NCBI GenBank assembly: GCA_031423495.1
Contig: JANPFP010000152.1
Span: 2,168-66,167, forward strand
From: Acidobacteriota bacterium
Lineage (GTDB): Bacteria; Acidobacteriota; Blastocatellia; RBC074
Length of the DNA stretch: 64,000 nt
Direction of reading: 5' to 3'
Both the position numbers and the translations under genes were made by a program. The notes beneath the pieces were generated by a model, which worked only from the letters and a program-made list of their open reading frames with translations, made no database searches and was not told the DNA's origin. Below, one piece after another: positions 1-64,000 of this stretch (within the stretch, counting starts at the first letter, position 1; each line of letters opens with the position of its first letter).

Positions 1-205
1 ACCGACGAACTACGTCTAATGCTTGCCCTATGTAATAGACGTTACTGTCAAAATGAAGCAAATACACCCCGCATCGTTTCTTGCTCTTTCCGAATAGCTC
101 GGCAATCGAAATTCGACCACAAACATTATTGAGTGTTGGGAACCCAAGAAGCCTGATTATCTGCTTGTCCCTTTGGTTATAGTTGTTTGTTATCTTCGTA
201 AACAC
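1..205 (-). CDS. GIY-YIG nuclease family protein, 5' part only (runs off the left edge)
   Basis: Not in the ORF track. Manual minus-strand translation from GTG at 205 gives ...GRISIAELFGKSKKRCGVYLLHFDSNVYYIGQALDVVRR, matching the GIY-YIG signature (GVY...YIG...R). The segment is visibly AT-richer than its neighbours. Confidence 0.65.
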   Translation of the reverse strand, partial: MFTKITNNYNQRDKQIIRLLGFPTLNNVCGRISIAELFGKSKKRCGVYLLHFDSNVYYIGQALDVVRR

Positions 206-429
206 AGAATTTTAGAAACCTATGAAAGCGAACATGCATTCCAAGCAATGGTCGTATCACTTTTTCTATCATTACCACAAAAAGATTTGGGCAAAGGCCG
301 CATAACAATTCTGAACGACAGCGTGGGCGTAGCCCCATCAAAACTAGCGCCTATCGAAAAGGCGGAGCCTTTTCGCACATCACTGCGGCAAAGCCGCAAG
401 GATAGAACGAAATCAAATTCATCGCCGGG

Positions 430-1455
430 TTACCTTAGTTTGCCCACAAACTTGCCTACGCGCCCATCAGGCCCGACAGCCCAGCCGATGCCTTGCGCGA
501 ATTGCACGGCGTTGAATTTGCCGCGTCCCAAACCGATCCACGGCGAATGCGGCGCGAGCAGGTAATCAGAGCCTGACGTACCCGCCGCGACCCATACGCC
601 GTCAGCCCACACGACGCACGAACGAAAGCCATAAGGTTGTTCGTTAAGCAGCGTCCAAGTCTTGCCCCCGTCTTGCGTGAAAGCTGCGGCATTGGCTCCG
701 TCATCGGGTTTTTGATAATCGCCGCCGACGAGCATTCCATTCTTACCGTCTTTGAACGCAATCGAAAAAGCACCCGCCGCCGTGCCGTCTTTGCGTAAAG
801 GCGTCTCGCTCACTGCCCACGTTCTGCCGCGATCATTCGAACGAAAGACGCGCGCTGTGTTGCCGCCCGAAACGAGAAAAGCGTTTTGCTTGCCTTGCGT
901 AATCAAACACGTACCGCTGGCCGCAAAGCCGCCTTCGCCCGCGAGGGCTTCGGGCATATTGAGCTTGTCTATCGAACGCCACGACTTGCCGCCGTCGTCA
1001 GTGGTGAGAATTAAGAAACGTCCGTTGACGGGGTCGCTCATCGCCAAGCCGTGGTCTTTGTCCCAAAACGCGATGGCGTCGAAGAAGGCTTTTTCATTCG
1101 AGTTTTGATAAGACAGCCACCACGTCTCGCCGCCGTCGGTGGTTTTATAAATCCGCGAAGCCGCGCCGTTGCCGATGCTCAAAATATAAGCCGTATTGGC
1201 GTCAAAGGCTTCGATGTCGCGGAAGTCGAGCTTGTCGGCGTCGGGCACTTGCATGACTTGCCACGTCACGCCGCCGTCAATGGTGCGCAAGACCGTGCCG
1301 CCCGTGCCGCTCGCCCATACGACCTTTTCATTGACGGCGCTGAGGCCGCGCAACGAGGCGGTAGTTTTTATGTCTTGTGTCGTCCATTGCGCTTGCGCAC
1401 TGACGGCGCACCACAGACCAACCAACAGCATTGAGAAGAAGTTGAATCGCGTCAT
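430..1455 (-). CDS. Secreted BNR/Asp-box (YCF48-like) beta-propeller protein
   Basis: Signal peptide from MTRFNFF (ATG at 1455). Repeated Asp-box motifs RTIDGGVTW, KTTDGGETW, TTDDGGKSW, RSNDRGRTW, TQDGGKTW. Confidence 0.85.
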   Translation of the reverse strand: MTRFNFFSMLLVGLWCAVSAQAQWTTQDIKTTASLRGLSAVNEKVVWASGTGGTVLRTIDGGVTWQVMQVPDADKLDFRDIEAFDANTAYILSIGNGAASRIYKTTDGGETWWLSYQNSNEKAFFDAIAFWDKDHGLAMSDPVNGRFLILTTDDGGKSWRSIDKLNMPEALAGEGGFAASGTCLITQGKQNAFLVSGGNTARVFRSNDRGRTWAVSETPLRKDGTAAGAFSIAFKDGKNGMLVGGDYQKPDDGANAAAFTQDGGKTWTLLNEQPYGFRSCVVWADGVWVAAGTSGSDYLLAPHSPWIGLGRGKFNAVQFAQGIGWAVGPDGRVGKFVGKLR

Positions 1456-1579
1456 TTTGATTTTTGCTTTCTGAAAAAATAGGCAGCGCGAGCTTACGCA
1501 ATTTTGCACGGAAATGCACTTGCGCATAAGCTGACCGCGCTAGTTTCAATTCACTTTCAATCAGGAGAAAAGACCACCC

Positions 1580-2920
1580 GTGAAAATATTTGTTGCCCGT
1601 TTATCACTTACCTCATTGTGTTTGTTCATCGCCGCGTTGTGTTTCGTATTCGTGAAGCCACAAGCGCAAACCGCCCCCGCCACACAAGATGAAGCCGCGT
1701 TGCTCAAGCGCGCGCAAAAGCTGCACCGCGAAGCCATCGTGATTGATACGCATAACGATGTTACTTCTGAGCTTTTGGATAATGGCTTTGATCTGGCTGA
1801 CAGCGGCGTCAAAGCCGATGGCACGTTGAGAACGCACACCGACATCAAGCGCCTCAGAGCAGGCGGACTGGATGCGCAGTTCTTTGCCGTTTACGTAGAC
1901 AAAGACCTCGTCAACAAAACACCAGCGCAAGGCGGCGGCGCGGCGCGGCGTACGCTGGATATGATCGGCGTCGTTTATGAACAGGTCGCGCGGCATCCTG
2001 AAACTTTTGAAATGGCGTTCACGGCGGCGGACGTACGCCGCATCGTGAAGCGCGGCAAGATCGCTTCGCTGATGGGCATCGAAGGCGGTCACGCCATCGA
2101 AGACAGTCTTTACGCCTTGCGGATGTATCACCAACTCGGCATTCGTTACATGACGTTGACGCATACCAATACGAATGACTGGGCTGATTCCGAAGCCGAT
2201 CTCAAAAATCCGAACGTCAAACACCACAACGGCCTCAACGAATTCGGCAAGGCCGTCATCACTGAAATGAACCGCCTCGGAATGATGGTAGACATCTCGC
2301 ACGTCAGCGATAAAACGATGGCGGATGTTTTGGCTGTGACCAAAGCGCCGATCATCGCTTCGCATTCGTCGGCGCGCGCGATTGCGAATCATACGCGCAA
2401 CGTGAACGACGAAACGTTGCGCGGCATCGCTAAAAACGGTGGCGTCGTGATGGTGAATTTTTATGATGGCTTTATTGATCCGCGCAAAGCCGAACTCACG
2501 CTGGCTTCGCGCGCCAAGACCGAAGAGTTGAAGCTGCTTTATCCGCCGACCTATCCGAATGCTGCGGCCAAGGTGAACGATGAATTGCGCGCGTGGCGCG
2601 CGGCGCAACCCAAATTCGATAAGACGCCGCTGTCGGTGTTGATGGATCATTTCATTCACATCATCAAAACCGCAGGCATTGACCACGTAGGCATTGGCGC
2701 TGATCTCGACGGCGTACCGATTGATGGCGTACCGGTCGGGATGGAAGACGTGTCGAAATATCCGGTGATTACGTTAGAGCTTTTGCGGCGCGGTTACAGC
2801 GACAGCGACGTGAAAAAGTTGCTGGGCGAAAACATCCTGCGCGTAATGAGCGAATGCGAACGCGTCGCGCGCGAGATGCAAAAGGCGCAACCCGCGCCAA
2901 CGCCTGCGCGATTGAAGTGA
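1580..2920 (+). CDS. Membrane dipeptidase (peptidase M19, renal dipeptidase family)
   Basis: Motifs IDTHND, GIEGGH, LTLTH, DISHVS, IASHSS, HVGIGADLDG, plus an N-terminal signal peptide. Confidence 0.92.
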   Translation: MKIFVARLSLTSLCLFIAALCFVFVKPQAQTAPATQDEAALLKRAQKLHREAIVIDTHNDVTSELLDNGFDLADSGVKADGTLRTHTDIKRLRAGGLDAQFFAVYVDKDLVNKTPAQGGGAARRTLDMIGVVYEQVARHPETFEMAFTAADVRRIVKRGKIASLMGIEGGHAIEDSLYALRMYHQLGIRYMTLTHTNTNDWADSEADLKNPNVKHHNGLNEFGKAVITEMNRLGMMVDISHVSDKTMADVLAVTKAPIIASHSSARAIANHTRNVNDETLRGIAKNGGVVMVNFYDGFIDPRKAELTLASRAKTEELKLLYPPTYPNAAAKVNDELRAWRAAQPKFDKTPLSVLMDHFIHIIKTAGIDHVGIGADLDGVPIDGVPVGMEDVSKYPVITLELLRRGYSDSDVKKLLGENILRVMSECERVAREMQKAQPAPTPARLK

Positions 2921-3056
2921 GGGAGCGCGGACGTCACGTCCGCAAAAAATAAAAGCCGCGCAGCGTTCCTTTTCCCCGTCTCTTGCATTGCGAAAGATGG
3001 AATAAGGAAACGCGGCACGGCTTTTTTATATTGCGCTCGGGACGAGCGCGCTCCCT
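2920..3056. repeat. REP-like inverted pair (GGGAGCGCGGACGTCACGTCCGC ... GAGCGCGCTCCC) between convergent genes
   Basis: Terminal inverted repeat GGGAGCGCG/CGCGCTCCC with an internal hairpin GCGGACGT-C-ACGTCCGC. Confidence 0.6.
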
Positions 3057-3062
3057 CGTCGC

Positions 3063-4802
3063 CTAGCGCCGCACGAGCGTGAAATTATCTACGCCATAAT
3101 TGCTGCGCACATAACGGCTCTGGCTGCCCAGCGAATAAAGCCGCACCGGATTGTTGCCATCCGTCACCGTGAAGTTCAGTACGAGGCGCGTGTTCTGGCC
3201 GGGGCCTGAAGCAACCACGGCATTCGCCAGATTCGTGTTGAGGAATTGCGCGCCCAGCGTAACGACTGTGCCAATGCTCGGCGCTACGTCGGCGCTCAAG
3301 GTGTAATCGCCTGGCGCGAGCGTCAGGTCTTGAAAACATGCGTCGAGCAAACGGCGTCCGTAGGCGAGGAATTGCAAAGCGTACTGTCCATTCGTCACGT
3401 AAGCCGAATCAGTAACGATCTTGGCTCCACCGCCGCTGACATACCACGTTTGCAAACGCCAACCGGTGACATCGCCTGATTCAAAACTCGGGTTCGCCAA
3501 CAGGTTCTCGCCTCCGCTGGGCGGTGGCGTAGGCGTTGGCGTCGCGGTCGGAGTAGGAACCGGTGTTGCAGTCGGTGTAGGCGTTGCAGTTGGTGTAGGA
3601 GTTGCCGTCGGTTGCGGCGTCGGCGTCACCGTCGGTTGCGGTGTAGGTGTCGCCGTTGGTTGTGGCGTTGGCGTCACTGTGACGGTAGGCGAAGGACGCG
3701 GCGTTGGCGCGACGAATCCGCCCAGCTTGCGAATGGTGTGCGTGAAATAATCGCTCACAAAAATTTCGCCGCGCGAGTTGACGGCAATCGCGCCGGGGCG
3801 CGTGAAAATGGCCTGTGAAGCAGGGCCATCTTGCCAGCCTTCGACGCCGGTGCGTCCGGCAATCGTTCTGACCTGATTATCTGAGAGCGTCCATTTGCGC
3901 ACCGTCGCGTTGTGCCAGTCGGCAATCAGGTAATCACCGTTGCGGTCGCGCGTGATACCGGTGGCGAAAAAGAATCCGGCTTGCAACGCTGGGCCGTCGC
4001 CTTCGCCGCCGCCCGCGATGGTCGTCGTCGTACCGTCTTGCGTAACTTTGCGAATGCGGCTGTTGAAAAAGTCCGCGATGATGAGGTTGCCTTCGCCGTC
4101 AAGCGTCAGTTGCGGAGCCGCGCCGCTGAAACTGAACAAAGCGTTCGCGCCTTGCCCGTCGGCATAACCGTTATATTGGCCTGCCAGCGTCGAGACATAA
4201 CGCCCCGTATCAATCTTGCGCACGAGGTTTGAGCCCGAATCCAGCACGAAGATATTGCCTGCGTCGTCTACCGCAATGCCGCTGGGCCGCGCGAATTGCG
4301 CATTGCCTCCTACGCCGTTGCGCGTGCCATAAGTGCCGCCGCCCGCTACGGTCGAGACGAATCCGTTCGGCGCGATCATACGGATGCGATTGTTCGCATA
4401 GTCCGCCACGAAGATGTTTCCGTTACGATCAATCGCTACGCCGGCTGGGCCGTTGAAACGCGCGGCTGATCCGGTGCCGTTGGCAAAGCCTTGCGTGCCG
4501 CCCGCGATGGTGGTGACGACGCCTTGCGGTGTGATGCGGCGAATGCGTGCGTTGCGAAAGTCAGCGACGATGACGTTGTCGTCGGCGTCTACGCAAATGC
4601 CGAGCGGCGCGTTGAAGCGGGCTGCCGCGCCTTGTCCGTCGGCGAATCCGGCTTGCGGCGCTCCGGCAATCGTCGAAACGTAAAGGCCGCCTTGGGCTTG
4701 ACTGACTGAAACTTGAGAAGTGGTTGAAGCGATGAGGGCTGAAAACAACAACAGAGCCGCAATAACTAGCGGCGTGCGGTAATGGGTAAAATTCTTTTTC
4801 AT
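3063..4802 (-). CDS. Secreted NHL-repeat beta-propeller with Pro/Thr linker and C-terminal CBM4/9 (CenC)-like domain
   Basis: Signal peptide from MKKNF (ATG at 4802). About six NHL repeats (e.g. FNGPAGVAIDRNGNIFVADYANNRIR), a long PTPT linker, and NLLANPSFESGD typical of CBM4/9-like modules. Confidence 0.82.
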   Translation of the reverse strand: MKKNFTHYRTPLVIAALLLFSALIASTTSQVSVSQAQGGLYVSTIAGAPQAGFADGQGAAARFNAPLGICVDADDNVIVADFRNARIRRITPQGVVTTIAGGTQGFANGTGSAARFNGPAGVAIDRNGNIFVADYANNRIRMIAPNGFVSTVAGGGTYGTRNGVGGNAQFARPSGIAVDDAGNIFVLDSGSNLVRKIDTGRYVSTLAGQYNGYADGQGANALFSFSGAAPQLTLDGEGNLIIADFFNSRIRKVTQDGTTTTIAGGGEGDGPALQAGFFFATGITRDRNGDYLIADWHNATVRKWTLSDNQVRTIAGRTGVEGWQDGPASQAIFTRPGAIAVNSRGEIFVSDYFTHTIRKLGGFVAPTPRPSPTVTVTPTPQPTATPTPQPTVTPTPQPTATPTPTATPTPTATPVPTPTATPTPTPPPSGGENLLANPSFESGDVTGWRLQTWYVSGGGAKIVTDSAYVTNGQYALQFLAYGRRLLDACFQDLTLAPGDYTLSADVAPSIGTVVTLGAQFLNTNLANAVVASGPGQNTRLVLNFTVTDGNNPVRLYSLGSQSRYVRSNYGVDNFTLVRR

Positions 4803-5229
4803 AAGTTTTCTGATGATGGACACACTCCCGACGCAGCCTTGTTTAGATAGAACAACGCGCGCCGCAGCGGCTTTTAGGTGAAACGGAAATTTTCAGATCG
4901 AACATCCGCGCTGCGCTTGGGGAGTGTGGCGGATGATCGTGCGACGAATACAAGCTGGCGATTAGCGCCCGCTCTGATTGCCAAAATTAGGAAGCGGGTT
5001 GTACGCGCAACCAAAGTTTCGCGGGTGTGTAGTAGTGTAAGCAGGGAATGGATGCGATTAACTACGTAGCGTTACGTGTTTTTCGGCTTTTCTTTATTAT
5101 CACTGGCGCAAGGGCATAGCGTTTGTACTAAAGCGCCGCCCGGTTGGCAATGACGGCGGACGGGCTTGATGCTATCTTGTGCGCCGCCGATCTCACGTAA
5201 TTTTTAGAACTCATGAGGAGTCAAACACT

Positions 5230-6132
5230 ATGCGAAAAACGTTTTGCCAAGTGCTGTTGTTGCTGGCCCTGCCGCTCACGCTGGCGGCGCAAAACCGTTT
5301 GCCAAATCGGTTATTGGATGCCAAAGCCGACCTCGAAAAACTCATTGCCGCTAGCGGTGCCGAAACGGTCGGCGTAGCCATTTATGACCTCGACAACAAA
5401 CAAACCCTGTTGCTCAACGAACGCGCAATCTTTCACGCGGCGAGTACGATGAAACTGCCCGTGATGATGGAACTCTTTCGCCGCGCCAGCGACAAACGGC
5501 TGTTGTTGTCAGAGCGCATCGAAGTCAAAAACAAATTCTTCAGCATCATTGACGGCAGCGAGTATGCGCTCAACCGCGACGATGATAGCGACGAAGAAAT
5601 CTATCGCCGGATTGGCCAACCGATGACGATTCTCGAACTGACCGAACATATGATTACGATGAGCAGCAATCTGGCGACGAACCTGCTGATCGAAAAAGCC
5701 AATCCTGAAAAGATTGCCGAACTGCTCGCCAAGCTCGGCATCAACGACACCAAAGTCTTGCGCGGCGTCGAAGATCAAAAAGCTTTTAACGCAGGCAAAA
5801 ACAACACGACGACGGCTTATGATTTAATGCTGATGCTCAAGGCGTTGCACGAACGCAAAGTAGGGAACAGCAAGGCCTGCGAGCGAATGATTCAGATTCT
5901 CGGCGGTCAAAAATTCAACGACGGCATCCCTGCTGGGCTTCCGCGCAACGCCACCGTAGCCCACAAAACCGGTTCGATCACCAAACACAATCACGATGCG
6001 GCGCTGGTGATGCCTGCGTTGCGCAAGCCTTACATCATTGTCGTACTCACGCGCGGCATCGCCGACGAAAAGAACAGCGACAAACTCATCGCCGCCATTT
6101 CGCGTACGGTTTACGCGGCGCTCACGCCTTGA
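5230..6132 (+). CDS. Serine hydrolase, class A beta-lactamase-like family
   Basis: Signal peptide from MRKTF (ATG at 5230). SxxK (ASTMK), SxN (SSN) and KTG (HKTGS) motifs. Confidence 0.88.
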   Translation: MRKTFCQVLLLLALPLTLAAQNRLPNRLLDAKADLEKLIAASGAETVGVAIYDLDNKQTLLLNERAIFHAASTMKLPVMMELFRRASDKRLLLSERIEVKNKFFSIIDGSEYALNRDDDSDEEIYRRIGQPMTILELTEHMITMSSNLATNLLIEKANPEKIAELLAKLGINDTKVLRGVEDQKAFNAGKNNTTTAYDLMLMLKALHERKVGNSKACERMIQILGGQKFNDGIPAGLPRNATVAHKTGSITKHNHDAALVMPALRKPYIIVVLTRGIADEKNSDKLIAAISRTVYAALTP

Positions 6133-6139
6133 GTTGTCG

Positions 6140-6748
6140 TTATGGATTTTCGCGGTCGCTGGCTTGCATCGCATCGGCACGCTGGAAGAAATCGGTCAAG
6201 CCGCGTAAGGCCATTTGCGCGCCTGCTTCACCGAGAATTTCGGTCAGGTGTTCGGTCATCAACGAACGATCAACCAGTGACGGACGGCTGAGTAACCACA
6301 ATAAGTCCAGTTGGTCTTTGCTGCGTCCGGCCTGATATTTCAAGATCGCCAGCCATTCCGGCGTCAACACGCGCCAGCCTTCTGTGCCGACATCAGGGCT
6401 GACAAATGCATCACGCAAAGCGGCTTCATAAAAACTGCGAAAGAAATCATCGCGGACGATGACATCCACCGGAACGGCCTTGTCGCCCACCGTGACGGTA
6501 TAACTCTCGCCGCCGAAAGAGAGCCGCTGTGATGAGACGAGATTGGGCAAGCGTTCGGCCAGCAGGTCTACGTCTTGCGTAGCGCGCGCGTAACCATACA
6601 AGTGCATCGCTACGCCGCCCGCCAACGCCCACGCGATTTGTTCGCGGTCGAGCGCGGCGATGATTTCACGCGCCGCGTTGAGGGCTTCGTCAGTTGCCAG
6701 CGTTTGCGGCGGATTGAGTTGAATTGGCGTTTGTCGGGGTTGGTTCAT
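6140..6748 (-). CDS. Putative nucleotidyltransferase (AbiEii/DUF6036/MenT-like)
   Basis: ALAGGVAMHLYGYARATQDVDLL (GG...RxTxDxD) and LKYQAGRSKDQLD motifs. Confidence 0.75.
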   Translation of the reverse strand: MNQPRQTPIQLNPPQTLATDEALNAAREIIAALDREQIAWALAGGVAMHLYGYARATQDVDLLAERLPNLVSSQRLSFGGESYTVTVGDKAVPVDVIVRDDFFRSFYEAALRDAFVSPDVGTEGWRVLTPEWLAILKYQAGRSKDQLDLLWLLSRPSLVDRSLMTEHLTEILGEAGAQMALRGLTDFFQRADAMQASDRENP

Positions 6749-6760
6749 TGGCTCATTCAG

Positions 6761-7162
6761 TTATCGCCAGTTTTCGTAACGCAGATTGGGGATGGCGTGA
6801 AAGTCTTTGTCTGAGGTCAGCAAGATTAATCTATGGCGCAGCGCAATCGTGGCAATGAGTGCATCAACGGTTTCCAATTTGATACCGCTCTTTCGCATAT
6901 CAAGTTGTAAGTCTGCCGCATTCAAAGCATCCGTGGCGTCCAGTTCAAAGCACTTCATATCGCGCCGTAAGTTTTCCCACTCTTGCCGGTTCGCAATCGC
7001 GCGTGGCAACAGGCTCATACCCAAAACGGATTCGGTAATGACAGGAACCGTTACCGAAAAGTGATGGCCTGCCGCCATCGCGGTAATCACCTTTTGCCTC
7101 AATGGGTGATGCAGCGTCACCAACGTGGAAGCGTGGTTAGTATCAAGCAGGTAATGTGCCAT
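6761..7162 (-). CDS. vapC: PIN-domain (VapC) toxin
   Basis: 133 aa with YLLDTN at the N-terminus and DALIATIALRHRLILLTSDKDF at the C-terminus. Confidence 0.9.
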   Translation of the reverse strand: MAHYLLDTNHASTLVTLHHPLRQKVITAMAAGHHFSVTVPVITESVLGMSLLPRAIANRQEWENLRRDMKCFELDATDALNAADLQLDMRKSGIKLETVDALIATIALRHRLILLTSDKDFHAIPNLRYENWR

Positions 7163-7163
7163 C

Positions 7164-7562
7164 TCACAGATGCTCCTCAGCCAGTCGGTTGGCGATGGTG
7201 ATGGCTTTCATCTCTGCTTCCACCGCGTCCCACTGGCGGTTCCATTCCTGTTCGTCAAAGGGTTCGTTCGGATCTTCCGCTGCAATACTGGCAGCCAGAT
7301 ACGCCATCAATCTCTCACTCGAAGCTCGCAGGTCTGCTTCGCTGAATTGATTTCTGGGATTCGGTGGCGAGGCTTGAATGCGTTCAACCAGCCGTAGCAA
7401 CGAATCGTCTGCCGTTTCAACCTTCGCATCAGGCGCGAGGGGGACAGGCAAGGCTACAGCCAATAACGTCGCCGCAGCTTCATCCGCCGAACGCCGTGAC
7501 GTAAGGGCGTAGTCCTGCAAGCGCGCCGCCAGCGGTTCGGGCAAGGTAATCGTTAAACTCAT
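7164..7562 (-). CDS. Putative antitoxin with N-terminal ribbon-helix-helix
   Basis: ATG at 7562 after a GGAGG SD. MSLTITLPEPLAARLQDYA is RHH-like, the C-terminus is acidic, and the stop lies 1 nt from the vapC start. Confidence 0.7.
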   Translation of the reverse strand: MSLTITLPEPLAARLQDYALTSRRSADEAAATLLAVALPVPLAPDAKVETADDSLLRLVERIQASPPNPRNQFSEADLRASSERLMAYLAASIAAEDPNEPFDEQEWNRQWDAVEAEMKAITIANRLAEEHL

Positions 7563-7716
7563 TTCGGTTCCTCCTTTATTCTTTCGTAATCGCTTCATGA
7601 CGAGTGGTTTGGCGCATCATACGTGCCTGACAACAGTTCGCCAAAAACGCGATCAGGGAACGCCGTTTTCTTTTGATTCGCCCCAGCCATACTGAAAGGC
7701 GCTGCCGCGATTATAA

Positions 7717-9249
7717 TTAACCATCATTGGTGATCATAAGATCTACCATTCCATCCTCAGAGACGACCACAATAATGCAAGGCCAATTTTCTGATTTTGC
7801 GTAATCCAAATACCTAATCGCTGAGTTGTACCTAGAACCGCGCGCAGGGTTGCCTCTTTTCGACGCTAGGCCGTCTAGTATTACGCCTATTGCGTGACAC
7901 ATAGCATTTGGCTCAATAAGCATAGCTCCATCTATCGATGAAAAGGCTTGAAGTAGCTGAGTATCTAAAGAAACAGGTTTGATAATAGTAGATTGAGATT
8001 TAAGTCGATCAGCCTCTGTCGCCGCGCTTGGAGTGATTACTAGCATGGTTCCATGCTTTTGCAATTGTACATCACAAAATAACTGCCAAAGCAGGTCGAG
8101 GTTCAAAGCGCTAGCGTCGAATACTTCGGCGACTTTTTTCCTAAACATATCTTCAGTAATAAGTCTTGCTGAAAGGCTAGGTACGCCATATTTGACGACC
8201 ATCATCTCATTGTTGGCGTGTATTAATTTCCAGCTATGTTGGTTCGTAAACTCAATGATGAAAAGGTCTTCGTTTACTTCGTCGTAAGGCAGTTTGCTTA
8301 GGCCTCCTAAACCGTAAACAGTAGAGCTGTCGCAAAGAAGGTTAAGCTCGGTGGAAGTCATCTCCAAGAGTTTTCTTACCCCACGGAAGTCATTCATACT
8401 GAGAGCCGTTTCGAACTCTAAAGCTATTTCGATATTTGGATGCCCTTTTTTCGATATGAGCATTTTTCCTTTGCTTCCATTCCCTTCGTAGGGGAGGGAG
8501 GATATAGCATTACAAGGGTGAAACAAGTTTTCAGTCGATGCCTGGGCAACCCCTAAGTCGGAGGCTCTTTCAATGGTATTCATCAACCAAAAACCTGCGC
8601 TGCGGAGAAGCTCATCGCCGTTTCCAGGCAATGTAAACCACGCATCACTAGATGATATTCTCTCCGCCGAACTTGAAGCGCTGGCCAGAAAACCAGCTAT
8701 CGTCTCATGGATTAATGATGTTTTCTCGTACCCCAAAATAGATTTTTGACTTAGCGCGTAGTGCGACACAATTGCTGACTCTTTGAATCGCAGTATCAAT
8801 GAAATGCTATAGCCGAAAGCGAACTCAGGTCTAGTAGTGAATGCAGTGCCTCCTATTGTCTCACGATATGAGTTTAAAATATTTTGAATCGCTGTCTTAA
8901 CTTTAACTTTATCTTCATAAATATCGCTACGAACATCTGGGGCGATGTCTGTTAAGTATGATTCAGGGATGTCTTGAATTAATTTCTGGACAGGTTTAAA
9001 CCACTTCAGGTCAAAGTTACTCCTAATAGGTGTTAAAGACAGTTTCCTAGAAAACCAGTCCGTAGAATAATTGTACTCATTTGGCTCAACGAAAAGATAA
9101 GTTGAATTTGGTTGAAAGGGTATGGCGACGACAAAAACTTCTGGATTGAGGTTTGGATCTAATCGCTTGAATAGAGTTTTAGCTTCATTATTGGCAGAAA
9201 AAGCATGTACCCAGATGTTTTCTCGTAGCACTGCTTGAGTTATATCCAT
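7717..9249 (-). CDS. Diadenylate cyclase (DisA_N/DAC) domain protein with large N-terminal putative sensor region
   Basis: ATG at 9249 with GGAGG SD. The C-terminal domain has KHGTMLVI, SIDGAMLI (DGA motif) and RGSRYNSA (variant of the DAC RHR motif). The gene is clearly AT-richer than the host genes. Confidence 0.8.
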   Translation of the reverse strand: MDITQAVLRENIWVHAFSANNEAKTLFKRLDPNLNPEVFVVAIPFQPNSTYLFVEPNEYNYSTDWFSRKLSLTPIRSNFDLKWFKPVQKLIQDIPESYLTDIAPDVRSDIYEDKVKVKTAIQNILNSYRETIGGTAFTTRPEFAFGYSISLILRFKESAIVSHYALSQKSILGYEKTSLIHETIAGFLASASSSAERISSSDAWFTLPGNGDELLRSAGFWLMNTIERASDLGVAQASTENLFHPCNAISSLPYEGNGSKGKMLISKKGHPNIEIALEFETALSMNDFRGVRKLLEMTSTELNLLCDSSTVYGLGGLSKLPYDEVNEDLFIIEFTNQHSWKLIHANNEMMVVKYGVPSLSARLITEDMFRKKVAEVFDASALNLDLLWQLFCDVQLQKHGTMLVITPSAATEADRLKSQSTIIKPVSLDTQLLQAFSSIDGAMLIEPNAMCHAIGVILDGLASKRGNPARGSRYNSAIRYLDYAKSENWPCIIVVVSEDGMVDLMITNDG

Positions 9250-9322
9250 TCGTGTCCTCCGAGACAAGATAAATAGCCTTTATGCGTGTGGGAGTTCTTT
9301 CGATAATGTTTGCAAGGAGGCC

Positions 9323-9508
9323 TTAGCCTCTTGTTGCGGCAGATGATACAAATCCCAACGTAATTGCAGATTCATCCAGAAGTCGGCAGAAGGGGAGCAT
9401 CACGGCGGCGGCGAGTTCCCGGTTGGTGAGTCCGAGCGGTTCAAGAAACTCAGTTTGTAACATCTCGCCTGGGTGCGTAGGCGCGCGATGGGTTGGAAAG
9501 CGAATCAT
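9323..9508 (-). pseudogene. higA: Truncated HigA-family addiction-module antidote
   Basis: MIRFPTHRAPTHPGEMLQTEFLEPLGLTNRELA is the typical HigA N-terminus. Similarity is lost mid-HTH near 9380, where AT-rich DNA begins, and the frame stops at 61 aa. Confidence 0.75.
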
Positions 9509-9511
9509 CGT

Positions 9512-12500
9512 TTACTCCTTCGTAATCACTTCATCCAAATTCAAAATTGTACTCGCCACCATCGTCCACGCCGCCAACTCAATCTTATCTATCTTTGCAT
9601 CCAGCGCAGATTCGCCGACTTTCAACAGCGCATCCGCAGCCGTCGGATTTGCGCGATAGGCAGCGAGTTGTTGTGTTACGAGTCCGCGCAGCACCGCCAA
9701 TTCGTTCGCCGTCGGCTTGCGTGACGTAGCCAGTTTGAAAGCAAACCCTAGACGCATATCCATCGTCTTGCCGCCGTCGCGCAACGTCCTCGTAGCCAGT
9801 GCGCGCGCGGCTTCGACATAAGTCGGATCATTCATCGTAATCAACGCTTGCAGCGGCGTATTCGTTAGGGGGCGGCGTCCGGTGCATTTCTCGCGGTCGG
9901 GCGCGTCGAACGAAGCCAAGGTGGGCGGGGGGACGGTGCGCTTCCAGAACGTATACATCGTGCGGCGATAGAGGTCTGCGCCGTGAGCTTGCGTGTAAGC
10001 CTGTTCGGTGAATCCGTCGCCGAACGCCATTTCTTCCCACAGCCCTGACGGGTGATAGGGCTTGACGCTTGCGCCGCCGATAGTTTGATTGAGCAAGCCG
10101 CTCACCGCCAGCGCGTTGTCGCGTACCAATTCCGCCGCCAAGCGAAAGCGCGGGCCGCGCGCGAGCAGGCGGTTTTCGGGGTCGCGTTCGCGCAAGGTGG
10201 GCGTAACTTTTGACGACTGGCGATAAGTTGCTGACGTTACGATCAGGCGTTGCATGGCTTTCACGTCCCAGCCGGTGCGGATGAATTCGGTCGCCAGCCA
10301 ATCGAGCAACGCGGGGTTGGACGGGGCTTCGCCTTGCGCGCCGAAATCTTCGGTGGTTTTAACGAGGCCGGTGCCGAAATACATAAACCAGTAACGATTG
10401 ACCGTGACGCGCGCCGTCAGCGGATGCGACGGATCAACCAACCAGCGCGCCAGATCGAGCCGCGTGGCGCGTTCGGGTTTCGCGGTTTTGAGTGCAGGCA
10501 ATACGGCGGGTGTTGCGGCGAATACCTTGTCAGTCTTGTTGCGGTAATCGCCGCGCGCCAGCAAAAACGTATCGCGCGGTTTGTCGAGTTCTTTCATCAC
10601 CATCGTGTTGACGATGGTTTCTTCAAAGGCGGTGCGCTCTTTCTTCAGGCGTTTGAGTTCGAGGTGCTGTTGCTTGATCTCGTGGCTGGCGATGTAAGTC
10701 AGGAAGTGTTCGCGCAAACGTTCGATTTCTTCTTTGGTGCGCTTGCCGCTGACGCCGGAAAGGATCGTTTGAATCGGATAGTTCACCGCCAGTTCGTAAG
10801 CCTCGCGCGCTTCGAGTGGACGGCTATACAAGCGCAAATCGTCAAGCGATCCGTTGTAGCCTTTGTTGGCGATTTTGGTTCCGATGACGAGTTCGCCTTG
10901 GTTGGCGAAATCGCCCGCGAGCGCGTCGCGTTCGACGATGAGTTCGGCGAGCTTGCCGTCGAGATATACGTGCAGCCCAGCGGCTTTGCCTGAGCCGTCA
11001 TAGGCCAGCGTCACGTGCCGGTAATCGTTGCTGTAAAACGGTTCTTTCGTACGCAGGATGATTGCGTCGTTCGGCCAGTTCGCTGTCAAGCGAATCGTCA
11101 GCGGAGCCGCCCAACGCTGTATGTCGTAAAGAAAAGTTTTTTGAAACAGCAACTCAACGCCGCGCCGCGTGGTTTCGTCAGCGATTTGTTGCAAGCCGTA
11201 AACATCCGGCTTGGCGAAACTGGGACGCATCCAGACGGCGAGCGTGAAAGGCTGCGCGCGTTTGAAAATCGGTTGATTGCCAAAGCCGACTTCGGTTTGC
11301 GCGTCAAACGAAAGCTGACGGCTGATCATTCCGTTGGTGAAGGCAGGGTCGCCTTTGACGGTGCGCGCGTTCAGGTAACGTCCTGACGAATCGGCGAGGC
11401 TGCCGTCAAAGTCGTAATGCACGAGCAAGTCTTTCGTCGTGGTCGTGGCGCGTTGGCCGAGCAGCGGCTTTTCCCAAGCGGTTTGCAGCGGCGCGAGGTT
11501 TTTGTCTGACAGAGCGTCTTCGAGCGTGGCGATAGCTTGTTTGAGTTCAGCCTGTTTGGTCTTTTGCGTTTCAGTCGGCAGCGGCAACAGCGGTACGGCG
11601 TTGCCTTTGCGTCCGTCGAGTCCGACTTCGGCTACGTTATTGAAGAAGGCGAAGAATTGATAAAACTCTTTGTGCGAAATCGGGTCGTATTTATGCGTAT
11701 GGCAACGCGCGCAACCCATCGTCAGGCCGAGCCAGGTGTTGGCCGTCGTCTCGACGCGATCAATGACGTATTCAGTTTGATACTCATCAGGAATCGCTCC
11801 GCCCTCAAAGTTAATCATGTGGTTGCGATTGAAACCCGACGCGATGCGTTGTTCGAGCGAAGCATTTGGCAGCAGGTCGCCCGCCAACTGTTCAATGGTG
11901 AATTGATCGAAGCGTTGATTCGAGTTAAACGCCTTAATCGCCCAATCGCGCCACGGCCACATCACGCGATGCGAATCAATGTGAAAGCCATGTGTATCGG
12001 CATAACGCGCCAGATCAAGCCATTGCATCGCCATGCGTTCGCCGTAGTGTTGATTGGCGAGCAAACGGTCTACGAGTTTTTCATAAGCGTCAGGCGCTTT
12101 GTCATTAACGAATGCGTCAACTTCAGCGGGCGTCGGCGGCAGGCCAGTCAAATCAAGTGCGACACGGCGGATGAGTGTCGCGCGGTCGGCTTCGGGTGCA
12201 GGCTTCAATCCCTCTTTGTCCAAACGTGCCATCACAAAAGCATCAATCGAATTTTTCACCCAAGCGGCATTGCTGACTTGCGGCGCGTCAGGGCGTTGGG
12301 GCGCGACGAAAGCCCAGTGTTCGTTCCATTGCGCGCCTTCGTCAATCCAGCGTTTGACCGTAGCAATTTGCGCTTCGGTGAGTTTGTGTCCGGTTGACGG
12401 CGGCGGCATCACGGCGTTCGGATCGGTGTGGATGATGCGTTTATAGAGACGCGAATTGGCTGCGTCACCCGCGACGATGACGCCCGCTTTGGCGAAGGCT

Positions 12501-12703
12501 CCGTCTTTAGTGTCGAGCCGCAGTTTAGCTTTGCGTTGCTGTTCGTCAGGGCCGTGACAGGCGAAACAGTTATTCGACAAGATCGGTCGAATGTCGCGGT
12601 TGAAGTCAATTTTTGTGCTTTGCGCTTGCGGCCCGCGAGCGAAAAAAGCGCCGATGAATAAAGCGGTAGCAAACAGGATTGCCCGTTGAAAGTTGCGCGT
12701 CAT
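9512..12703 (-). CDS. PSD1/planctomycete cytochrome c domain protein (PSCyt1 + DUF1549 + LamG-like + DUF1553)
   Basis: ATG at 12703. DFNRDIRPILSNNCFACHGPD, WLDLARYADTHG, GCARCHTHKYDP, a LamG-like insert, HPLTARVTVNRYW and TPLQALITMN. Confidence 0.92.
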   Translation of the reverse strand: MTRNFQRAILFATALFIGAFFARGPQAQSTKIDFNRDIRPILSNNCFACHGPDEQQRKAKLRLDTKDGAFAKAGVIVAGDAANSRLYKRIIHTDPNAVMPPPSTGHKLTEAQIATVKRWIDEGAQWNEHWAFVAPQRPDAPQVSNAAWVKNSIDAFVMARLDKEGLKPAPEADRATLIRRVALDLTGLPPTPAEVDAFVNDKAPDAYEKLVDRLLANQHYGERMAMQWLDLARYADTHGFHIDSHRVMWPWRDWAIKAFNSNQRFDQFTIEQLAGDLLPNASLEQRIASGFNRNHMINFEGGAIPDEYQTEYVIDRVETTANTWLGLTMGCARCHTHKYDPISHKEFYQFFAFFNNVAEVGLDGRKGNAVPLLPLPTETQKTKQAELKQAIATLEDALSDKNLAPLQTAWEKPLLGQRATTTTKDLLVHYDFDGSLADSSGRYLNARTVKGDPAFTNGMISRQLSFDAQTEVGFGNQPIFKRAQPFTLAVWMRPSFAKPDVYGLQQIADETTRRGVELLFQKTFLYDIQRWAAPLTIRLTANWPNDAIILRTKEPFYSNDYRHVTLAYDGSGKAAGLHVYLDGKLAELIVERDALAGDFANQGELVIGTKIANKGYNGSLDDLRLYSRPLEAREAYELAVNYPIQTILSGVSGKRTKEEIERLREHFLTYIASHEIKQQHLELKRLKKERTAFEETIVNTMVMKELDKPRDTFLLARGDYRNKTDKVFAATPAVLPALKTAKPERATRLDLARWLVDPSHPLTARVTVNRYWFMYFGTGLVKTTEDFGAQGEAPSNPALLDWLATEFIRTGWDVKAMQRLIVTSATYRQSSKVTPTLRERDPENRLLARGPRFRLAAELVRDNALAVSGLLNQTIGGASVKPYHPSGLWEEMAFGDGFTEQAYTQAHGADLYRRTMYTFWKRTVPPPTLASFDAPDREKCTGRRPLTNTPLQALITMNDPTYVEAARALATRTLRDGGKTMDMRLGFAFKLATSRKPTANELAVLRGLVTQQLAAYRANPTAADALLKVGESALDAKIDKIELAAWTMVASTILNLDEVITKE

Positions 12704-12779
12704 TGTGGTGATTTCCTTTGGGTTAAAGTTGACGCGGTGGATGGTACAGAAGGCTGGCGGGCTTTGTCTATGTGCGGAA

Positions 12780-12887
12780 AGTACAGCAACCTTTCTAGGT
12801 TGCTGGGGCATTCATCAGCGAACGTTTCGCCTCAGCGCGCAAGGCTCGCATTACCAAGCCACAGCAACCTGGAAAGGTTGCTGTACT
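12780..12887. repeat. REP-like inverted pair, family GTACAGCAACCTTTCCAGGTTGCTG
   Basis: Two palindromic units in inverted orientation (12781-12805 and 12862-12887). The same family occurs at 28184-28266. Confidence 0.8.
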
Positions 12888-12917
12888 CTGCTCACAAAAT
12901 GGCGGAAGTGGTTGACG

Positions 12918-12972
12918 GAGGAGTTATGGGAAGGTGAGCAATCCTATAGCTCCCATAACTCCCATAACTCCT
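12918..12972. repeat. Short tandem 9-mer (CCCATAACT) hairpin at the 3' end of the TonB receptor gene
   Basis: GGAGTTATGGGA followed by TCCCATAACTCCCATAACTCC. Confidence 0.6.
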
Positions 12973-12984
12973 ATGATCGTTCTG

Positions 12985-15750
12985 CTAAAAGCTAAACCGT
13001 AAGCCGATTTCTAATTGCCGCGCACCCGACGCGCTGTTGGCCTGACCGAAGTAAGGCGAACTCAGCACGCCGCTATAAGCTCCGTAATTCACGCGATTGA
13101 GTACGTTGGTGATTTGCGCCGACAACGACAGGTTGAAACGTCCGGTTTCACTGCCTCCGCCGAACATTCCGCCACCGCCTCCGCGCATCCCACCACCACG
13201 CGGGCCGCCTTGCTGTTCCGGGGCTGCGGCAGACGTTTTGCGTTCGCCAAAGCTGAACGTTTTGGCAAAGCTCATATTTACGTTGAATGCGCCAGGGCCG
13301 TTCGCGTTGACGCCGTTCGGATAGAGCGAATAAGAGCTTGGTAACAGATTGCCGTTGCGCGTCAGACCGAAGGGGCGGTCGTTGATTTCGGTGTCGCCGT
13401 TGTCGTCCTTGCCCGTAGTGATGTTGAAAGGCGAACCCGACGAAGCCGTCACGAAAGGCGACAGGCGAATGCCTTTGGGCAGATTGATCGTACCGCCGAC
13501 GAACAAGGTATGACGGCGATCCATCTGTGAACGTCCCCATTCCGAACTCAAGTCGTAATTGTTCATCGGTACGCTCAAGGCGTTATCTGAATCGCTCATC
13601 GTGCGCGACAACGTGTAATTGCTGAACACCTGAAACGTCTTGCCCATCCGCCGTTGCAAACCGAACATCAGGCCGTGCGATTGCGAGAGCGCCGAAGATT
13701 CAATCTGATAAATGTTGCCTTGCGTCGCGTCAGGGCGAATGCCATCGAGCGGCGCGTTGATGTTGCGCGAACGGAATTGGTGAATGCCGCGATTGAACAT
13801 ATAGGTCGTAGTGGCTACGAAACCCAGTGGCAGTTGGCGTTCGACCGAAGCGTTGAAATTCACCGAATAAGGCGCAGCCAGTTGCGAGTCGAGCGTGCGG
13901 CGAATCGTGCGTGCCGTGCTGATCGTCGCGTCTTCAGCTAAAGCATTCGACCACGCGGGATTGCGAATGATAAAGCTCTGTTGCCGCGTACCGTCAAAAC
14001 GCAGCACGTTGCTATAAAGGTTGTCGGTCAGCCGCGAATAAAAGATGCCGCCGCCGATGCGCACCGTCGTCGTGCGGCTCTTGCCAGGCGACCAAGCCAA
14101 TCCGATGCGCGGCGCGAAATTGTTCGCGTCGCTAAGTTGCGATTGAAACTCGTGGCGCAAGCCCAGCGATAAAGTCAGGTTGGGTTTAACGCGCCAATCG
14201 TCCTGAATGAACGAAGCGCCTTGCAGTTGCGTGAACTGCAAACGCGGATTGCCCTGACTGATCGTGAATTGCGTAGGCCGAATCAAGTTGCCGTCGGCAT
14301 CACTTTCGCCGTTGATGACCGCGCGATATTGTTCGAGGCTGCTGAACGTATAAGTCCCGTTAAAATTGCTCGCGGTGTTGTCGTTGATGCTGTAACGCAT
14401 CAGTTGCGAGCCGCCCTTGATCGTGTGTTGTTTTTGCGTCCACGTCAGGTATTGCTGCCATTCGAGATTGTTTTCCTGCGTCGTGCTGGGGCAGCAAGTT
14501 GCGCCGCCGCCGTTGAAAGCGTCCAACACGTTGATGGCTACGCCCGTTGAATCCGCTGTCGTACTGCGGCTTTCACGGATGAAGCGCAGGCGCGTTTCCA
14601 TAATCAGTTTCGGATTGATAATCATCGTCTCGCCCAGTTGCAACGTTTGATTCACGCTGTCGGCATTCGAGCCGCGTTCGGGCAAAAGATAACTGTTGCC
14701 GCTCACCCCTCCACCAAAACCACCGCCGCCGAATCCGCCGCCGCCGAAGCGCGCCGCGAATTCACGATTGATCGAACTGTTGCCGAAACGGTTGTAACTC
14801 ACGTTCAGCGTATTCTTGTCGTTCAATAGATAGTCAGTGCGCAGATTGAAAAAAGTGCTGGTGTTAGGCGCGTTGACGTTGGCGGTGAACGTGCCGTCCA
14901 GCGTACGCGCGACGATGTTGTTGCTGCCTTCGAGCGCGCGACGTTCGGCGTTCGCAAAGAACGACATCTTCTTGGCGATTACGGGTCCGCTCAGGTTGAA
15001 CTGAAAGCGGTTCTGATTGAGTTCGGGTTTGGTGGTGGCAAAAGCGTTGCGCGCGTCGAGCGATGAGTTGCGCAAGTTGAATCCGACTGAACCGCGCCAT
15101 TGATCGCGTCCGGGTTTGGTGATGATCTCTACGCGGTTATTGCCGGGTTGCGAATATTCAGCGGTGAACGGATTTTGATTCACGCGAATTTGCATAATCG
15201 CTTCGCGCGGAGGCAGCCGTCCGCCGGTGAAACCGTCTACGATAACTTGCGCGTTTTGTCCGCCCGCCAGACCTTGCAGGAAACTCTGCATATCTTCTTC
15301 GTTGTCGGGCACGATGGCTTGAATGGTTGCTTCATCCAACACGGTCGCGTTGAGATTCTTGGTCGGGTCAGTCGTGTCTTGCGGGTCTTCGGCTGAGATG
15401 GTTGTGACGATATTCATCTCGGCGACTTTCAACACGACCTTGAGCGGCGCGGCATTCGCGGCCAGTTGTAAGCCGCTTTGCAGATAAGGCGTGAAGCCGT
15501 CGTAAGCTGCGGTAACTTGATAAACGCCAGCGGTGAGTTGCGGTAAAGCGAATGCGCCATCAGCGCCGCTCGTGACCGTGCGCGTTTTGCCGTCAGCGCC
15601 CGTGAGCGTAACAATCGCGCCCGGAATCACGGCGTCGGTTTCGTCTACGACTGAGCCGCGCAGGGTGAAAGCGGTCTGCGCTGCGACAAGTAAGTTGAGG
15701 GAAAGCATTCCCAGCAAAGCAAAGCAAATAGTTTGAAGATTCTTTTTCAT
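12985..15750 (-). CDS. TonB-dependent receptor-like outer membrane protein with carboxypeptidase-regulatory N-terminal domain
   Basis: Signal peptide, GSVVDETDAVIPGAIVTL, NPFTAEYSQPG plug motif, GGG-rich loops and a C-terminal ...LRFSF. Confidence 0.88.
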   Translation of the reverse strand: MKKNLQTICFALLGMLSLNLLVAAQTAFTLRGSVVDETDAVIPGAIVTLTGADGKTRTVTSGADGAFALPQLTAGVYQVTAAYDGFTPYLQSGLQLAANAAPLKVVLKVAEMNIVTTISAEDPQDTTDPTKNLNATVLDEATIQAIVPDNEEDMQSFLQGLAGGQNAQVIVDGFTGGRLPPREAIMQIRVNQNPFTAEYSQPGNNRVEIITKPGRDQWRGSVGFNLRNSSLDARNAFATTKPELNQNRFQFNLSGPVIAKKMSFFANAERRALEGSNNIVARTLDGTFTANVNAPNTSTFFNLRTDYLLNDKNTLNVSYNRFGNSSINREFAARFGGGGFGGGGFGGGVSGNSYLLPERGSNADSVNQTLQLGETMIINPKLIMETRLRFIRESRSTTADSTGVAINVLDAFNGGGATCCPSTTQENNLEWQQYLTWTQKQHTIKGGSQLMRYSINDNTASNFNGTYTFSSLEQYRAVINGESDADGNLIRPTQFTISQGNPRLQFTQLQGASFIQDDWRVKPNLTLSLGLRHEFQSQLSDANNFAPRIGLAWSPGKSRTTTVRIGGGIFYSRLTDNLYSNVLRFDGTRQQSFIIRNPAWSNALAEDATISTARTIRRTLDSQLAAPYSVNFNASVERQLPLGFVATTTYMFNRGIHQFRSRNINAPLDGIRPDATQGNIYQIESSALSQSHGLMFGLQRRMGKTFQVFSNYTLSRTMSDSDNALSVPMNNYDLSSEWGRSQMDRRHTLFVGGTINLPKGIRLSPFVTASSGSPFNITTGKDDNGDTEINDRPFGLTRNGNLLPSSYSLYPNGVNANGPGAFNVNMSFAKTFSFGERKTSAAAPEQQGGPRGGGMRGGGGGMFGGGSETGRFNLSLSAQITNVLNRVNYGAYSGVLSSPYFGQANSASGARQLEIGLRFSF

Positions 15751-15865
15751 AATGACCTCTGCGCGACTTGTGACCCGATTCGTGAATTGATGCGAACCGA
15801 ACTGTCCTCATCTGTGAAGCAAGATGCCTGAATTCGCGGCGCAGGTGTTAAAGCTGAGGCAAACA

Positions 15866-15944
15866 GTTTGTAAGGTTTGTAAATTCGCGTGGCTTGCGGA
15901 AGCGAAAGGTCATGACGAAGCAAAGAGTTTGTAAAGTTTGTAAG
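15866..15944. promoter_or_regulatory. Two tandem direct-repeat boxes (GTTTGTAAG-GTTTGTAAA) in the divergent promoter region
   Basis: gtttgtaaggtttgtaaa at 15866-15883 and gtttgtaaagtttgtaag at 15927-15944. Candidate response-regulator sites (inference). Confidence 0.45.
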
Positions 15945-16024
15945 GTGGGCTAGGCAAGGGCGAGATTGTCCTTATAATTCGCGGCAAAGAGTTGGTAATG
16001 GATACTAAAGAAGGGAACTGAAAA

Positions 16025-16327
16025 ATGAACAGTGAAGACTTGACCCAACAATTACCCGACAGCCCGAACGACCGCGAACTATTGTTAGAACTGCGCGCGG
16101 TAATGTTCACGGTCGTTGATCGAATCGGCGAACTCGAAAAGCGCACGAATCCATTGCCGCCCAATTTTGATGGGCGGTTCGCTGCGATGGAAAAGTTATT
16201 GGTTGAATTCAAAGCTGAAATGAAAACCGAACTTCGCATGATTCGTGAAGACATGCGCAATGAACAGAGGGCACGCCATCAGTCTGAAGAACGGTTGGAA
16301 CGCCTGGAAGAAAGACTCGCAGCATAA
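16025..16327 (+). CDS. Hypothetical coiled-coil protein
   Basis: 100 aa ORF with an ATG start, a heptad-rich helical sequence, and a position directly upstream of the kinase gene. Confidence 0.65.
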   Translation: MNSEDLTQQLPDSPNDRELLLELRAVMFTVVDRIGELEKRTNPLPPNFDGRFAAMEKLLVEFKAEMKTELRMIREDMRNEQRARHQSEERLERLEERLAA

Positions 16328-16340
16328 GCCGCCAAAGCTA

Positions 16341-18116
16341 ATGGATATGAACGAACGCTGGCGCAGACGCGCAACCATCATCGTGATCGTCATTATGGCG
16401 TTGCTGTTGCCGACGCTGGCGGTATTGCAATACCGCTGGTTGTCGCAACTCAGCGAACGCGAACGCGGTTATTTGCGCGCGAACATGCGCGGGATGGCGT
16501 TTCGTTTCAGTCAGGATTTGGATAACGAATTGACTGGCGTCTTTGCGGCGCTATTCACCGCTGCGCCGCCGATTGCCGAAGCCCAGCCACCCACGAGTTC
16601 AGAAGACTTGTTGCCGCTTTACGCCGAACGTTATGCGCGCTGGCAGGCCGAAGCCGAGCATTCACAATTGATCGGCGAAATTTATGTGTTACGTGCTGAC
16701 GCAAAGCCTGCGTTGTGGCAATTGCAAACGAATGAAAAGAAGTTCGCGCCCTGCGAATGGCCTGCGGCATTGAGTTCGTTGCGCAATCAACTCGAAGCCA
16801 GCGCCGCGCAACCGCGCAGCGAGTTCGCTGATGAATTGCGCAATCGTCCGTTGCTTACTTTGAATGATGAACGGCTCGCGTTTGTACAGCGCGTGATGCT
16901 GCCGCCGCGTCGCACGGGTGGTGGACAAGTGACGCTGTTGCCACCCGCCGGATATTTCATCGTGACGTTGAGTCTGCCCGTCTTGCAGCAAAGCGTATTG
17001 CCCAAGCTGGCTCAACAGCATTTCGGCAGCGTCGAAAGTTTTAGCGGAACCATCGTCACGCAAACGCCCGAACACCAGCAGGTTTATCAAATTGGTGCGC
17101 CACACGACGCTTTAGCCGAACCGGATGTGACGGCTGATCTGTTGGGCTTACGCCGTCAGGAATTCCGCCGCATTCTCAATAGCCGTGCGCCCGACGATGC
17201 TCCGCGTGGGATGCGCAACATCAACGACGAACAGCGTCTGTGGCAATTGCGGCTGAGTTATCGTGCCGGTTCACTTGATGCGATTGTGGGTTCGTTGCGC
17301 CGCCGCAATCTCGCGGTGAATTTCGGCATCCTTGCGCTGCTCGCGGCCAGCGTAGCCTTGCTGTTGCTTTCCGCCCGTCGCGCGCAACGGCTGGCGACGC
17401 AGCAAATGGATTTCGTCGCCAGCGTTTCGCACGAATTACGCACTCCGCTCGCCGTCATCAAATCAGCCGCGTGGAGCCTGCAACGCGGCGTCGCGCGCGA
17501 ACCCGAACAGATCAAGCAATACAGCGGATTGATCGGCAAAGAGTCTGACCGCTTGATTGAGATGATCGAACAGATTCTTGAATTTGCCGGAGCCGACCGG
17601 CGCAAATACGAACTGCAACCGACGAGCGTCAACGAACTCATCGAGAACGTCATCGGTGCTGCGCAACCGTTGATTGCCGAAGGCAGCTTTGAACTTGAAT
17701 TGAATGTAGCGCCGCGCTTGCCTGACATCGCCGCCGATTCCGCCGCGCTCGCGCGTGCTTTGCGCAACCTGATTGATAACGCGATGAAATACGGCGGCGA
17801 CGCGCGCTGGTTGAGCGTGACGGCGCAAAGAGAGAAATCTGAAATTCAAATCACCGTGCGCGATCGTGGCTTGGGCATCCCGGCTGATGAACTCAAAAAC
17901 ATTTTCGAGCCATTCTGGCGCGGCGCTGAAGCAACTTCGTCGCAAATTCGCGGCAACGGCTTGGGGTTAAATTTGGTGTGTACCATCGTGCAAGCGCACG
18001 GCGGGCGCGTCAGTGTCGAAAGCAAAGTCGGACAAGGCAGCGCCTTCACCCTGCACCTTCCAGCTCTAACCGAACCTGTAGCTCAAACCACGGTTGTTGC
18101 GGTCGAAAGCATGTAG
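16341..18116 (+). CDS. Sensor histidine kinase (HisKA + HATPase_c)
   Basis: Two TM segments, H-box VSHELRTPL, N-box NLIDNAMKY, DRGLGI and GNGLGL. Likely start MDMNER at 16341. Confidence 0.93.
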   Translation: MDMNERWRRRATIIVIVIMALLLPTLAVLQYRWLSQLSERERGYLRANMRGMAFRFSQDLDNELTGVFAALFTAAPPIAEAQPPTSSEDLLPLYAERYARWQAEAEHSQLIGEIYVLRADAKPALWQLQTNEKKFAPCEWPAALSSLRNQLEASAAQPRSEFADELRNRPLLTLNDERLAFVQRVMLPPRRTGGGQVTLLPPAGYFIVTLSLPVLQQSVLPKLAQQHFGSVESFSGTIVTQTPEHQQVYQIGAPHDALAEPDVTADLLGLRRQEFRRILNSRAPDDAPRGMRNINDEQRLWQLRLSYRAGSLDAIVGSLRRRNLAVNFGILALLAASVALLLLSARRAQRLATQQMDFVASVSHELRTPLAVIKSAAWSLQRGVAREPEQIKQYSGLIGKESDRLIEMIEQILEFAGADRRKYELQPTSVNELIENVIGAAQPLIAEGSFELELNVAPRLPDIAADSAALARALRNLIDNAMKYGGDARWLSVTAQREKSEIQITVRDRGLGIPADELKNIFEPFWRGAEATSSQIRGNGLGLNLVCTIVQAHGGRVSVESKVGQGSAFTLHLPALTEPVAQTTVVAVESM

Positions 18117-18180
18117 TACCGCCTTTCAGGCGAAATGACTCGCGCAATCAATACATTCCGCCTGGAAGGCGGTACTACAT
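18111..18180. repeat. REP-like inverted pair, family GTAGTACCGCCTTCAGGCGG
   Basis: atgtagtaccgcctttcaggcg ... ccgcctggaaggcggtactacat. The kinase stop codon TAG lies inside it. Sister copies at 23733 and 51163. Confidence 0.85.
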
Positions 18181-18186
18181 ACTTTT

Positions 18187-18873
18187 ATGAATCAACGTAT
18201 CTTACTGGTCGAAGACGACCCCGGCCTTTCGCTAATCGTGTCAGACGTATTGCGCAGCGAAGGTTACGCCGTCGAAACCGCTGCCGACGGCGAACGCGGT
18301 TTGCAACTGGCGACCAGCGAACATTTCGATCTGTTGATTCTCGACGTGGGGCTGCCGAAGAAAAACGGCTTCGATGTGTTGCGTGACTTGCGGCAACGGG
18401 GAACTACGACGCCCGCGATGATGCTGACGGCGCGCGGCCAAACGATAGATAAAATTCTCGGCCTCAAACTCGGCGCCGATGATTACCTGACCAAGCCCTT
18501 CGATACCGGCGAACTGCTCGCGCGCCTCGAAGCCATTTTGCGCCGCGCGCCCGCAGCGGCTGCGCCCGAAGCCGATGTTTATGTCTTCGGTGACGTGCGC
18601 GTAGACTTTCGCCGTGCCATCGTCACGCGCGCGAACGACGCCATCGAACTCACGGCGCGCGAATACCAATTGCTGCGTTATCTAATTGAGCACCGCGATA
18701 CGGTTTTATCGCGCGATGACTTGTTGAATGAAGTGTGGGGTTACGACGCGATGCCGAATACGCGCACGGTTGACGTACACGTCGGTCTGCTGCGGCAAAA
18801 GCTCGAACCGAACATACGCCAGCCGCAATATATCTTGACGGTGCATGGCATGGGCTATCGCTTTGTCGGTTGA
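18187..18873 (+). CDS. OmpR/PhoB-family response regulator
   Basis: RILLVEDD, LLILDVGLP, GADDYLTKPF, and a winged-helix C-terminus (RTVDVHV...TVHGMGYRF). Confidence 0.95.
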   Translation: MNQRILLVEDDPGLSLIVSDVLRSEGYAVETAADGERGLQLATSEHFDLLILDVGLPKKNGFDVLRDLRQRGTTTPAMMLTARGQTIDKILGLKLGADDYLTKPFDTGELLARLEAILRRAPAAAAPEADVYVFGDVRVDFRRAIVTRANDAIELTAREYQLLRYLIEHRDTVLSRDDLLNEVWGYDAMPNTRTVDVHVGLLRQKLEPNIRQPQYILTVHGMGYRFVG

Positions 18874-18875
18874 TA

Positions 18876-19021
18876 TGGAGTGCGGTCGGCTCGCCGCCGC
18901 TTTTCGTTCTAGCGCCAGACTTCCGCTTTAACTCGAACCGTTCGCAGAGAGTGAGACATTCGCTTGAACTCGAATCGTTCCCAAGCGAATGCTAAAGCGG
19001 CGTCAAACCGACCGCACTCCA
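18876..19021. repeat. REP-like inverted pair (TGGAGTGCGGTCGG ... CCGACCGCACTCCA)
   Basis: 14-bp perfect terminal inverted repeat with internal AAGCGGCG/CGCCGCTT pairing. Confidence 0.7.
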
Positions 19022-19113
19022 CATTCGTGTTTTGCCGGTTGACAGTCTTGCGAAGCGTTTGCTACTTTCCGCGTTCGTTTTCGGACGGGTACTCTTTATC
19101 AAGCAAACAACAC

Positions 19114-19186
<73 letters not shown>

Positions 19187-19475
19187 TTTTATACGTTCCC
19201 GAAAGGGCGCGATTCATTAGTTCAACGTCAGCTCCAGAAGCGTTGTTACGTTATGCAGAAGCGATTTACTCCAACAGTAACTAGCTAGCCACGAGAGCCA
19301 ATCGGCATCGTGGCGTTAATCTGTGTAACAACCGCTGACGTAGGACCTTACCTAAAGCAGATCAATCTATATTTTCCGTACTTTTGCGGATAGCTTTTGG
19401 GACTGTCCTTACTACAGCAAATTGTAGTCAATGTAGCTGTGTGTAAAGGCACGGCATCCCGAAAGAGAGACAGCA

Positions 19476-21434
19476 GTGAGCGAAGTTCAATCCATATCGG
19501 CTTTCGAAGCCATCAAGCAACAAGACCGCGAGGCCGCCAAAAAGGCCATAGCCGCGCGACTGTTTCGCAACGGCATTAAGCACGATGAACCGGTTGATTT
19601 GAGTTATGTGCTGCAAGCCGACGAGCGCGTCGAAGCGATTACACCGGACGCAGGCGACGAGGCGCTCGACGTGTATCGTCATTCGACCGCGCACTTGTTA
19701 GCGGCGGCGGTGCTGGATTTATATCCGGGAACGCAACTCGGCATTGGCCCTTCGTTGTTGGGCGATCCGAAGGGCGGGTTCTATTACGATTTCGTGCGGC
19801 CTGACGACGCGCGCTTCACGCCGGACGATTTGCCGAAGATCGAGAAGAAGATGCGCGACCTCATCAAGCGCAATCTCGAATACAAGCGCGTGACAATGAC
19901 GAAGGCCGAGGCCGCCGAGAAATTCAAAGCCTTGGGCGAACCGCTCAAGTGCGAGTTGATCGAAGACAAAGCGGGCGCGACGGTTAGTTGTTACACGATT
20001 GAAGGCACGCCGTTTGTTGATTTCTGTTTAGGCCCACACATTCCTTCTACGTCAAAGATCAAAGCCATCAAGTTGCTTTCGCTCGCCGGAGCGCATTGGA
20101 AAGGCGACGAGACACGTCCGCAAATGCAGCGCATTTACGGCACGTCGTTCTTTTCACAGGAAGACCTCGACGAGTGGATCAAGCAAAAAGAAGAAGCTGA
20201 AAAGCGCGATCATCGCCGCCTCGGCAATGAGTTAGATTTGTTCAGCTTCAGCGATGCGATTGGGCCGGGCTTGGTGTTGTGGCATCCGAACGGCGCGCTG
20301 ATTCGCAAGGTCATTGAGCAGTATTTGAATGAAGAGCTTTATCGGCGCGGCTACAGTTTTGTGAATACGCCGCACGTCACGCAATCGGAATTGTTCAGGA
20401 TTTCAGGCCACTTGGAACATTACCAGGAAGGCTTGTATCCGCCGATGAAAGACAAAGAAAACGAGCAGATCGAATATCGGATGAAGCCGATGAACTGCCC
20501 GTTTCACATTCAAATTTTCAAAGCCAAGCAGCGTTCTTACCGTGACTTGCCGCAGCGTTATGCTGAATACGGCATGGTTTATCGTTACGAACGTTCGGGC
20601 GTGACACACGGGCTGATGCGCGCGCGCGGCTTCACGCAAGACGACGCGCACTTGTTCTGTACGCCTGACCAACTCAAAGACGAAGTCGTCGGCTGTCTTG
20701 ATTTGGTAGACGCGGTGTTCAAGGCGTTCGGCTTTACCTATAAAGCTGAACTCTCAGTTCGTCACGCGACTGATCGCAGCAAGTACATTGGTGCTGACGA
20801 TGTCTGGGAACTCGCCGAAAAAGCCTTGACCGATGGGCTGAATGAATACGGCTTGCCTTATGTGCGGATGGAAGACGAAGCGGCGTTTTACGGGCCGAAG
20901 ATTGACTTCAAAGTCGTAGACGCCATCAAACGCACATGGCAGCTTTCGACGATTCAGGTAGATTTCACGCTGCCGCAACGTTTCGGGATTGAATACATCG
21001 GCGCTGACAATGCGCGGCATCAGCCGATCATGGTGCATCGCGCGATCTTGGGTTCGTTTGAACGCTTCTTTGGCATCTTGATCGAACATTACGCCGGAGC
21101 TTTTCCCGTGTGGCTCGCGCCGGTGCAAGCGGTCGTGCTGCCGATTTCAGATAAGTTCAACGAACGCGCGGCGCAAATCGAGGCCGAACTCAAAGCCGCC
21201 GGGCATCGCATCGCGCTTGATGGGCGTAGCGAAAAGATCGGCGCGAAGATTCGTGACGCGCAACTCAAGAAGATTCCTTTCATGCTGATCGTCGGCGAGA
21301 AAGAAGCGGAAGCGGGCACGGTGGCGGTACGCGACAAAGTGAAAGGCGACATCGGCGCAATGCCCGTCGCCGAATTCAGCGCGCGGCTCAAAGAATTGAG
21401 CGATACGCGCGCGTTGGCAACCTATAGTGATTGA
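19476..21434 (+). CDS. thrS: Threonine--tRNA ligase
   Basis: [67 protein letters not shown] and an anticodon-binding C-terminus. Confidence 0.98.
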
Positions 21435-21501
21435 AGATTTGAGATGGCAGATGGCAGATTCAATTTCTGCAATCTGCCATCTGCAATCCTCAATCTGCAA
21501 T
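21430..21501. repeat. Heptamer (GATGGCA/TGCCATC) tandem hairpin between thrS and infC
   Basis: gatggcagatggcagatt ... aatctgccatctgcaatc. Confidence 0.6.
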
Positions 21502-21520
21502 TTTTTCAGGGGGTGTTTCT

Positions 21521-22327
21521 ATCAACAGCGGATTCAATCGTGGCGGCGGCTGGCAGCGCCGTGACAATCGTGGGCCTTCGGTGCGCACCAACGAGCGCAT
21601 TCGGGTCAAAGAGATTCGTGTCATTGACGACGAAGGCGAGCAACTCGGCGTGATGACGCCCTTTGAGGCGATCAAAATCGCGCGCTCACGCGGTCTCGAC
21701 CTAGTCGAAGTCGCTCCGGCTGCGCAACCGCCCGTGTGTCGCATCATTGATTTTGGCAAGTACCAATACGAAGCGAAAAAGAAAGCGCACGAAGCGAAAA
21801 AGAAACAGGTCGTTATCGAAGTCAAAGAGATCAAGTTCCGTCCCGCCACCGACGATCACGACTACAATTTCAAGACGAAGCACGCGCAGGAAATTTTGCA
21901 GGACGGCAACAAGGTCAAAGCGACCGTACGCTTTCGCGGACGCGAAATTACCCACAAAGAGTTGGGCATGAGGTTGCTGGTTCGTCTCGAAAAGGATTTG
22001 CTTGAATTCGGTCTCATTGAAGTCCGCCCGAAAGTCGAAGGCATGATGATGACCGCGATTTTCGCGCCGAAAAAAGTCGAGAAGCCGCAAGAGAAACCGA
22101 AACCCAAACCGCCCCGTGAACCCAAACCGCCAGCGAGTGCAGCACCAGCAAGTGTTGCGCCTGTGAGCATCGCTCCGGCGAGTGAACCGGCAGCGAGTGC
22201 CGCTCCGGTGAGTGAACCTGCAGTGAGTGCCGCTCCGGTGAGTGAACCGGCAGCGAGTGCCGCTCCGGTGAGTGAACCAGTTATTGAACCAGTGGCAGCG
22301 GTCAGCATTACTGAACCGACCGCCTAA
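21521..22327 (+). CDS. infC: Translation initiation factor IF-3 with non-AUG start and Ala/Pro/Ser/Glu-rich C-terminal extension
   Basis: [52 protein letters not shown]. An in-frame ATC at 21521 sits 7 nt after an AGGGGG SD; the ORF track start is GTG at 21581. Confidence 0.95.
22171..22279 (+). repeat. 30-bp coding tandem repeat (about 3.6 copies, [10 protein letters not shown]) in the IF3 tail
   Basis: cgctccggtgagtgaacc recurs with period 30 at 22171, 22201, 22231 and 22261. Confidence 0.9.
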
Positions 22328-22391
22328 CAGATTTATCAAACTAACGGCAATTCACTTTGCCGCATTATTAGCATCATTAAAGGGAGGATTT

Positions 22392-22595
22392 ATGCCTAAA
22401 CTGAAAACACACAAAGGCGCGGCGAAACGCTTTCGCGTAACCGCGACCGGCAAGATCAAGCGCGGACATTCGCACGCGCGCCACATCCTGACCAAGAAGT
22501 CTGCCAAGCGGAAACGCCAGCTCGACATTGACGGATTGGTTTCGGACAGCGATCAAAAACGCGTAGAGGCTATGTTGCCTTACGGTCGCAAGTAA
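22392..22595 (+). CDS. rpmI: 50S ribosomal protein L35
   Basis: [24 protein letters not shown], 67 aa, after a GGAGG SD. Confidence 0.97.
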
Positions 22596-22647
22596 TGTGG
22601 CGTGAGCCATCGAGAATTGAACATTTAAGCATTCATGGAGAGTAACT

Positions 22648-23727
22648 ATGCCTCGCGCAAAACGTGGGAGTAAGCGCTTAGACAAGCGCAAAAAACTAGA
22701 GAAACTGTCGTCTGGCTATCGTGGGACGAAAAGCAAACTTTATCGCCAGATGCGCGAATCAGTGCAACGTGCGCTGAAATTCGCTTATGTCGGACGCAAA
22801 CTCAAAAAGCGTGATTTTCGTTCGCTGTGGATTGTGCGCATCGGCGCGGCGGCGCGTACCAATGGCTTGAATTACAGCCAGTTCATGCACGGCCTCAAAC
22901 TCGCCGACATCGAATTGGATCGCAAAATTCTGTCAGACCTCGCGGTGAATAACCCCGAAGCCTTCGCTGATTTGGCGGGACAAGCCAAAGCGGCGCTCGC
23001 CAAGGCGGGCGATCCGGTTGGGGCGAAAGTGGCTCCGGCTCCGGCGGGCAAGACGGCTCCGATTGCGGGCCAGGGAATTACGCCGAAAGCTGCGGCTGCC
23101 CCCAAAGCTCCGAAAGCCGTCGTGCCAGTGCCAGTTGCTAAAGCTGCTGCGCCAGTGGTTGAAGCTGCGCCAGTGGTCGAAGCCGCGCCCGCAGTTGAAG
23201 CTGCGCCAGTGATTGAAGCCGCGCCAGTGGTTGAAGCCGCGCCAGTGGTTGAAGCTGCTGCACTTGCTACGGCAGCGATTGAAGTCGGTGCGACGCAACC
23301 GTTGGCGGCAGTTGATACCGCTGCGACGGGGCGTCTGTCTGACCTGACGCGCATCGCCGACCTCAACGCCGAAGACGATCAAAAGCTCAATGCCACCGGC
23401 ATCTGGCTTTGCGCTGAACTGCTTGAAAAAGGCGCTGACCAAGCAGGACGCGCTTCGATTGCGAGCGAATCCGGTCTGGATGAGAAAAACATCCTGCGCT
23501 GGGTTAATCAGGTAGACCTGTTCAGCCGCATTCCCGGCGTCAGCGAAAAGCATGCTGACTTGCTGGAAAAAGCTGGTGTAGACACCGTGGTCGAACTGGC
23601 GACACGCGTGCCCGCCAACTTGCACGCCAAACTGGTCGAGACCAACGCGGAACTCGCGCCTTCGGCAGAAGAAGTCGAAAGCTGGGTCGCCCAAGCCAAA
23701 GAGTTGCCGCGCGTGATTACGCACTAA
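22648..23727 (+). CDS. rplT: 50S ribosomal protein L20 fused via an Ala/Pro/Val/Glu linker to a DUF4332-like (HhH) domain
   Basis: The N-terminal ~120 aa is L20 ([38 protein letters not shown]). There is no stop, then AAPVVE repeats, then [17 protein letters not shown]...[14 protein letters not shown]...[14 protein letters not shown]. Confidence 0.93.
23146..23253 (+). repeat. 18-bp coding tandem repeat x6 (AAPVVE) in the L20 linker
   Basis: gctgcgccagtggttgaa and variants with period 18. Confidence 0.9.
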
Positions 23728-23732
23728 AGCAT

Positions 23733-23796
23733 GTAGTCCCGCCTTCAGGCGGAATGACTTGAGCATTGAGACCTTCCGCCTGTAAGGCGGGACTAC
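23733..23796. repeat. REP-like inverted pair, family GTAGT(A/C)CCGCCTTCAGGCGG
   Basis: gtagtcccgccttcaggcggaa ... ttccgcctgtaaggcgggactac, immediately followed by a separate hairpin (aaatacccagag/ctctgggtattt, ~23798-23842). Confidence 0.85.
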
Positions 23797-23843
23797 GAAC
23801 ACAAATACCCAGAGCTTGGCGACAATCTCTGGGTATTTGTTTC

Positions 23844-24890
23844 ATGAACCCTATGACTGAAAGTCTCACACAATTACGCGCTGAGTTCGCTGCTGAACTC
23901 GCTGCTGTTTCTGCTGAAGCTGACGCCAACGCCTTGCGTGACCGTTGGTCAGGCCGCAAGGCCGGACTCATCACCGCCGAGATGAAAACCCTCGGCAAGC
24001 TCGCGCCCGAAGACCGGAAGGCCGCTGGCGAACAACTCAATGAACTCAAAGGCGAAGTCGAATCCGAAATTGATAAATTGCTCAATGGATTCGCTGCCGA
24101 GCGCGAAGCCGCGCAACTCGTCGCTGAACGCATTGACGTGACGTTGCCCGGACGCCGCCTTGCCGCCGGACATTTGCACCCGATCACGTTGTTGCGCCAG
24201 CGCATCGAAGACATCTTCGTTTCGATGGGTTACGAGATCGAAGACGGCCCCGAAATCGAAACCACATTTTATAACTTCACCGCGTTGAACATTCCCGACA
24301 ATCATCCGGCGCGCAGCCCGCAAGATACGTTTTATCTGGCGGGCGACAATGCTGAAACGCTTTCGCTGCGGTCACAGACTTCGACGATGCAAATTCACGC
24401 GATGCAAAAGCGGCGTCCACCCTTACGCGTAGCCGCTCCTGGTCGCGTATTCAGACGCGATACGCCGGACGCTACGCATAATCCGATGTTCTATCAGGTC
24501 GAAGGCTTGCTAGTGGATAAAGGCATTACGCTCGGCGACCTCAAAGGCACGGTCGAAGAATTCGTCCGCCGTTTGTTCGGGCCTGACACGCAAACGCGCT
24601 TTCGGCCTTCTTATTTTCCCTTTGTCGAACCGGGCGCAGAGATTGATTACACCTGTTTCAAATGCCACGGCGACGGTTGCCGCGTCTGCAAGCAATCCGG
24701 CTGGATCGAAATGGGCGGCTCCGGCATGGTTCATCCCAACGTGCTGCGCGGCGTGAACATTGATCCTGAAATTTATTCGGGCTTTGCTTTTGGTTTAGGT
24801 TTGGATCGCCTCTGCGCGTTGATGTACGGGCTAGATGACATTCGCCTGTTGTATGAAAACGACGTGCGGTTTTTAGAACAGTTCGCTTGA
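23844..24890 (+). CDS. pheS: Phenylalanine--tRNA ligase alpha subunit
   Basis: [59 protein letters not shown]. Confidence 0.97.
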
Positions 24891-24899
24891 GGTTTAACG

Positions 24900-25340
24900 A
24901 TGCACACACTCATCAACGAATTCGCGCAAACCATCGCTGAGAATTACACGAAGCTCGCGCTTATCACGAATGCAGACGCGACTGCCCCGCGCGCCGCAGG
25001 GAAGTGGTCGCCCAAAGAAATCATCGGACACCTGATTGATTCCGCCGCGAACAACCATCAGCGGTTCGTACGCGCGCAGCTTTATGACAATTACGATTCG
25101 TTGGGGTACGAGCAGGAACGGTGGGTGGCGGTGCAAGCCTATCAAGACGCTGCGTGGCAGGAATTGCTGACGTTGTGGAAGGCTTATAACGAACACCTCG
25201 TCCGCATCCTCGCGCTGATTCCCGATGACCAACTTAGTCGCACCTTTCGCATCGCGGGCGGTGAACCGGTGACGCTGGATTATTGGGTCGAAGATTATTT
25301 GCGGCATATGCAAAACCACCTGAAGCAGATATTGAATTGA
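24900..25340 (+). CDS. DinB family protein
   Basis: GKWSPKEIIGHLIDSA..NHQRF and a C-terminal YLRHMQNHLKQI His motif. Confidence 0.88.
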   Translation: MHTLINEFAQTIAENYTKLALITNADATAPRAAGKWSPKEIIGHLIDSAANNHQRFVRAQLYDNYDSLGYEQERWVAVQAYQDAAWQELLTLWKAYNEHLVRILALIPDDQLSRTFRIAGGEPVTLDYWVEDYLRHMQNHLKQILN

Positions 25341-25347
25341 AGCGCTT

Positions 25348-25992
25348 ATGAGTTTGCCTGACCTGACCATTGAAAGGCTTCGTGCTGAAGCGGCGAATTT
25401 TTCGCGGCAGGAATCGCTGCATGGCGAGCCTTCGTTGTTTGGCGTGACGGATGGCAAGGCGATTGGCACATATCTCGAACAGAAGTTCAGGCGCTTCTTA
25501 CAGCAACGCTATCAGTTCGTGGCAGGCAGTTCTGCGAACGGGATTGATTTCCCTGCGTTGCTGGTTGATCTCAAAGTTACGAGCGTTCGCCAGCCGCAAT
25601 CGTCTTGCCCTTATAAATCGGCGCGGCAAGCGATTTACGGGTTGGGTTATGGCCTGTTGGTTTTTGTTTATGACAAGACGGACGATGCCGAGACGCGAAC
25701 AGCGCAGTTAAAAATTTTCCATACGATTTTTATCGAAACGGAACGTACAGGCGATGAGCAAACGACGCGCGGCTTGCGACGTATTTTGGCGAACGAAGGA
25801 AATTGTGACGATGTGATGGCGTTTCTATTGGAAAGATATTTGGTCGCAGACGAGACAGAGGCTGAACCGTTAGCTAACGAGATTTTGAACACGCTTCCTG
25901 AGCAAGGTTTTTATCCGACTCCGGTTCGGGTGCAATTGTGGGAACCTCTCAGTCGGATGGCGAGTGTGACGATATCGCTGAACTTTTTGTAA
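25348..25992 (+). CDS. Putative type II restriction endonuclease (PD-(D/E)xK), possibly C-terminally truncated; no methyltransferase nearby
   Basis: GVTDGKAIGTYLEQKF, GIDFP.LLVDLKVTS.RQPQSSCP(Y)KSARQ (D...DxK motif). The sequence after QGF does not resemble the family tail as I recall it. Confidence 0.6.
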   Translation: MSLPDLTIERLRAEAANFSRQESLHGEPSLFGVTDGKAIGTYLEQKFRRFLQQRYQFVAGSSANGIDFPALLVDLKVTSVRQPQSSCPYKSARQAIYGLGYGLLVFVYDKTDDAETRTAQLKIFHTIFIETERTGDEQTTRGLRRILANEGNCDDVMAFLLERYLVADETEAEPLANEILNTLPEQGFYPTPVRVQLWEPLSRMASVTISLNFL

Positions 25993-26081
25993 TTGGAGGT
26001 TGGAATAAGGAACCCGATCAGCCCTTGCAATCAAAGCAACGCGTTGCTCAAAAGTGAAGAGATCGAACAGCAAGTCCATGT

Positions 26082-28181
26082 ATGAAGATTAGTTATAACT
26101 GGCTCAAAGAATTTGTAGACATCAACCTCGCTCCGCGCGAACTCGCCGAGCGGCTGACGATGGTTGGCCTCGCCGTGGACGCCGTTGAAACGCACGGCGA
26201 CGATGCTGTGTTGGAAATAGACTTGACCTCCAATCGGCCTGATTGCTTGTCACATCTGGGCGTAGCGCGCGAGGTCTTCGCCATCGTTGGCATCGTCGGG
26301 CAGCCGATGAAATTCATGAGCGCAAGCGGAAAGCAAGGCGATGCGGCGTTAAAGACCGCTGAACTCACAAGCGTTGAAATCACTGCGCCGGAATTGTGTC
26401 CGCGTTATACGGCGCGATTGATTCGCGGCGTGAAGGTCAAACCTTCGCCGGAGTGGTTGGTTAAGCGTTTGGAAGTGATGGGGCAGCGCAGCGTGAATAA
26501 CATCGCGGACATTACGAATTACGTGATGCTGGCGTTGGGGCAGCCGCTGCATGCTTTTGATTTCGAGATGCTCAAGGGCAAGCGCATCGTAGTTCGTCGC
26601 GCGAGTGAAGGCGAAAAGATCGTTACGCTCGACAAAGAAGAACGTACGTTGACCAGTGCGATGCTGGTGATTGCCGATGCCGAACGTCCGGTGGCGTTGG
26701 GCGGCATCAAGGGCGGCGAAGATTCGGGTATTACCGACAAGACCGTAGACGTGTTGTTAGAGGCAGCGTATTTCACGCCCGCGCCGATTCGGGCTACGTC
26801 AAAGGCTTTGGGGTTGGCGACTGAGGCTTCTTATCGTTATGAACGCGGCACTGACCCTGAGATTGTCGCGGTGGCTTCTGACACGGCGGCGTGGCTGATT
26901 GCGGAACTCGCGGGCGGCACGGTGTCTGATGAATTGATTGACGTATATCCAGGCCAAGACGCGCTGTCGGCGAAACGCAAATCCGTCACGATGCGGCTCG
27001 CGCGTTATCGTGCGTTGACGGGGTTGGACGTTGAATTGAATGAAGCCGCGCGCATTCTCACGGCGTTGGGAATGGATTCAACCGTTGATGAAACTGCGCA
27101 ATCGTTGACGGTGCAGTCGCCTTCGTGGCGTATAGACATCGGCATCGAAGAAGACCTGATCGAAGAAGTCGCGCGCATCAACGGCTACGATAAGTTGCAA
27201 ACCAGCTTGCCGGGCAGCGCAGGCGCGGGTTCGTTGTTGCCGGGCGAAACCGAACGCCGCAACGTGCGACGTTCGCTCACGGGCTTGGGTTATCACGAAG
27301 CCGTGAGTTTCAGTTTTGTGAGTGCGGCGAGCGATGCGCTTTTCAGCGAGACGCCGCGCGTACAGTTGAGCAATCCGATTGACGTAGAGTTAGACGTGAT
27401 GCGTACCAATCTGTTGGGCGGCTTGCTCGGCGCGTTGTCGCACAATTTCAATCACGGTTCGCGCAACGTGCGGATGTTTGAATTCGGTAAATGCTTTGCA
27501 GCAGTTGGCGGCGAGCGTCCGATGGAAACGGAGCGGCTGGCTTTGGTGGCGACGGGCGCGCGCAATGCCGACGATTGGCAAGCAGGGAAGACGGCGCTGG
27601 ATTTTTATGACGTGAAAGGTGCGCTCGAAACTTTGCTTGAAACGGCAGGCGTGACGGGCTGGCAATTCACGGCTGACGCGAGCTTGCCTGCACATTTGCA
27701 TCTATATTTGCATCCGGGACGTGCTGCGATAGTATCTCGCGGCGCTGAAGCTTCAAGACAAGTGGGGGGCCATGTAGGCCAACTCCATCCACGCATCGCG
27801 GCGCAATACAAATTCAAACAACCGGTATTTGTGGCGGAACTGGACTTCGGCGCGTTGTTGCAAGCCGAACGTCGCGCGTCGCGTTACCAGCCGCTGCATA
27901 AGTTCCCGCAAGCGCAACGTGACACGGCGTTGCTGATTGATACGACAGTGAATTACGCGGCGCTCGAAGCGGCTTTGTATGATTTGCAGTTGCCCGAACT
28001 CGTCAACGTGCGGTTGTTTGATCGTTACGTGGGCAAGGAACTGCCCGCCGGCAAACACTCGCTGGCGCTTTCGGTGACTTATCGTTTGGCAGAAAAAACC
28101 CTGACCGACGAAGAAGTCAACGCAGCGCACGAGCGCGTGACGATGACCTTGAAGACGCAGTTCGGCGCAGAGATTCGCTGA
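26082..28181 (+). CDS. pheT: Phenylalanine--tRNA ligase beta subunit (lacks the tRNA-binding OB insert, 699 aa)
   Basis: [57 protein letters not shown], and a ferredoxin-fold anticodon domain at the C-terminus. Confidence 0.97.
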
Positions 28182-28183
28182 TC

Positions 28184-28266
28184 GTACAACAACCTTTCCA
28201 GGTTGTTGCGCTCTTCGCAATGGGCCGCTTGATAGACACCCCAGCAACCTGGAAAGGTTGCTGTAC
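28184..28266. repeat. REP-like inverted pair, family GTACAGCAACCTTTCCAGGTTG
   Basis: gtacaacaacctttccaggttgttg ... cagcaacctggaaaggttgctgtac, same family as 12780-12887. Confidence 0.8.
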
Positions 28267-28275
28267 TTTTGAGAG

Positions 28276-28554
28276 ATGATTATGACGGCTACTGGCTTAG
28301 ACAAATTCGCCCATCTCGAAGACAAAATTTATCGCGCGGTCGAACGCTGCAAGATGTTGCAGCAGGAAAAAGAACGGCTCGAACAGGAAAATTCCGCCTT
28401 GCGCAGCAACGTCGGGCAACTCAACGGCGAGCGCGAACACGCTGAGACCAACGTACACAAGCTGCTGGCCGAACGCGATAAGTTGCGTATGAAAGTCGAA
28501 GCCATGCTCGACACGATTGCCGTGTTGGAAATGGAAGCCGAGGTGAAAAAATAA
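28276..28554 (+). CDS. ZapB-like coiled-coil cell division protein
   Basis: Long heptad coiled coil (LEDKIYRAVE...LEQENSALR), located between pheT and zapA. Confidence 0.7.
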   Translation: MIMTATGLDKFAHLEDKIYRAVERCKMLQQEKERLEQENSALRSNVGQLNGEREHAETNVHKLLAERDKLRMKVEAMLDTIAVLEMEAEVKK

Positions 28555-28860
28555 ATGAATCAACGCCCCGCCCAAACTGTGCGCGTAGAAATTTTCAATC
28601 AGATTTACGCGCTGCGTGCTGAAGACGGCGACGCCGAGCGTACGCAGGCGCTGGCTGGCAAAGTAGATAAAACCATGCGTGACATTGCGAAACAATTGGC
28701 TACGGCTGATTCGTTGAAGGTAGCGATTCTGGCCGCGTTGCATCTAGCGGCAGAATTGCAACAGTCGAATGATAAGTACGATGCGTTGAACAGCGATCTC
28801 GCCGCGCGCAGCGCCGAATGCGTTGAAGTACTCGACCAGGTGTTGAAGGCGGGGCGGTGA
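28555..28860 (+). CDS. zapA: Cell division protein ZapA
   Basis: VRVEIFNQIYALR...LAGKVDKTMRDI...KVAILAALHLAAEL. Confidence 0.9.
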   Translation: MNQRPAQTVRVEIFNQIYALRAEDGDAERTQALAGKVDKTMRDIAKQLATADSLKVAILAALHLAAELQQSNDKYDALNSDLAARSAECVEVLDQVLKAGR

Positions 28861-28959
28861 AAAGGCATGGCGAGTCAATAAATTCAGAAGCAATCATCCA
28901 GTGGCGATAAGCGAAAAGCTGAGGCCGCTTTTTTTATGTATTCAAGAAAACCACAAGGA

Positions 28960-30666
28960 ATGAGTGTGAGAACGAAACAATTATTAAGCGCAGCGTTGAG
29001 CGTCTTTTTGCTATTGCCGATGACGGCGATGGCGCAGCGCAAAAACGCGAAGCCTGTTAAAGAAACGCCAGCAGATGCGAAGGCCGGACTCGACGCGATC
29101 ACGGCTGAACAGATGCGCCAGATGCTGACCTTCATCGCGGCTGATGAACTCGAAGGACGCAATACGCCTTCGCAAGGGTTAGACATCGCGGCGAAGTTTT
29201 TGGCTTACAACTTGTCGCGTTGGGGATTCAAACCGGCGGGCGATAACGGCACATATTTTCAGCATTTCAACTTGCGGCGCGGACAGATTGACGGTGGACA
29301 GACTACGCTGGCGTTGGGCGCGCAGACCTTCAAGTTCGGCGATGATTTGTTGCCGCGCCCGTTGATCGGCAAAGCGCAGGGCAAGCTCGTTTACGTGGGG
29401 CATGGCCTGATGGTGAAAGCCAAAAACGTAAACGCCTTTGCCGGGCTGGACGTGAAAGACAAGATCGTCATCGCGTCGGAAGGCTCTTTTCCGGCGGGTG
29501 TTCAGCCGAATGATTTGAGCGGCAAACTGGGTGTTGATTACGACACGGCGTCGCATTACGCACTGACGCACGGCGCGCGAGGCGTGTTGCTCGTGCCTAG
29601 TCCGACCATACTCAAATCGTGGGATCGTTTGAAAAGCTCTATGTCGTCGAACAGCCGCCCCAGCATTGATAAAACAGGTGAGGAACCGAGCGCGTTGCCA
29701 ACCGCTTATGTTGGCGAAAAGACGCTGAACGCTTTATTCGATGGCGAACGAGTTAGCGGTGCTGCCGTTTTGCAAGAAGCGGCGAACGTCAAGTTTAGCG
29801 ATTCGTTCGCGCTCAAGGGCGACAAAGAAGTGACGCTTAACGTGGCGGGCAATCTCGAAATTTTGCCTACGCAAAATGTGGTAGCGATTTGGGAAGGCAG
29901 CGACGCGGCGCTCAAGCAGGAATACGTAGCGGTGGGCGCGCATTACGATCACATCGGCGGGCGCGTGCCATCCGATCAAGGCAAGACCGACAACTGGTCG
30001 CGCTATCGTTTGTTCCTCGACGCAGCGGGACGCGCAGGCGGCAAAGATTCGTTATCGAACGGCGCAGATGATGACGGTTCGGGTACGACCGGCGTACTGG
30101 CGATTGCCGAAGCGTTGACCAAAGCGCCAAAGTCGAAGCGTTCAATTTTGCTGGTTTGGCACGCGGGCGAAGAGTGGGGCTTGTGGGGTTCTGAGTATTT
30201 CACAGACCATCCGACGGTTCCGCTGGATAAGATCGTCACGCAACTCAACATTGACATGATCGGTCGCAGCCGCGCTGCCGATAACAAGAACGACCGCGAT
30301 AAAGGACTGACCGATCCGAATTCGATTTATGTCATCGGCTCTAAAAAGATGAGCAGCGAGTTGGGCGAGTTAAGCGAAGCGGTCAACGCCGGTTATCTCA
30401 AGCTGGGCTTTGATTATAAATACGACGACCCGAATGACACTGAGCGGCTGTTCTATCGCAGCGATCATTACAATTACGCGCGCAAAGGCGTACCGATTAT
30501 TTTCTACTTCGACGGCATTCACGTTGATTACCACGGCACTGACGATGAAGTTGATCGCATTGATTTCGAGAAGATGGAAAAGGTCACGCGGACGGTGTTC
30601 GCTACGATGTGGGAACTGGCGAATCGCGCGACGCGCGTGAAAGTGGACAAGCAGCTTTCACAGTAG
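28960..30666 (+). CDS. Secreted M28 family metallopeptidase with PA domain
   Basis: DELEGRNTPSQG, VAVGAHYDHIG, NGADDDGSG, GEEWGLWGS, LNIDMIGR, RSDHYNY, DYHGTDD. The exact start (28936, 28960 or 28966) is uncertain. Confidence 0.92.
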   Translation: MSVRTKQLLSAALSVFLLLPMTAMAQRKNAKPVKETPADAKAGLDAITAEQMRQMLTFIAADELEGRNTPSQGLDIAAKFLAYNLSRWGFKPAGDNGTYFQHFNLRRGQIDGGQTTLALGAQTFKFGDDLLPRPLIGKAQGKLVYVGHGLMVKAKNVNAFAGLDVKDKIVIASEGSFPAGVQPNDLSGKLGVDYDTASHYALTHGARGVLLVPSPTILKSWDRLKSSMSSNSRPSIDKTGEEPSALPTAYVGEKTLNALFDGERVSGAAVLQEAANVKFSDSFALKGDKEVTLNVAGNLEILPTQNVVAIWEGSDAALKQEYVAVGAHYDHIGGRVPSDQGKTDNWSRYRLFLDAAGRAGGKDSLSNGADDDGSGTTGVLAIAEALTKAPKSKRSILLVWHAGEEWGLWGSEYFTDHPTVPLDKIVTQLNIDMIGRSRAADNKNDRDKGLTDPNSIYVIGSKKMSSELGELSEAVNAGYLKLGFDYKYDDPNDTERLFYRSDHYNYARKGVPIIFYFDGIHVDYHGTDDEVDRIDFEKMEKVTRTVFATMWELANRATRVKVDKQLSQ

Positions 30667-30760
30667 GGATCAATAAGCGCGCTTGACGCTCTCAACGTGC
30701 TTCACGCACGATGCTGGCTCATTCCATTCAATTTACTGACAGAATAAGGAGAGGCACTAT

Positions 30761-31564
30761 ATGCAAATTTTCAGAACTCTTTCCCGACTGAGTGTGTGCG
30801 CCGTGCTGGCGTTTGGCGCGCAACTGGTTAGCGCGCAGGCACTGACCAAAGTCGAACGCCCCGCTGGCGTGACCAAACAAATGGCGGAACGCGGTCAGCA
30901 AGACGAAGCGGCTCCGGCCATCAGAATCATCAGTCCCAAAGCGAACGAAGTCATCAAGGGCGACAGTGCGCCGTTGGTGCTTGAGTTGAGCGGCGATTTG
31001 AAAGGCTATCATCCGCACAAAGAACCGACGACGGGGATGGGCAATCACATTCACGTGATTCTCGACAACAACGCTTATGAAGCCTATTACGACATCAAGA
31101 CGCCGTTCACGATTCCGAACCTGGGGCCGGGACAGCATACGATTCGGGTATTCGCTTCGCGCCCGTGGCACGAGAGCTATAAGAACAACAGTTCGTTTGC
31201 GATGGTGACGTTCTCGGCTGTGAACGCCAAAGCCACTGCTGCCACGCGGGTCGCGGCGAAAAGCGGCAAGCCGTTGCTGACCTATAGCCGTCCCAAGGGC
31301 GAATATAAAGGCGCGGCGGCTGATCCGATCATGATTGATTTCTGGCTCGCCAACGCGAAGCTCAAAGGGCAAGGCGGCAAATATCAAGTGCGTTGCACGG
31401 TGGCCGGACAATCCATGCTGCTCGACAAATGGGAGCCGATTTGGCTAAGCGGTTGGACGGCGGGCAAGCATTCGATTCAACTCGAACTGCTCAATGACAA
31501 AGGCCAAGTCGTAGACAACGGCGGATACAACGTGACGACGCGCGAAATCACCGTGGTGAAGTAG
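30761..31564 (+). CDS. Secreted hypothetical protein with two Ig-like beta domains
   Basis: Signal peptide, GNHIHVILDN and GQHTIRVFASRPWHES, second domain ending GKHSIQLEL. Confidence 0.75.
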   Translation: MQIFRTLSRLSVCAVLAFGAQLVSAQALTKVERPAGVTKQMAERGQQDEAAPAIRIISPKANEVIKGDSAPLVLELSGDLKGYHPHKEPTTGMGNHIHVILDNNAYEAYYDIKTPFTIPNLGPGQHTIRVFASRPWHESYKNNSSFAMVTFSAVNAKATAATRVAAKSGKPLLTYSRPKGEYKGAAADPIMIDFWLANAKLKGQGGKYQVRCTVAGQSMLLDKWEPIWLSGWTAGKHSIQLELLNDKGQVVDNGGYNVTTREITVVK

Positions 31565-31644
31565 CGGCAGCTTTCTCTTAACTTTTACGGCCCATCGCTT
31601 GTGCGCTATTGGCGGACGCAGGCGATGGGCTGTTTGCATGTACG

Positions 31645-31750
31645 GTGTCCGTAGCCCGACCGTTAGAGAGGGCTACTTTGCAATGGCGCTTATTGATACC
31701 AACGGGCGCGATGCCGAGGTAGCCCTCTCTAACGGTCGGGCTACGGACAC
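31645..31750. repeat. REP-like inverted pair, GTAGCCCGACCGTTAGAGAGGGCTAC family
   Basis: 32-bp perfect inverted repeat at 31645-31676 and 31719-31750. Confidence 0.85.
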
Positions 31751-31877
31751 AAAGCCATTGCCGTAAAGATTTTCCGCAACTGTTAGGGCAACCGGTTCGT
31801 CTTTTACTTCAAGCGCGTCGGTCTGACAAAATGCGCGCCAGCGAAATTCATCAATAAATGCAGTAGCAGGAATTCAT

Positions 31878-34800
31878 ATGCAGAAGTTGGCAGAAATTTG
31901 TATCAAGCGTCCGGTGTTTGCCGCGATGATTATTTTGGCGTTGGTCGTGGTGGGCGGTTCGAGTTATTTCAAGTTGGGCGTAGATCGTTTTCCGACGATT
32001 GACGTGCCGACGATTTACATTCGCGCGAGCCTGCCCGGCGCGGCGCCTGAAGAGATGGAAACCGGTGTCGTCAAAGTCATCGAAGACGCAGTCAACCGCG
32101 TCGAAGGCATCGAAACCATGCGCGGCGTAGCGCGAAACGGGCAAGCATTCATCATTCTCAATTTCGATCTTAACCGCGACATTGATACCGCTGCGCAAGA
32201 TGTACGCGACCGTTTGCAAGGCATTGCGCGCGAACTGCCAGCGGGAATGGACCCGCCTTCGGTCAACAAATCCGACAACGATTCTTATCCAATTATCACC
32301 GCCGCCATTTCAGGCAATCGTTCGCAACGCGAACTTGCTGAGATTGCCGACAAACGCATTAAGGTCGAACTCGAACGCGCCAACGGCGTCGGTGAAGTTT
32401 TTGTCAACGGCGGCCCTAACCGTGCGATTAACGTTTGGGTAGATGCCGACCGCCTCGCCGCTTACCGCCTGCCGATCACGCAAATCCGCAACGCCATCGT
32501 GAGGCAAAACGCTGACGTACCTGGCGGCAATCTGGATGCAGGCGCGCGCGAACTCACGTTGCGCACGATGGGACGCATCATCGAGCCGCGCGATTTTGAG
32601 AACATCGTCGTCTCAACCGCAGGCGGAGCGCCGATTCGCGTCCGCGATGTGGGTTACGTGACCGACGGCACCAAAGAAATGCGTTCGTTGTCGCGGTTGA
32701 ACGGAGTGCCTTCGGTTTCGATTGGCGTGATTCGCCAGTCGGGCGCGAACACCGTCGCCGTGATCGAGGAAGTAAAGCAAAAGCTCAATCGCATTCAGGC
32801 CGCGATGCCCAGCGATGTGCGCATCGAAGTCATTCAGGATCAGTCGCGCTATATCAACAACGCGCTGCACGAGATCAACGTGCATCTGGTGTTGGGCAGC
32901 ATTCTGGCGTGTCTGGTCGTGTTGCTGTTTATGCGTTCGTGGCGCTCGACGGTGATTGCGGGCATTGCGATTCCGACGTCGGTGATTTCGACCTTCGGCA
33001 TGATGCGCGTACTCGATTTCACCTTGAATAGCGTCACCATGCTGGCGCTCGTGCTAATGGTCGGCATCGTGATTGACGATGCCATCGTGATTCTCGAAAA
33101 CATCTTTCGTTACATCGAAGAAAAGAAAATGCCGCCGATGCAAGCGGCCAAAGAGGCGACGCAGGAAATCGGAATGGCGGTCATGGCGACGACGCTTTCG
33201 CTGGTAGTCATCTTTTTGCCCGTGTCGTTTATGTCTTCGATTTCGGGACGGTTTCTTTATCAGTTCGGGCTGACGGCTTCGGTGGCGATTATGGTCAGCT
33301 TGCTGGTTTCGTTCACGCTGACGCCGATGATGAGCGCGCGCCTGTTAAAAGCGGGCGATGGTGCGAGCGATCATGACGGAGCCTCGCGCCGGGGCTTTTA
33401 CCGTTGGATTGACGCGGCCTATACGTGGATGTTGCACGCGGTGATGCGTTGGCGTTGGGCGGTGGTTTTGCTGGCGGTTGGGGTCATCGCCACGACGCCG
33501 TATTTTTACGGACAAGTGCGGCAGGAATTTATTCCCTCTAACACCGATGAAGGCGAGTTCAGCGTGAACCTCAGCGCGCCCGAAGGCACGAGCCTTTCAG
33601 CGATGAACGAGGCGATTCAAGCGGTCGAAGCTGACTTGAGCGATAAGAAAAAATTCCCCGAAATTCGCTTGATGCTGGCTTCGGTCGGCGGCGGTATGGG
33701 CGGCTTTTCTAACTCGATCAATAACGGCGAAATTTATATTCGTATTGCCTCGCACGAAGAACGTACGGTCAATCTGGGCAAGTTCTGGCAGGGACTAAAA
33801 GCAGGCCGTCCGCTGGCGGTGTTCGACGGCAATTATTCTTCGCGCGACGTGATGGGACGCATTCGGGGCGCGTTGCGCAAATACACTCACTTGCGGCCTT
33901 CCGTGCGCAATCCGCAATCCATCAATCTGGGCAGCGGCCCTTCCGATCTTGATTTCAGTTTGCGTGGCCCTGACGTGATGAAGCTGTATAACGCGGCCAA
34001 CGAGATGCGCGAGTGGGGATTGACTAACGGATTAGTTGACCCTGACGTTTCGCTCAAAATTGATAAGCCCGAGTTGCGCGTCAGGATTGATCGCCAACGC
34101 GCCGCTGACCTGGGCGTAGACCCGACTGACATCGCGACGGCCTTGCGTTTGATGGTGGGCGGCGATGATCGCGTCTCGCGCTTTCACGATGAAGCGGTCA
34201 ACGAAGATTACGATGTCGAAGTCCGGCTCGAAAAAGGCGACCGCAACGATGCCGATACGGTTTCGCGGTTATTCGTGAGTTCCAACAAACTCGGTCTGGT
34301 TTCGCTCGACAATATCGTCACGCTCGAAAAAGCCATCGCTTCGTCGCGCATTGACCGGCAAGATCGCCAGCGCGTCGTCAGCGTACGCGCTTCTATCGCG
34401 CCCCAATACGGCTTGCAGGATCGCATGGACGCCATGCGCGTGGAATTTGCCCGCAAGAATTTAGGTTCCGAATACAGTTACCTGATCGGTGGACGGGGAC
34501 GCGAACTCGAACGTACGTTCAGCGAATTCATTCTCGCTTTTATGTTGTCGGTCGCGTTTATGTACATGATCCTCGCGTCGCAATTTGAGAGCGTGATTCA
34601 CCCGATCACGATTCTATTGAGCATTCCGCTGTCGGTTCCGTTTGCGATGCTGTCGCTGTGGTGGATGAACGACACGCTCAATCTTTATTCGGCGCTCGGC
34701 ATTCTCGTGCTGTTCGGTGTCGTGAAGAAAAACTCCATCCTGCAAATTGATCACATGAACGGGCTACGTGCGAAAGGAATGGAACGCTATCAGGCGATCA

Positions 34801-35084
34801 TTCAAGCCAACCGTGATCGCCTGCGTCCAATTCTGATGACGACGTTCGCGCTGGTCGCAGGCATGTTGCCCCTTGCACTCGGTTCCGGCCCCGGCGCTGA
34901 AGAGCGCCGCTCTATCGCCATCGTCGTCATCGGCGGACAAAGCCTTTCGTTGCTGCTCACGCTGTTGGTGACGCCGGTCGCTTATTCATTGTTTGACGAT
35001 TTGGCGCTCAAGTTCCGTCGTCGTGCGCCCGCGCAAGGCGGTGTCTCGAACTTGCCGCACGTGCAATCAGAGACTGGAGATTAG
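31878..35084 (+). CDS. AcrB/AcrD/AcrF (RND) efflux permease
   Basis: 1068 aa with RPVFAAM, GIVIDDAIVILENIFR, SFTLTPMMSA, KKNSILQID and RLRPILMTT. Confidence 0.95.
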   Translation: MQKLAEICIKRPVFAAMIILALVVVGGSSYFKLGVDRFPTIDVPTIYIRASLPGAAPEEMETGVVKVIEDAVNRVEGIETMRGVARNGQAFIILNFDLNRDIDTAAQDVRDRLQGIARELPAGMDPPSVNKSDNDSYPIITAAISGNRSQRELAEIADKRIKVELERANGVGEVFVNGGPNRAINVWVDADRLAAYRLPITQIRNAIVRQNADVPGGNLDAGARELTLRTMGRIIEPRDFENIVVSTAGGAPIRVRDVGYVTDGTKEMRSLSRLNGVPSVSIGVIRQSGANTVAVIEEVKQKLNRIQAAMPSDVRIEVIQDQSRYINNALHEINVHLVLGSILACLVVLLFMRSWRSTVIAGIAIPTSVISTFGMMRVLDFTLNSVTMLALVLMVGIVIDDAIVILENIFRYIEEKKMPPMQAAKEATQEIGMAVMATTLSLVVIFLPVSFMSSISGRFLYQFGLTASVAIMVSLLVSFTLTPMMSARLLKAGDGASDHDGASRRGFYRWIDAAYTWMLHAVMRWRWAVVLLAVGVIATTPYFYGQVRQEFIPSNTDEGEFSVNLSAPEGTSLSAMNEAIQAVEADLSDKKKFPEIRLMLASVGGGMGGFSNSINNGEIYIRIASHEERTVNLGKFWQGLKAGRPLAVFDGNYSSRDVMGRIRGALRKYTHLRPSVRNPQSINLGSGPSDLDFSLRGPDVMKLYNAANEMREWGLTNGLVDPDVSLKIDKPELRVRIDRQRAADLGVDPTDIATALRLMVGGDDRVSRFHDEAVNEDYDVEVRLEKGDRNDADTVSRLFVSSNKLGLVSLDNIVTLEKAIASSRIDRQDRQRVVSVRASIAPQYGLQDRMDAMRVEFARKNLGSEYSYLIGGRGRELERTFSEFILAFMLSVAFMYMILASQFESVIHPITILLSIPLSVPFAMLSLWWMNDTLNLYSALGILVLFGVVKKNSILQIDHMNGLRAKGMERYQAIIQANRDRLRPILMTTFALVAGMLPLALGSGPGAEERRSIAIVVIGGQSLSLLLTLLVTPVAYSLFDDLALKFRRRAPAQGGVSNLPHVQSETGD

Positions 35085-35834
35085 TTGGCTACTGAACCCC
35101 TTCGCCTTTCCAAACTCATGACCCAACGCGGTATCTGTTCGCGCCGCGAGGCTGATCGTTACATCGAACAGGGACTTGTTCGCGTCAACGGCGAAGTCAT
35201 CAGCCAACTCGGTACGCGTGTCGCGCCTGACGTAAAGATCGAACTCGCGCGCGCCGCGCAACAACAGCAAGCACAACTCGTCACGATCATGCTCAACAAA
35301 CCGGTGGGCTATGTTTCTACGCAACCCGAACCGGGTTATCTGCCTGCTATTCAACTCGTCACCGCTGCCAATCAATTTGAGGATAGAGGCCAGCGCTTGA
35401 AATTCCGCGACGGGTTGTCAGTCGTAGGCCGCCTCGACATCGAATCGCAAGGCTTGCTGCTTTTCACGCAAGACGGACGCCTCGCCAAACGCATCATCGG
35501 CGAACAATTCACCACTGAAAAAGAATATCTTGTCCGTGTCACGGGCGGTTATCTTGACGAAGCCCGCCTCAAACTCTTGCGCCACGGCCTCTCGCTCGAC
35601 GGCGAACCGCTCAAGCCCGCGCAGGTCGAATACATCAATGACGACCAGCTTCGCTTTGTGTTGACCGAAGGCAAGAAACGCCAGATTCGCCGGATGTGCG
35701 ATCTGGTCAATTTGCGCGTGGTGGGATTGAAGCGCGTACGCATTGGAGGCTTGCGCCTCGGCAATTTGCCTGAAGGGAAGTGGCGGTTCGTGCAGGCTGA
35801 AGAATTAGTGCGTATGGAAATGCGGGGAGCCTGA
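35085..35834 (+). CDS. RNA pseudouridine synthase (RsuA/RluF family) with S4 domain
   Basis: [18 protein letters not shown] (S4), [39 protein letters not shown] start. Confidence 0.93.
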
Positions 35835-35857
35835 TCGCCCCCCGCGTCGCCCGTGGT

Positions 35858-36502
35858 TTATTTCGGTACTTTCGCCCAATCCGTCAAAAATTGATTCAAC
35901 ACGATGTCGGTCAGCGGATGATTGTAAAGCTGATCGAGAATATCGAAGGCCATCGTACTCACATCTGCTCCCGCCAGCGCGCATTCCAGCACGTGCGTTG
36001 GGTGACGCAACGCCGCCGCAATAATCTGAGTCTGAAAGCCGTAGTTGTCATAGATCGTGCGAATCTGTTCGACCAAATCCATGCCGGTGTGGCCGATGGA
36101 GTCGAGGCGACCTACGAAAGGGCTGATATAAGTCGCGCCACACTTGGCGGCAATCAGTGCCTGCAACGGTGAGAACGTAACCGTGACGTTGGTCTTGATG
36201 CCTTCGGCGCTCAAGACTTTGACGGCTTTGAGTCCCTCTTTGATGATCGGGATTTTGACGACGACGTTTTTATGCAGCTTCGCCAACTCGCGGCCTTCGG
36301 CAATGATTTCAGGTGCAGTGACGGCAATCGTCTCAAGAGAAACCGGGCCGTCTACAATATCTAAAATCTCTGCGTAAACCTCTGAAGCCTTGCGCCCCGT
36401 TTTGCTCACGTGCGAAGGGTTCGTCGTTACGCCATCAATGATGCCCCAGCTCCAAGCCTCGCGGACTTCGGTAACGTGGGCGCTGTCGAGAAAGAGTTTC
36501 AT
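35858..36502 (-). CDS. fsa: Fructose-6-phosphate aldolase / transaldolase (short type)
   Basis: MKLFLDSA, GVTTNPS, VVVKIP, TNVTVTFS, YISPFVGRLD. Confidence 0.92.
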   Translation of the reverse strand: MKLFLDSAHVTEVREAWSWGIIDGVTTNPSHVSKTGRKASEVYAEILDIVDGPVSLETIAVTAPEIIAEGRELAKLHKNVVVKIPIIKEGLKAVKVLSAEGIKTNVTVTFSPLQALIAAKCGATYISPFVGRLDSIGHTGMDLVEQIRTIYDNYGFQTQIIAAALRHPTHVLECALAGADVSTMAFDILDQLYNHPLTDIVLNQFLTDWAKVPK

Positions 36503-36514
36503 AAATAAATCCTT

Positions 36515-36612
36515 CAGGGAGTCAGGAGTCAGGAGTCAGAATTCAGGAGTCAGAATCAGAAGGCAACGCAATTGCATTTCATTCTGACTCCTGACTCCTG
36601 GCTCCTGAATTC
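36515..36612. repeat. Heptamer (CAGGAGT) tandem hairpin overlapping the 3' end of the dehydrogenase gene
   Basis: ggagtcaggagtcaggagtcaga ... ttctgactcctgactcctggctcctg. It encodes the final residues (SGARSQESE) of the adjacent ORF. Confidence 0.75.
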
Positions 36613-37577
36613 TTCTTCATAGGTTTTGAAAAATTCGCAAAATATTTTGCTTCGCCGCCGTGCAAGACCGCCGCTACATCGCGGCAGATTGCGGTGACGA
36701 CGCGGTGTTGGGCTTCGCGGGTTTGCGCGCCGATGTGTGGCAGTTGAATGACGTTATCCATTGCGTCAAACGCGCTGGGCGCGGGTGGTTCCTGTAGCCT
36801 CACTTCGAGCGCAGCGCCTGCGATGCGTCGCTCTTGCAATGCGTTGAGCAGCGCGTCTTCTTGCACGATACCGCCGCGCGCCGTGTTGAGAAAGTATGCC
36901 GTTGGCTTCATCAGCGCGAATTCGTCAGTGCCAAACATGCCGCGCGTCTCTTCGGTTTCGGGCAAGTGCAGCGTGACGTAATCGGCGTTGGCTAACACGT
37001 CTTCTAGATAGGTCAGTCGCGTACGGCTTTCGAGCGCGCGCAAGCTGCCGGCGTCAACATAAGGGTCATACGCGATGACGTTCATGCCCAACGCGCGGGC
37101 TTTGATTGCCAGCACGCTGCCGATGCGCCCGAAGCCCACGATGCCCAGCGTCTTGCCCGAAATTTCAGTACCCATAAAACGCGGACGATCCCAACGCCCC
37201 GCTTTGGTGTCGCGGTCAGCCAGCGACAACTTGCGCGACAGCGCGATCAACAATCCGATAGTGAGTTCGGCGACGGAATTTGAATTCTGTTCGGGCGTGA
37301 GGGCTACGACAATGCCGTGATCGTTGGCGGCTGGCAGGTCTACGTTATCCATGCCTACGCCGGCGCGCCCGATGATTTCGAGACGCGGAGCCGCCGCCAT
37401 CAGTTCGCGCGTGAGTTGCGTTTGATTGCGCGCAATGATCGCGCGGAAGTTGGAAATGGTTTCGATCAGCTTGTCTTGCTGCTGCCAGAGGTCAGGCGCA
37501 AAGACGAGATCGAATTGCTGACGCAATTCATCCATTGCGGTGCCGATGATGTTTTCTGTTACGAGAATGTCGGGCAT
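36579..37577 (-). CDS. D-isomer-specific 2-hydroxyacid dehydrogenase (SerA-like catalytic domains, no ACT domain)
   Basis: RAGVGMDNVD, TLGIVGFGRIG, VTLHLPET, NTARGGIV, PHIGAQT. Confidence 0.9.
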   Translation of the reverse strand: MPDILVTENIIGTAMDELRQQFDLVFAPDLWQQQDKLIETISNFRAIIARNQTQLTRELMAAAPRLEIIGRAGVGMDNVDLPAANDHGIVVALTPEQNSNSVAELTIGLLIALSRKLSLADRDTKAGRWDRPRFMGTEISGKTLGIVGFGRIGSVLAIKARALGMNVIAYDPYVDAGSLRALESRTRLTYLEDVLANADYVTLHLPETEETRGMFGTDEFALMKPTAYFLNTARGGIVQEDALLNALQERRIAGAALEVRLQEPPAPSAFDAMDNVIQLPHIGAQTREAQHRVVTAICRDVAAVLHGGEAKYFANFSKPMKKNSGARSQESE

Positions 37578-37609
37578 AAATCTTTGAGGGCAATACGGAG
37601 AGTGTGAGC

Positions 37610-38000
37610 GAAATAGTCTTTACGCAAATGACAAAAGCGTTTTTTTCACCCGGCTGAGCCGGTTGGAACGACGTAACGAACTCCGACTTGACCATCGTTG
37701 ACGATCACGCTGTCAACCAGCAGTTCGACCAAATATCTGCGTTGGACAAAAAGAGATTTTCGGCTTATGCGCTGGCATAAGTTCTCAACGCCTGCGGCAA
37801 GGAGTGCGAGATTGAGTGGTTTTTGCTTGCGCTCCAAGTTCTTTGAATTGTTGTGCCAGTCCAGTCAGCAGCACGAGCGAGAAGCCTGCCAAGCGTACCC
37901 GCTCGCGCAAGCGGTCAAGTCCGTGCCGTGCCGTTTTCGCTCCGCTACAGCCGTCGTCAAGAAAGGTGTTTTCCGGCGCGAGATGCCACTCCGGTTTTTG
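37610..38000 (-). pseudogene. Internally deleted large serine recombinase remnant
   Basis: Manual translation gives a catalytic-domain fragment EWHLAPENTFLDDGCSGAKTARHGLDRLRERV (~37900-37991). This is joined to a C-terminal fragment QRRYLVELLVDSVIVNDGQVGVRYVVPTG, then, after a stop and frameshift, FCHLRKDYF (37610-37636). Confidence 0.7.
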
Positions 38001-38073
38001 CGCGAGGCCAGCTTAGACTATTTCCCAGTAGCGCAGCACCGCGCTTAACCCCCGCAGGTTATTTCTTGGCGGA

Positions 38074-38433
38074 TTACTGCTTGAGCGTTCGGGTGAAGGC
38101 CACGACGTTATCCATCTCTGCGGGCGTGAGCGGACGTGGGTCTTTGATCGCCTGCATTTTGCCGAAGCCGTCGGTCATGGACTTGCGAAGCTCGGCATCG
38201 CTCTTGTCCTGAACCACCTTGGAGCCAAGATGCACGAGGGGCGCTTTCACCAGCCGGTACATCTTGGGTACGCCTTCGCCCAATTCGCCGTGGCACTTTT
38301 TGCAGCTGGTCATATACAAGGCTTTGCCAGCCACTGCGTCCCCCTTGGGTTTTTCCTGCGCTTGAGACCTCGACGTAGCCATTAAGGCGATCATCATCAA
38401 AGCCACTGTCAGAGCAAATACGTATCGTTTCAT
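38074..38433 (-). CDS. Periplasmic monoheme cytochrome c
   Basis: Signal peptide, a single CKKCH, and a distal Met candidate in GFGKMQ. Confidence 0.88.
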   Translation of the reverse strand: MKRYVFALTVALMMIALMATSRSQAQEKPKGDAVAGKALYMTSCKKCHGELGEGVPKMYRLVKAPLVHLGSKVVQDKSDAELRKSMTDGFGKMQAIKDPRPLTPAEMDNVVAFTRTLKQ

Positions 38434-38495
38434 TTGTTACGGACTCCTTTTTTTCAAAGCAAAGTATAAGGCAATAACGACGGAGCAGACCGCCG

Positions 38496-41285
38496 TTATG
38501 GCGCGCTTCCGAGCGTATAACGCAAAAAAACCGTCGCCACGTTGGCGTGATAGGTGCCATAACGCGCATCCTGAAAAAGATACTTCGGGACATCGCTGGT
38601 GATCGTTCCATGCACGTAAGGCTGCAGCGTATTGAAGCTGAAATCATCCTGCGTGTAGGGTTCATACCAGTAACGCATGCCTAGCTCAAGCCCCTGCCTG
38701 ATCCTGCGCGTAACGGCGAGATTGACATCGTGCCGCCGTATGACGGTATCGGGATAGGGGTTCGCCCCCGCATGCAGGATTGAATCTGCGCGCACAATGA
38801 ATGGGTTGAAGGTGCTGATGCGGTCGCGCGCAAAAGAAAGCGCATACGAAATATCCAACTGCCACTTTCCTTGCTGAGGCGCGGCGCTGATGCCGGTTTC
38901 AAAACTGTCCAGACTGCTGCGGCTGGTGCGCTCCCAGGTATTGGCGATGGGGAATTGCGCCAGTACCCCTTGCACGATAGCGCCCGGGGGAGCGGCGGGG
39001 TTGGGCAGCAGGTGCGCCAGGTCCCGATACCGTAACCGGTTGGTCTCGCGTGAATAGCTGGCAAAAAAGAAACTTTGGTTCAAGAAGGTAAACGAGAACT
39101 GGGCGTCGAGAAACGAGAGGTGATTGAAGGTACGCCCGTAAAAACTCTGGTCGTAACCTTCCGCCAGATAACGATAGGTAGCCGAGAAATTCGTGCGGCT
39201 GAGTTTCGTCAGCACCGGTTCAGCGTCATCAGCCGCTGCTGCTGCTTTCCCAGGTTCTGGGGGAGCCGGTACCTTAAATTTTTTGCGCGGCAACAACTCG
39301 ATGGTCAGGCTTAGGTCATTGCGGGTTCTATCGGTCTGATCAAAGCGGCGCAAGAGATTGAATTCAATGGGGAAGCCTCTGTTCATTCTCGTGAACGACG
39401 TTACTACCCAGGCGCCTTGGGGACTACTCGCCGGGGCGCCTTGGTAACCATTATTCGTACCTGTGCCAAAGGCGAGCGCGCACTGATCCGGTGGCGTCAA
39501 ATTTGGCACCGCATTCGCAGGGCAAAACGTCAATGGCTGAGAGTTGTAGGACGTCGCGCGCCGGTTCGAGTAGCGGTAATCGGCCTTAAAACCAACTCCC
39601 GCGTCAGTGGTCAAATCCAGCCGGTTTCTGATGCTGTGTTCATTGTTACGATTCACATCCCGAAACTTGCGGTTCCAAAGCTCTCCGTCATAGTCCACTC
39701 GCCAGGTCAATGATACGTCTGGCCGGCAAATGCTCGCGGTGTTGCCGATCACGCAAGGCACCTGTTGCGGCAACAGCTCCCAGACAAAGCCCGCGCCCAG
39801 ATTCTGGCGTCTAAAATCCCAATCGAGGTTCTCGATGGGCAGGTTGTAAAAATCTGTCCTCGCTGCCCGCCACGTCGAATCGCCAAATGCGGCATAGCCC
39901 GGGAACTCAAGCGAGCGGGTTTGAGTGTCCAGGGATTGCGCACGGTATTGCGCCTGAAAGCGGAAGTTTTTACTGCGGTTTACCAGGGCGTATTCCTGGT
40001 GAATGTTGCGCATCTTCCCGTTCAGGCTTTGTGCCGGAAGCTCCTTGACGTCGGTGGGATTGTTGATTGGGGATATCCCGTCCCAGTCCCTTGGCCTGAT
40101 GGCCGTGTTCAGCGTCCACGGGAGGAAGGCATCGTTCTGCGTCCAGTAAGCCAACGAGAAAAGGCCGCGCAATTGGGTTTTCGGCGTCAGGTCAGCGTTC
40201 GCCCAAAAATTGATGGTGTGAGAATCGTTGTTGGGAGCCAGGTCGCTCTGCCACCGCACTTGGCGGAATCTATTCGCGGCGCCACAGGTTAGCGAAGGCG
40301 GAGTTGTTAGATTATTAGGAGTACATCCTTGCTCGTCAGTGGTCCGAAAAGGATTTTCGAAAGTCAGCGATCCGACACGGTTGCGAAAGAGCGAAAGGTC
40401 GTAGTCCACACCAGCATTCCATTTCTTGCCGGTGAACTGCGCTCCCGCCTTGAGGTCGGTCGTCCGATAGTCGAGCGGCTCTAGAAACTCTTGCCCGATC
40501 CCTTCCCATAAGCCCCCGATGTCTGCGAGGCCATTCGCAGGAACGGGTCGCCGGACGAATGAGCCGACGGACATGGGGCGCGTCCCGCGAGTGCGCAACC
40601 GACTAAACTGGACGTACAACTCGACCTTATCCGTGAGGCGGTAATCCTGCCTGAAGAGAGCTTGATCCCGACGGAGCCGCACCTCGGTGACGGGCGCAGT
40701 CTGTAGCTCCTGGCGAATAAGGTTCGACACTTCGGAGGTCGGACTGATGCGCGCTTCTGGGCTGGTCAGGGCTTGCAGGCGCGCGCGCAGCGTAGGGCTG
40801 ACTTGATATACGCCGGGCGCGGTGTATTGCAGGAAAGACCTGCCGTTGCCGAAGGCGTGCGGGACCTGATCCCAGACAAATTGCGTTCGGTATTTACCAA
40901 TCTTCCCTACCTCTGCCGTGAAACGCTGGTCAAGCTGGCGAATCTCAAAGCCTCTCAGCGAGAGAAAGTAAGGAGAATCGGCGGAATTAAAATCCAGCTT
41001 CAAATTCTGAACAAAGAACCCTTTGGGAACATCGCGCACTTCCTGAAACTTGGCGGGATGGTCGCCTTGCGTGTCCCGCGTCTGTCCGCCGAATTCGATG
41101 GTGGTCTTTACTCTGGGCGGTATGGTTGTCTTGTCTATTTCAGGTGCCTTCGCTGGCTCAGGCGCTTTCGCTGGTGGTGTCTGGCCCCAAACGTGAGGCG
41201 TAAACAGGAACGTCGAGAGTACGCAAGCGATGAAAGCGAACTCGACGCGAAGAATCGGCTTAAGTCTGTGTGGTTGAATTTTCAC
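38496..41285 (-). CDS. MtrB/PioB-family outer membrane beta-barrel (decaheme-associated porin)
   Basis: 929 aa with a signal peptide, AKFQEVRDVP, EPLDYRTT, LAPNNDSH and LRRFDQTDRTRN motifs, directly downstream of a decaheme gene. Confidence 0.85.
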   Translation of the reverse strand: MKIQPHRLKPILRVEFAFIACVLSTFLFTPHVWGQTPPAKAPEPAKAPEIDKTTIPPRVKTTIEFGGQTRDTQGDHPAKFQEVRDVPKGFFVQNLKLDFNSADSPYFLSLRGFEIRQLDQRFTAEVGKIGKYRTQFVWDQVPHAFGNGRSFLQYTAPGVYQVSPTLRARLQALTSPEARISPTSEVSNLIRQELQTAPVTEVRLRRDQALFRQDYRLTDKVELYVQFSRLRTRGTRPMSVGSFVRRPVPANGLADIGGLWEGIGQEFLEPLDYRTTDLKAGAQFTGKKWNAGVDYDLSLFRNRVGSLTFENPFRTTDEQGCTPNNLTTPPSLTCGAANRFRQVRWQSDLAPNNDSHTINFWANADLTPKTQLRGLFSLAYWTQNDAFLPWTLNTAIRPRDWDGISPINNPTDVKELPAQSLNGKMRNIHQEYALVNRSKNFRFQAQYRAQSLDTQTRSLEFPGYAAFGDSTWRAARTDFYNLPIENLDWDFRRQNLGAGFVWELLPQQVPCVIGNTASICRPDVSLTWRVDYDGELWNRKFRDVNRNNEHSIRNRLDLTTDAGVGFKADYRYSNRRATSYNSQPLTFCPANAVPNLTPPDQCALAFGTGTNNGYQGAPASSPQGAWVVTSFTRMNRGFPIEFNLLRRFDQTDRTRNDLSLTIELLPRKKFKVPAPPEPGKAAAAADDAEPVLTKLSRTNFSATYRYLAEGYDQSFYGRTFNHLSFLDAQFSFTFLNQSFFFASYSRETNRLRYRDLAHLLPNPAAPPGAIVQGVLAQFPIANTWERTSRSSLDSFETGISAAPQQGKWQLDISYALSFARDRISTFNPFIVRADSILHAGANPYPDTVIRRHDVNLAVTRRIRQGLELGMRYWYEPYTQDDFSFNTLQPYVHGTITSDVPKYLFQDARYGTYHANVATVFLRYTLGSAP

Positions 41286-41294
41286 TTGCTCCTC

Positions 41295-42308
41295 CTAACG
41301 TGAAAGGGTTCTGCCGCCGGGGTGATTCGAGCCATGAACCATGGCGTGGCAATTGGCGCAGCCGCGATTGAACGACCAGATGTCCAGCGGTTTGCCGGCG
41401 GTGGTCGAATGGCGGGGCAACATATGAATGTGGCATTGCTGGCACAACAGATGAGGGCGCGCCGTCAGCAGCTTGGGATTGCTCGAACCATGTGGCGAGT
41501 GACAGCTCAGGCAATTCTCGCGGACCGGTGGATGGTCCCAGAGAAACGGGCCCCGTTTTTCGGCATGGCAGGTGTAACACAGACCATTGGCGGAATGATT
41601 GTTGAGCATCTTCCCGCCCTCTCCGCCATGAGCATTGTGGCAGGAAGAGCAACCGACCTTCATGTTGTGAGCCTCGGTGCGAAACAGGTGAGTAGAGCGC
41701 TTATTAAAGTCTGCCCGCCGGTTGCTGTGGCAGGAAAGGCAAGTCTCTTCCTCGGTGCGGCGCGTCAGCATTTTGGTCTCTGACTTGCCGTGGTGGGCGC
41801 TATGGCACGACAGGCAGCTCATGTCGTTGCGATCATGCGGGCCGCCGCGCCAGCCCAAATGAGTGCGATCACGGGCGTGGCATTGCAGACACGATTCGTT
41901 GACCTGCGCCATCTTCATATTGGGCGGATTGGCGATGTCTTTGGCTTCGAGCGTCTCAATGTGTTTCGTGCCGTCGCCGTGGCAGCTTTCGCAACTCGTA
42001 GCGCGCGCACCCCGCAGGAATTTGCCGCTCTTGCCGTGCGCGTCGAGCGCGTAGGAGTCCACGGTTTCTTTGTGGCACTGCACGCACTTCGCGCCGACGA
42101 CGATGGGTTGAGCCACCTGCGCAGCGGGTTTCGTTTGTGCCGGAGTTTGTGCCGGAGCTTGTGCGGGAGTTGGTACGGGAGTTTGGGCAGTAGGCCCAGT
42201 GGGCTTCATCAAGGCTAGAAACAGGCCGATGAAGATTACGCCAAACGATAAGGCTACAGTCCGTTTGGCGAAAGACAGAGAAGACATTCTGCTGACGTGT
42301 CGAATCAT
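41295..42308 (-). CDS. DmsE/MtrA/PioA-family decaheme c-type cytochrome
   Basis: Exactly 10 CxxCH motifs, plus EKRGPFLWDHPPV..NCLSCHSPHGS.NPKLL and CANCHAMVHGSNHP. Confidence 0.95.
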   Translation of the reverse strand: MIRHVSRMSSLSFAKRTVALSFGVIFIGLFLALMKPTGPTAQTPVPTPAQAPAQTPAQTKPAAQVAQPIVVGAKCVQCHKETVDSYALDAHGKSGKFLRGARATSCESCHGDGTKHIETLEAKDIANPPNMKMAQVNESCLQCHARDRTHLGWRGGPHDRNDMSCLSCHSAHHGKSETKMLTRRTEEETCLSCHSNRRADFNKRSTHLFRTEAHNMKVGCSSCHNAHGGEGGKMLNNHSANGLCYTCHAEKRGPFLWDHPPVRENCLSCHSPHGSSNPKLLTARPHLLCQQCHIHMLPRHSTTAGKPLDIWSFNRGCANCHAMVHGSNHPGGRTLSR

Positions 42309-42519
42309 GGGGAACCTCGATTTGTAGGGGAGAGGTTAATTTCAACAATGCCGAACGCGGCAGAGGTTAGTTGAAGTTATCTGTTCTTGCAATGGTGAAT
42401 GGCACTTCATTCCCTTGCCGCCGGAATGCCCGTGCCACTATAGTCGCGCGCATCGCAACTTGAATTTTAGCTCTACGCAACAGACGGTCATTCGTGATTG
42501 ACCGCCACGGTGTGTCCCC

Positions 42520-43701
42520 GTGAAAAGAACTTTCCCCACATTGTTGACGCTGTTTTTTATGCTGGCTGGCGTATGGCTTTACGTCGGCGCGCAGGGAAAA
42601 CGCGCCGCGCCTCCCGGCAAAATTGACTACGCTAAATTCAAACATTCATCGCACGCGGGCGCGCTCAAGGCTTCGCGCAAAGGCGGTGTCGAGCAACTCG
42701 ATTGCGCTTACTGCCACGGAACCCTAACGCCCAATAACCCAGAACTCGTGCGGGGTTATCCGTACCGAAAAAACGGACTGAAAACTGAGGCGACCCATTC
42801 TGCCTGCGCTGATTGCCACGCCATCAGTGGGCGCGAAGCCATCACCGAAGGCACGTTTCCGGCGATGTGTTTGATCTGCCATCAAACCGCCAGCTTCGCC
42901 GCAATGGGCAAGAACCTGCGCACGTTTCCCAATCCGGCGGCGGCATCGTCACAGTTCTTTGATCGTTATGCGCACCTCGAACACAGCGTCTATTTCGAAG
43001 CTTCTGCCTTGTTCAAAGAACGGTTCAAGGACAAAGCGAAGTTCAAGGAAGAAGACCGCTTTGAATGTGTCGCTTGTCATACGACGAATCAGGTAAAGAG
43101 CGTTATTGCCAAAACACAATTTGATGTCGGAGCGCGCGAAAGCCGTCCCAGTCATCCCGAATGTTTCGTCTGTCACTTCAATGAGAAAGAAGTGGCGAAA
43201 GACAAAGCGGCTTTCGCTACGAATTGCGTCGCGTGTCATGCGGTGAAGGGCGAGCCGGACGGCAAAGGCTCTGAGCTTGCGGTGCATTGGCTGGTGCGGC
43301 AGATCGTGAATCCCGAAAAGAATCCGGCCAGACCCAAGCGCGGTGAAGAACCGCTCAAGCCCTTCAGCCATAAATCGCACGAAGACGACGACGATAAATC
43401 AACTGCGAAATGTGTGGAGTGCCACGTTACGGCGAAGCGCGCCGTGCGGCGTTCGGATTTTTTTGCGGAAGACAGCGAGGAAACGAAAGAGAAGCAGCCG
43501 CCCGCTGCGGGCTGCATTGAGTGTCACAACAGCGAAGGGCAGATGCAGCAGAAAATCGAAGGCGCGGTAAAACTTGAAACTTCAAAGTGCGTTTATTGCC
43601 ACGCGCCCACGACAATGAAAGAGTTGGCAGCCAAAGGAGCGCTAATGCCGCCGCCAAGTCATCTCGGCAGGAAGCCCACCGTCCCCGCGAAGCCTCAATA
43701 A
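42520..43701 (+). CDS. Periplasmic nonaheme c-type cytochrome (three c3/c7-like triheme units)
   Basis: Signal peptide and 9 CxxCH motifs, each trio preceded by an (F/Y)xHxxH motif. Confidence 0.88.
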   Translation: MKRTFPTLLTLFFMLAGVWLYVGAQGKRAAPPGKIDYAKFKHSSHAGALKASRKGGVEQLDCAYCHGTLTPNNPELVRGYPYRKNGLKTEATHSACADCHAISGREAITEGTFPAMCLICHQTASFAAMGKNLRTFPNPAAASSQFFDRYAHLEHSVYFEASALFKERFKDKAKFKEEDRFECVACHTTNQVKSVIAKTQFDVGARESRPSHPECFVCHFNEKEVAKDKAAFATNCVACHAVKGEPDGKGSELAVHWLVRQIVNPEKNPARPKRGEEPLKPFSHKSHEDDDDKSTAKCVECHVTAKRAVRRSDFFAEDSEETKEKQPPAAGCIECHNSEGQMQQKIEGAVKLETSKCVYCHAPTTMKELAAKGALMPPPSHLGRKPTVPAKPQ

Positions 43702-43709
43702 ACCAAACT

Positions 43710-44690
43710 ATGCAGACGCGGAAAATCAAACTTATGCTCTTGCTCACAGCGGCCTTCGGCGCGGCGCTGAGTTTGCCGTTGGTCACGGCGCAAGAGAAAC
43801 CGGACTATGGTCGCTTCACGCATAAAACTCATACCGGCGCGGTCAAGCTGCCGGGTTCGCAGGAAACACGCGAGTTGAAATGCGACGCCTGCCACGAGCG
43901 GCTGATTACCCGTCAGCCCTTGCTTGCCGCCAACGAACACAATCAGCGCTTGCAAGTGAATTTTCCCGGACACAAAGCCTGCGTCGAATGCCACATCACG
44001 CAATTCACCAAGCGTCCGCTTCAGACTTGCGCGATTTGTCATAGTCTGGAAAAAGGCCAGGAAAAGGGATTAACCGCGCGTCCGTTGCAACGTGACTTTC
44101 CCGCGCGGCGCGATTACAACGCTTACTTCGACGGCAAGCAGCATCTGGATCATGTGAACAAGTACGCGATGGCTGATGGCAAGAAACTGGAATGTACCTC
44201 GTGTCATAAACCGACGGCGAAACAGGCGGCGCTCACGATTCCTTCGCACGCGGAATGTTACGTTTGCCACGCGCCCAACAGCAGCGACGCGAAGGCGAAG
44301 CTCAAGACCGATTGCAGCGTTTGCCATACGCAGCAGATGGCATCGCAGACGGTTGGGCGCGTCGAACCGTTCTCGGCGAAGTATACGAGCCGCGCGTTCG
44401 GCGCATTTTTTGCGCATCGCACGCACGTCACTTACGCGGGCGGCAGTTGCTCCGCCTGTCACACGCTCGAAGGAAAATATAATCAACCGCTGGCCGCACC
44501 GAGCAGCATTAGGGTGAAAGAACATCTTTCGCCCGGCGAGCGCAGCGGACGCGGTTGTTTCAGTTGCCACGACGGTGGAAAGCATTACGGACGCGCGGCC
44601 TTCAGCGGCGAAGACGCGGGCGCGTGCATCAAGTGTCATAAAACGCAGGACAAAAACGGACGACCACTGGTGCGCCCGACCGACGGATAA
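43710..44690 (+). CDS. Periplasmic nonaheme c-type cytochrome (three c3/c7-like triheme units)
   Basis: ATG at 43710 (MQTRK), signal peptide, 9 CxxCH motifs, and FTHKTH / HLDH / FAHRTH leaders. Confidence 0.88.
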   Translation: MQTRKIKLMLLLTAAFGAALSLPLVTAQEKPDYGRFTHKTHTGAVKLPGSQETRELKCDACHERLITRQPLLAANEHNQRLQVNFPGHKACVECHITQFTKRPLQTCAICHSLEKGQEKGLTARPLQRDFPARRDYNAYFDGKQHLDHVNKYAMADGKKLECTSCHKPTAKQAALTIPSHAECYVCHAPNSSDAKAKLKTDCSVCHTQQMASQTVGRVEPFSAKYTSRAFGAFFAHRTHVTYAGGSCSACHTLEGKYNQPLAAPSSIRVKEHLSPGERSGRGCFSCHDGGKHYGRAAFSGEDAGACIKCHKTQDKNGRPLVRPTDG

Positions 44691-44783
44691 TTGGACAGGA
44701 TTAACAGGATTTTCAGGATGGACAAGATGAAGATAACGGTGTAATGCCCATGTCGATTGGTCAATCCTGTTAATCCTGTCCAA
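44691..44783. repeat. 9-mer tandem (ACAGGATTA) inverted-repeat hairpin
   Basis: ttggacaggattaacaggatt (44691-44711) pairs with aatcctgttaatcctgtccaa (44763-44783). Confidence 0.75.
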
Positions 44784-44817
44784 TTTCTTCTCTGTGCTGA
44801 ATTAGTTTGGGAAAATC

Positions 44818-47316
44818 ATGCCCCACGAAATCACGAAACATACCGCTGTGCTGGAAGCCATCAAGAGCATCGAGGCCATCGCTGATCTCGTAGCCGCGCC
44901 CGGCGATCAATACGATTATGAGGTAGATCTCGAAGTCATCGTTTACGGTCGCAATTACAACGGCAAGAAAGTCGGGCCTTACGCGCGGCTGCTCACTTAC
45001 GATGCGGGCGAAGAAATTCTTCGTGAAGGCGCGTGGGGCGGCAACGCTTTTTACTTTGTCGTGCAGGGCGAGGCCGATGTGTTTGTCGCGGGGCCAGACG
45101 GCGAAACCAAAGTGGCTTATCTGCCGGTCGGCGCGCAGTTCGGCGAAATGTCTGTGTTAGCGGGCGGCATCCATTCAGCCACCGTGCGCGCGTCGGAAGA
45201 AGCGCCGATGCAGGTACTCGAAATCAGGCGGCCCGCGTTGCGCTTGTTGCGCAAGCTCCCCAAGTTCGGCGAACGGTTCGACATCACTTATCGCCGTTAC
45301 GCGCGCGCCGTCACGCTGCAAGACCTGGGCGCGGCGGCGCACCTCAGCCTCGCAGTCGTCAAGCAACTCGAAGCCGTGGCGAAGTTCCGCGTTTACTCGA
45401 AGCGGCATGTGTTGTTCCGCGCGGGCGAACCCATCGAGCATGTCTACGTTCTGCGTTCTGGTTGGGTGCGGCTGTCAAAGCAAGGTACGCAATTGCTCAA
45501 CGTCAGCGACGAAGAGAGCCGCGACTGGAACATCACGGCGAACGAAACTTATCTCGGCCCTTCGCATTGTTTCGGGCTGGAAGCCGTCACGCGCGACAGC
45601 GCCTGGACGCAAACCGGCGTCTTGCTGGGTCGCACCGAAGTGCTGGAAATTTCTCTCGCCAAGTTGCGCGAGGAACCTGAGTTGCGCGAACCCTTGCTGG
45701 CCGCGCTCGCGCCGCTCGCGGTGACGCCCGATGAAGCCGCGCAACGTCAGCCTTTGCCGATTGCGACGGCGCAAAAACAATTGATAGACACCGGTCTGGT
45801 AGACGGCGCGAATTTGTTGTTGATGGACATGGACTTATGCGTGCGCTGCGGCAACTGTTCGATGGCTTGCCATCAAGTCCACGGACAATCGCGCTTGCTG
45901 CGGCGCGGCATTCACATTACCCGTCCCGTGTCACTGAAGCCTGTGTTGTTAGAGAAAAAAGCGGGCAAGCCAACTACTGGTTTCCAGAGCCTGCTGTATC
46001 CTTCGGTTTGCATGCATTGCAAAGACCCTGAGTGCCTGACTGGTTGTCCGACCGGAGCCATTGGCCGTTTCGCGGGCGGACAGATAGACATCAATCCTGA
46101 GACCTGCATCGGTTGCAGCGACTGCGCTACGCAATGTCCTTACAACGCCATCTCGATGACACAACGGCAGCCACAAGTAGAAGTCATGGGCGCGCAACAG
46201 CGAGTGCTTAACTTGTTGCGGCTCGCGCCTGAACCGCTGCCCGCGCCGGTCACTGCGCCCACAGGAACCGGCGTCGAACTGCTTGCGGTCAAATGCAATC
46301 TTTGCGCAGGCACCGGCCTCAACCCGCCGGACGCCCAAACACCGGCTTATAGTTGCGAAGAAAATTGTCCGACGGGCGCGTTGCTGCGGGTGAATCCGCA
46401 CACTTATTTCGCCGAGATCAAACAGATCGAAGGCGTAGTCTTTCAGGATGCGACGCACGCCATCGCGCGCCACGTCTCGCATCAGGATCGCGGCAAACAG
46501 TTGATGCACGCTCTGGGTGCAACCGCCGTCGCGCTGCTCACGTTGCTTACGCTGTTGGGGCTGCGGCGTTATACGCACGACCTGCCCTTCTTGGGCAGTT
46601 GGTTCAGCATGCGTTGGCTGACTGGCCTGACAGGACTCATCGGGTTGGCGGGTGTGATGGCTTATCCGGTGCGACGAAGAATTTATCGCCAGCGCGCCGG
46701 GCCGCTGCGTTATTGGATGCTCGCGCATAGCTACCTCGGCGCGCTGGCGGGCATTGTCTTGCTGCTGCACGGCGGCGCGCGGTCAGGCGGCGCGTTGACG
46801 ACGGCACTGATGATCTCGTTCGATCTGGCAATTCTCACCGGCCTATTCGGCATCGTTTGTTATTTCTGCGTGCCGCGTTTGCTGACGAAAATCGAAGCGC
46901 AACCGCTGCTGCTCGAAGACCTCATCGCGCGCCGCGCGGAGTTGGCTGAAGAGTTGCGCGCCGCGCTCGCCGCCGCTTCTGACGAATCGCGCGCGTTGCT
47001 TGAGCAGCGAGCGTTCCCGCAGTTGTTGTCTCTCGGCTTTTTGCTGCGCCAGTACTTCAAGCGCGAAAGCCTCGAAGCGTTGACCGCCAGCGCGCAGCTT
47101 GAGTTCGAGTCAGCGGCAGACGGATTGCCCGCGCGCGAGCGGGACGGCTTTCGTCAAGCCATCGAACTCGCCGCCCTCAGTCGTCGCGTAGACGCGCTCA
47201 TATACCTGCATCAAACGCTCAAGCTGTGGGTGGCTCCGCATGTGCTGGCGACTTCGTTGATGCTGGCGCTGATGCTGGTTCACATAATTCAAGTGATCTA
47301 TTTTGCAGTGCGATGA
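44818..47316 (+). CDS. Two cNMP-binding-like domains + DmsB/NrfC-like 4x[4Fe-4S] domain + C-terminal cytochrome b-like membrane domain
   Basis: FGEMSVL..ATVRA and FGLEAV. Cys clusters CVRCGNCSMAC, CMHCKDPECLTGCP, CIGCSDCATQCP, CNLC...CEENCP. TM helices carry two H-x13-H pairs. Confidence 0.85.
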   Translation: MPHEITKHTAVLEAIKSIEAIADLVAAPGDQYDYEVDLEVIVYGRNYNGKKVGPYARLLTYDAGEEILREGAWGGNAFYFVVQGEADVFVAGPDGETKVAYLPVGAQFGEMSVLAGGIHSATVRASEEAPMQVLEIRRPALRLLRKLPKFGERFDITYRRYARAVTLQDLGAAAHLSLAVVKQLEAVAKFRVYSKRHVLFRAGEPIEHVYVLRSGWVRLSKQGTQLLNVSDEESRDWNITANETYLGPSHCFGLEAVTRDSAWTQTGVLLGRTEVLEISLAKLREEPELREPLLAALAPLAVTPDEAAQRQPLPIATAQKQLIDTGLVDGANLLLMDMDLCVRCGNCSMACHQVHGQSRLLRRGIHITRPVSLKPVLLEKKAGKPTTGFQSLLYPSVCMHCKDPECLTGCPTGAIGRFAGGQIDINPETCIGCSDCATQCPYNAISMTQRQPQVEVMGAQQRVLNLLRLAPEPLPAPVTAPTGTGVELLAVKCNLCAGTGLNPPDAQTPAYSCEENCPTGALLRVNPHTYFAEIKQIEGVVFQDATHAIARHVSHQDRGKQLMHALGATAVALLTLLTLLGLRRYTHDLPFLGSWFSMRWLTGLTGLIGLAGVMAYPVRRRIYRQRAGPLRYWMLAHSYLGALAGIVLLLHGGARSGGALTTALMISFDLAILTGLFGIVCYFCVPRLLTKIEAQPLLLEDLIARRAELAEELRAALAAASDESRALLEQRAFPQLLSLGFLLRQYFKRESLEALTASAQLEFESAADGLPARERDGFRQAIELAALSRRVDALIYLHQTLKLWVAPHVLATSLMLALMLVHIIQVIYFAVR

Positions 47317-47318
47317 AA

Positions 47319-47407
47319 CGGTTGCCGGTTGTCGGTTGTCGGTTGTTCGTGGTCAGCGAGCAGCGACCATTGACCACCAGTAACCGGCAACCGACAACCG
47401 GCAACCG
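47319..47407. repeat. Heptamer (CGGTTGT/ACAACCG) tandem hairpin between operon genes
   Basis: ggttgccggttgtcggttgtcggttg ... aaccggcaaccgacaaccggcaacc. Confidence 0.75.
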
Positions 47408-48856
47408 ATGAGTATGGCAATCAATCAATTCGTCATCATCCGCAATGATCTGGAAACCGACCCGGTGTCGCTCGAAACCGAAGGGCTGACCATCGGACGG
47501 CTCATCGGCAATGACCTCGTACTCAATCACCGCGCGGTCTCGCGCACGCACGCGGGCATCAAGGAAGTCAAAGGCGCTTACTGGATTTTCAATCTTTCGC
47601 ATGCCAACGGGACTTTGGTGAACGGCGATCTGGTTGAGAGCGTACCGCTGGCCGATGGCGATTTGATTCAAATCGGGCCGTTCATGCTGCGCCCAGAATA
47701 TACGCGCGACGGCCTGACGCTGACGGTCGAGATGAGCGTCAAACCTTTGCCGCTGGTCGCTGGCCGCACCGGCACGTTGTCATTGCCCGGCCAGACCGGT
47801 GAGACGGTGATGCTCGCCCGAAACCTGCTGCCCAAGTCTGAGCCGCTCACCAAAGCGCGAGCGACCCAGCGGCTCACCAGCACAGGCGTGCATACGGGCG
47901 ATCTCGAAGCGCCTGACGCGCGCGCGCTCAAAGTTTTTTGGGACAATCGCAAACGCGAAGCAGGCAAGCTCGAAATGCCTTCGCCGCTGCGACCGCAAGG
48001 CCGGCGGCGTTTCGGCAAGGCGCGCTTTTATTGGCGACCGACGGACGACCTGCGACGCGCCTGGCCGCTTTCATTGCTGGTGTGGAGCGCGTTGCTCGTC
48101 GCGGCGCTCGCGGTGGCAGCGACCTTCGTTTTCAAGGACGCTTATTCGCCCGGTGAACTCTCGGCATCGCATGTCCGCAATAATTTTTTGCTGACGCCGG
48201 CCATCGCCCACGCGCCGAACGCGGCGTCCTGCACGACCTGTCACTCAGCGCAAGCGACGATGCAACGGAACTGCGCCGCTTGTCATACGACGCCCGCCTT
48301 CGATTCGTCGCTGTCAGAGAAACACACGATGGCGGGACTTAGTTGCACCGCTTGCCACACCGAACATCAAGGCCGCGACTTCAGCCCCGCGCAGGTGGCG
48401 AGCAATGGTTGCACAACCTGCCATCACGACGGGTCAGTCTCGCACGGCAAGCCACTGCGCACGCCGCACGGAGGCACGCTCGGCTATCCGTTGACGAACG
48501 GTAAGTGGGAATGGGCAGGCGTGACGCAAGCCGCGTGGCAGCGCAAGGGATTGCCGCGCGCGGCGACGCATTACGACCTGAGCGAGCAATTCCATCTCGT
48601 ACACCTTGCGGGACAGCGGCAAGGTCGCGCGAATTGTTCTGACTGCCACACCGCCGGATTCAAGGGCGAAGCCGTGCGGCAAGGCGTGCGCGAATCGTGC
48701 GCGACTTGTCACAGCGTCAGCTATCAAGTGGCGAGCACAAAAGAAGCGGCGACAGGTTGCGTCGCCTGCCACGCGCAGCACGGCGAAGAGAAAGCCTTGC
48801 GCGCTTCACGACGGCGCATGGAGTTGGTCACAGACATTCAAAAGGCGGTGCAATGA
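47408..48856 (+). CDS. FHA domain + single TM + periplasmic heptaheme cytochrome c
   Basis: FHA motifs TIGR...VSRTHA...NGTLVNG, TM LSLLVWSALLVAALAVAATFVF, and 7 CxxCH motifs. Confidence 0.88.
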   Translation: MSMAINQFVIIRNDLETDPVSLETEGLTIGRLIGNDLVLNHRAVSRTHAGIKEVKGAYWIFNLSHANGTLVNGDLVESVPLADGDLIQIGPFMLRPEYTRDGLTLTVEMSVKPLPLVAGRTGTLSLPGQTGETVMLARNLLPKSEPLTKARATQRLTSTGVHTGDLEAPDARALKVFWDNRKREAGKLEMPSPLRPQGRRRFGKARFYWRPTDDLRRAWPLSLLVWSALLVAALAVAATFVFKDAYSPGELSASHVRNNFLLTPAIAHAPNAASCTTCHSAQATMQRNCAACHTTPAFDSSLSEKHTMAGLSCTACHTEHQGRDFSPAQVASNGCTTCHHDGSVSHGKPLRTPHGGTLGYPLTNGKWEWAGVTQAAWQRKGLPRAATHYDLSEQFHLVHLAGQRQGRANCSDCHTAGFKGEAVRQGVRESCATCHSVSYQVASTKEAATGCVACHAQHGEEKALRASRRRMELVTDIQKAVQ

Positions 48857-50523
48857 AAAGAGCGCAACTCATCATCACGCTGTTGCTGCTGGCGCTTTTG
48901 CTCGCACTCGGCTTTGCCTTTCGCCTGCCCGCGAATTACGGCGCGCTGCCGTGGTTTGGTTGGCTTGTGCTGGCAGCTTGCGCGCTCGGCTTGGGCTTCG
49001 GCTTTGTTGCACTTGATACGGCCAAGCGGCGCAAATACATTTTCGCGCCTGCCAGCGAAGCCAAGCCCCAAGTGCCCAGAACTTCGGCGTTGTTGCCGAT
49101 CATCACCGACCCGAACCGTCCGCCTTATCCGCATCCGGTTATCAATCAGCAAACCTGCATCGGCTGCCACGCCTGCGTCGAAGCCTGTCCGCACGATGTG
49201 CTGGCAATGGTGAACGGCCTCGCCGTGGCGATTGCCATTGACCAATGCGTAGAGGACACAAGCTGTCAGGTCGAATGCCCTACGAATCCCAAATCCTGCA
49301 TCGTCATCAATACGAGCAAGACGATTCCCGAACGTCAGGTGCCGCAGCGCAACCGGCAATTCATGACAGACGTACCCGGCCTTTACCTCATCGGCGACGT
49401 ATCGGGCGTGCCGCTCATCAAGAACGCGATCAACGAAGGCGGCGACGTCATCCAGCACATCGCCAACGAACTCAAGCATGCAGAAAATCAAGACGCCGCC
49501 GATTACGACGTAGCCATCATTGGCATCGGGCCTGCCGGACTCTCAGCCACCGCCCGCGCCAAAGAACTTGGGTTGAGTTACGTCGCTATTGAACAGGGTC
49601 AAGCCCTGGCCGCCATCCAACAGGCTTATCAGGCGGGCAAACTGGTTTACTTCAAGCCCGATGAAGTTGAAGTGACGGGCGGCATTCCGCTGCCCGACGC
49701 GCCTGCTCCGAAAGAAACGATGATCTCAATGTGGTTGGAGACGCTGAAGTCTCAGCAACTTCGGATCAATGAATTTGAGAGTTGCAAAAACATAGAGCCG
49801 GACGGCCCGAGCGGCAATGCCTTCGTCATCACGACCGTGCCAGACAAAACCAGACTGCCGACGCAATACAAAGTTCGCCGCGTGATTCTGGCGATTGGCA
49901 ATCGAGGCACTCCCATGCGTTTGAGAGCGCCGGGTGAAGAACTGAAAATCGAAGTGACGCCGACCGAACCGGTCTTGCCCGCTTTCTGTAACAAGTGCGG
50001 CGAAAAGCGCACGCGCCAAGCCAAGTTCTGCCGCGAGTGCGGCACGGAATACGTCGGCATCGTTCCGCCGTCTTTCGCGGACGACAAGGTTAAGTACCGG
50101 CTGAGTGACCCGAACCATTACCAAGGCAAACACTGCTTGATCGTCGGCGCAGGCAACTCCGCCGTCGAGACCGCCGTAGACCTGGCGGCTTATCGTTCGG
50201 CGGACGGCAGCCAGATCACCGGCTGGCGCGACAACACGGTGACGCTCGTGATTCGCAGCGATTTCAGAAGCGATCTCAAACTCGGCAACAAGATGATGAT
50301 TTATGAGTGCATTGACGAAGGCCGCATCAACGCCTGCTTCGGCGTCACGGTGAAAGAGATCACGACAACCGAAGTCGCGCTCATGGACGCGCGCGCGCGT
50401 GACTCGTTGACGGCTCAGGAAAAGGCGCGCGTCAAAAACGATTACGTCTTTGCGCTCATCGGGGGCGACAAGCCGACCGGGTTTTTAGAACGGTTGGGCA
50501 TCAAGATTGGGCAGGGATCGTGA
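48853..50523 (+). CDS. Membrane-anchored 2x[4Fe-4S] ferredoxin + thioredoxin-reductase-like FAD/NAD(P) oxidoreductase with zinc-ribbon insert
   Basis: ATG at 48853 overlaps the upstream stop (ATGA). Two N-terminal TMs, CIGCHACVEACP, CVEDTSCQVECP, IGIGPAGL, CNKC...CREC, IVGAGNSA. Confidence 0.87.
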   Translation: MKRAQLIITLLLLALLLALGFAFRLPANYGALPWFGWLVLAACALGLGFGFVALDTAKRRKYIFAPASEAKPQVPRTSALLPIITDPNRPPYPHPVINQQTCIGCHACVEACPHDVLAMVNGLAVAIAIDQCVEDTSCQVECPTNPKSCIVINTSKTIPERQVPQRNRQFMTDVPGLYLIGDVSGVPLIKNAINEGGDVIQHIANELKHAENQDAADYDVAIIGIGPAGLSATARAKELGLSYVAIEQGQALAAIQQAYQAGKLVYFKPDEVEVTGGIPLPDAPAPKETMISMWLETLKSQQLRINEFESCKNIEPDGPSGNAFVITTVPDKTRLPTQYKVRRVILAIGNRGTPMRLRAPGEELKIEVTPTEPVLPAFCNKCGEKRTRQAKFCRECGTEYVGIVPPSFADDKVKYRLSDPNHYQGKHCLIVGAGNSAVETAVDLAAYRSADGSQITGWRDNTVTLVIRSDFRSDLKLGNKMMIYECIDEGRINACFGVTVKEITTTEVALMDARARDSLTAQEKARVKNDYVFALIGGDKPTGFLERLGIKIGQGS

Positions 50524-50536
50524 GCGACTTGGTGAC

Positions 50537-51880
50537 TCACGCCCCTCGTACCGCCAACGTAACTCGTTGATAGTCTTTCAACGTGATGAGCGCAATGGCG
50601 ACGCCCAGCAGCGGCATCAGCGCAGCCATAAAGAAAATCGGAGTGTAACCAGTTCGATCAACAATGATGCCGGTGATGAGCGGGAACATTATTCCGCTGA
50701 CGCCGTTTGCCACACCGGTCAAACCCGTCACGCGCGCGACGGCAGAGTTAGGGAATACATCCGACACAGACGCGAACATATTGGCTGACAGAAAAGTATG
50801 TCCTAACAGAATCAGCGAGATCAGCCCGATGGCAACAACGATGCTACCAGTCATTGGAACCAGAAAGCTAAGCAGGCAAAGCGCCGCGCCGAACAGCAAC
50901 GTTGCCTGTCTGGTAGAGTTCACCCGCCAGCTTTTGCTCAATAGCCATGCGGCTGCCAGCCCGCCGCCGATGCTGCCGATGTCGCCGAACAGGAAAGTGA
51001 CAGAGTTGAAATACGCGCTGTCTTTAATGCTTAGGCCGCGTACGTCACGAAAGTATTTTGGCATCCAGTAAAGATAAAACTCGACGACCGGGCCGACCCA
51101 GAAACGGCAGAGCATCAAGCCCCAGGTTTGTTTCAACTTGAGCAAATCCCAATTGCTGGGCGATGAGTACGTAGTACCGCCTTCAGGCGGAATCTCGCGC
51201 GCGTGAACGCTTCCGCCTGAAGGCGGTACTACGTACTCATCGCTGTTGATGTGCGCGAGTTCGGCCTGACTGACCGAAGGATGTTCGTTGGGTTGGCGAT
51301 AAGTGAACCACCAGACCAGCACCCAAACCATGCCTAACAGACTGGGTACGAGAAAGCCCATGCGCCAGCCGAAATGTTCGCGGATCGGGATAATCAAAAA
51401 CGCCGCGACGAACGAACCGAACATCGAAGCGCTGTTAAAAACGCCAATGGCAAAGGCGCGTTCGCGGACGGGGAACCAACTGGCTACGATCTTGTTGCCG
51501 CCCGAATAGTTGCCGCATTCGCCCGTACCCAGCCAAAACCGAAATATGCGAAAGTGCCAGATCGAAGTCGAAAGCGCGTGCATTCCGTTGCCGACCGACC
51601 ACCACAGCACCGCGAAGGCTAGGCCGATGCGTACGCCGACACGATCCATCAGCATGCCCATCGGGAATTCGCCCAGCATCATGCCGAAGCGAAACCACGA
51701 GACAATCGTGCCGAAAGCCGTATTCGATAATTTGTATTCGTCGGTGATGTCATTGCCGAGTACGGCGAGGGCCTGGCGATCTACGAAATTGATGACGGTG
51801 ACGAAAAACAAAAGGGCGAGCATCCACCAACGGACTTGGCGATACCACGGCGGCATAGATGATGTCGGGGCAGTTTGCAT
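50537..51880 (-). CDS. MFS transporter, ACS/ExuT-like sugar-acid permease
   Basis: RWWMLALLFFVTVINFVDRQAL, MDRVGVR, FRFWLGTGE, WFPVRERAFAIG, and about 12 TM segments. Confidence 0.92.
   Translation of the reverse strand: MQTAPTSSMPPWYRQVRWWMLALLFFVTVINFVDRQALAVLGNDITDEYKLSNTAFGTIVSWFRFGMMLGEFPMGMLMDRVGVRIGLAFAVLWWSVGNGMHALSTSIWHFRIFRFWLGTGECGNYSGGNKIVASWFPVRERAFAIGVFNSASMFGSFVAAFLIIPIREHFGWRMGFLVPSLLGMVWVLVWWFTYRQPNEHPSVSQAELAHINSDEYVVPPSGGSVHAREIPPEGGTTYSSPSNWDLLKLKQTWGLMLCRFWVGPVVEFYLYWMPKYFRDVRGLSIKDSAYFNSVTFLFGDIGSIGGGLAAAWLLSKSWRVNSTRQATLLFGAALCLLSFLVPMTGSIVVAIGLISLILLGHTFLSANMFASVSDVFPNSAVARVTGLTGVANGVSGIMFPLITGIIVDRTGYTPIFFMAALMPLLGVAIALITLKDYQRVTLAVRGA
51163..51240. repeat. REP-like inverted pair inserted in frame inside the MFS gene
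   Basis: 30-bp perfect inverted repeat (51163-51192 and 51211-51240), 78 bp in total, same family as 18111 and 23733. Confidence 0.9.
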
Positions 51881-51893
51881 CGGGGCGAGTTGG

Positions 51894-52601
51894 TTATGGT
51901 TTATGCGCTTGTACCCATTGGCGGAAGCTGCGTCGCATGCTGTTCACGCCGTTCGCCTTGCCATTTTGAATCGCTGTGACCAACGCCTCTGCGATCAGGA
52001 AAGGAAAGATTTTGCTATGCGCGACTCGTTGATAAGCGCCATCCGCTAACTCATAAAATTCGATTTTCCTTTCGTTGTAACGCCACAGTTCGCCAATGCC
52101 CAGCCCCGCATAAATCGGCAGTTTGCTTAAAGAAGGATTGGTGACATCCACTTCGATTGCCAGATCGGGTGGCGCGTCGTAATCGAGATTGACGCGCTCT
52201 TTGCCGAGAATACGTTGCAGGTTTTCGATATAAAAAGTGTCATCAGCTTCCGCGCCCTTTTCAGCGCGTTCACTCGTCATCGTCATCGAACCGGTGCTGG
52301 TATATTCAAGCCCCAGCTCTTCCGTCAGCACTTGCACCAACTGGCCGAAGAAGCGTGCCTCGTTATCGTCTTGCAATGAGACGCTCATAATTTCCATCTT
52401 CCCCCGGTTGTAGCTGATGCGAATGCGACGAATACCCATCAAGTCTTCCACCAGTTGGGCGTAAACTTTCCACGGCACTTCTTCCAGAAAGAACCGGCTG
52501 CCTCTCGGCATGGATTGGATAATGATGTGGTAATTAGGACGGCTCGGTGCGGCAACTGCACTCGTAATTAACTCCTTCTTGTAAGGTTCGATCAGCATCA
52601 T
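51894..52601 (-). CDS. Uma2 (DUF820) family endonuclease-fold protein
   Basis: VPWKVYAQL, RISYNRGKMEIM, GAEADDTFYI, PPDLAIEVD, IYAGLGIGELWRY. Confidence 0.88.
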   Translation of the reverse strand: MMLIEPYKKELITSAVAAPSRPNYHIIIQSMPRGSRFFLEEVPWKVYAQLVEDLMGIRRIRISYNRGKMEIMSVSLQDDNEARFFGQLVQVLTEELGLEYTSTGSMTMTSERAEKGAEADDTFYIENLQRILGKERVNLDYDAPPDLAIEVDVTNPSLSKLPIYAGLGIGELWRYNERKIEFYELADGAYQRVAHSKIFPFLIAEALVTAIQNGKANGVNSMRRSFRQWVQAHKP

Positions 52602-52615
52602 AACATCGCTTTGTT

Positions 52616-53530
52616 TTAAGCGTATATCGGCAGCAACACTCGCTTAACATAATCCATACTGATCGTCGCCGACTCGCGTGGCGTCAACGTAGTAGCGTCT
52701 TGCTCGATATTCACCCATCCACTAAAACGAATCTCTTTGAGCAGTCGCATCACGCCGGGGAAATCAATTTCGCCCTTACCCAATTCGCGCAGGTTCGGTT
52801 TGAAATCAGGTCGCACGAAAGGTCGCACGCAGTCTTTGAAATGAAAGTAATTGAGCCGCGTTTTGTATTTGCGGCAAATCGCCACGACATCGCCGCCCGC
52901 GAGGTGGATATGTCCGGTGTCGGCTGATAAATGCACATAGCGCGCATCGGTCGTCGCCATCGCCAGATCAATTTCGGCAGGCGTTTCGACGAGCGTGTTC
53001 AGGTGCGGATGCAAACCGATTTGCAAGCCTTGATCTTTAGCTCGTTTGCCGATTTCGTTAAGCAACGGAGCCTGTTGTTTGATCAGCGCGTTACGGTCGG
53101 CATTGGCCGGAACTCCCGGAGGGCCAATGATGATATGTTTAACATTGAACTCTTTCAGCAAGGCAAAACGTTTCGTAGCGTCCTGCCAAATTTCTTCGCG
53201 CTTGGTCGTGTCGTGAAACGGCGCGCTGAAATAATTGCCTGAGACGGTGAGCTTCTTTTCGGCCAGCAAGGTTTTGCACGTAGCCGCCGTCAAGCCGAAT
53301 CGTTCGAGTTCGTTGGCGAGCGGAGAGAACTCAATGCCGTTCGCGCCCATATTCGCTAAATCTTTCATCGCATCTTGCAGCGTAAGCGTCTGGCCTTTGA
53401 AATTGCGCCACAGCAAAAAGCCCTGCGCCCAGCGGATGCGAGCAGTTTGCGCCGCAGCGAATGAAGGCACGCTGGCGGTAACCAAGGTGCCTGCAAGAAA
53501 TTTGAGTACATCGCGTCGTGTGGTTTCCAT
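52616..53530 (-). CDS. Tat-exported sugar phosphate isomerase/epimerase (xylose-isomerase-like TIM barrel, IolE-like)
   Basis: METTRRDVLKFL Tat signal (ATG at 53530), GLHPHLNT, DTGHIH, HFKD, ELGKGEIDF, NIEQD. Confidence 0.88.
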   Translation of the reverse strand: METTRRDVLKFLAGTLVTASVPSFAAAQTARIRWAQGFLLWRNFKGQTLTLQDAMKDLANMGANGIEFSPLANELERFGLTAATCKTLLAEKKLTVSGNYFSAPFHDTTKREEIWQDATKRFALLKEFNVKHIIIGPPGVPANADRNALIKQQAPLLNEIGKRAKDQGLQIGLHPHLNTLVETPAEIDLAMATTDARYVHLSADTGHIHLAGGDVVAICRKYKTRLNYFHFKDCVRPFVRPDFKPNLRELGKGEIDFPGVMRLLKEIRFSGWVNIEQDATTLTPRESATISMDYVKRVLLPIYA

Positions 53531-53534
53531 CAGT

Positions 53535-54374
53535 TTAGGTAGTGATCTTGTCACCTTTGCCATCCATAAAGTCTTTGTTCTTATCGCCGACCCAATAGCG
53601 CGCGCCAGCGATGCACCAGATGAATTCGAGCGGCGATTCCTGCGAAAAGACCGGGTGGTAATTCATCATCGGAATCGTCACGAGATCGCCTTCGTTGACG
53701 CTCGTAACAAAGCACATCTTTTCAGGCGACTCATAAACTTCCATCGCGCCGTGGCCTTTGATGAAGATGTAAGTCTCTTCCTGATCGGTGTGATTGTGCG
53801 GCGGCCACGAGCGTTGATGCGCTTGAAAGAACGTATATCCCGCGATGAGTTTGTCGGCGGCTTCGGGTACGTCGAACATCATGAATACGTCTTTGCCCGA
53901 CAGCTTGCGGATGCGGTCTTCGCGTTGGGAGTATTCAGCGAAGGACGAGTAATGCACGGGATGCACATTGTCGGCGGAGGCCGAACAGCGAATCACTTTG
54001 GCAAGGTCAGCCGACGAATTGGAAATTTGATATTGCGCGCCTTTGGGGATGTAAAGCGTGTCGTAAGGCGCAAGCGTAAACGTTGTGTCGTTGATGCTTA
54101 CGTTGACGCAGCCTTTCCACATAAACAACAGGCTTTCGTCAGCGGCGTGCGCGAGCTCACCAGAAGATGCTCCGGCGGCGAGTTCGTATTCGGCGCAACT
54201 CAGCCAATTCAAGTTGGCAGGTGTGGCGGTGAAGCGTTCACGGAAGCCTGATCCATCAACGACGGAATCAGCGTATTTGAACAACACACCGGGTTTGACG
54301 GTGTCGCTTTTGTGAATCGGATCAACGACAGTTGATGGGGCTACGGCTAATTGAACAGCTTGTGAAGTGGACAT
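53535..54374 (-). CDS. Bicupin, 5-deoxyglucuronate isomerase (IolB/KduI)-like
   Basis: Two cupin halves with WPPHNHTDQEETY and GDLVTIPMMNYHP. The start is 54374 or 54383. Confidence 0.72.
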   Translation of the reverse strand: MSTSQAVQLAVAPSTVVDPIHKSDTVKPGVLFKYADSVVDGSGFRERFTATPANLNWLSCAEYELAAGASSGELAHAADESLLFMWKGCVNVSINDTTFTLAPYDTLYIPKGAQYQISNSSADLAKVIRCSASADNVHPVHYSSFAEYSQREDRIRKLSGKDVFMMFDVPEAADKLIAGYTFFQAHQRSWPPHNHTDQEETYIFIKGHGAMEVYESPEKMCFVTSVNEGDLVTIPMMNYHPVFSQESPLEFIWCIAGARYWVGDKNKDFMDGKGDKITT

Positions 54375-54393
54375 GATTTTCATTCAAAAAAAT

Positions 54394-54445
54394 CGGTAGC
54401 CAGTTGTTGATAAAACTGACAACTGGCTACCGACAACTGACAACT
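54394..54445. repeat. Heptamer-type hairpin downstream of the TonB receptor gene (possible terminator)
   Basis: cggtagccagttg ... caactggctaccg followed by acaactgacaact. Confidence 0.6.
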
Positions 54446-54448
54446 AAA

Positions 54449-57400
54449 TTAGTACTCCAGCCGCAGCGCAAACTGCCACTGCCGCGGCGTCGCCGATTGC
54501 AGCATGCTGGTGATGCGGCCTGCTATGCCCGGGCAATCCACGCACGCACCGTTGCCGCCGACCCCAGGGTTGGCGAGGTTGATGCGGTTGGCGAAGTTGA
54601 ACGACTCGGCGCGGAATTGCGCTTTGACTCGTTCAGTGACCTGGAAGTTCTTGAAGAAGGACACGTCCAAATTCGAGAGTCCAGGGCCTTCCAACCGGTT
54701 GCGGCCTATGTTGCCGAAGGTGCCGGTGGCAGGGCGTTGCCAGGGGCCGTCTGCCGGACCGGTTGCGCGGAAGATCACCGTCGGGTCGCCCGGATTCGGC
54801 GAAGCGCCGTTTTGCAACGGAGCCGCAGCGGTGCGGAACCACTGATCGCGCGTCGGATTATCCAACCGATAATCGCCCACCAGATTGGGGCGGCACCAGC
54901 CCGTATCGCGTTCGGCGTTGCAATCACGATAAGACGGGGTGAAGGGCAAACCGCTCTGCAACTGCCACACCGTATTCATCTGCCATCCGCCTAACACAGC
55001 ATTGACGGCTTTGGGCGCGTCACCCATGAACTTCTTACCCTTGCCGAACGGCAACTCGAACACACCCGCCAACAAGAAAACGTGCGTGCGGGTTTGATCG
55101 TTCGGGCCATAAGCCTCTTTGGCGTCAATGTTGTAATAGGTGCCGGTGTAATTGAACGAGCGCGACCAGGTGTAATGGCTCAACACCGATACGCCTTTTG
55201 AGAAGCGGCGTTCGGCCTTGAACTGCGCGCCGTGATAATTGCTGCTCGCGTCAGAACCGTAGTAACGGAAGTTTTGCGACCAGCCGAATTTATTGAAGAA
55301 AAGCTTGCGTTGATTGGTCGTCAGACCGCGTCTGCCGTTCGCGTCAACGAAGCCCTGCACCGTCGCTTCATTGAAATTGTAGTCGCCGCCGTTACCCGCA
55401 AACACATGCGTGCCTTTGGTTCCGACGTAAGAAGCCTCAACCGAAATTTCACCCGGCAGTTGCCGTTGAATGGTGAGATTCCACTGATCGCTGGTGGGCA
55501 GGCGCAAGGTCTTCGGCAAGATGAACGCCGTCACGTTGTTGGGCAGAATCGGGCGGCCATTCGGTCCTTTGGGTTGATTTTCAAGAATCGTCTTGGGATC
55601 AAGCGCCGTCGGCCCTTGTGCCAGCGAGAAAACCGACAAATAGTTTTGCGCCGGTTGCAGCGATTGAATGCCCAACACCGGCAGGTTTTGCGTCACGTTG
55701 TGCCCGAACACCGAACCGAATACGCCGATGTCGAAACCGCGTCCGTAACCCATGCGCAACACGGTTTTATCGGTCAGGCGATAAGCCAAACCGAAGCGCG
55801 GCGAGATGTTCTTGAACGTGCCTTGTTGGTTCAGGTCAAGACCTACGCCTTGCGAACCGGCGATCAAAACTTCGCCTGTGTTGACGTCAATGAATCCGCC
55901 TTTGCCCGCGCCCGTCACCGTTTGCGGGCGATAGATTTCCCAACGCATACCATAGTTCAGCGTCAGTTTCTTGGTCGCCTTCCAGGTGTCTTGTCCATAG
56001 AAAAACCAGCGGTTCTGGCGCTCTTCAGCATCGGTGATCGTGCTGACGTAACGTTCAAAGCGGCTGACTTCTCCGAGCAGGAACGAGGCCAAGCCCGTGC
56101 CGCCGCCCGCAGGGCCTTGCGTGCGTGCCGCGTCGAAGTTCATTTCACCCGAACGATGACGGTCGGAAGGAATGCGCAAGTTGGCGGCGCGGCGAATGTC
56201 TGCGCCGAACTTGAAAGTGTGATTGCCGTTCAGATTCGTCCAGTTGTTGACGAATTGGAACTGCCGTTCGTTTTGTCGCAACGGACAGTTGCAAGCGTTC
56301 ACGCCCAACGCATAGCCGAAAGCGAAAGCGCCTACGCCGTTGATGTTAAAGAAGGGCATGCCGCCTGTGAACGAGTCGTTATTCAAGCCGGGAATGTTGT
56401 TGTCTTTCGCCGGAGTTGTTTGTGATTGTCCCGGATCAACGTTCACGCGATAGCGGAAGAAGCCGAAACGGAAGTCGGTCAGCCAGTTGCTGCTCACCGT
56501 GTAATCAAAGCCCGCCGCGACGCTTTGATTGCGCGATTTCGATTCGCCTGCAAAGGTCGAGCCTGGTTGGAAACCCACGCCGCCCGCGAGACTGCCGTAA
56601 ACGCCCGGCGAAGTCAGCGAGTAATTAGAAAAGCTGTAGCGGCCAAAAGCATGTACTTTTTCGCTGACGTAATAATCCCACCGCGTATTGGTAAGGTCTT
56701 CGTTGAAACCAACCGTCCCCGCGCCGACATAGTTCGGCTGGTCAGCCGAAGCCGGCGTGAAGTTCGGCAACGGAATGTATTTGTTAAGTAAGTTCACGGC
56801 TTGCGCCGACAAGCGATTGGTCGGAATGACGTTATTCCTGCCGTTGAATTGAAATTGCGTACGCGCCGCCGGAGCCGTGCTGCCCGCCGGATCGAAAATG
56901 TTCGGCAAGCCTGCGGCGCTGAAATCGCCCCCGCGCTCTGCCGCCGTCGGTACGCGCGTAATGACGCTGCCGCCGATGTTGCGCCGCGTGCCTTGATAAT
57001 CGGCGAACCAAAACAGTTTGTTCGCAATGATCTTGCCGCTGGCTGACCCGCCGAATTGATTGATCTGCGTCACGGGAATGTAGCGATTGTTCGTGCCGCG
57101 AATCGGATTGAATTGGGTGAACGGATTGCGCGCATTGAGATGATCGTTGCGCAAAAATTCAAACACCGAGAAGTGCAAACCGTTCGTCCCCGACTTGGTT
57201 TGCGAACTGACGACGCCCGCGTTCGCGCCAAACTCGGCGTCATAAGCCGAAGTCGTGACTTTGGCTTCAGTGACGGATTCCATCGTCGGATTGATGACGA
57301 TCAAACCGAGCAGCGCATCGTGGTTATCGGTTCCATCCAGCAAGTGCGAAGTGCCTGCGAAACTTTGTCCGTTGACGACTTTGCGGAAAGAACCTTGCGG

Positions 57401-57922
57401 GTCTTCGCTCGCGGCGGTTTGCGCGGGCCAAGCGGTGACGCCCGGCGTAAAAATTTCGACCGAGGTAAAGCGCCGATTGAGTAACGGCAAATTGGTCAGC
57501 GTCTTTTCGCTGAACGTAACAGACACGTCGCTGCGTTCGGTCTTCAGCAACGGTGCTTCTGCCGTGATTGTGACCTGTTCGCTGACTTGTCCAGTTTCGA
57601 GTTTCAAGGTGAGCGAAACTTCCTGGTCTACCGATACGCTGACTTCCTGCACAGCCGACTTGAAACCTTGTGCTTCGACCTTGACTTGATAGCGGCCTAC
57701 GATGAGAAACCGCTGATTGAAATTGCCCGATTCGTTGGTCGTCGCCGTCACGATGACGCCGCGTCCCAAGTCGGTAATGATGACTTTGGCATTGGGTACT
57801 GCCGCGCCTGACGGATCGGTGACCGTGCCGACGATGTTTCCATACACCGCCTGCCCGAACGCCGCTACGCTCGACATCAGCAATAACAAACCCAAGCTGA
57901 TATAGCCTGTAGCCTTTCGCAT
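54449..57922 (-). CDS. TonB-dependent receptor with carboxypeptidase-regulatory N-terminal domain
   Basis: 1157 aa, signal peptide, GTVTDPSGAAVPNAKV, YDAEFG plug motif, GLRYE-like strands and C-terminal RQWQFALRLEY. Confidence 0.92.
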   Translation of the reverse strand: MRKATGYISLGLLLLMSSVAAFGQAVYGNIVGTVTDPSGAAVPNAKVIITDLGRGVIVTATTNESGNFNQRFLIVGRYQVKVEAQGFKSAVQEVSVSVDQEVSLTLKLETGQVSEQVTITAEAPLLKTERSDVSVTFSEKTLTNLPLLNRRFTSVEIFTPGVTAWPAQTAASEDPQGSFRKVVNGQSFAGTSHLLDGTDNHDALLGLIVINPTMESVTEAKVTTSAYDAEFGANAGVVSSQTKSGTNGLHFSVFEFLRNDHLNARNPFTQFNPIRGTNNRYIPVTQINQFGGSASGKIIANKLFWFADYQGTRRNIGGSVITRVPTAAERGGDFSAAGLPNIFDPAGSTAPAARTQFQFNGRNNVIPTNRLSAQAVNLLNKYIPLPNFTPASADQPNYVGAGTVGFNEDLTNTRWDYYVSEKVHAFGRYSFSNYSLTSPGVYGSLAGGVGFQPGSTFAGESKSRNQSVAAGFDYTVSSNWLTDFRFGFFRYRVNVDPGQSQTTPAKDNNIPGLNNDSFTGGMPFFNINGVGAFAFGYALGVNACNCPLRQNERQFQFVNNWTNLNGNHTFKFGADIRRAANLRIPSDRHRSGEMNFDAARTQGPAGGGTGLASFLLGEVSRFERYVSTITDAEERQNRWFFYGQDTWKATKKLTLNYGMRWEIYRPQTVTGAGKGGFIDVNTGEVLIAGSQGVGLDLNQQGTFKNISPRFGLAYRLTDKTVLRMGYGRGFDIGVFGSVFGHNVTQNLPVLGIQSLQPAQNYLSVFSLAQGPTALDPKTILENQPKGPNGRPILPNNVTAFILPKTLRLPTSDQWNLTIQRQLPGEISVEASYVGTKGTHVFAGNGGDYNFNEATVQGFVDANGRRGLTTNQRKLFFNKFGWSQNFRYYGSDASSNYHGAQFKAERRFSKGVSVLSHYTWSRSFNYTGTYYNIDAKEAYGPNDQTRTHVFLLAGVFELPFGKGKKFMGDAPKAVNAVLGGWQMNTVWQLQSGLPFTPSYRDCNAERDTGWCRPNLVGDYRLDNPTRDQWFRTAAAPLQNGASPNPGDPTVIFRATGPADGPWQRPATGTFGNIGRNRLEGPGLSNLDVSFFKNFQVTERVKAQFRAESFNFANRINLANPGVGGNGACVDCPGIAGRITSMLQSATPRQWQFALRLEY

Positions 57923-58007
57923 AGTTGTGACTCCTTACGTGAAAAGTGGGTGATGATTCTGTGTGGTGATCGAATCTATCGAAAAGCCCCATCGGGGCAG
58001 ATTGAAA

Positions 58008-59192
58008 CTACACATCCGCAAAAATCTTTGTGCCGCTCGCGTCGAATTTCATACGCCGCTTTTGCCAATACGCGGCTTTCGCCAAATGCACCGGATTGCA
58101 TGCCGCAATGCCGGTTTCAATATCGGCGTTGAGTTTCTTACCGCTTTGAATCGCGTCGAGAAAATTGTTGGCGTGCGCGACTTCGAGATTGCCTTCGGCT
58201 TTGACGACCGTCGGCTCGCCTTTGTAAGGCGTGAACACGTAATCAGCCCGCGTCAATTCAAGCGTACCTTCCGTGCCTTGAAACAACACGCCCGGCCTTT
58301 CGTTGCGAAGCGGCAGGACGCTTGATTCAAAGGTCAGATTCCAGTTCTTATATTGCAGCATCGCATTGACCGTGTCGTAATTCACGCGGCCATCGTTCAA
58401 GTGATAAATGCCGCCTGTCGCCACGGCGTTCAGCGGGCGCGTTTCGTTCATCATCCACTGCGCGACGTCAGCCCAATGCGTGAGGATGTCGGCCAGCAAG
58501 CCTCCACCGTAATCAGGAAAGTAACGCCACGAATCATAGCGAATCCAGTCGTAAGCGACTTTCGGCGCATCGCCTAAGAAGCGCTCCCAATCCAGTCCCG
58601 CCGGTCGCGGTTGCGGAGCGATCTTGCGGCGCTGCCACGGGAAGTCATGCCATACGGCGCGCGCAAAAATCACCTGACCAAGTTTGCCCTTGTCGAAGAA
58701 CTCTTCTTTCGCGCGACGATAATGCGCGCCGCTGCGTTGTTGCGTACCCGTTTGGCAAACCTTGCCCGATTGCTTGACGGCGGCGATGAGCTTCGCGCCT
58801 TCTTCAAATTTATGCGAAGAAGGTTTCTCAAGATAAATGTGCTTACCCGCCTTGAGCGTCGCGGTCGCATGCGCGAGATGCAAATGATCGGGCGTACCGA
58901 TCAACACCGCGTCAATATCTTTGCGTTGCAGCGTTTCTTCGAGTGCGACGAGTTCAGGCGGAGCCACTCCCAATTGCTCTTTTGCACGATTGCGCTGCAC
59001 GTCATAAACATCACACAGGCAACGCAACTCGGCGCGATTGGTTTTCAAGAAAGCGCCCATCACTTCGCGTCCACGCCGTCCGCTGCCGACGAGCGCCATG
59101 CCGATGCGGTCATTCGCACCGCGCACGCGCGAATACGAAGCCGCTGTCAATGTCGAAGCTGTCACGCCTTGTAAAAATGTTCTTCGTTTCAT
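58008..59192 (-). CDS. Tat-exported Gfo/Idh/MocA family oxidoreductase
   Basis: MKRRTFLQG Tat signal, ALVGSGRRG, VLIGTPDHLH, HIYLEKP, QTGTQQRS. Confidence 0.93.
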   Translation of the reverse strand: MKRRTFLQGVTASTLTAASYSRVRGANDRIGMALVGSGRRGREVMGAFLKTNRAELRCLCDVYDVQRNRAKEQLGVAPPELVALEETLQRKDIDAVLIGTPDHLHLAHATATLKAGKHIYLEKPSSHKFEEGAKLIAAVKQSGKVCQTGTQQRSGAHYRRAKEEFFDKGKLGQVIFARAVWHDFPWQRRKIAPQPRPAGLDWERFLGDAPKVAYDWIRYDSWRYFPDYGGGLLADILTHWADVAQWMMNETRPLNAVATGGIYHLNDGRVNYDTVNAMLQYKNWNLTFESSVLPLRNERPGVLFQGTEGTLELTRADYVFTPYKGEPTVVKAEGNLEVAHANNFLDAIQSGKKLNADIETGIAACNPVHLAKAAYWQKRRMKFDASGTKIFADV

Positions 59193-60058
59193 GCCCCAAA
59201 AGCCTTTCGCAACGCTTCGCGCGCCGGCGCGACGACGGTTTCACCGAGCTTCTCGCCGCTCAGTCGTTCTTCTTCGTTCAACACCCAACCCGTCCAATTC
59301 GCTTTTTGAATTTCTGCTGCCAACGCCGCGAGAGGGAATTCGCCTTGTCCTAAAACCACTTGCGTGCCGTTTTTGAAATCGCGGATGTGCAAGCCGATCA
59401 GGCGACGCTGATGTTTGGCAAAGAACGCCGGAACGTTCGCGCCCGCGTGAAAAGCCCAACCGCAATCGGGCAGGAAGTCCACCAGCGTCGGGTCGGTGTT
59501 TTGAATGAGCGCCTCAATTTCGAGGCCGTCATTGGCGAACTCGGGGCCGTGGTTGTGATAAGCCAGCTTGAGGCTTTTGGTTTTGCAATAGCGCGCCGCG
59601 ACATTCAGCCCTTCGGCTTTGCGCATCATTGCGTCCTGATTGAGCTTGCCGTCTTTCGTTATGGGAGCGCCGCTCACGATGACACGCTGTGCGCCCAACG
59701 GAGCCGCGCCGAAGGCTACGCGTTGAATCAATGAGAGTGGCGCGATGTTGGTGAGCGAGTCGTATTTTTCGAGAAAGATATGCGTACCGAAAAACGTCAG
59801 GCCGGATTGTTCGAGCTGTTTGCGCGCCGCCGCAGTGTTGGCGAATTGGCCTTCGATGTTGCGATAGCCCGTTTCAAATCCGTCGTAGCCCAACACTTTG
59901 AGTTTAGCGAGTACGGTCAGCAGGCTGTCGAAATTTGCGGGATCAATCCGCCACGCATTGGTCTGGCAGGCGAGATTGACGCGCGCTGTCGTTGCGCCTG
60001 AGACAGCGCAGGTCACAGCAGCAGGTAAAGCAAGGAGAAAGTCACGACGATGCAACAC
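59189..60058 (-). CDS. Tat-exported sugar phosphate isomerase/epimerase (TIM barrel)
   Basis: GTG at 60058 after an AAAGGAG SD, HRRDFLL Tat signal, LAYHNHGPEF, PDCGWAF, LHIRDF, LGQGEFPL. Confidence 0.88.
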   Translation of the reverse strand: MLHRRDFLLALPAAVTCAVSGATTARVNLACQTNAWRIDPANFDSLLTVLAKLKVLGYDGFETGYRNIEGQFANTAAARKQLEQSGLTFFGTHIFLEKYDSLTNIAPLSLIQRVAFGAAPLGAQRVIVSGAPITKDGKLNQDAMMRKAEGLNVAARYCKTKSLKLAYHNHGPEFANDGLEIEALIQNTDPTLVDFLPDCGWAFHAGANVPAFFAKHQRRLIGLHIRDFKNGTQVVLGQGEFPLAALAAEIQKANWTGWVLNEEERLSGEKLGETVVAPAREALRKAFGA

Positions 60059-60380
60059 AGGGCGGCTCCTTTCGATTGCTTGATAGACAAACACAGAGAA
60101 AGCCGAACGCAGGCTTTCGCAAAAAGTGAAACAGTCAGTCTTGTTCTTTTGGTGGTAGGTAAGTCGTTATCCCAGCAAAGCTGCCAGCATAATGGGTGAA
60201 GCACTCCGAATTTTCAAACCGATTTTACCGTTGTGCGGCAGAGTCACGCGCGCGTCTGCAACCATTCAAACCAATCGTTCCGGGTCTGATTCAAATTCGG
60301 GAAAAAGCGCGAACTCAATGCGGTCGTATATGTCAGCCAGCCGCCGAGATATAGAGTCTCGCCTGCGACGTATTTCTCAA

Positions 60381-60581
60381 CTATGCGGCTTCTGCATAGG
60401 CAGGCACTTGGCTGAGATAGGCGCGAATCTCAGCCCGCATGCGATCTATTTCGAGCAAATAGCCTTCTGCCATTGCCTGATAATTGGCAGCCGTATATTG
60501 CTGGCGCGCTTCTGCCAACACGCGCTCAAAGCGCCGGATGCGCTCTTGCGTAGCTTCAAACTGCATATCGTTCTCGATCAT
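60381..60581 (-). CDS. Small helical protein, putative partner of the adjacent nucleotidyltransferase (TA-like)
   Basis: 66 aa MIENDMQFEATQERIRRFERVL...EIDRMRAEIRAYL. Its ATG overlaps the upstream stop (ATGA). Confidence 0.65.
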   Translation of the reverse strand: MIENDMQFEATQERIRRFERVLAEARQQYTAANYQAMAEGYLLEIDRMRAEIRAYLSQVPAYAEAA

Positions 60582-61015
60582 TGTATAACCTCCACTATGC
60601 CGCGACGGGTTAGATCGCGTTTGGTTTGCCAGCCTTCGATCAAGTCTTCGACATTGGCAAAACTGGTGCTGCGATTCACCCAAAAAACGCTTGTCCCGAA
60701 GTGTTGTTGGGCAAGTGAGTGTGAAAAAAGAATGCGTGTTTCTCCGGTCAACTGCTCTATGTCGAATTCCGCCGCCAGTACGAGAAAAATATCCACATCA
60801 TTCGGAGCAGGTTTGTCCGTCACGTAACTTCCGTAAATGACAAACCGGTCGAGCAGGCCAGTGGCGCTGACGAGTTGGTGAATAAGTAACAACGCTGCCG
60901 TGGCACGTTGCCTTGACGGAGCGCCTTGTCCCAAACGAGCGACGACTTCAGCCAGCGTTGCCTGGTGAACTCCTTCGGGTAAATCGCCTCGTGCGTTGAA
61001 AGTTGGTAGCGGCAT
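60578..61015 (-). CDS. Minimal nucleotidyltransferase (DUF6932-like)
   Basis: FNARGDLPEGVHQATLAEV, VIYGSYVTDKPAPNDVDI (GS...DxD Pol-beta motif) and RGIVEV. Confidence 0.75.
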   Translation of the reverse strand: MPLPTFNARGDLPEGVHQATLAEVVARLGQGAPSRQRATAALLLIHQLVSATGLLDRFVIYGSYVTDKPAPNDVDIFLVLAAEFDIEQLTGETRILFSHSLAQQHFGTSVFWVNRSTSFANVEDLIEGWQTKRDLTRRGIVEVIQ

Positions 61016-61028
61016 TCTTTCACTCAGT

Positions 61029-61265
61029 TTACTTGCGCATCAATTCAGGATGTTTGATCGGATCGAAGCGATACTTGCCGTCTTTGTCCATGCGCCACGG
61101 ATTGCTGTGTTCGCGCAGGTGCGGCAGCGTTTCGATTTCTGGGTTGAGCCGCAACAAGCTGTGAATCAAACGTCGGATGTGACGGTTGTAAAGACGCTTG
61201 TCTTGCTTCTCGCTGCGGGCTGTCCTGAAGCCGCGCATCGGGGTTTTTCTGTGTGATCTGCTCAT
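61029..61265 (-). CDS. Small basic conserved hypothetical protein (MSRSHRKTP...SEKQDKR type)
   Basis: 78 aa from ATG at 61265 with a GGAGG SD, Arg/Lys-rich, ending in NPWRMDKDGKYRF. Confidence 0.7.
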   Translation of the reverse strand: MSRSHRKTPMRGFRTARSEKQDKRLYNRHIRRLIHSLLRLNPEIETLPHLREHSNPWRMDKDGKYRFDPIKHPELMRK

Positions 61266-61393
61266 GTTCGTTAGTTCCTCCGCTAACGAAACGGCTTCAC
61301 GCTGAACCTCCTGTTGGGTCTCGATTGAATCAACATAGCCGCATTGTAAGTTACCGCCTTCGGCAGACAAACGAATTGATGACACGCGAAAAG

Positions 61394-61428
61394 AAAAAAG
61401 GCTGGCGCACCATGACGCCAGCCTTTTT
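61394..61428. terminator. Rho-independent (bidirectional-looking) terminator after the TonB receptor gene
   Basis: AAAAAAGGCTGGCG-caccatga-CGCCAGCCTTTTT. Confidence 0.85.
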
Positions 61429-61490
61429 AGTTTTAGTTCTAAGCGGGCTTAGAAGTTGATCTTCGCCGCAAGCTGATCGGTACGTGCTAG

Positions 61491-64000
61491 CTAGAACTCC
61501 AGCCGTCCGCCCATCGTGATGATACGTGCGCCCTGTTGCGGGCCGGTCGCCTTGCCGAAATCAGCGTTGCCAATCGTGCCATTCACACCGAAGTTCGTCC
61601 GATTGAACAGGTTGAAGAAGTCGGCGCGATAGACAAACCGAACACGACCGTCACCGGTAAACTTGAACGTTTTCACAATCGAGATGTTCTCAGTGAAGAC
61701 TGGCGGTTGACGAAAACCACCGATTGCTTGCGCTGCGGTGCCAAACTCAAACTCGCCGGGAATGCTAAAGGGAGTCGAGTTCGCAGCGCATTGGAACGAG
61801 CCGGGGCGGTTTGCAATCGCTTCCGGCTGACAACCGAACCAGCGAGCGGACGGGTTATTTGGATCAAGCGTCGTGCGGTCAATTCCTGTACGAACTGACA
61901 CGCCGCTCAAATTGGCCTTCTTGTTAAGGGTAAACAATGTACCCGCGTTCAAGGTGTTCGGCGCTGTGACCTCAAGCAGAGCGCCGGAGACATAGCGGCC
62001 AATAACGCCAAGCGTCCAGCCGCCAATGACGGTATCCACCGCGCGATTGCTTGATCCGAAGAACTTCTTGCCACGGCCAAACGGCAGATCAATTGAGTTC
62101 AAAACGTTGAGGACGTTCGGCTGATCGAACGGCAGCAGCGCTTTCGTATCGCTCAGGTCGTAGTTGTTCTGCGCCTGTGACACCGTTCCCGTCTGGCTGA
62201 AAATCTGCCGGAAGTGTAGCCGTCCGAGCGATTTCGACCGGGTATAGGCAGCCATCATCTGCCAGGGGCCAAAGCGCCGTTCGCCTTTGATCTGCAGCGA
62301 GTCGTACCAGGTTTGACCGTCGCCAGAGTTCCGGTCAAACACGTTGAAGTATTGCGGGAACGGACGCAATGCCTGAGCCAGCGTCTGGTTGTTCGGAAAC
62401 GCGGCATAGGGCTTGGTGAAACCCGCTGCGATCACCGCCGGGGCGTCAATCCGCTGACGCAGAAGCGATCCGAGTGACAGGTATTTGGGGTCAACCTGGT
62501 TGGCCATCAAGGTGGAGTTCAAGCCGCGTCCCCGGTTGCCTACATAGGCAACATCAATCAGGAAACCCTTGATTTCGTGTTGTAGGTTGAGGCTCCAGTT
62601 GTAGATGCGCGGGGCCTTGCCGAAATCGGGGCCCAGCAGGTCGAGGGTGCCCGCTGAGAGTACGCCAAGGCCAGGATCAATAAACGGGGGCTTGGCGCCT
62701 TGGGGAATCGGCACGCCAGCATCCCAGAGCAGAGCCGGGTTGACGCCATCAGCGAGAATGTTTCCTGGAACCCCGCCAAAACCGAGCGTGCAACCGCAAC
62801 CGCCGTTGCCCAGCGTTTGGTAATAAATACCGAAGCCGCCGCGCACGACAGTCTTATCCGTTACCTTGTAAGCGAAACCGCCCCGCGGGCCGATGTTCGA
62901 GAAATCGGTGGGGGAAAACCGCTTCGTACCCGTGCGTCCCGGCCCAGAGCCGGCAAAGATCATCGCGCCGGGCCGTCCGCCTGCCGCCGGATTCGGCAAA
63001 TTGGGATCCACCGTCGAGAATCCGAAGTTCGACATGTGGAAGCCAACCGGCACTTCATAGCGCATACCGAGGTTCAACGTAAGGTTCTGTTTGACCTTCC
63101 AATTGTCCTGGAAGTAACCAGCGTGGTAGCCGTAGCGAATCTGAACGTCGGGAACGGGCAGCGTGGTAAAGGACACCTGATTGGGCGCTCCCAGCAGGAA
63201 GCTGGCGAACGAATGACCGGTGGTGCCAGTGGCGGTCGGCAGCGCTGTTTGAGCACGCTCAAACAGGAACTGGCCGTTGGTGCCAGCCGCGTCCGTGGCC
63301 GCCGTTCTGAGCCGCCGAATATCCCAACCCATCTTAAACTCATGCTTGCCAGTCAACCAACTGATGTTCTGGCTGACGTGGGTTGTCCAGTTAAGCTGAT
63401 AGCCATTGTTCACTTTGCCGTCCTGTACGCCCCAAGGTGTCAGGGCGTCAGCAGCAGCAAAATTGACGCGCGGCGTGGCGTCAGTGGGCACTTTTAGGCC
63501 GACCACCGACGCAAAACCGGCTTGCGCGGGGTTGTCCCAAAACTGCTGCGTCCGGCTGAAGCCAAACGTGGTGTTGATCAGGAAGTTGGGGCGCAGAATC
63601 CAGTCGTGATTGACGCGAAAGTTCTGCGGCTTATTTGGGTTAGCGCCCAGCCCCTGTCCCAATGGTCCGGGCAGCGCAGTGATGTTAGCGGTGTCAACTT
63701 CCTGCAGCGTGTGGAAGTAAGAGATGCGGTTATTTGGCGTGAACGCATGGTCCAACTTCAGGCTCCAAACGTCGTTCGTAACTTTGCTTTCATTGATAAA
63801 GGCCAAGTTATTGGTCACGCCCGGCAAATTGGTATCGGGCAGCGAAGCAAGGAACTTGCGCGAGATGGCGCTGATCCGATTGTTGGGGATGATGTTGCCC
63901 GCGAATTGCTGGCGGACGTTTCCCGCCGTCGTCGCCGGATCATAGATCGCTCGTCCGATTTCAGAAAAGTCGCCGTTCTTCATCCGAACCGTCGGAACCG
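61491..64000 (-). CDS. TonB-dependent receptor, 3' part (5' end beyond the right edge)
   Basis: The open frame runs to the edge, with GDFS, YFQDNWKV..NLTLNLGMRYE, PRGGFAY, ADFFNLFN and C-terminal GGRLEF. Confidence 0.9.
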   Translation of the reverse strand, partial: VPTVRMKNGDFSEIGRAIYDPATTAGNVRQQFAGNIIPNNRISAISRKFLASLPDTNLPGVTNNLAFINESKVTNDVWSLKLDHAFTPNNRISYFHTLQEVDTANITALPGPLGQGLGANPNKPQNFRVNHDWILRPNFLINTTFGFSRTQQFWDNPAQAGFASVVGLKVPTDATPRVNFAAADALTPWGVQDGKVNNGYQLNWTTHVSQNISWLTGKHEFKMGWDIRRLRTAATDAAGTNGQFLFERAQTALPTATGTTGHSFASFLLGAPNQVSFTTLPVPDVQIRYGYHAGYFQDNWKVKQNLTLNLGMRYEVPVGFHMSNFGFSTVDPNLPNPAAGGRPGAMIFAGSGPGRTGTKRFSPTDFSNIGPRGGFAYKVTDKTVVRGGFGIYYQTLGNGGCGCTLGFGGVPGNILADGVNPALLWDAGVPIPQGAKPPFIDPGLGVLSAGTLDLLGPDFGKAPRIYNWSLNLQHEIKGFLIDVAYVGNRGRGLNSTLMANQVDPKYLSLGSLLRQRIDAPAVIAAGFTKPYAAFPNNQTLAQALRPFPQYFNVFDRNSGDGQTWYDSLQIKGERRFGPWQMMAAYTRSKSLGRLHFRQIFSQTGTVSQAQNNYDLSDTKALLPFDQPNVLNVLNSIDLPFGRGKKFFGSSNRAVDTVIGGWTLGVIGRYVSGALLEVTAPNTLNAGTLFTLNKKANLSGVSVRTGIDRTTLDPNNPSARWFGCQPEAIANRPGSFQCAANSTPFSIPGEFEFGTAAQAIGGFRQPPVFTENISIVKTFKFTGDGRVRFVYRADFFNLFNRTNFGVNGTIGNADFGKATGPQQGARIITMGGRLEF

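Follow-up and report, generated by a model that had tools for sequence, protein, structure and literature searches.

A conserved three-protein inner-membrane redox module found beside an MtrAB-type conduit in an acidobacterium

The gene cluster described here combines a known outer-membrane cytochrome-porin conduit with a widespread, unstudied three-protein inner-membrane complex, and it is the three membrane proteins g6, g7 and g8, hereafter the trio, that constitute the real finding of the locus. Eight contiguous redox genes, g1 to g8, span positions 38074-50523 of the window, by which we mean the whole 64-kb stretch of DNA that was analysed (Table 1), and all eight are present with the 36 CxxCH motifs counted in an earlier note on this DNA, namely one in g1, ten in g3, nine each in g4 and g5 and seven in g7. 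If the rate seen in the rest of the translation, about 8 motifs per 100,000 residues, is taken as background, roughly 0.1 would be expected by chance in the five cytochrome reading frames (1658 aa). Six-frame translation of the window gives 45 CxxCH motifs, of which 37 lie inside the cluster, the extra one being a CIGCH in g8 that is no heme site, since it falls within a CxxCxxCxxxCP iron-sulfur motif. Pfam and NCBIfam matches furthermore agree with the domains that the note had recognized (an MtrB-type porin, a cNMP/Fe-S protein, an FHA-heptaheme and an Fe-S flavoprotein), and its statement on missing genes holds for the entire 64 kb, where neither a NapC/CymA-like tetraheme nor an MtrC/OmcA-like gene was found.

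Table 1. Features of the redox gene cluster, with positions numbered from the first nucleotide of the window.
Feature	Position	Strand	Basis
g1, secreted monoheme class I cytochrome c, 119 aa, CKKCH	38074..38433	-	Pfam Cytochrom_C E=4e-10
g2, MtrB/PioB-family outer-membrane beta-barrel porin, 929 aa	38496..41285	-	Pfam PF11854
g3, MtrA/DmsE-family periplasmic decaheme cytochrome, 337 aa	41295..42308	-	TIGR03508, PDB 6R2Q
Divergent intergenic region	42309..42519	.	promoter-like -35/-10 pair for g4-g8 operon
g4, secreted nonaheme, three c7-type triheme modules, 393 aa	42520..43701	+	Pfam Cytochrome_C7
g5, second secreted nonaheme c7-type cytochrome, 327 aa	43707..44690	+	Pfam Cytochrome_C7, TIGR04257
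g6, 832-aa fusion: tandem cNMP-binding-like, four-cluster ferredoxin, 5-TM putative diheme	44818..47316	+	Pfam, NCBIfam
g6 cNMP-like domains 1 and 2, residues about 45-145 and 178-290	44950..45687	+	Pfam cNMP_binding
g6 cytoplasmic four-[4Fe-4S] domain, NrfC/DmsB/FdnH type	45820..46392	+	16 invariant Cys
g6 membrane domain, five TM helices	46489..47313	+	predicted topology, four invariant His
g7, cytoplasmic FHA, one TM helix, periplasmic heptaheme domain	47408..48856	+	Pfam FHA, 7 CxxCH
g8, two TM helices, PsaC-like 2x[4Fe-4S], FAD + NAD(P)-binding flavoprotein	48853..50523	+	Pfam, PDB

That g6, g7 and g8 belong together, as the earlier note supposed, is borne out by both synteny and gene fusions. 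g7 follows g6 in all 68 loci with downstream sequence, and where this sequence extends over 7 kb or more, both g7 and g8 are found in 46 of 47 loci. In at least nine Blastocatellia loci g7 and g8 are fused into one polypeptide of about 1050 aa, in which FHA, TM and seven hemes are followed by a single return TM and then by Fd and FAD, a layout that is consistent in terms of topology, and the same fusion occurs in Myxococcota-type loci as proteins of 1253 and 1429 aa. In P0255 a g7-type heme domain is joined to a g6-type TM domain in one protein. These observations support the notion that the trio is a conserved unit whose members are physically linked, and in the predicted topology the NAD(P)/FAD domain, the Fe-S clusters, the FHA domain and the cNMP domains are cytoplasmic and the c hemes periplasmic.

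g6 has more than 2300 homologues, and its relatives comprise 588 matched stretches in GTDB species genomes. Its N-terminal part gives two Pfam cNMP_binding stretches (E=3e-26) arranged like the tandem CNB domains of PKA-R/PKG; domain 2 is degenerate, and domain 1 keeps the FGE..A phosphate-binding cassette but has His119 in place of the phosphate-binding Arg, which is conserved in other clades. The Fe-S domain lacks a signal peptide, has FDH-beta, DmsB and HybA as its best NCBIfam matches and contains four ferredoxin-type groups of invariant Cys (341/344/347/351, 398/401/406/410, 430/433/436/440 and 493/496/513/517). In the membrane domain His637 and His651 are located on TM3 and His808 and His822 on TM5, forming two i/i+14 pairs that each have one His near either membrane face in the predicted topology. 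All four are invariant in 58 of 58 divergent near-full-length representatives, among which Trp633 and Trp804 are almost invariant as well. The pattern suggests two transmembrane b hemes, and the description of g6 as cytochrome-b-like can therefore be retained with regard to function but not ancestry, since the TM domain has no match in Pfam, no fold match in the PDB (best E=1) and no detectable homology to heme b proteins. The structure models are weak (pLDDT 57 and 71). TM-only relatives also occur as separate proteins of about 280-310 aa.

In g7 the FHA domain covers residues of about 22-95 (Pfam E=3e-14) and the predicted TM helix residues of about 219-243, and the pThr-binding residues GR, SR.H and NG are at least 95% conserved among 48 orthologues. 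g8 matches Pfam Pyr_redox_2/3 (Pyr_redox_3 E=1e-25) and a Fer4 dicluster, and its flavoprotein part has a YpdA/TrxR-like fold (YpdA/Bdr, PDB 7A76/7A7B, E=1e-13) with no conserved CxxC; the FAD and NAD(P) motifs GxGxxG and GxGxxA and an R-S pair after beta-2 are conserved.

The trio genes are preceded by those of the two nonahemes, each with three Pfam Cytochrome_C7 stretches, g4 having a signal-like N-terminus and g5 matching the nanowire_3heme model TIGR04257. Consecutive genes from g4 to g8 are spaced by gaps of 6, 127 and 91 bp and finally by a 4-bp overlap of the g8 start with the g7 stop, where the true starts of g5 (ATG 43707) and g8 (48853), as judged from orthologue N-termini, lie downstream of the longest-ORF starts. 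A consensus scan places a promoter-like -35/-10 pair, TTGCCG..TATAGT, at 42415-42444 upstream of g4. The block is unchanged between the window and the related loci L001, L002 and L004, even though a transposase replaces mtrAB upstream of it in L001. In the window clade the nonahemes have operon and promoter in common with the trio.

The divergent operon is readily related to the MtrAB/MtoAB/PioAB systems of Shewanella, Sideroxydans and Rhodopseudomonas (PDB 6R2Q). g3 is a clear MtrA homologue, which aligns with chain A of 6R2Q at ten out of ten CxxCH motifs (E=3e-55) and scores above the cutoff of the DmsE-family decaheme model TIGR03508 (231 versus 192 bits). g2 belongs to the MtrB/PioB family (Pfam MtrB_PioB, E=9e-63, residues 77-887), but it is a long porin that stays below the NCBIfam cutoff (TIGR03509, 152 versus 240 bits) and matches MtrB of 6R2Q only weakly (E=1.8e-4). 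The order mtrA-mtrB is kept, and the operon ends with g1, a small protein with a signal-like N-terminal helix that occupies the position of MtoD in mtoABD, although MtoD was not retrieved from the PDB with g1 at E<=0.01 and no homology between the two is detectable. In contrast to these systems the window has neither MtrC/OmcA nor CymA/MtoC, and its proposed inner-membrane partner is wholly different. Published acidobacterial MtrCAB cases stem from Bryobacterales and include MtrC, whereas the host of the window is Blastocatellia-like.

The association of the trio with mtrAB is restricted to the nearest relatives, although the trio itself is conserved. MtrAB adjoins the trio in the window, L002 and L004, whereas L005 has mtrB-cytc-g4-g5-g6-g7-g8 all on the same strand and the closest relative, L001, has the transposase at the site of mtrAB. 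Since MtrA and MtrB are absent from all 36 related loci that have flanks of 8 kb or more to either side (searched over 8-10 kb), the trio is not an MtrAB-specific partner, and it is tied neither to MtrAB nor, perhaps, to extracellular electron transfer. It often neighbours periplasmic multiheme cytochromes, but about 21 of the 36 well-flanked loci have no additional one nearby; this group B comprises most Blastocatellia loci and consists of g6-g7-g8 only, interleaved with AAA+, PIG-L or rhomboid genes. A different putative conduit, a tetraheme-barrel/ExtM-like set, adjoins the trio in Blastocatellia group C, as does a Pcc-like set (a 15-heme, a heme-less secreted and a 15/17-heme protein) in Myxococcota-type loci. 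In some ten loci the trio is flanked by the NADPH-producing pentose-phosphate genes G6PD, OpcA, glucokinase and Tal-PGI, which hints at NADPH. In group C an FHA-GAF-cyclase, a class-II cAMP PDE-like gene and a cNMP-binding MscS-like channel are found next to the trio, which together with the conserved pThr-binding residues hints at regulation. The idea of a signal-gated system is in agreement with the domains and with the neighbours in some relatives, but gating is doubtful for g6 of the window, since it has His119 and since no cyclase or Ser/Thr kinase is encoded within the 64 kb.

CymA, ImcH, CbcL, CbcBA and NetBCD hold the same place in a pathway, leading electrons from metabolism at the cytoplasmic membrane to periplasmic multihemes, and CymA is like g7 a single-TM multiheme protein, but g7 is outside the NapC/NirT family, and the trio has its own cytoplasmic NAD(P)-flavoprotein and six Fe-S clusters as well as FHA and cNMP-type domains, the latter being absent from all five of these systems. 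Tmc/Hmc of sulfate reducers and Rnf-MmcA of Methanosarcina (PMC6703419), where MmcA is a heptaheme like g7, similarly connect cytoplasmic Fe-S/flavin to an external multiheme c through a membrane b-heme or Fe-S subunit. No homology to their membrane subunits was detected, the flavoprotein of the trio is YpdA/TrxR-like rather than CCG/HdrD-like or Rnf, and the regulatory domains are again unique to the trio. The logic of NOX/FRE/STEAP is likewise shared, in that a cytoplasmic NADPH-flavin domain serves an outside acceptor through two stacked bis-His b hemes held by TM3 and TM5, where the paired His residues are separated by 13-14 positions, as proposed for g6. However, g6 matches neither PF01794 nor NOX structures in sequence or fold, its five TM helices come with a 110-residue cytoplasmic insert, and in the trio Fe-S clusters are placed between flavin and hemes and the acceptor is a c-type cytochrome. 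The claim that such a system is undescribed is nearly right. FHA-multiheme cytochromes were previously noted only in Gallionellaceae, where FHA, one TM and a periplasmic multiheme c occur together, the gene neighbours are a motif-less 5-TM protein and a [4Fe-4S] protein, and Fe(II) oxidation to quinone was proposed (bioRxiv 10.64898/2026.01.22.701106; PMC9900912). Judged from its published description, that cluster probably corresponds to g7 plus g6 in split form, with nine or ten hemes where g7 has seven, and with no cNMP domains or NAD(P)-flavoprotein reported.

The reading that we favour, and to which we give about an even chance, is that three modules lead electrons outward from NAD(P)H. 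The trio would carry them through the cytoplasmic membrane independently of any NapC/CymA-type quinol dehydrogenase, from NAD(P)H to FAD and the two [4Fe-4S] clusters of g8, on to the four clusters of g6, through an N-side b heme (His637/His808) to a P-side b heme (His651/His822), and from there to the seven c hemes of g7 and to g4 and g5. The secreted nonahemes could bridge the periplasm and, in the organism of the window, deliver to MtrA inside MtrB and thereby to an extracellular acceptor, the outer-membrane module consisting of the MtrAB-type decaheme in its porin and a small monoheme c, with no MtrC-like surface cytochrome. The interpretation first put forward is supported in part: the three-protein module stands, its predicted topology and the placement of the four His residues agree with the idea, specificity for MtrAB is not supported, and gating of the window copy is doubtful.

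It is rather unlikely that the trio is instead coupled to quinones through a site in the diheme domain of g6, as in FdnI, NarI and CbcL, acting as an NAD(P)H:quinone and/or quinol:cytochrome c oxidoreductase and thus as a new quinol dehydrogenase in the role of CymA, with no bypass of the pool. The Fe-S domain of g6 is of the FdnH/DmsB/NrfC/HybA type usually partnered with quinone-reactive membrane subunits, four-cluster Fe-S plus diheme b modules mostly exchange electrons with quinones, a quinone pocket is compatible with the sequence, and the authors of the Ferrigenium preprint prefer a quinone link for the FHA-nonaheme cytochrome. On the other hand, g6 and g7 match no known quinone-reactive family (NapC/NirT, NrfD, NarI, Ni_hydr_CYTB or cytochrome b), and the flavoprotein-heme c fusion and the conserved Fe-S chain provide a continuous cofactor path without quinone. 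The likelihood is somewhat lower that the trio is a general supplier of periplasmic reductant, for reductases, peroxidases, assimilatory ferric reduction or NOX-like oxidant handling, and that MtrAB adjacency is a lineage-specific accident. Such a role would suit the group B loci, where neither a porin nor any further cytochrome is found within 10 kb, and the fluid placement of MtrAB, absent in L001 and inverted in L005; described Blastocatellia are moreover mainly aerobic heterotrophs. It agrees poorly with the presence, next to the trio in three lineages, of putative outer-membrane cytochrome conduits that belong to three unrelated types, and with the nonahemes within its operon in the window clade.

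Least probable of all is inward flow, in which Fe(II), minerals or electrodes would serve as electron source for an MtrAB that acts like MtoAB/PioAB, and the trio would hand the electrons to a cytoplasmic acceptor. The mtoA-mtoB-monoheme layout without MtrC/OmcA does recall the Mto/Pio systems of Fe(II) oxidisers, and Fe(II)-oxidising Gallionellaceae have and express FHA-multiheme cytochromes whose neighbours are 5-TM and 4Fe-4S proteins, but g1 is not detectably related to MtoD and the pentose-phosphate neighbours in relatives produce NADPH. Reduction of NAD(P)+ (about -320 mV) by Fe(II) or cytochrome c would furthermore be strongly uphill and would run against the membrane potential, and the system lacks a pump or any further subunit that could couple energy. 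Bioenergetics would therefore favour the outward direction, so that direction, held in the earlier note to be unreadable from sequence, is at least partly open to argument, and flow through the trio is most likely outward. An outward outlet that conserves no energy would have to be tightly controlled, and cytoplasmic domains of the FHA and cNMP type would suit this. If the outward path is true, the trio would represent a new kind of electrical link between bacterial metabolism and the exterior.

The eight redox genes g1 to g8 are closely packed in two divergent operons, g2 starting 9 bp downstream of g3 and g1 following after 62 bp on the minus strand, while the plus-strand genes g4 to g8 are separated by 6, 127 and 91 bp, in that order, and end in a 4-bp overlap. 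The cytochrome genes g1, g3, g4, g5 and g7 encode 1, 10, 9, 9 and 7 CxxCH motifs (36 together), and since 37 of the 45 such motifs in a six-frame translation of the whole window fall inside the cluster, their enrichment there is far above chance. A CIGCH in g8 was rejected as a heme site, being cytoplasmic and lying within a CxxCxxCxxxCP Fe-S motif. Neither a NapC/CymA-like gene nor an MtrC/OmcA-like gene or a further multiheme ORF was found in the 64-kb window, and the latter two may be present elsewhere in the genome. What the earlier note had observed, namely the genes, the motif counts and the missing CymA and MtrC types, was borne out in every particular by the ORF listing and domain searches.

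Features of the window and of related loci (positions refer to the window unless a locus is named)
Feature	Position	Strand	Assignment or content
g1	38074-38433	minus	class I cytochrome c (Pfam/NCBIfam domain searches)
g2	38496-41285	minus	MtrB_PioB, E=9e-63 (domain searches)
g3	41295-42308	minus	DmsE/MtrA-family decaheme, exceeds curated cutoff (domain searches)
g4	42520-43701	plus	three c7-type triheme units
g5	43707-44690	plus	three c7-type triheme units
g6	44818-47316	plus	two cNMP-binding stretches, ferredoxin-type clusters
g7	47408-48856	plus	FHA, c3/c7-type hemes
g8	48853-50523	plus	ferredoxin dicluster, Pyr_redox_2/3
Diadenylate cyclase	7717-9267	minus	DAC with DACNG and DACNH sensor domains
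PSCyt1/PSCyt2/PSD1 protein	9512-12811	minus	1099 aa, 'planctomycete cytochrome C'
L20-DUF4332 ORF	22648-23727	plus	359 aa
Transaldolase, 2-hydroxyacid dehydrogenase	35858-37577		adjoin g1
MFS transporter	50537-51880		downstream of g8
Uma2-family putative endonuclease	51894-52601	minus	downstream of g8
Transposase of a close relative	L001:1075-2226		ISAs1-type DDE
Tetraheme-barrel/ExtM-like set	L056:908-3241, L048:3521-7666, L082:17598-20597; also L052, L065, L066, L070, L075		upstream of trio
Phosphodiesterase/cyclase/MscS-like genes	L056:15717-18198, L075:16603-18246, L052:18379-19770		directly downstream of fused g7-g8
Pentose-phosphate genes	L049, L052, L056, L059, L063, L065, L066, L072, L075, L080		flank trio

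Base composition is even across the window and the flanking genes are ordinary chromosomal ones (ThrRS, PheST, L20, peptidases, TonB-type barrels, an RND pump, transaldolase and 2-hydroxyacid dehydrogenase), on which grounds a mobile-island origin of the cluster was rejected despite an IS element at the mtrAB junction of a close relative. The nearest relatives are Acidobacteriota MAGs, and the broader family is labelled Blastocatellia or Pyrinomonadaceae. The MFS transporter and Uma2-family genes found directly downstream of g8 are not kept beside the homologues of g6, g7 and g8 in other loci. Elsewhere in the window, the PSCyt1/PSCyt2/PSD1 protein contains two CxxCH motifs and a laminin-G-like domain, and the ORF of ribosomal protein L20 apparently continues, by fusion or readthrough, into a C-terminal DUF4332 domain.

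The outer-membrane part encoded by g1 to g3 adds a new member to a known family. The g3 protein, with its 10 CxxCH motifs, scores 231 bits against the MtrA/DmsE-family model TIGR03508 (cutoff 192) and aligns with MtrA of PDB entry 6R2Q (chain A, E=3e-55) at all ten heme sites, and g2 matches the MtrB/PioB barrel family PF11854 almost end to end (213 bits, cutoff 23); its score against NCBIfam TIGR03509 is 152 bits, under the cutoff of 240, and its match to 6R2Q_B is weak (E=1.8e-4). The surface decaheme (MtrC/OmcA) of an MtrCAB system is absent from the 64-kb window. The monoheme g1 sits where MtoD does in MtoABD, its PDB relatives being generic class I cytochromes with no MtoD entry at E<=0.01, but MtoABD has CymA/MtoC as inner-membrane partner, whereas the window holds no CymA-like tetraheme.

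The membrane proteins g6, g7 and g8, henceforth the trio, are a different matter. Homologues of g6 number more than 2300 in the protein collection, and relatives occur in at least 588 matched stretches of GTDB species genomes. Its 16 invariant cysteines form four groups, an arrangement found in the four-cluster proteins NrfC, DmsB, FdnH and HybA and suited to binding four [4Fe-4S] clusters as in NrfC, DmsB and FdnH, with FDH-beta, DmsB and HybA as best NCBIfam matches, all far under cutoffs. Whereas those proteins are stand-alone and often Tat-exported, the Fe-S domain of g6 is fused between cNMP and 5-TM domains, and neither a signal peptide on g6 nor a nearby gene for a catalytic partner (molybdoenzyme, hydrogenase or Nrf) was found. 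Since the signal peptide is missing and the cNMP-type domains lie ahead of the Fe-S region, the latter is most probably cytoplasmic.

The C-terminal 290 residues of g6 hold five TM helices and a 110-residue Arg-rich insert between TM4 and TM5. An exhaustive profile search (E<=1e-3) gave 1994 clusters at 50% identity for this membrane domain, which come as cNMP+Fer4+TM proteins, as cytochrome fusions or as the TM domain alone in about 275-310 aa; no Pfam family was found for it in any of the three architectures, the TM-only relatives included. Comparison of 58 divergent near-full-length representatives shows four invariant histidines (His637, His651, His808, His822) and two nearly invariant tryptophans (Trp633, Trp804), while His798 is not conserved. 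The four invariant histidines pair up 14 residues apart in TM3 and TM5, each pair placing one His near either membrane face in the predicted topology, as is classic for a transmembrane stack of two bis-His b hemes. The pairing is shared with the diheme b cytochromes (cytochrome b, NarI, FdnI, FRD/NOX), but g6 has no detectable sequence or fold homology to these families and its b hemes are putative. The TM domain alone gave a model of pLDDT 71 with no related PDB fold by Foldseek (best E=1), and the full-length AlphaFold2 model, built from 24 sequences, was poor (pLDDT 57), with PKA-R-like cNMP domains as its only Foldseek matches; kinship to cytochrome b or NOX is not demonstrable from models this weak. 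A word-indexed homologue search with the TM domain returned only fragments of its own family.

The g7 protein is predicted to consist of a canonical FHA domain (Pfam E=3e-14), one TM helix and a periplasmic heptaheme domain, and the phosphothreonine-binding GR, SR.H and NG motifs of the FHA domain are at least 95% conserved in 48 orthologues. NapC, NirT and CymA likewise have a TM helix but a tetraheme domain, where g7 has seven hemes, and g7 matched only c3/c7-type models and no NapC/NirT model. The g8 protein has two TM helices, a PsaC-like dicluster and a flavoprotein domain distantly related to YpdA/Bdr (PDB 7A76/7A7B, E=1e-13 to 4e-10), which conserves two Rossmann motifs for FAD and NAD(P), GxGxxG and GxGxxA, and an Arg-Ser pair typical of NADPH sites. 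Its scores against TIGR01292 and TIGR04018 are both far under cutoffs, and thioredoxin reductase was rejected as an identity for g8, since it has no conserved redox-active CxxC besides the Fe-S motifs and a poorly conserved zinc ribbon.

For synteny, the 80 best loci among the at least 588 matches were searched by tblastn with the proteins of the window. Within these 80, g7 is directly downstream of g6 in all 68 loci having downstream sequence, and g7 and g8 are both present in 46 of the 47 with at least 7 kb downstream. Furthermore, at least nine Blastocatellia loci encode g7 and g8 as one chain of about 1050 aa, in the order FHA, TM, seven hemes, one TM, ferredoxin, FAD/NAD(P), such that the periplasmic heme domain replaces the first of the two g8 helices, as the topology requires. 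The same fusion follows a g6 homologue in one Myxococcota MAG and one other locus, the Myxococcota-type fusions having two to four FHA domains and six hemes, and in the related protein P0255 a g7-type heptaheme domain (32% identity, E=4e-38) is fused to a g6-type membrane domain. These independent fusions argue strongly for a single g6-g7-g8 complex. As judged from comparative genomics, this uncharacterised and widely distributed complex fits a transmembrane wire from NAD(P)H to cytochrome c.

Specificity of the trio for MtrAB did not survive the comparison. Among the best 80 loci MtrA/MtrB homologues flank the trio only in the nearest relatives of the window, and MtrA and MtrB are both absent from all 36 loci that extend at least 8 kb to either side, while 15 of these 36 have other multiheme cytochromes nearby. 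The divergent layout of the window recurs in two loci (L002, L004), whereas L005 carries mtrB-cytc-g4-g5-g6-g7-g8 on one strand with 157 bp at the junction. L001, the closest relative among the matches listed, retains g4-g8 and a conserved promoter-like block, and since its transposase sits at the exact homology breakpoint, where the window has mtrAB, the comparison suggests that the Mtr module was gained, lost or moved through an IS as close relatives diverged. When the Blastocatellia loci are sorted by what adjoins the trio, those of group C have upstream a tetraheme c3 domain joined to some 600 aa of barrel-like C-terminus (ending KFTY), a nine-heme ExtM-like/LVIVD protein of 1380 aa, a tetraheme and an 8/9-heme pair, of which the tetraheme-barrel and ExtM-like proteins may constitute an undescribed cytochrome-porin outer-membrane conduit. 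In group B the trio stands alone, its g7 and g8 separated by AAA+, PIG-L or rhomboid genes. Pyrinomonadaceae loci have a convergent 4/9/8-heme set after the trio, and in two Myxococcota-type loci it is abutted by a Pcc-like set in which a secreted protein of 554-581 aa, heme-less and with an aromatic last residue, accompanies a 15-heme lipoprotein-like cytochrome and 15/17-heme and 6/7-heme cytochromes. Since it is not bound to MtrAB and its neighbours vary by lineage, the trio looks like a portable inner-membrane module, often though not always paired with varying periplasmic and outer-membrane cytochromes, of which MtrAB would be this lineage's version. One contig, CAZJQQ010000008.1, holds two tandem copies, the split MtrB-linked one of L005 and that of L052, with the tetraheme-barrel/ExtM-like set and fused g7-g8. 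Twelve GTDB records titled 'uncultured Clostridia', 'Heliomicrobium' or 'Heliobacteriaceae' (L005, L018, L022, L024, L036, L037, L042, L043, L045, L047, L048, L052) are probably mislabelled, since their loci share synteny and 52-71% identity with those of Blastocatellia.

Regulation by cyclic nucleotides is plausible for the family but doubtful for the copy in the window. The cNMP-type domains of g6 are recognised as CNB domains by both fold and HMM, with the cassette FGEMSVLAG..ATV and a degenerate second domain. The phosphate-binding Arg is however replaced by His or Tyr in the window protein and its three closest relatives among the matches listed, whereas it is retained in every other clade, Myxococcota too. 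Genes for a cyclase, a phosphodiesterase, a Ser/Thr kinase or a Ser/Thr phosphatase were looked for in the window and not found. The diadenylate cyclase in the window points to c-di-AMP signalling and has no evident connection to the redox cluster. Downstream of the fused g7-g8 gene, group C loci carry first a class-II cAMP phosphodiesterase-like metallo-beta-lactamase and next an FHA-GAF-adenylate/guanylate cyclase, a pair adjoined by a cNMP-binding MscS-like channel, and this supports real cyclic-nucleotide signalling around the trio family. With regard to the electron donor, about ten loci have genes for G6PD, OpcA, glucokinase and a transaldolase-PGI fusion around the trio, and in the window a transaldolase adjoins g1; together these are a modest hint of NADPH, although the recurrence of these neighbours may partly be due to common ancestry of the loci.

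A cofactor order that fits both topology and fusions would take electrons from NAD(P)H to the FAD and two [4Fe-4S] clusters of g8, on to the four [4Fe-4S] clusters of g6, from its putative N-side to its putative P-side b heme, to the seven c hemes of g7 and the nonaheme g4/g5, and finally to MtrA in MtrB. Such outward flow would be downhill and assisted by the membrane potential while conserving no energy, and as an unregulated outlet of this kind would be harmful, it would provide a rationale for the sensory domains. On established bioenergetic grounds reverse flow is unlikely: with Fe(II) or cytochrome c as donor, NAD(P)+ would have to be reduced against a difference of several hundred millivolts, electrons moving inward would have to oppose the inside-negative membrane potential, and the system has no energy-coupling subunit. 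Inward flow to an acceptor other than NAD(P)+ would be a rival explanation, and another would be a quinone site in the membrane domain of g6. Finally, the trio may serve as a general supply of periplasmic reductant unconnected with MtrAB. The signal-gated wire from NAD(P)H to the cell exterior that the earlier note proposed is nonetheless the best available reading of the comparative genomics, though with three corrections: the trio is not MtrAB-specific, cNMP gating is questionable here and independence of quinones is unproven.

Known Gram-negative extracellular electron transfer leaves the inner membrane via quinol dehydrogenases such as CymA, ImcH and Cbc proteins. PioA/MtoA homologues have been published for Acidobacteria, as have a porin-cytochrome complex in Holophaga and MtrCAB in Acidobacteriia (Bryobacterales), the latter with no inner-membrane quinone oxidoreductase nearby (PMC8805035). 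The system had been thought undescribed, and indeed a full-text literature search found no account of the cNMP/Fe-S/diheme protein, its flavoprotein partner, the fusions or a link to MtrAB; FHA-multiheme cytochromes have however been noted in Gallionellaceae, a ten-heme 'forkhead-associated protein' being among the entries in a pangenome of that family (PMC9900912). In Ferrigenium straubiae, according to a 2026 preprint, an FHA-nonaheme cytochrome is encoded beside a [4Fe-4S] protein and a motif-less 5-TM protein; its authors call the FHA-multiheme pairing unreported and its function unknown (bioRxiv 10.64898/2026.01.22.701106), and going by this description the cluster is probably a split relative of g7 and g6.

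Tentatively, and with rather more doubt than confidence, we propose the trio as the first representative of a new kind of inner-membrane machine for electron export, a transmembrane NAD(P)H:cytochrome c oxidoreductase independent of quinones and built around a novel diheme domain. Its switches would be cyclic nucleotides and Ser/Thr phosphorylation, it would occur widely in Acidobacteriota, Myxococcota and probably Gallionellaceae, and interchangeable outer-membrane conduits, MtrAB in this case, would serve it. If this is true, an NAD(P)H-fed complex with second-messenger and phospho-sensing domains would represent a different design, a regulated redox valve rather than a respiratory branch, and the unannotated membrane domain would gain a function. 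The trio could furthermore be a compact part for wiring engineered cells to electrodes, and for the exchange of electrons between minerals or humic substances and the abundant Acidobacteria and Myxococcota of soils it would offer a concrete candidate mechanism open to test.
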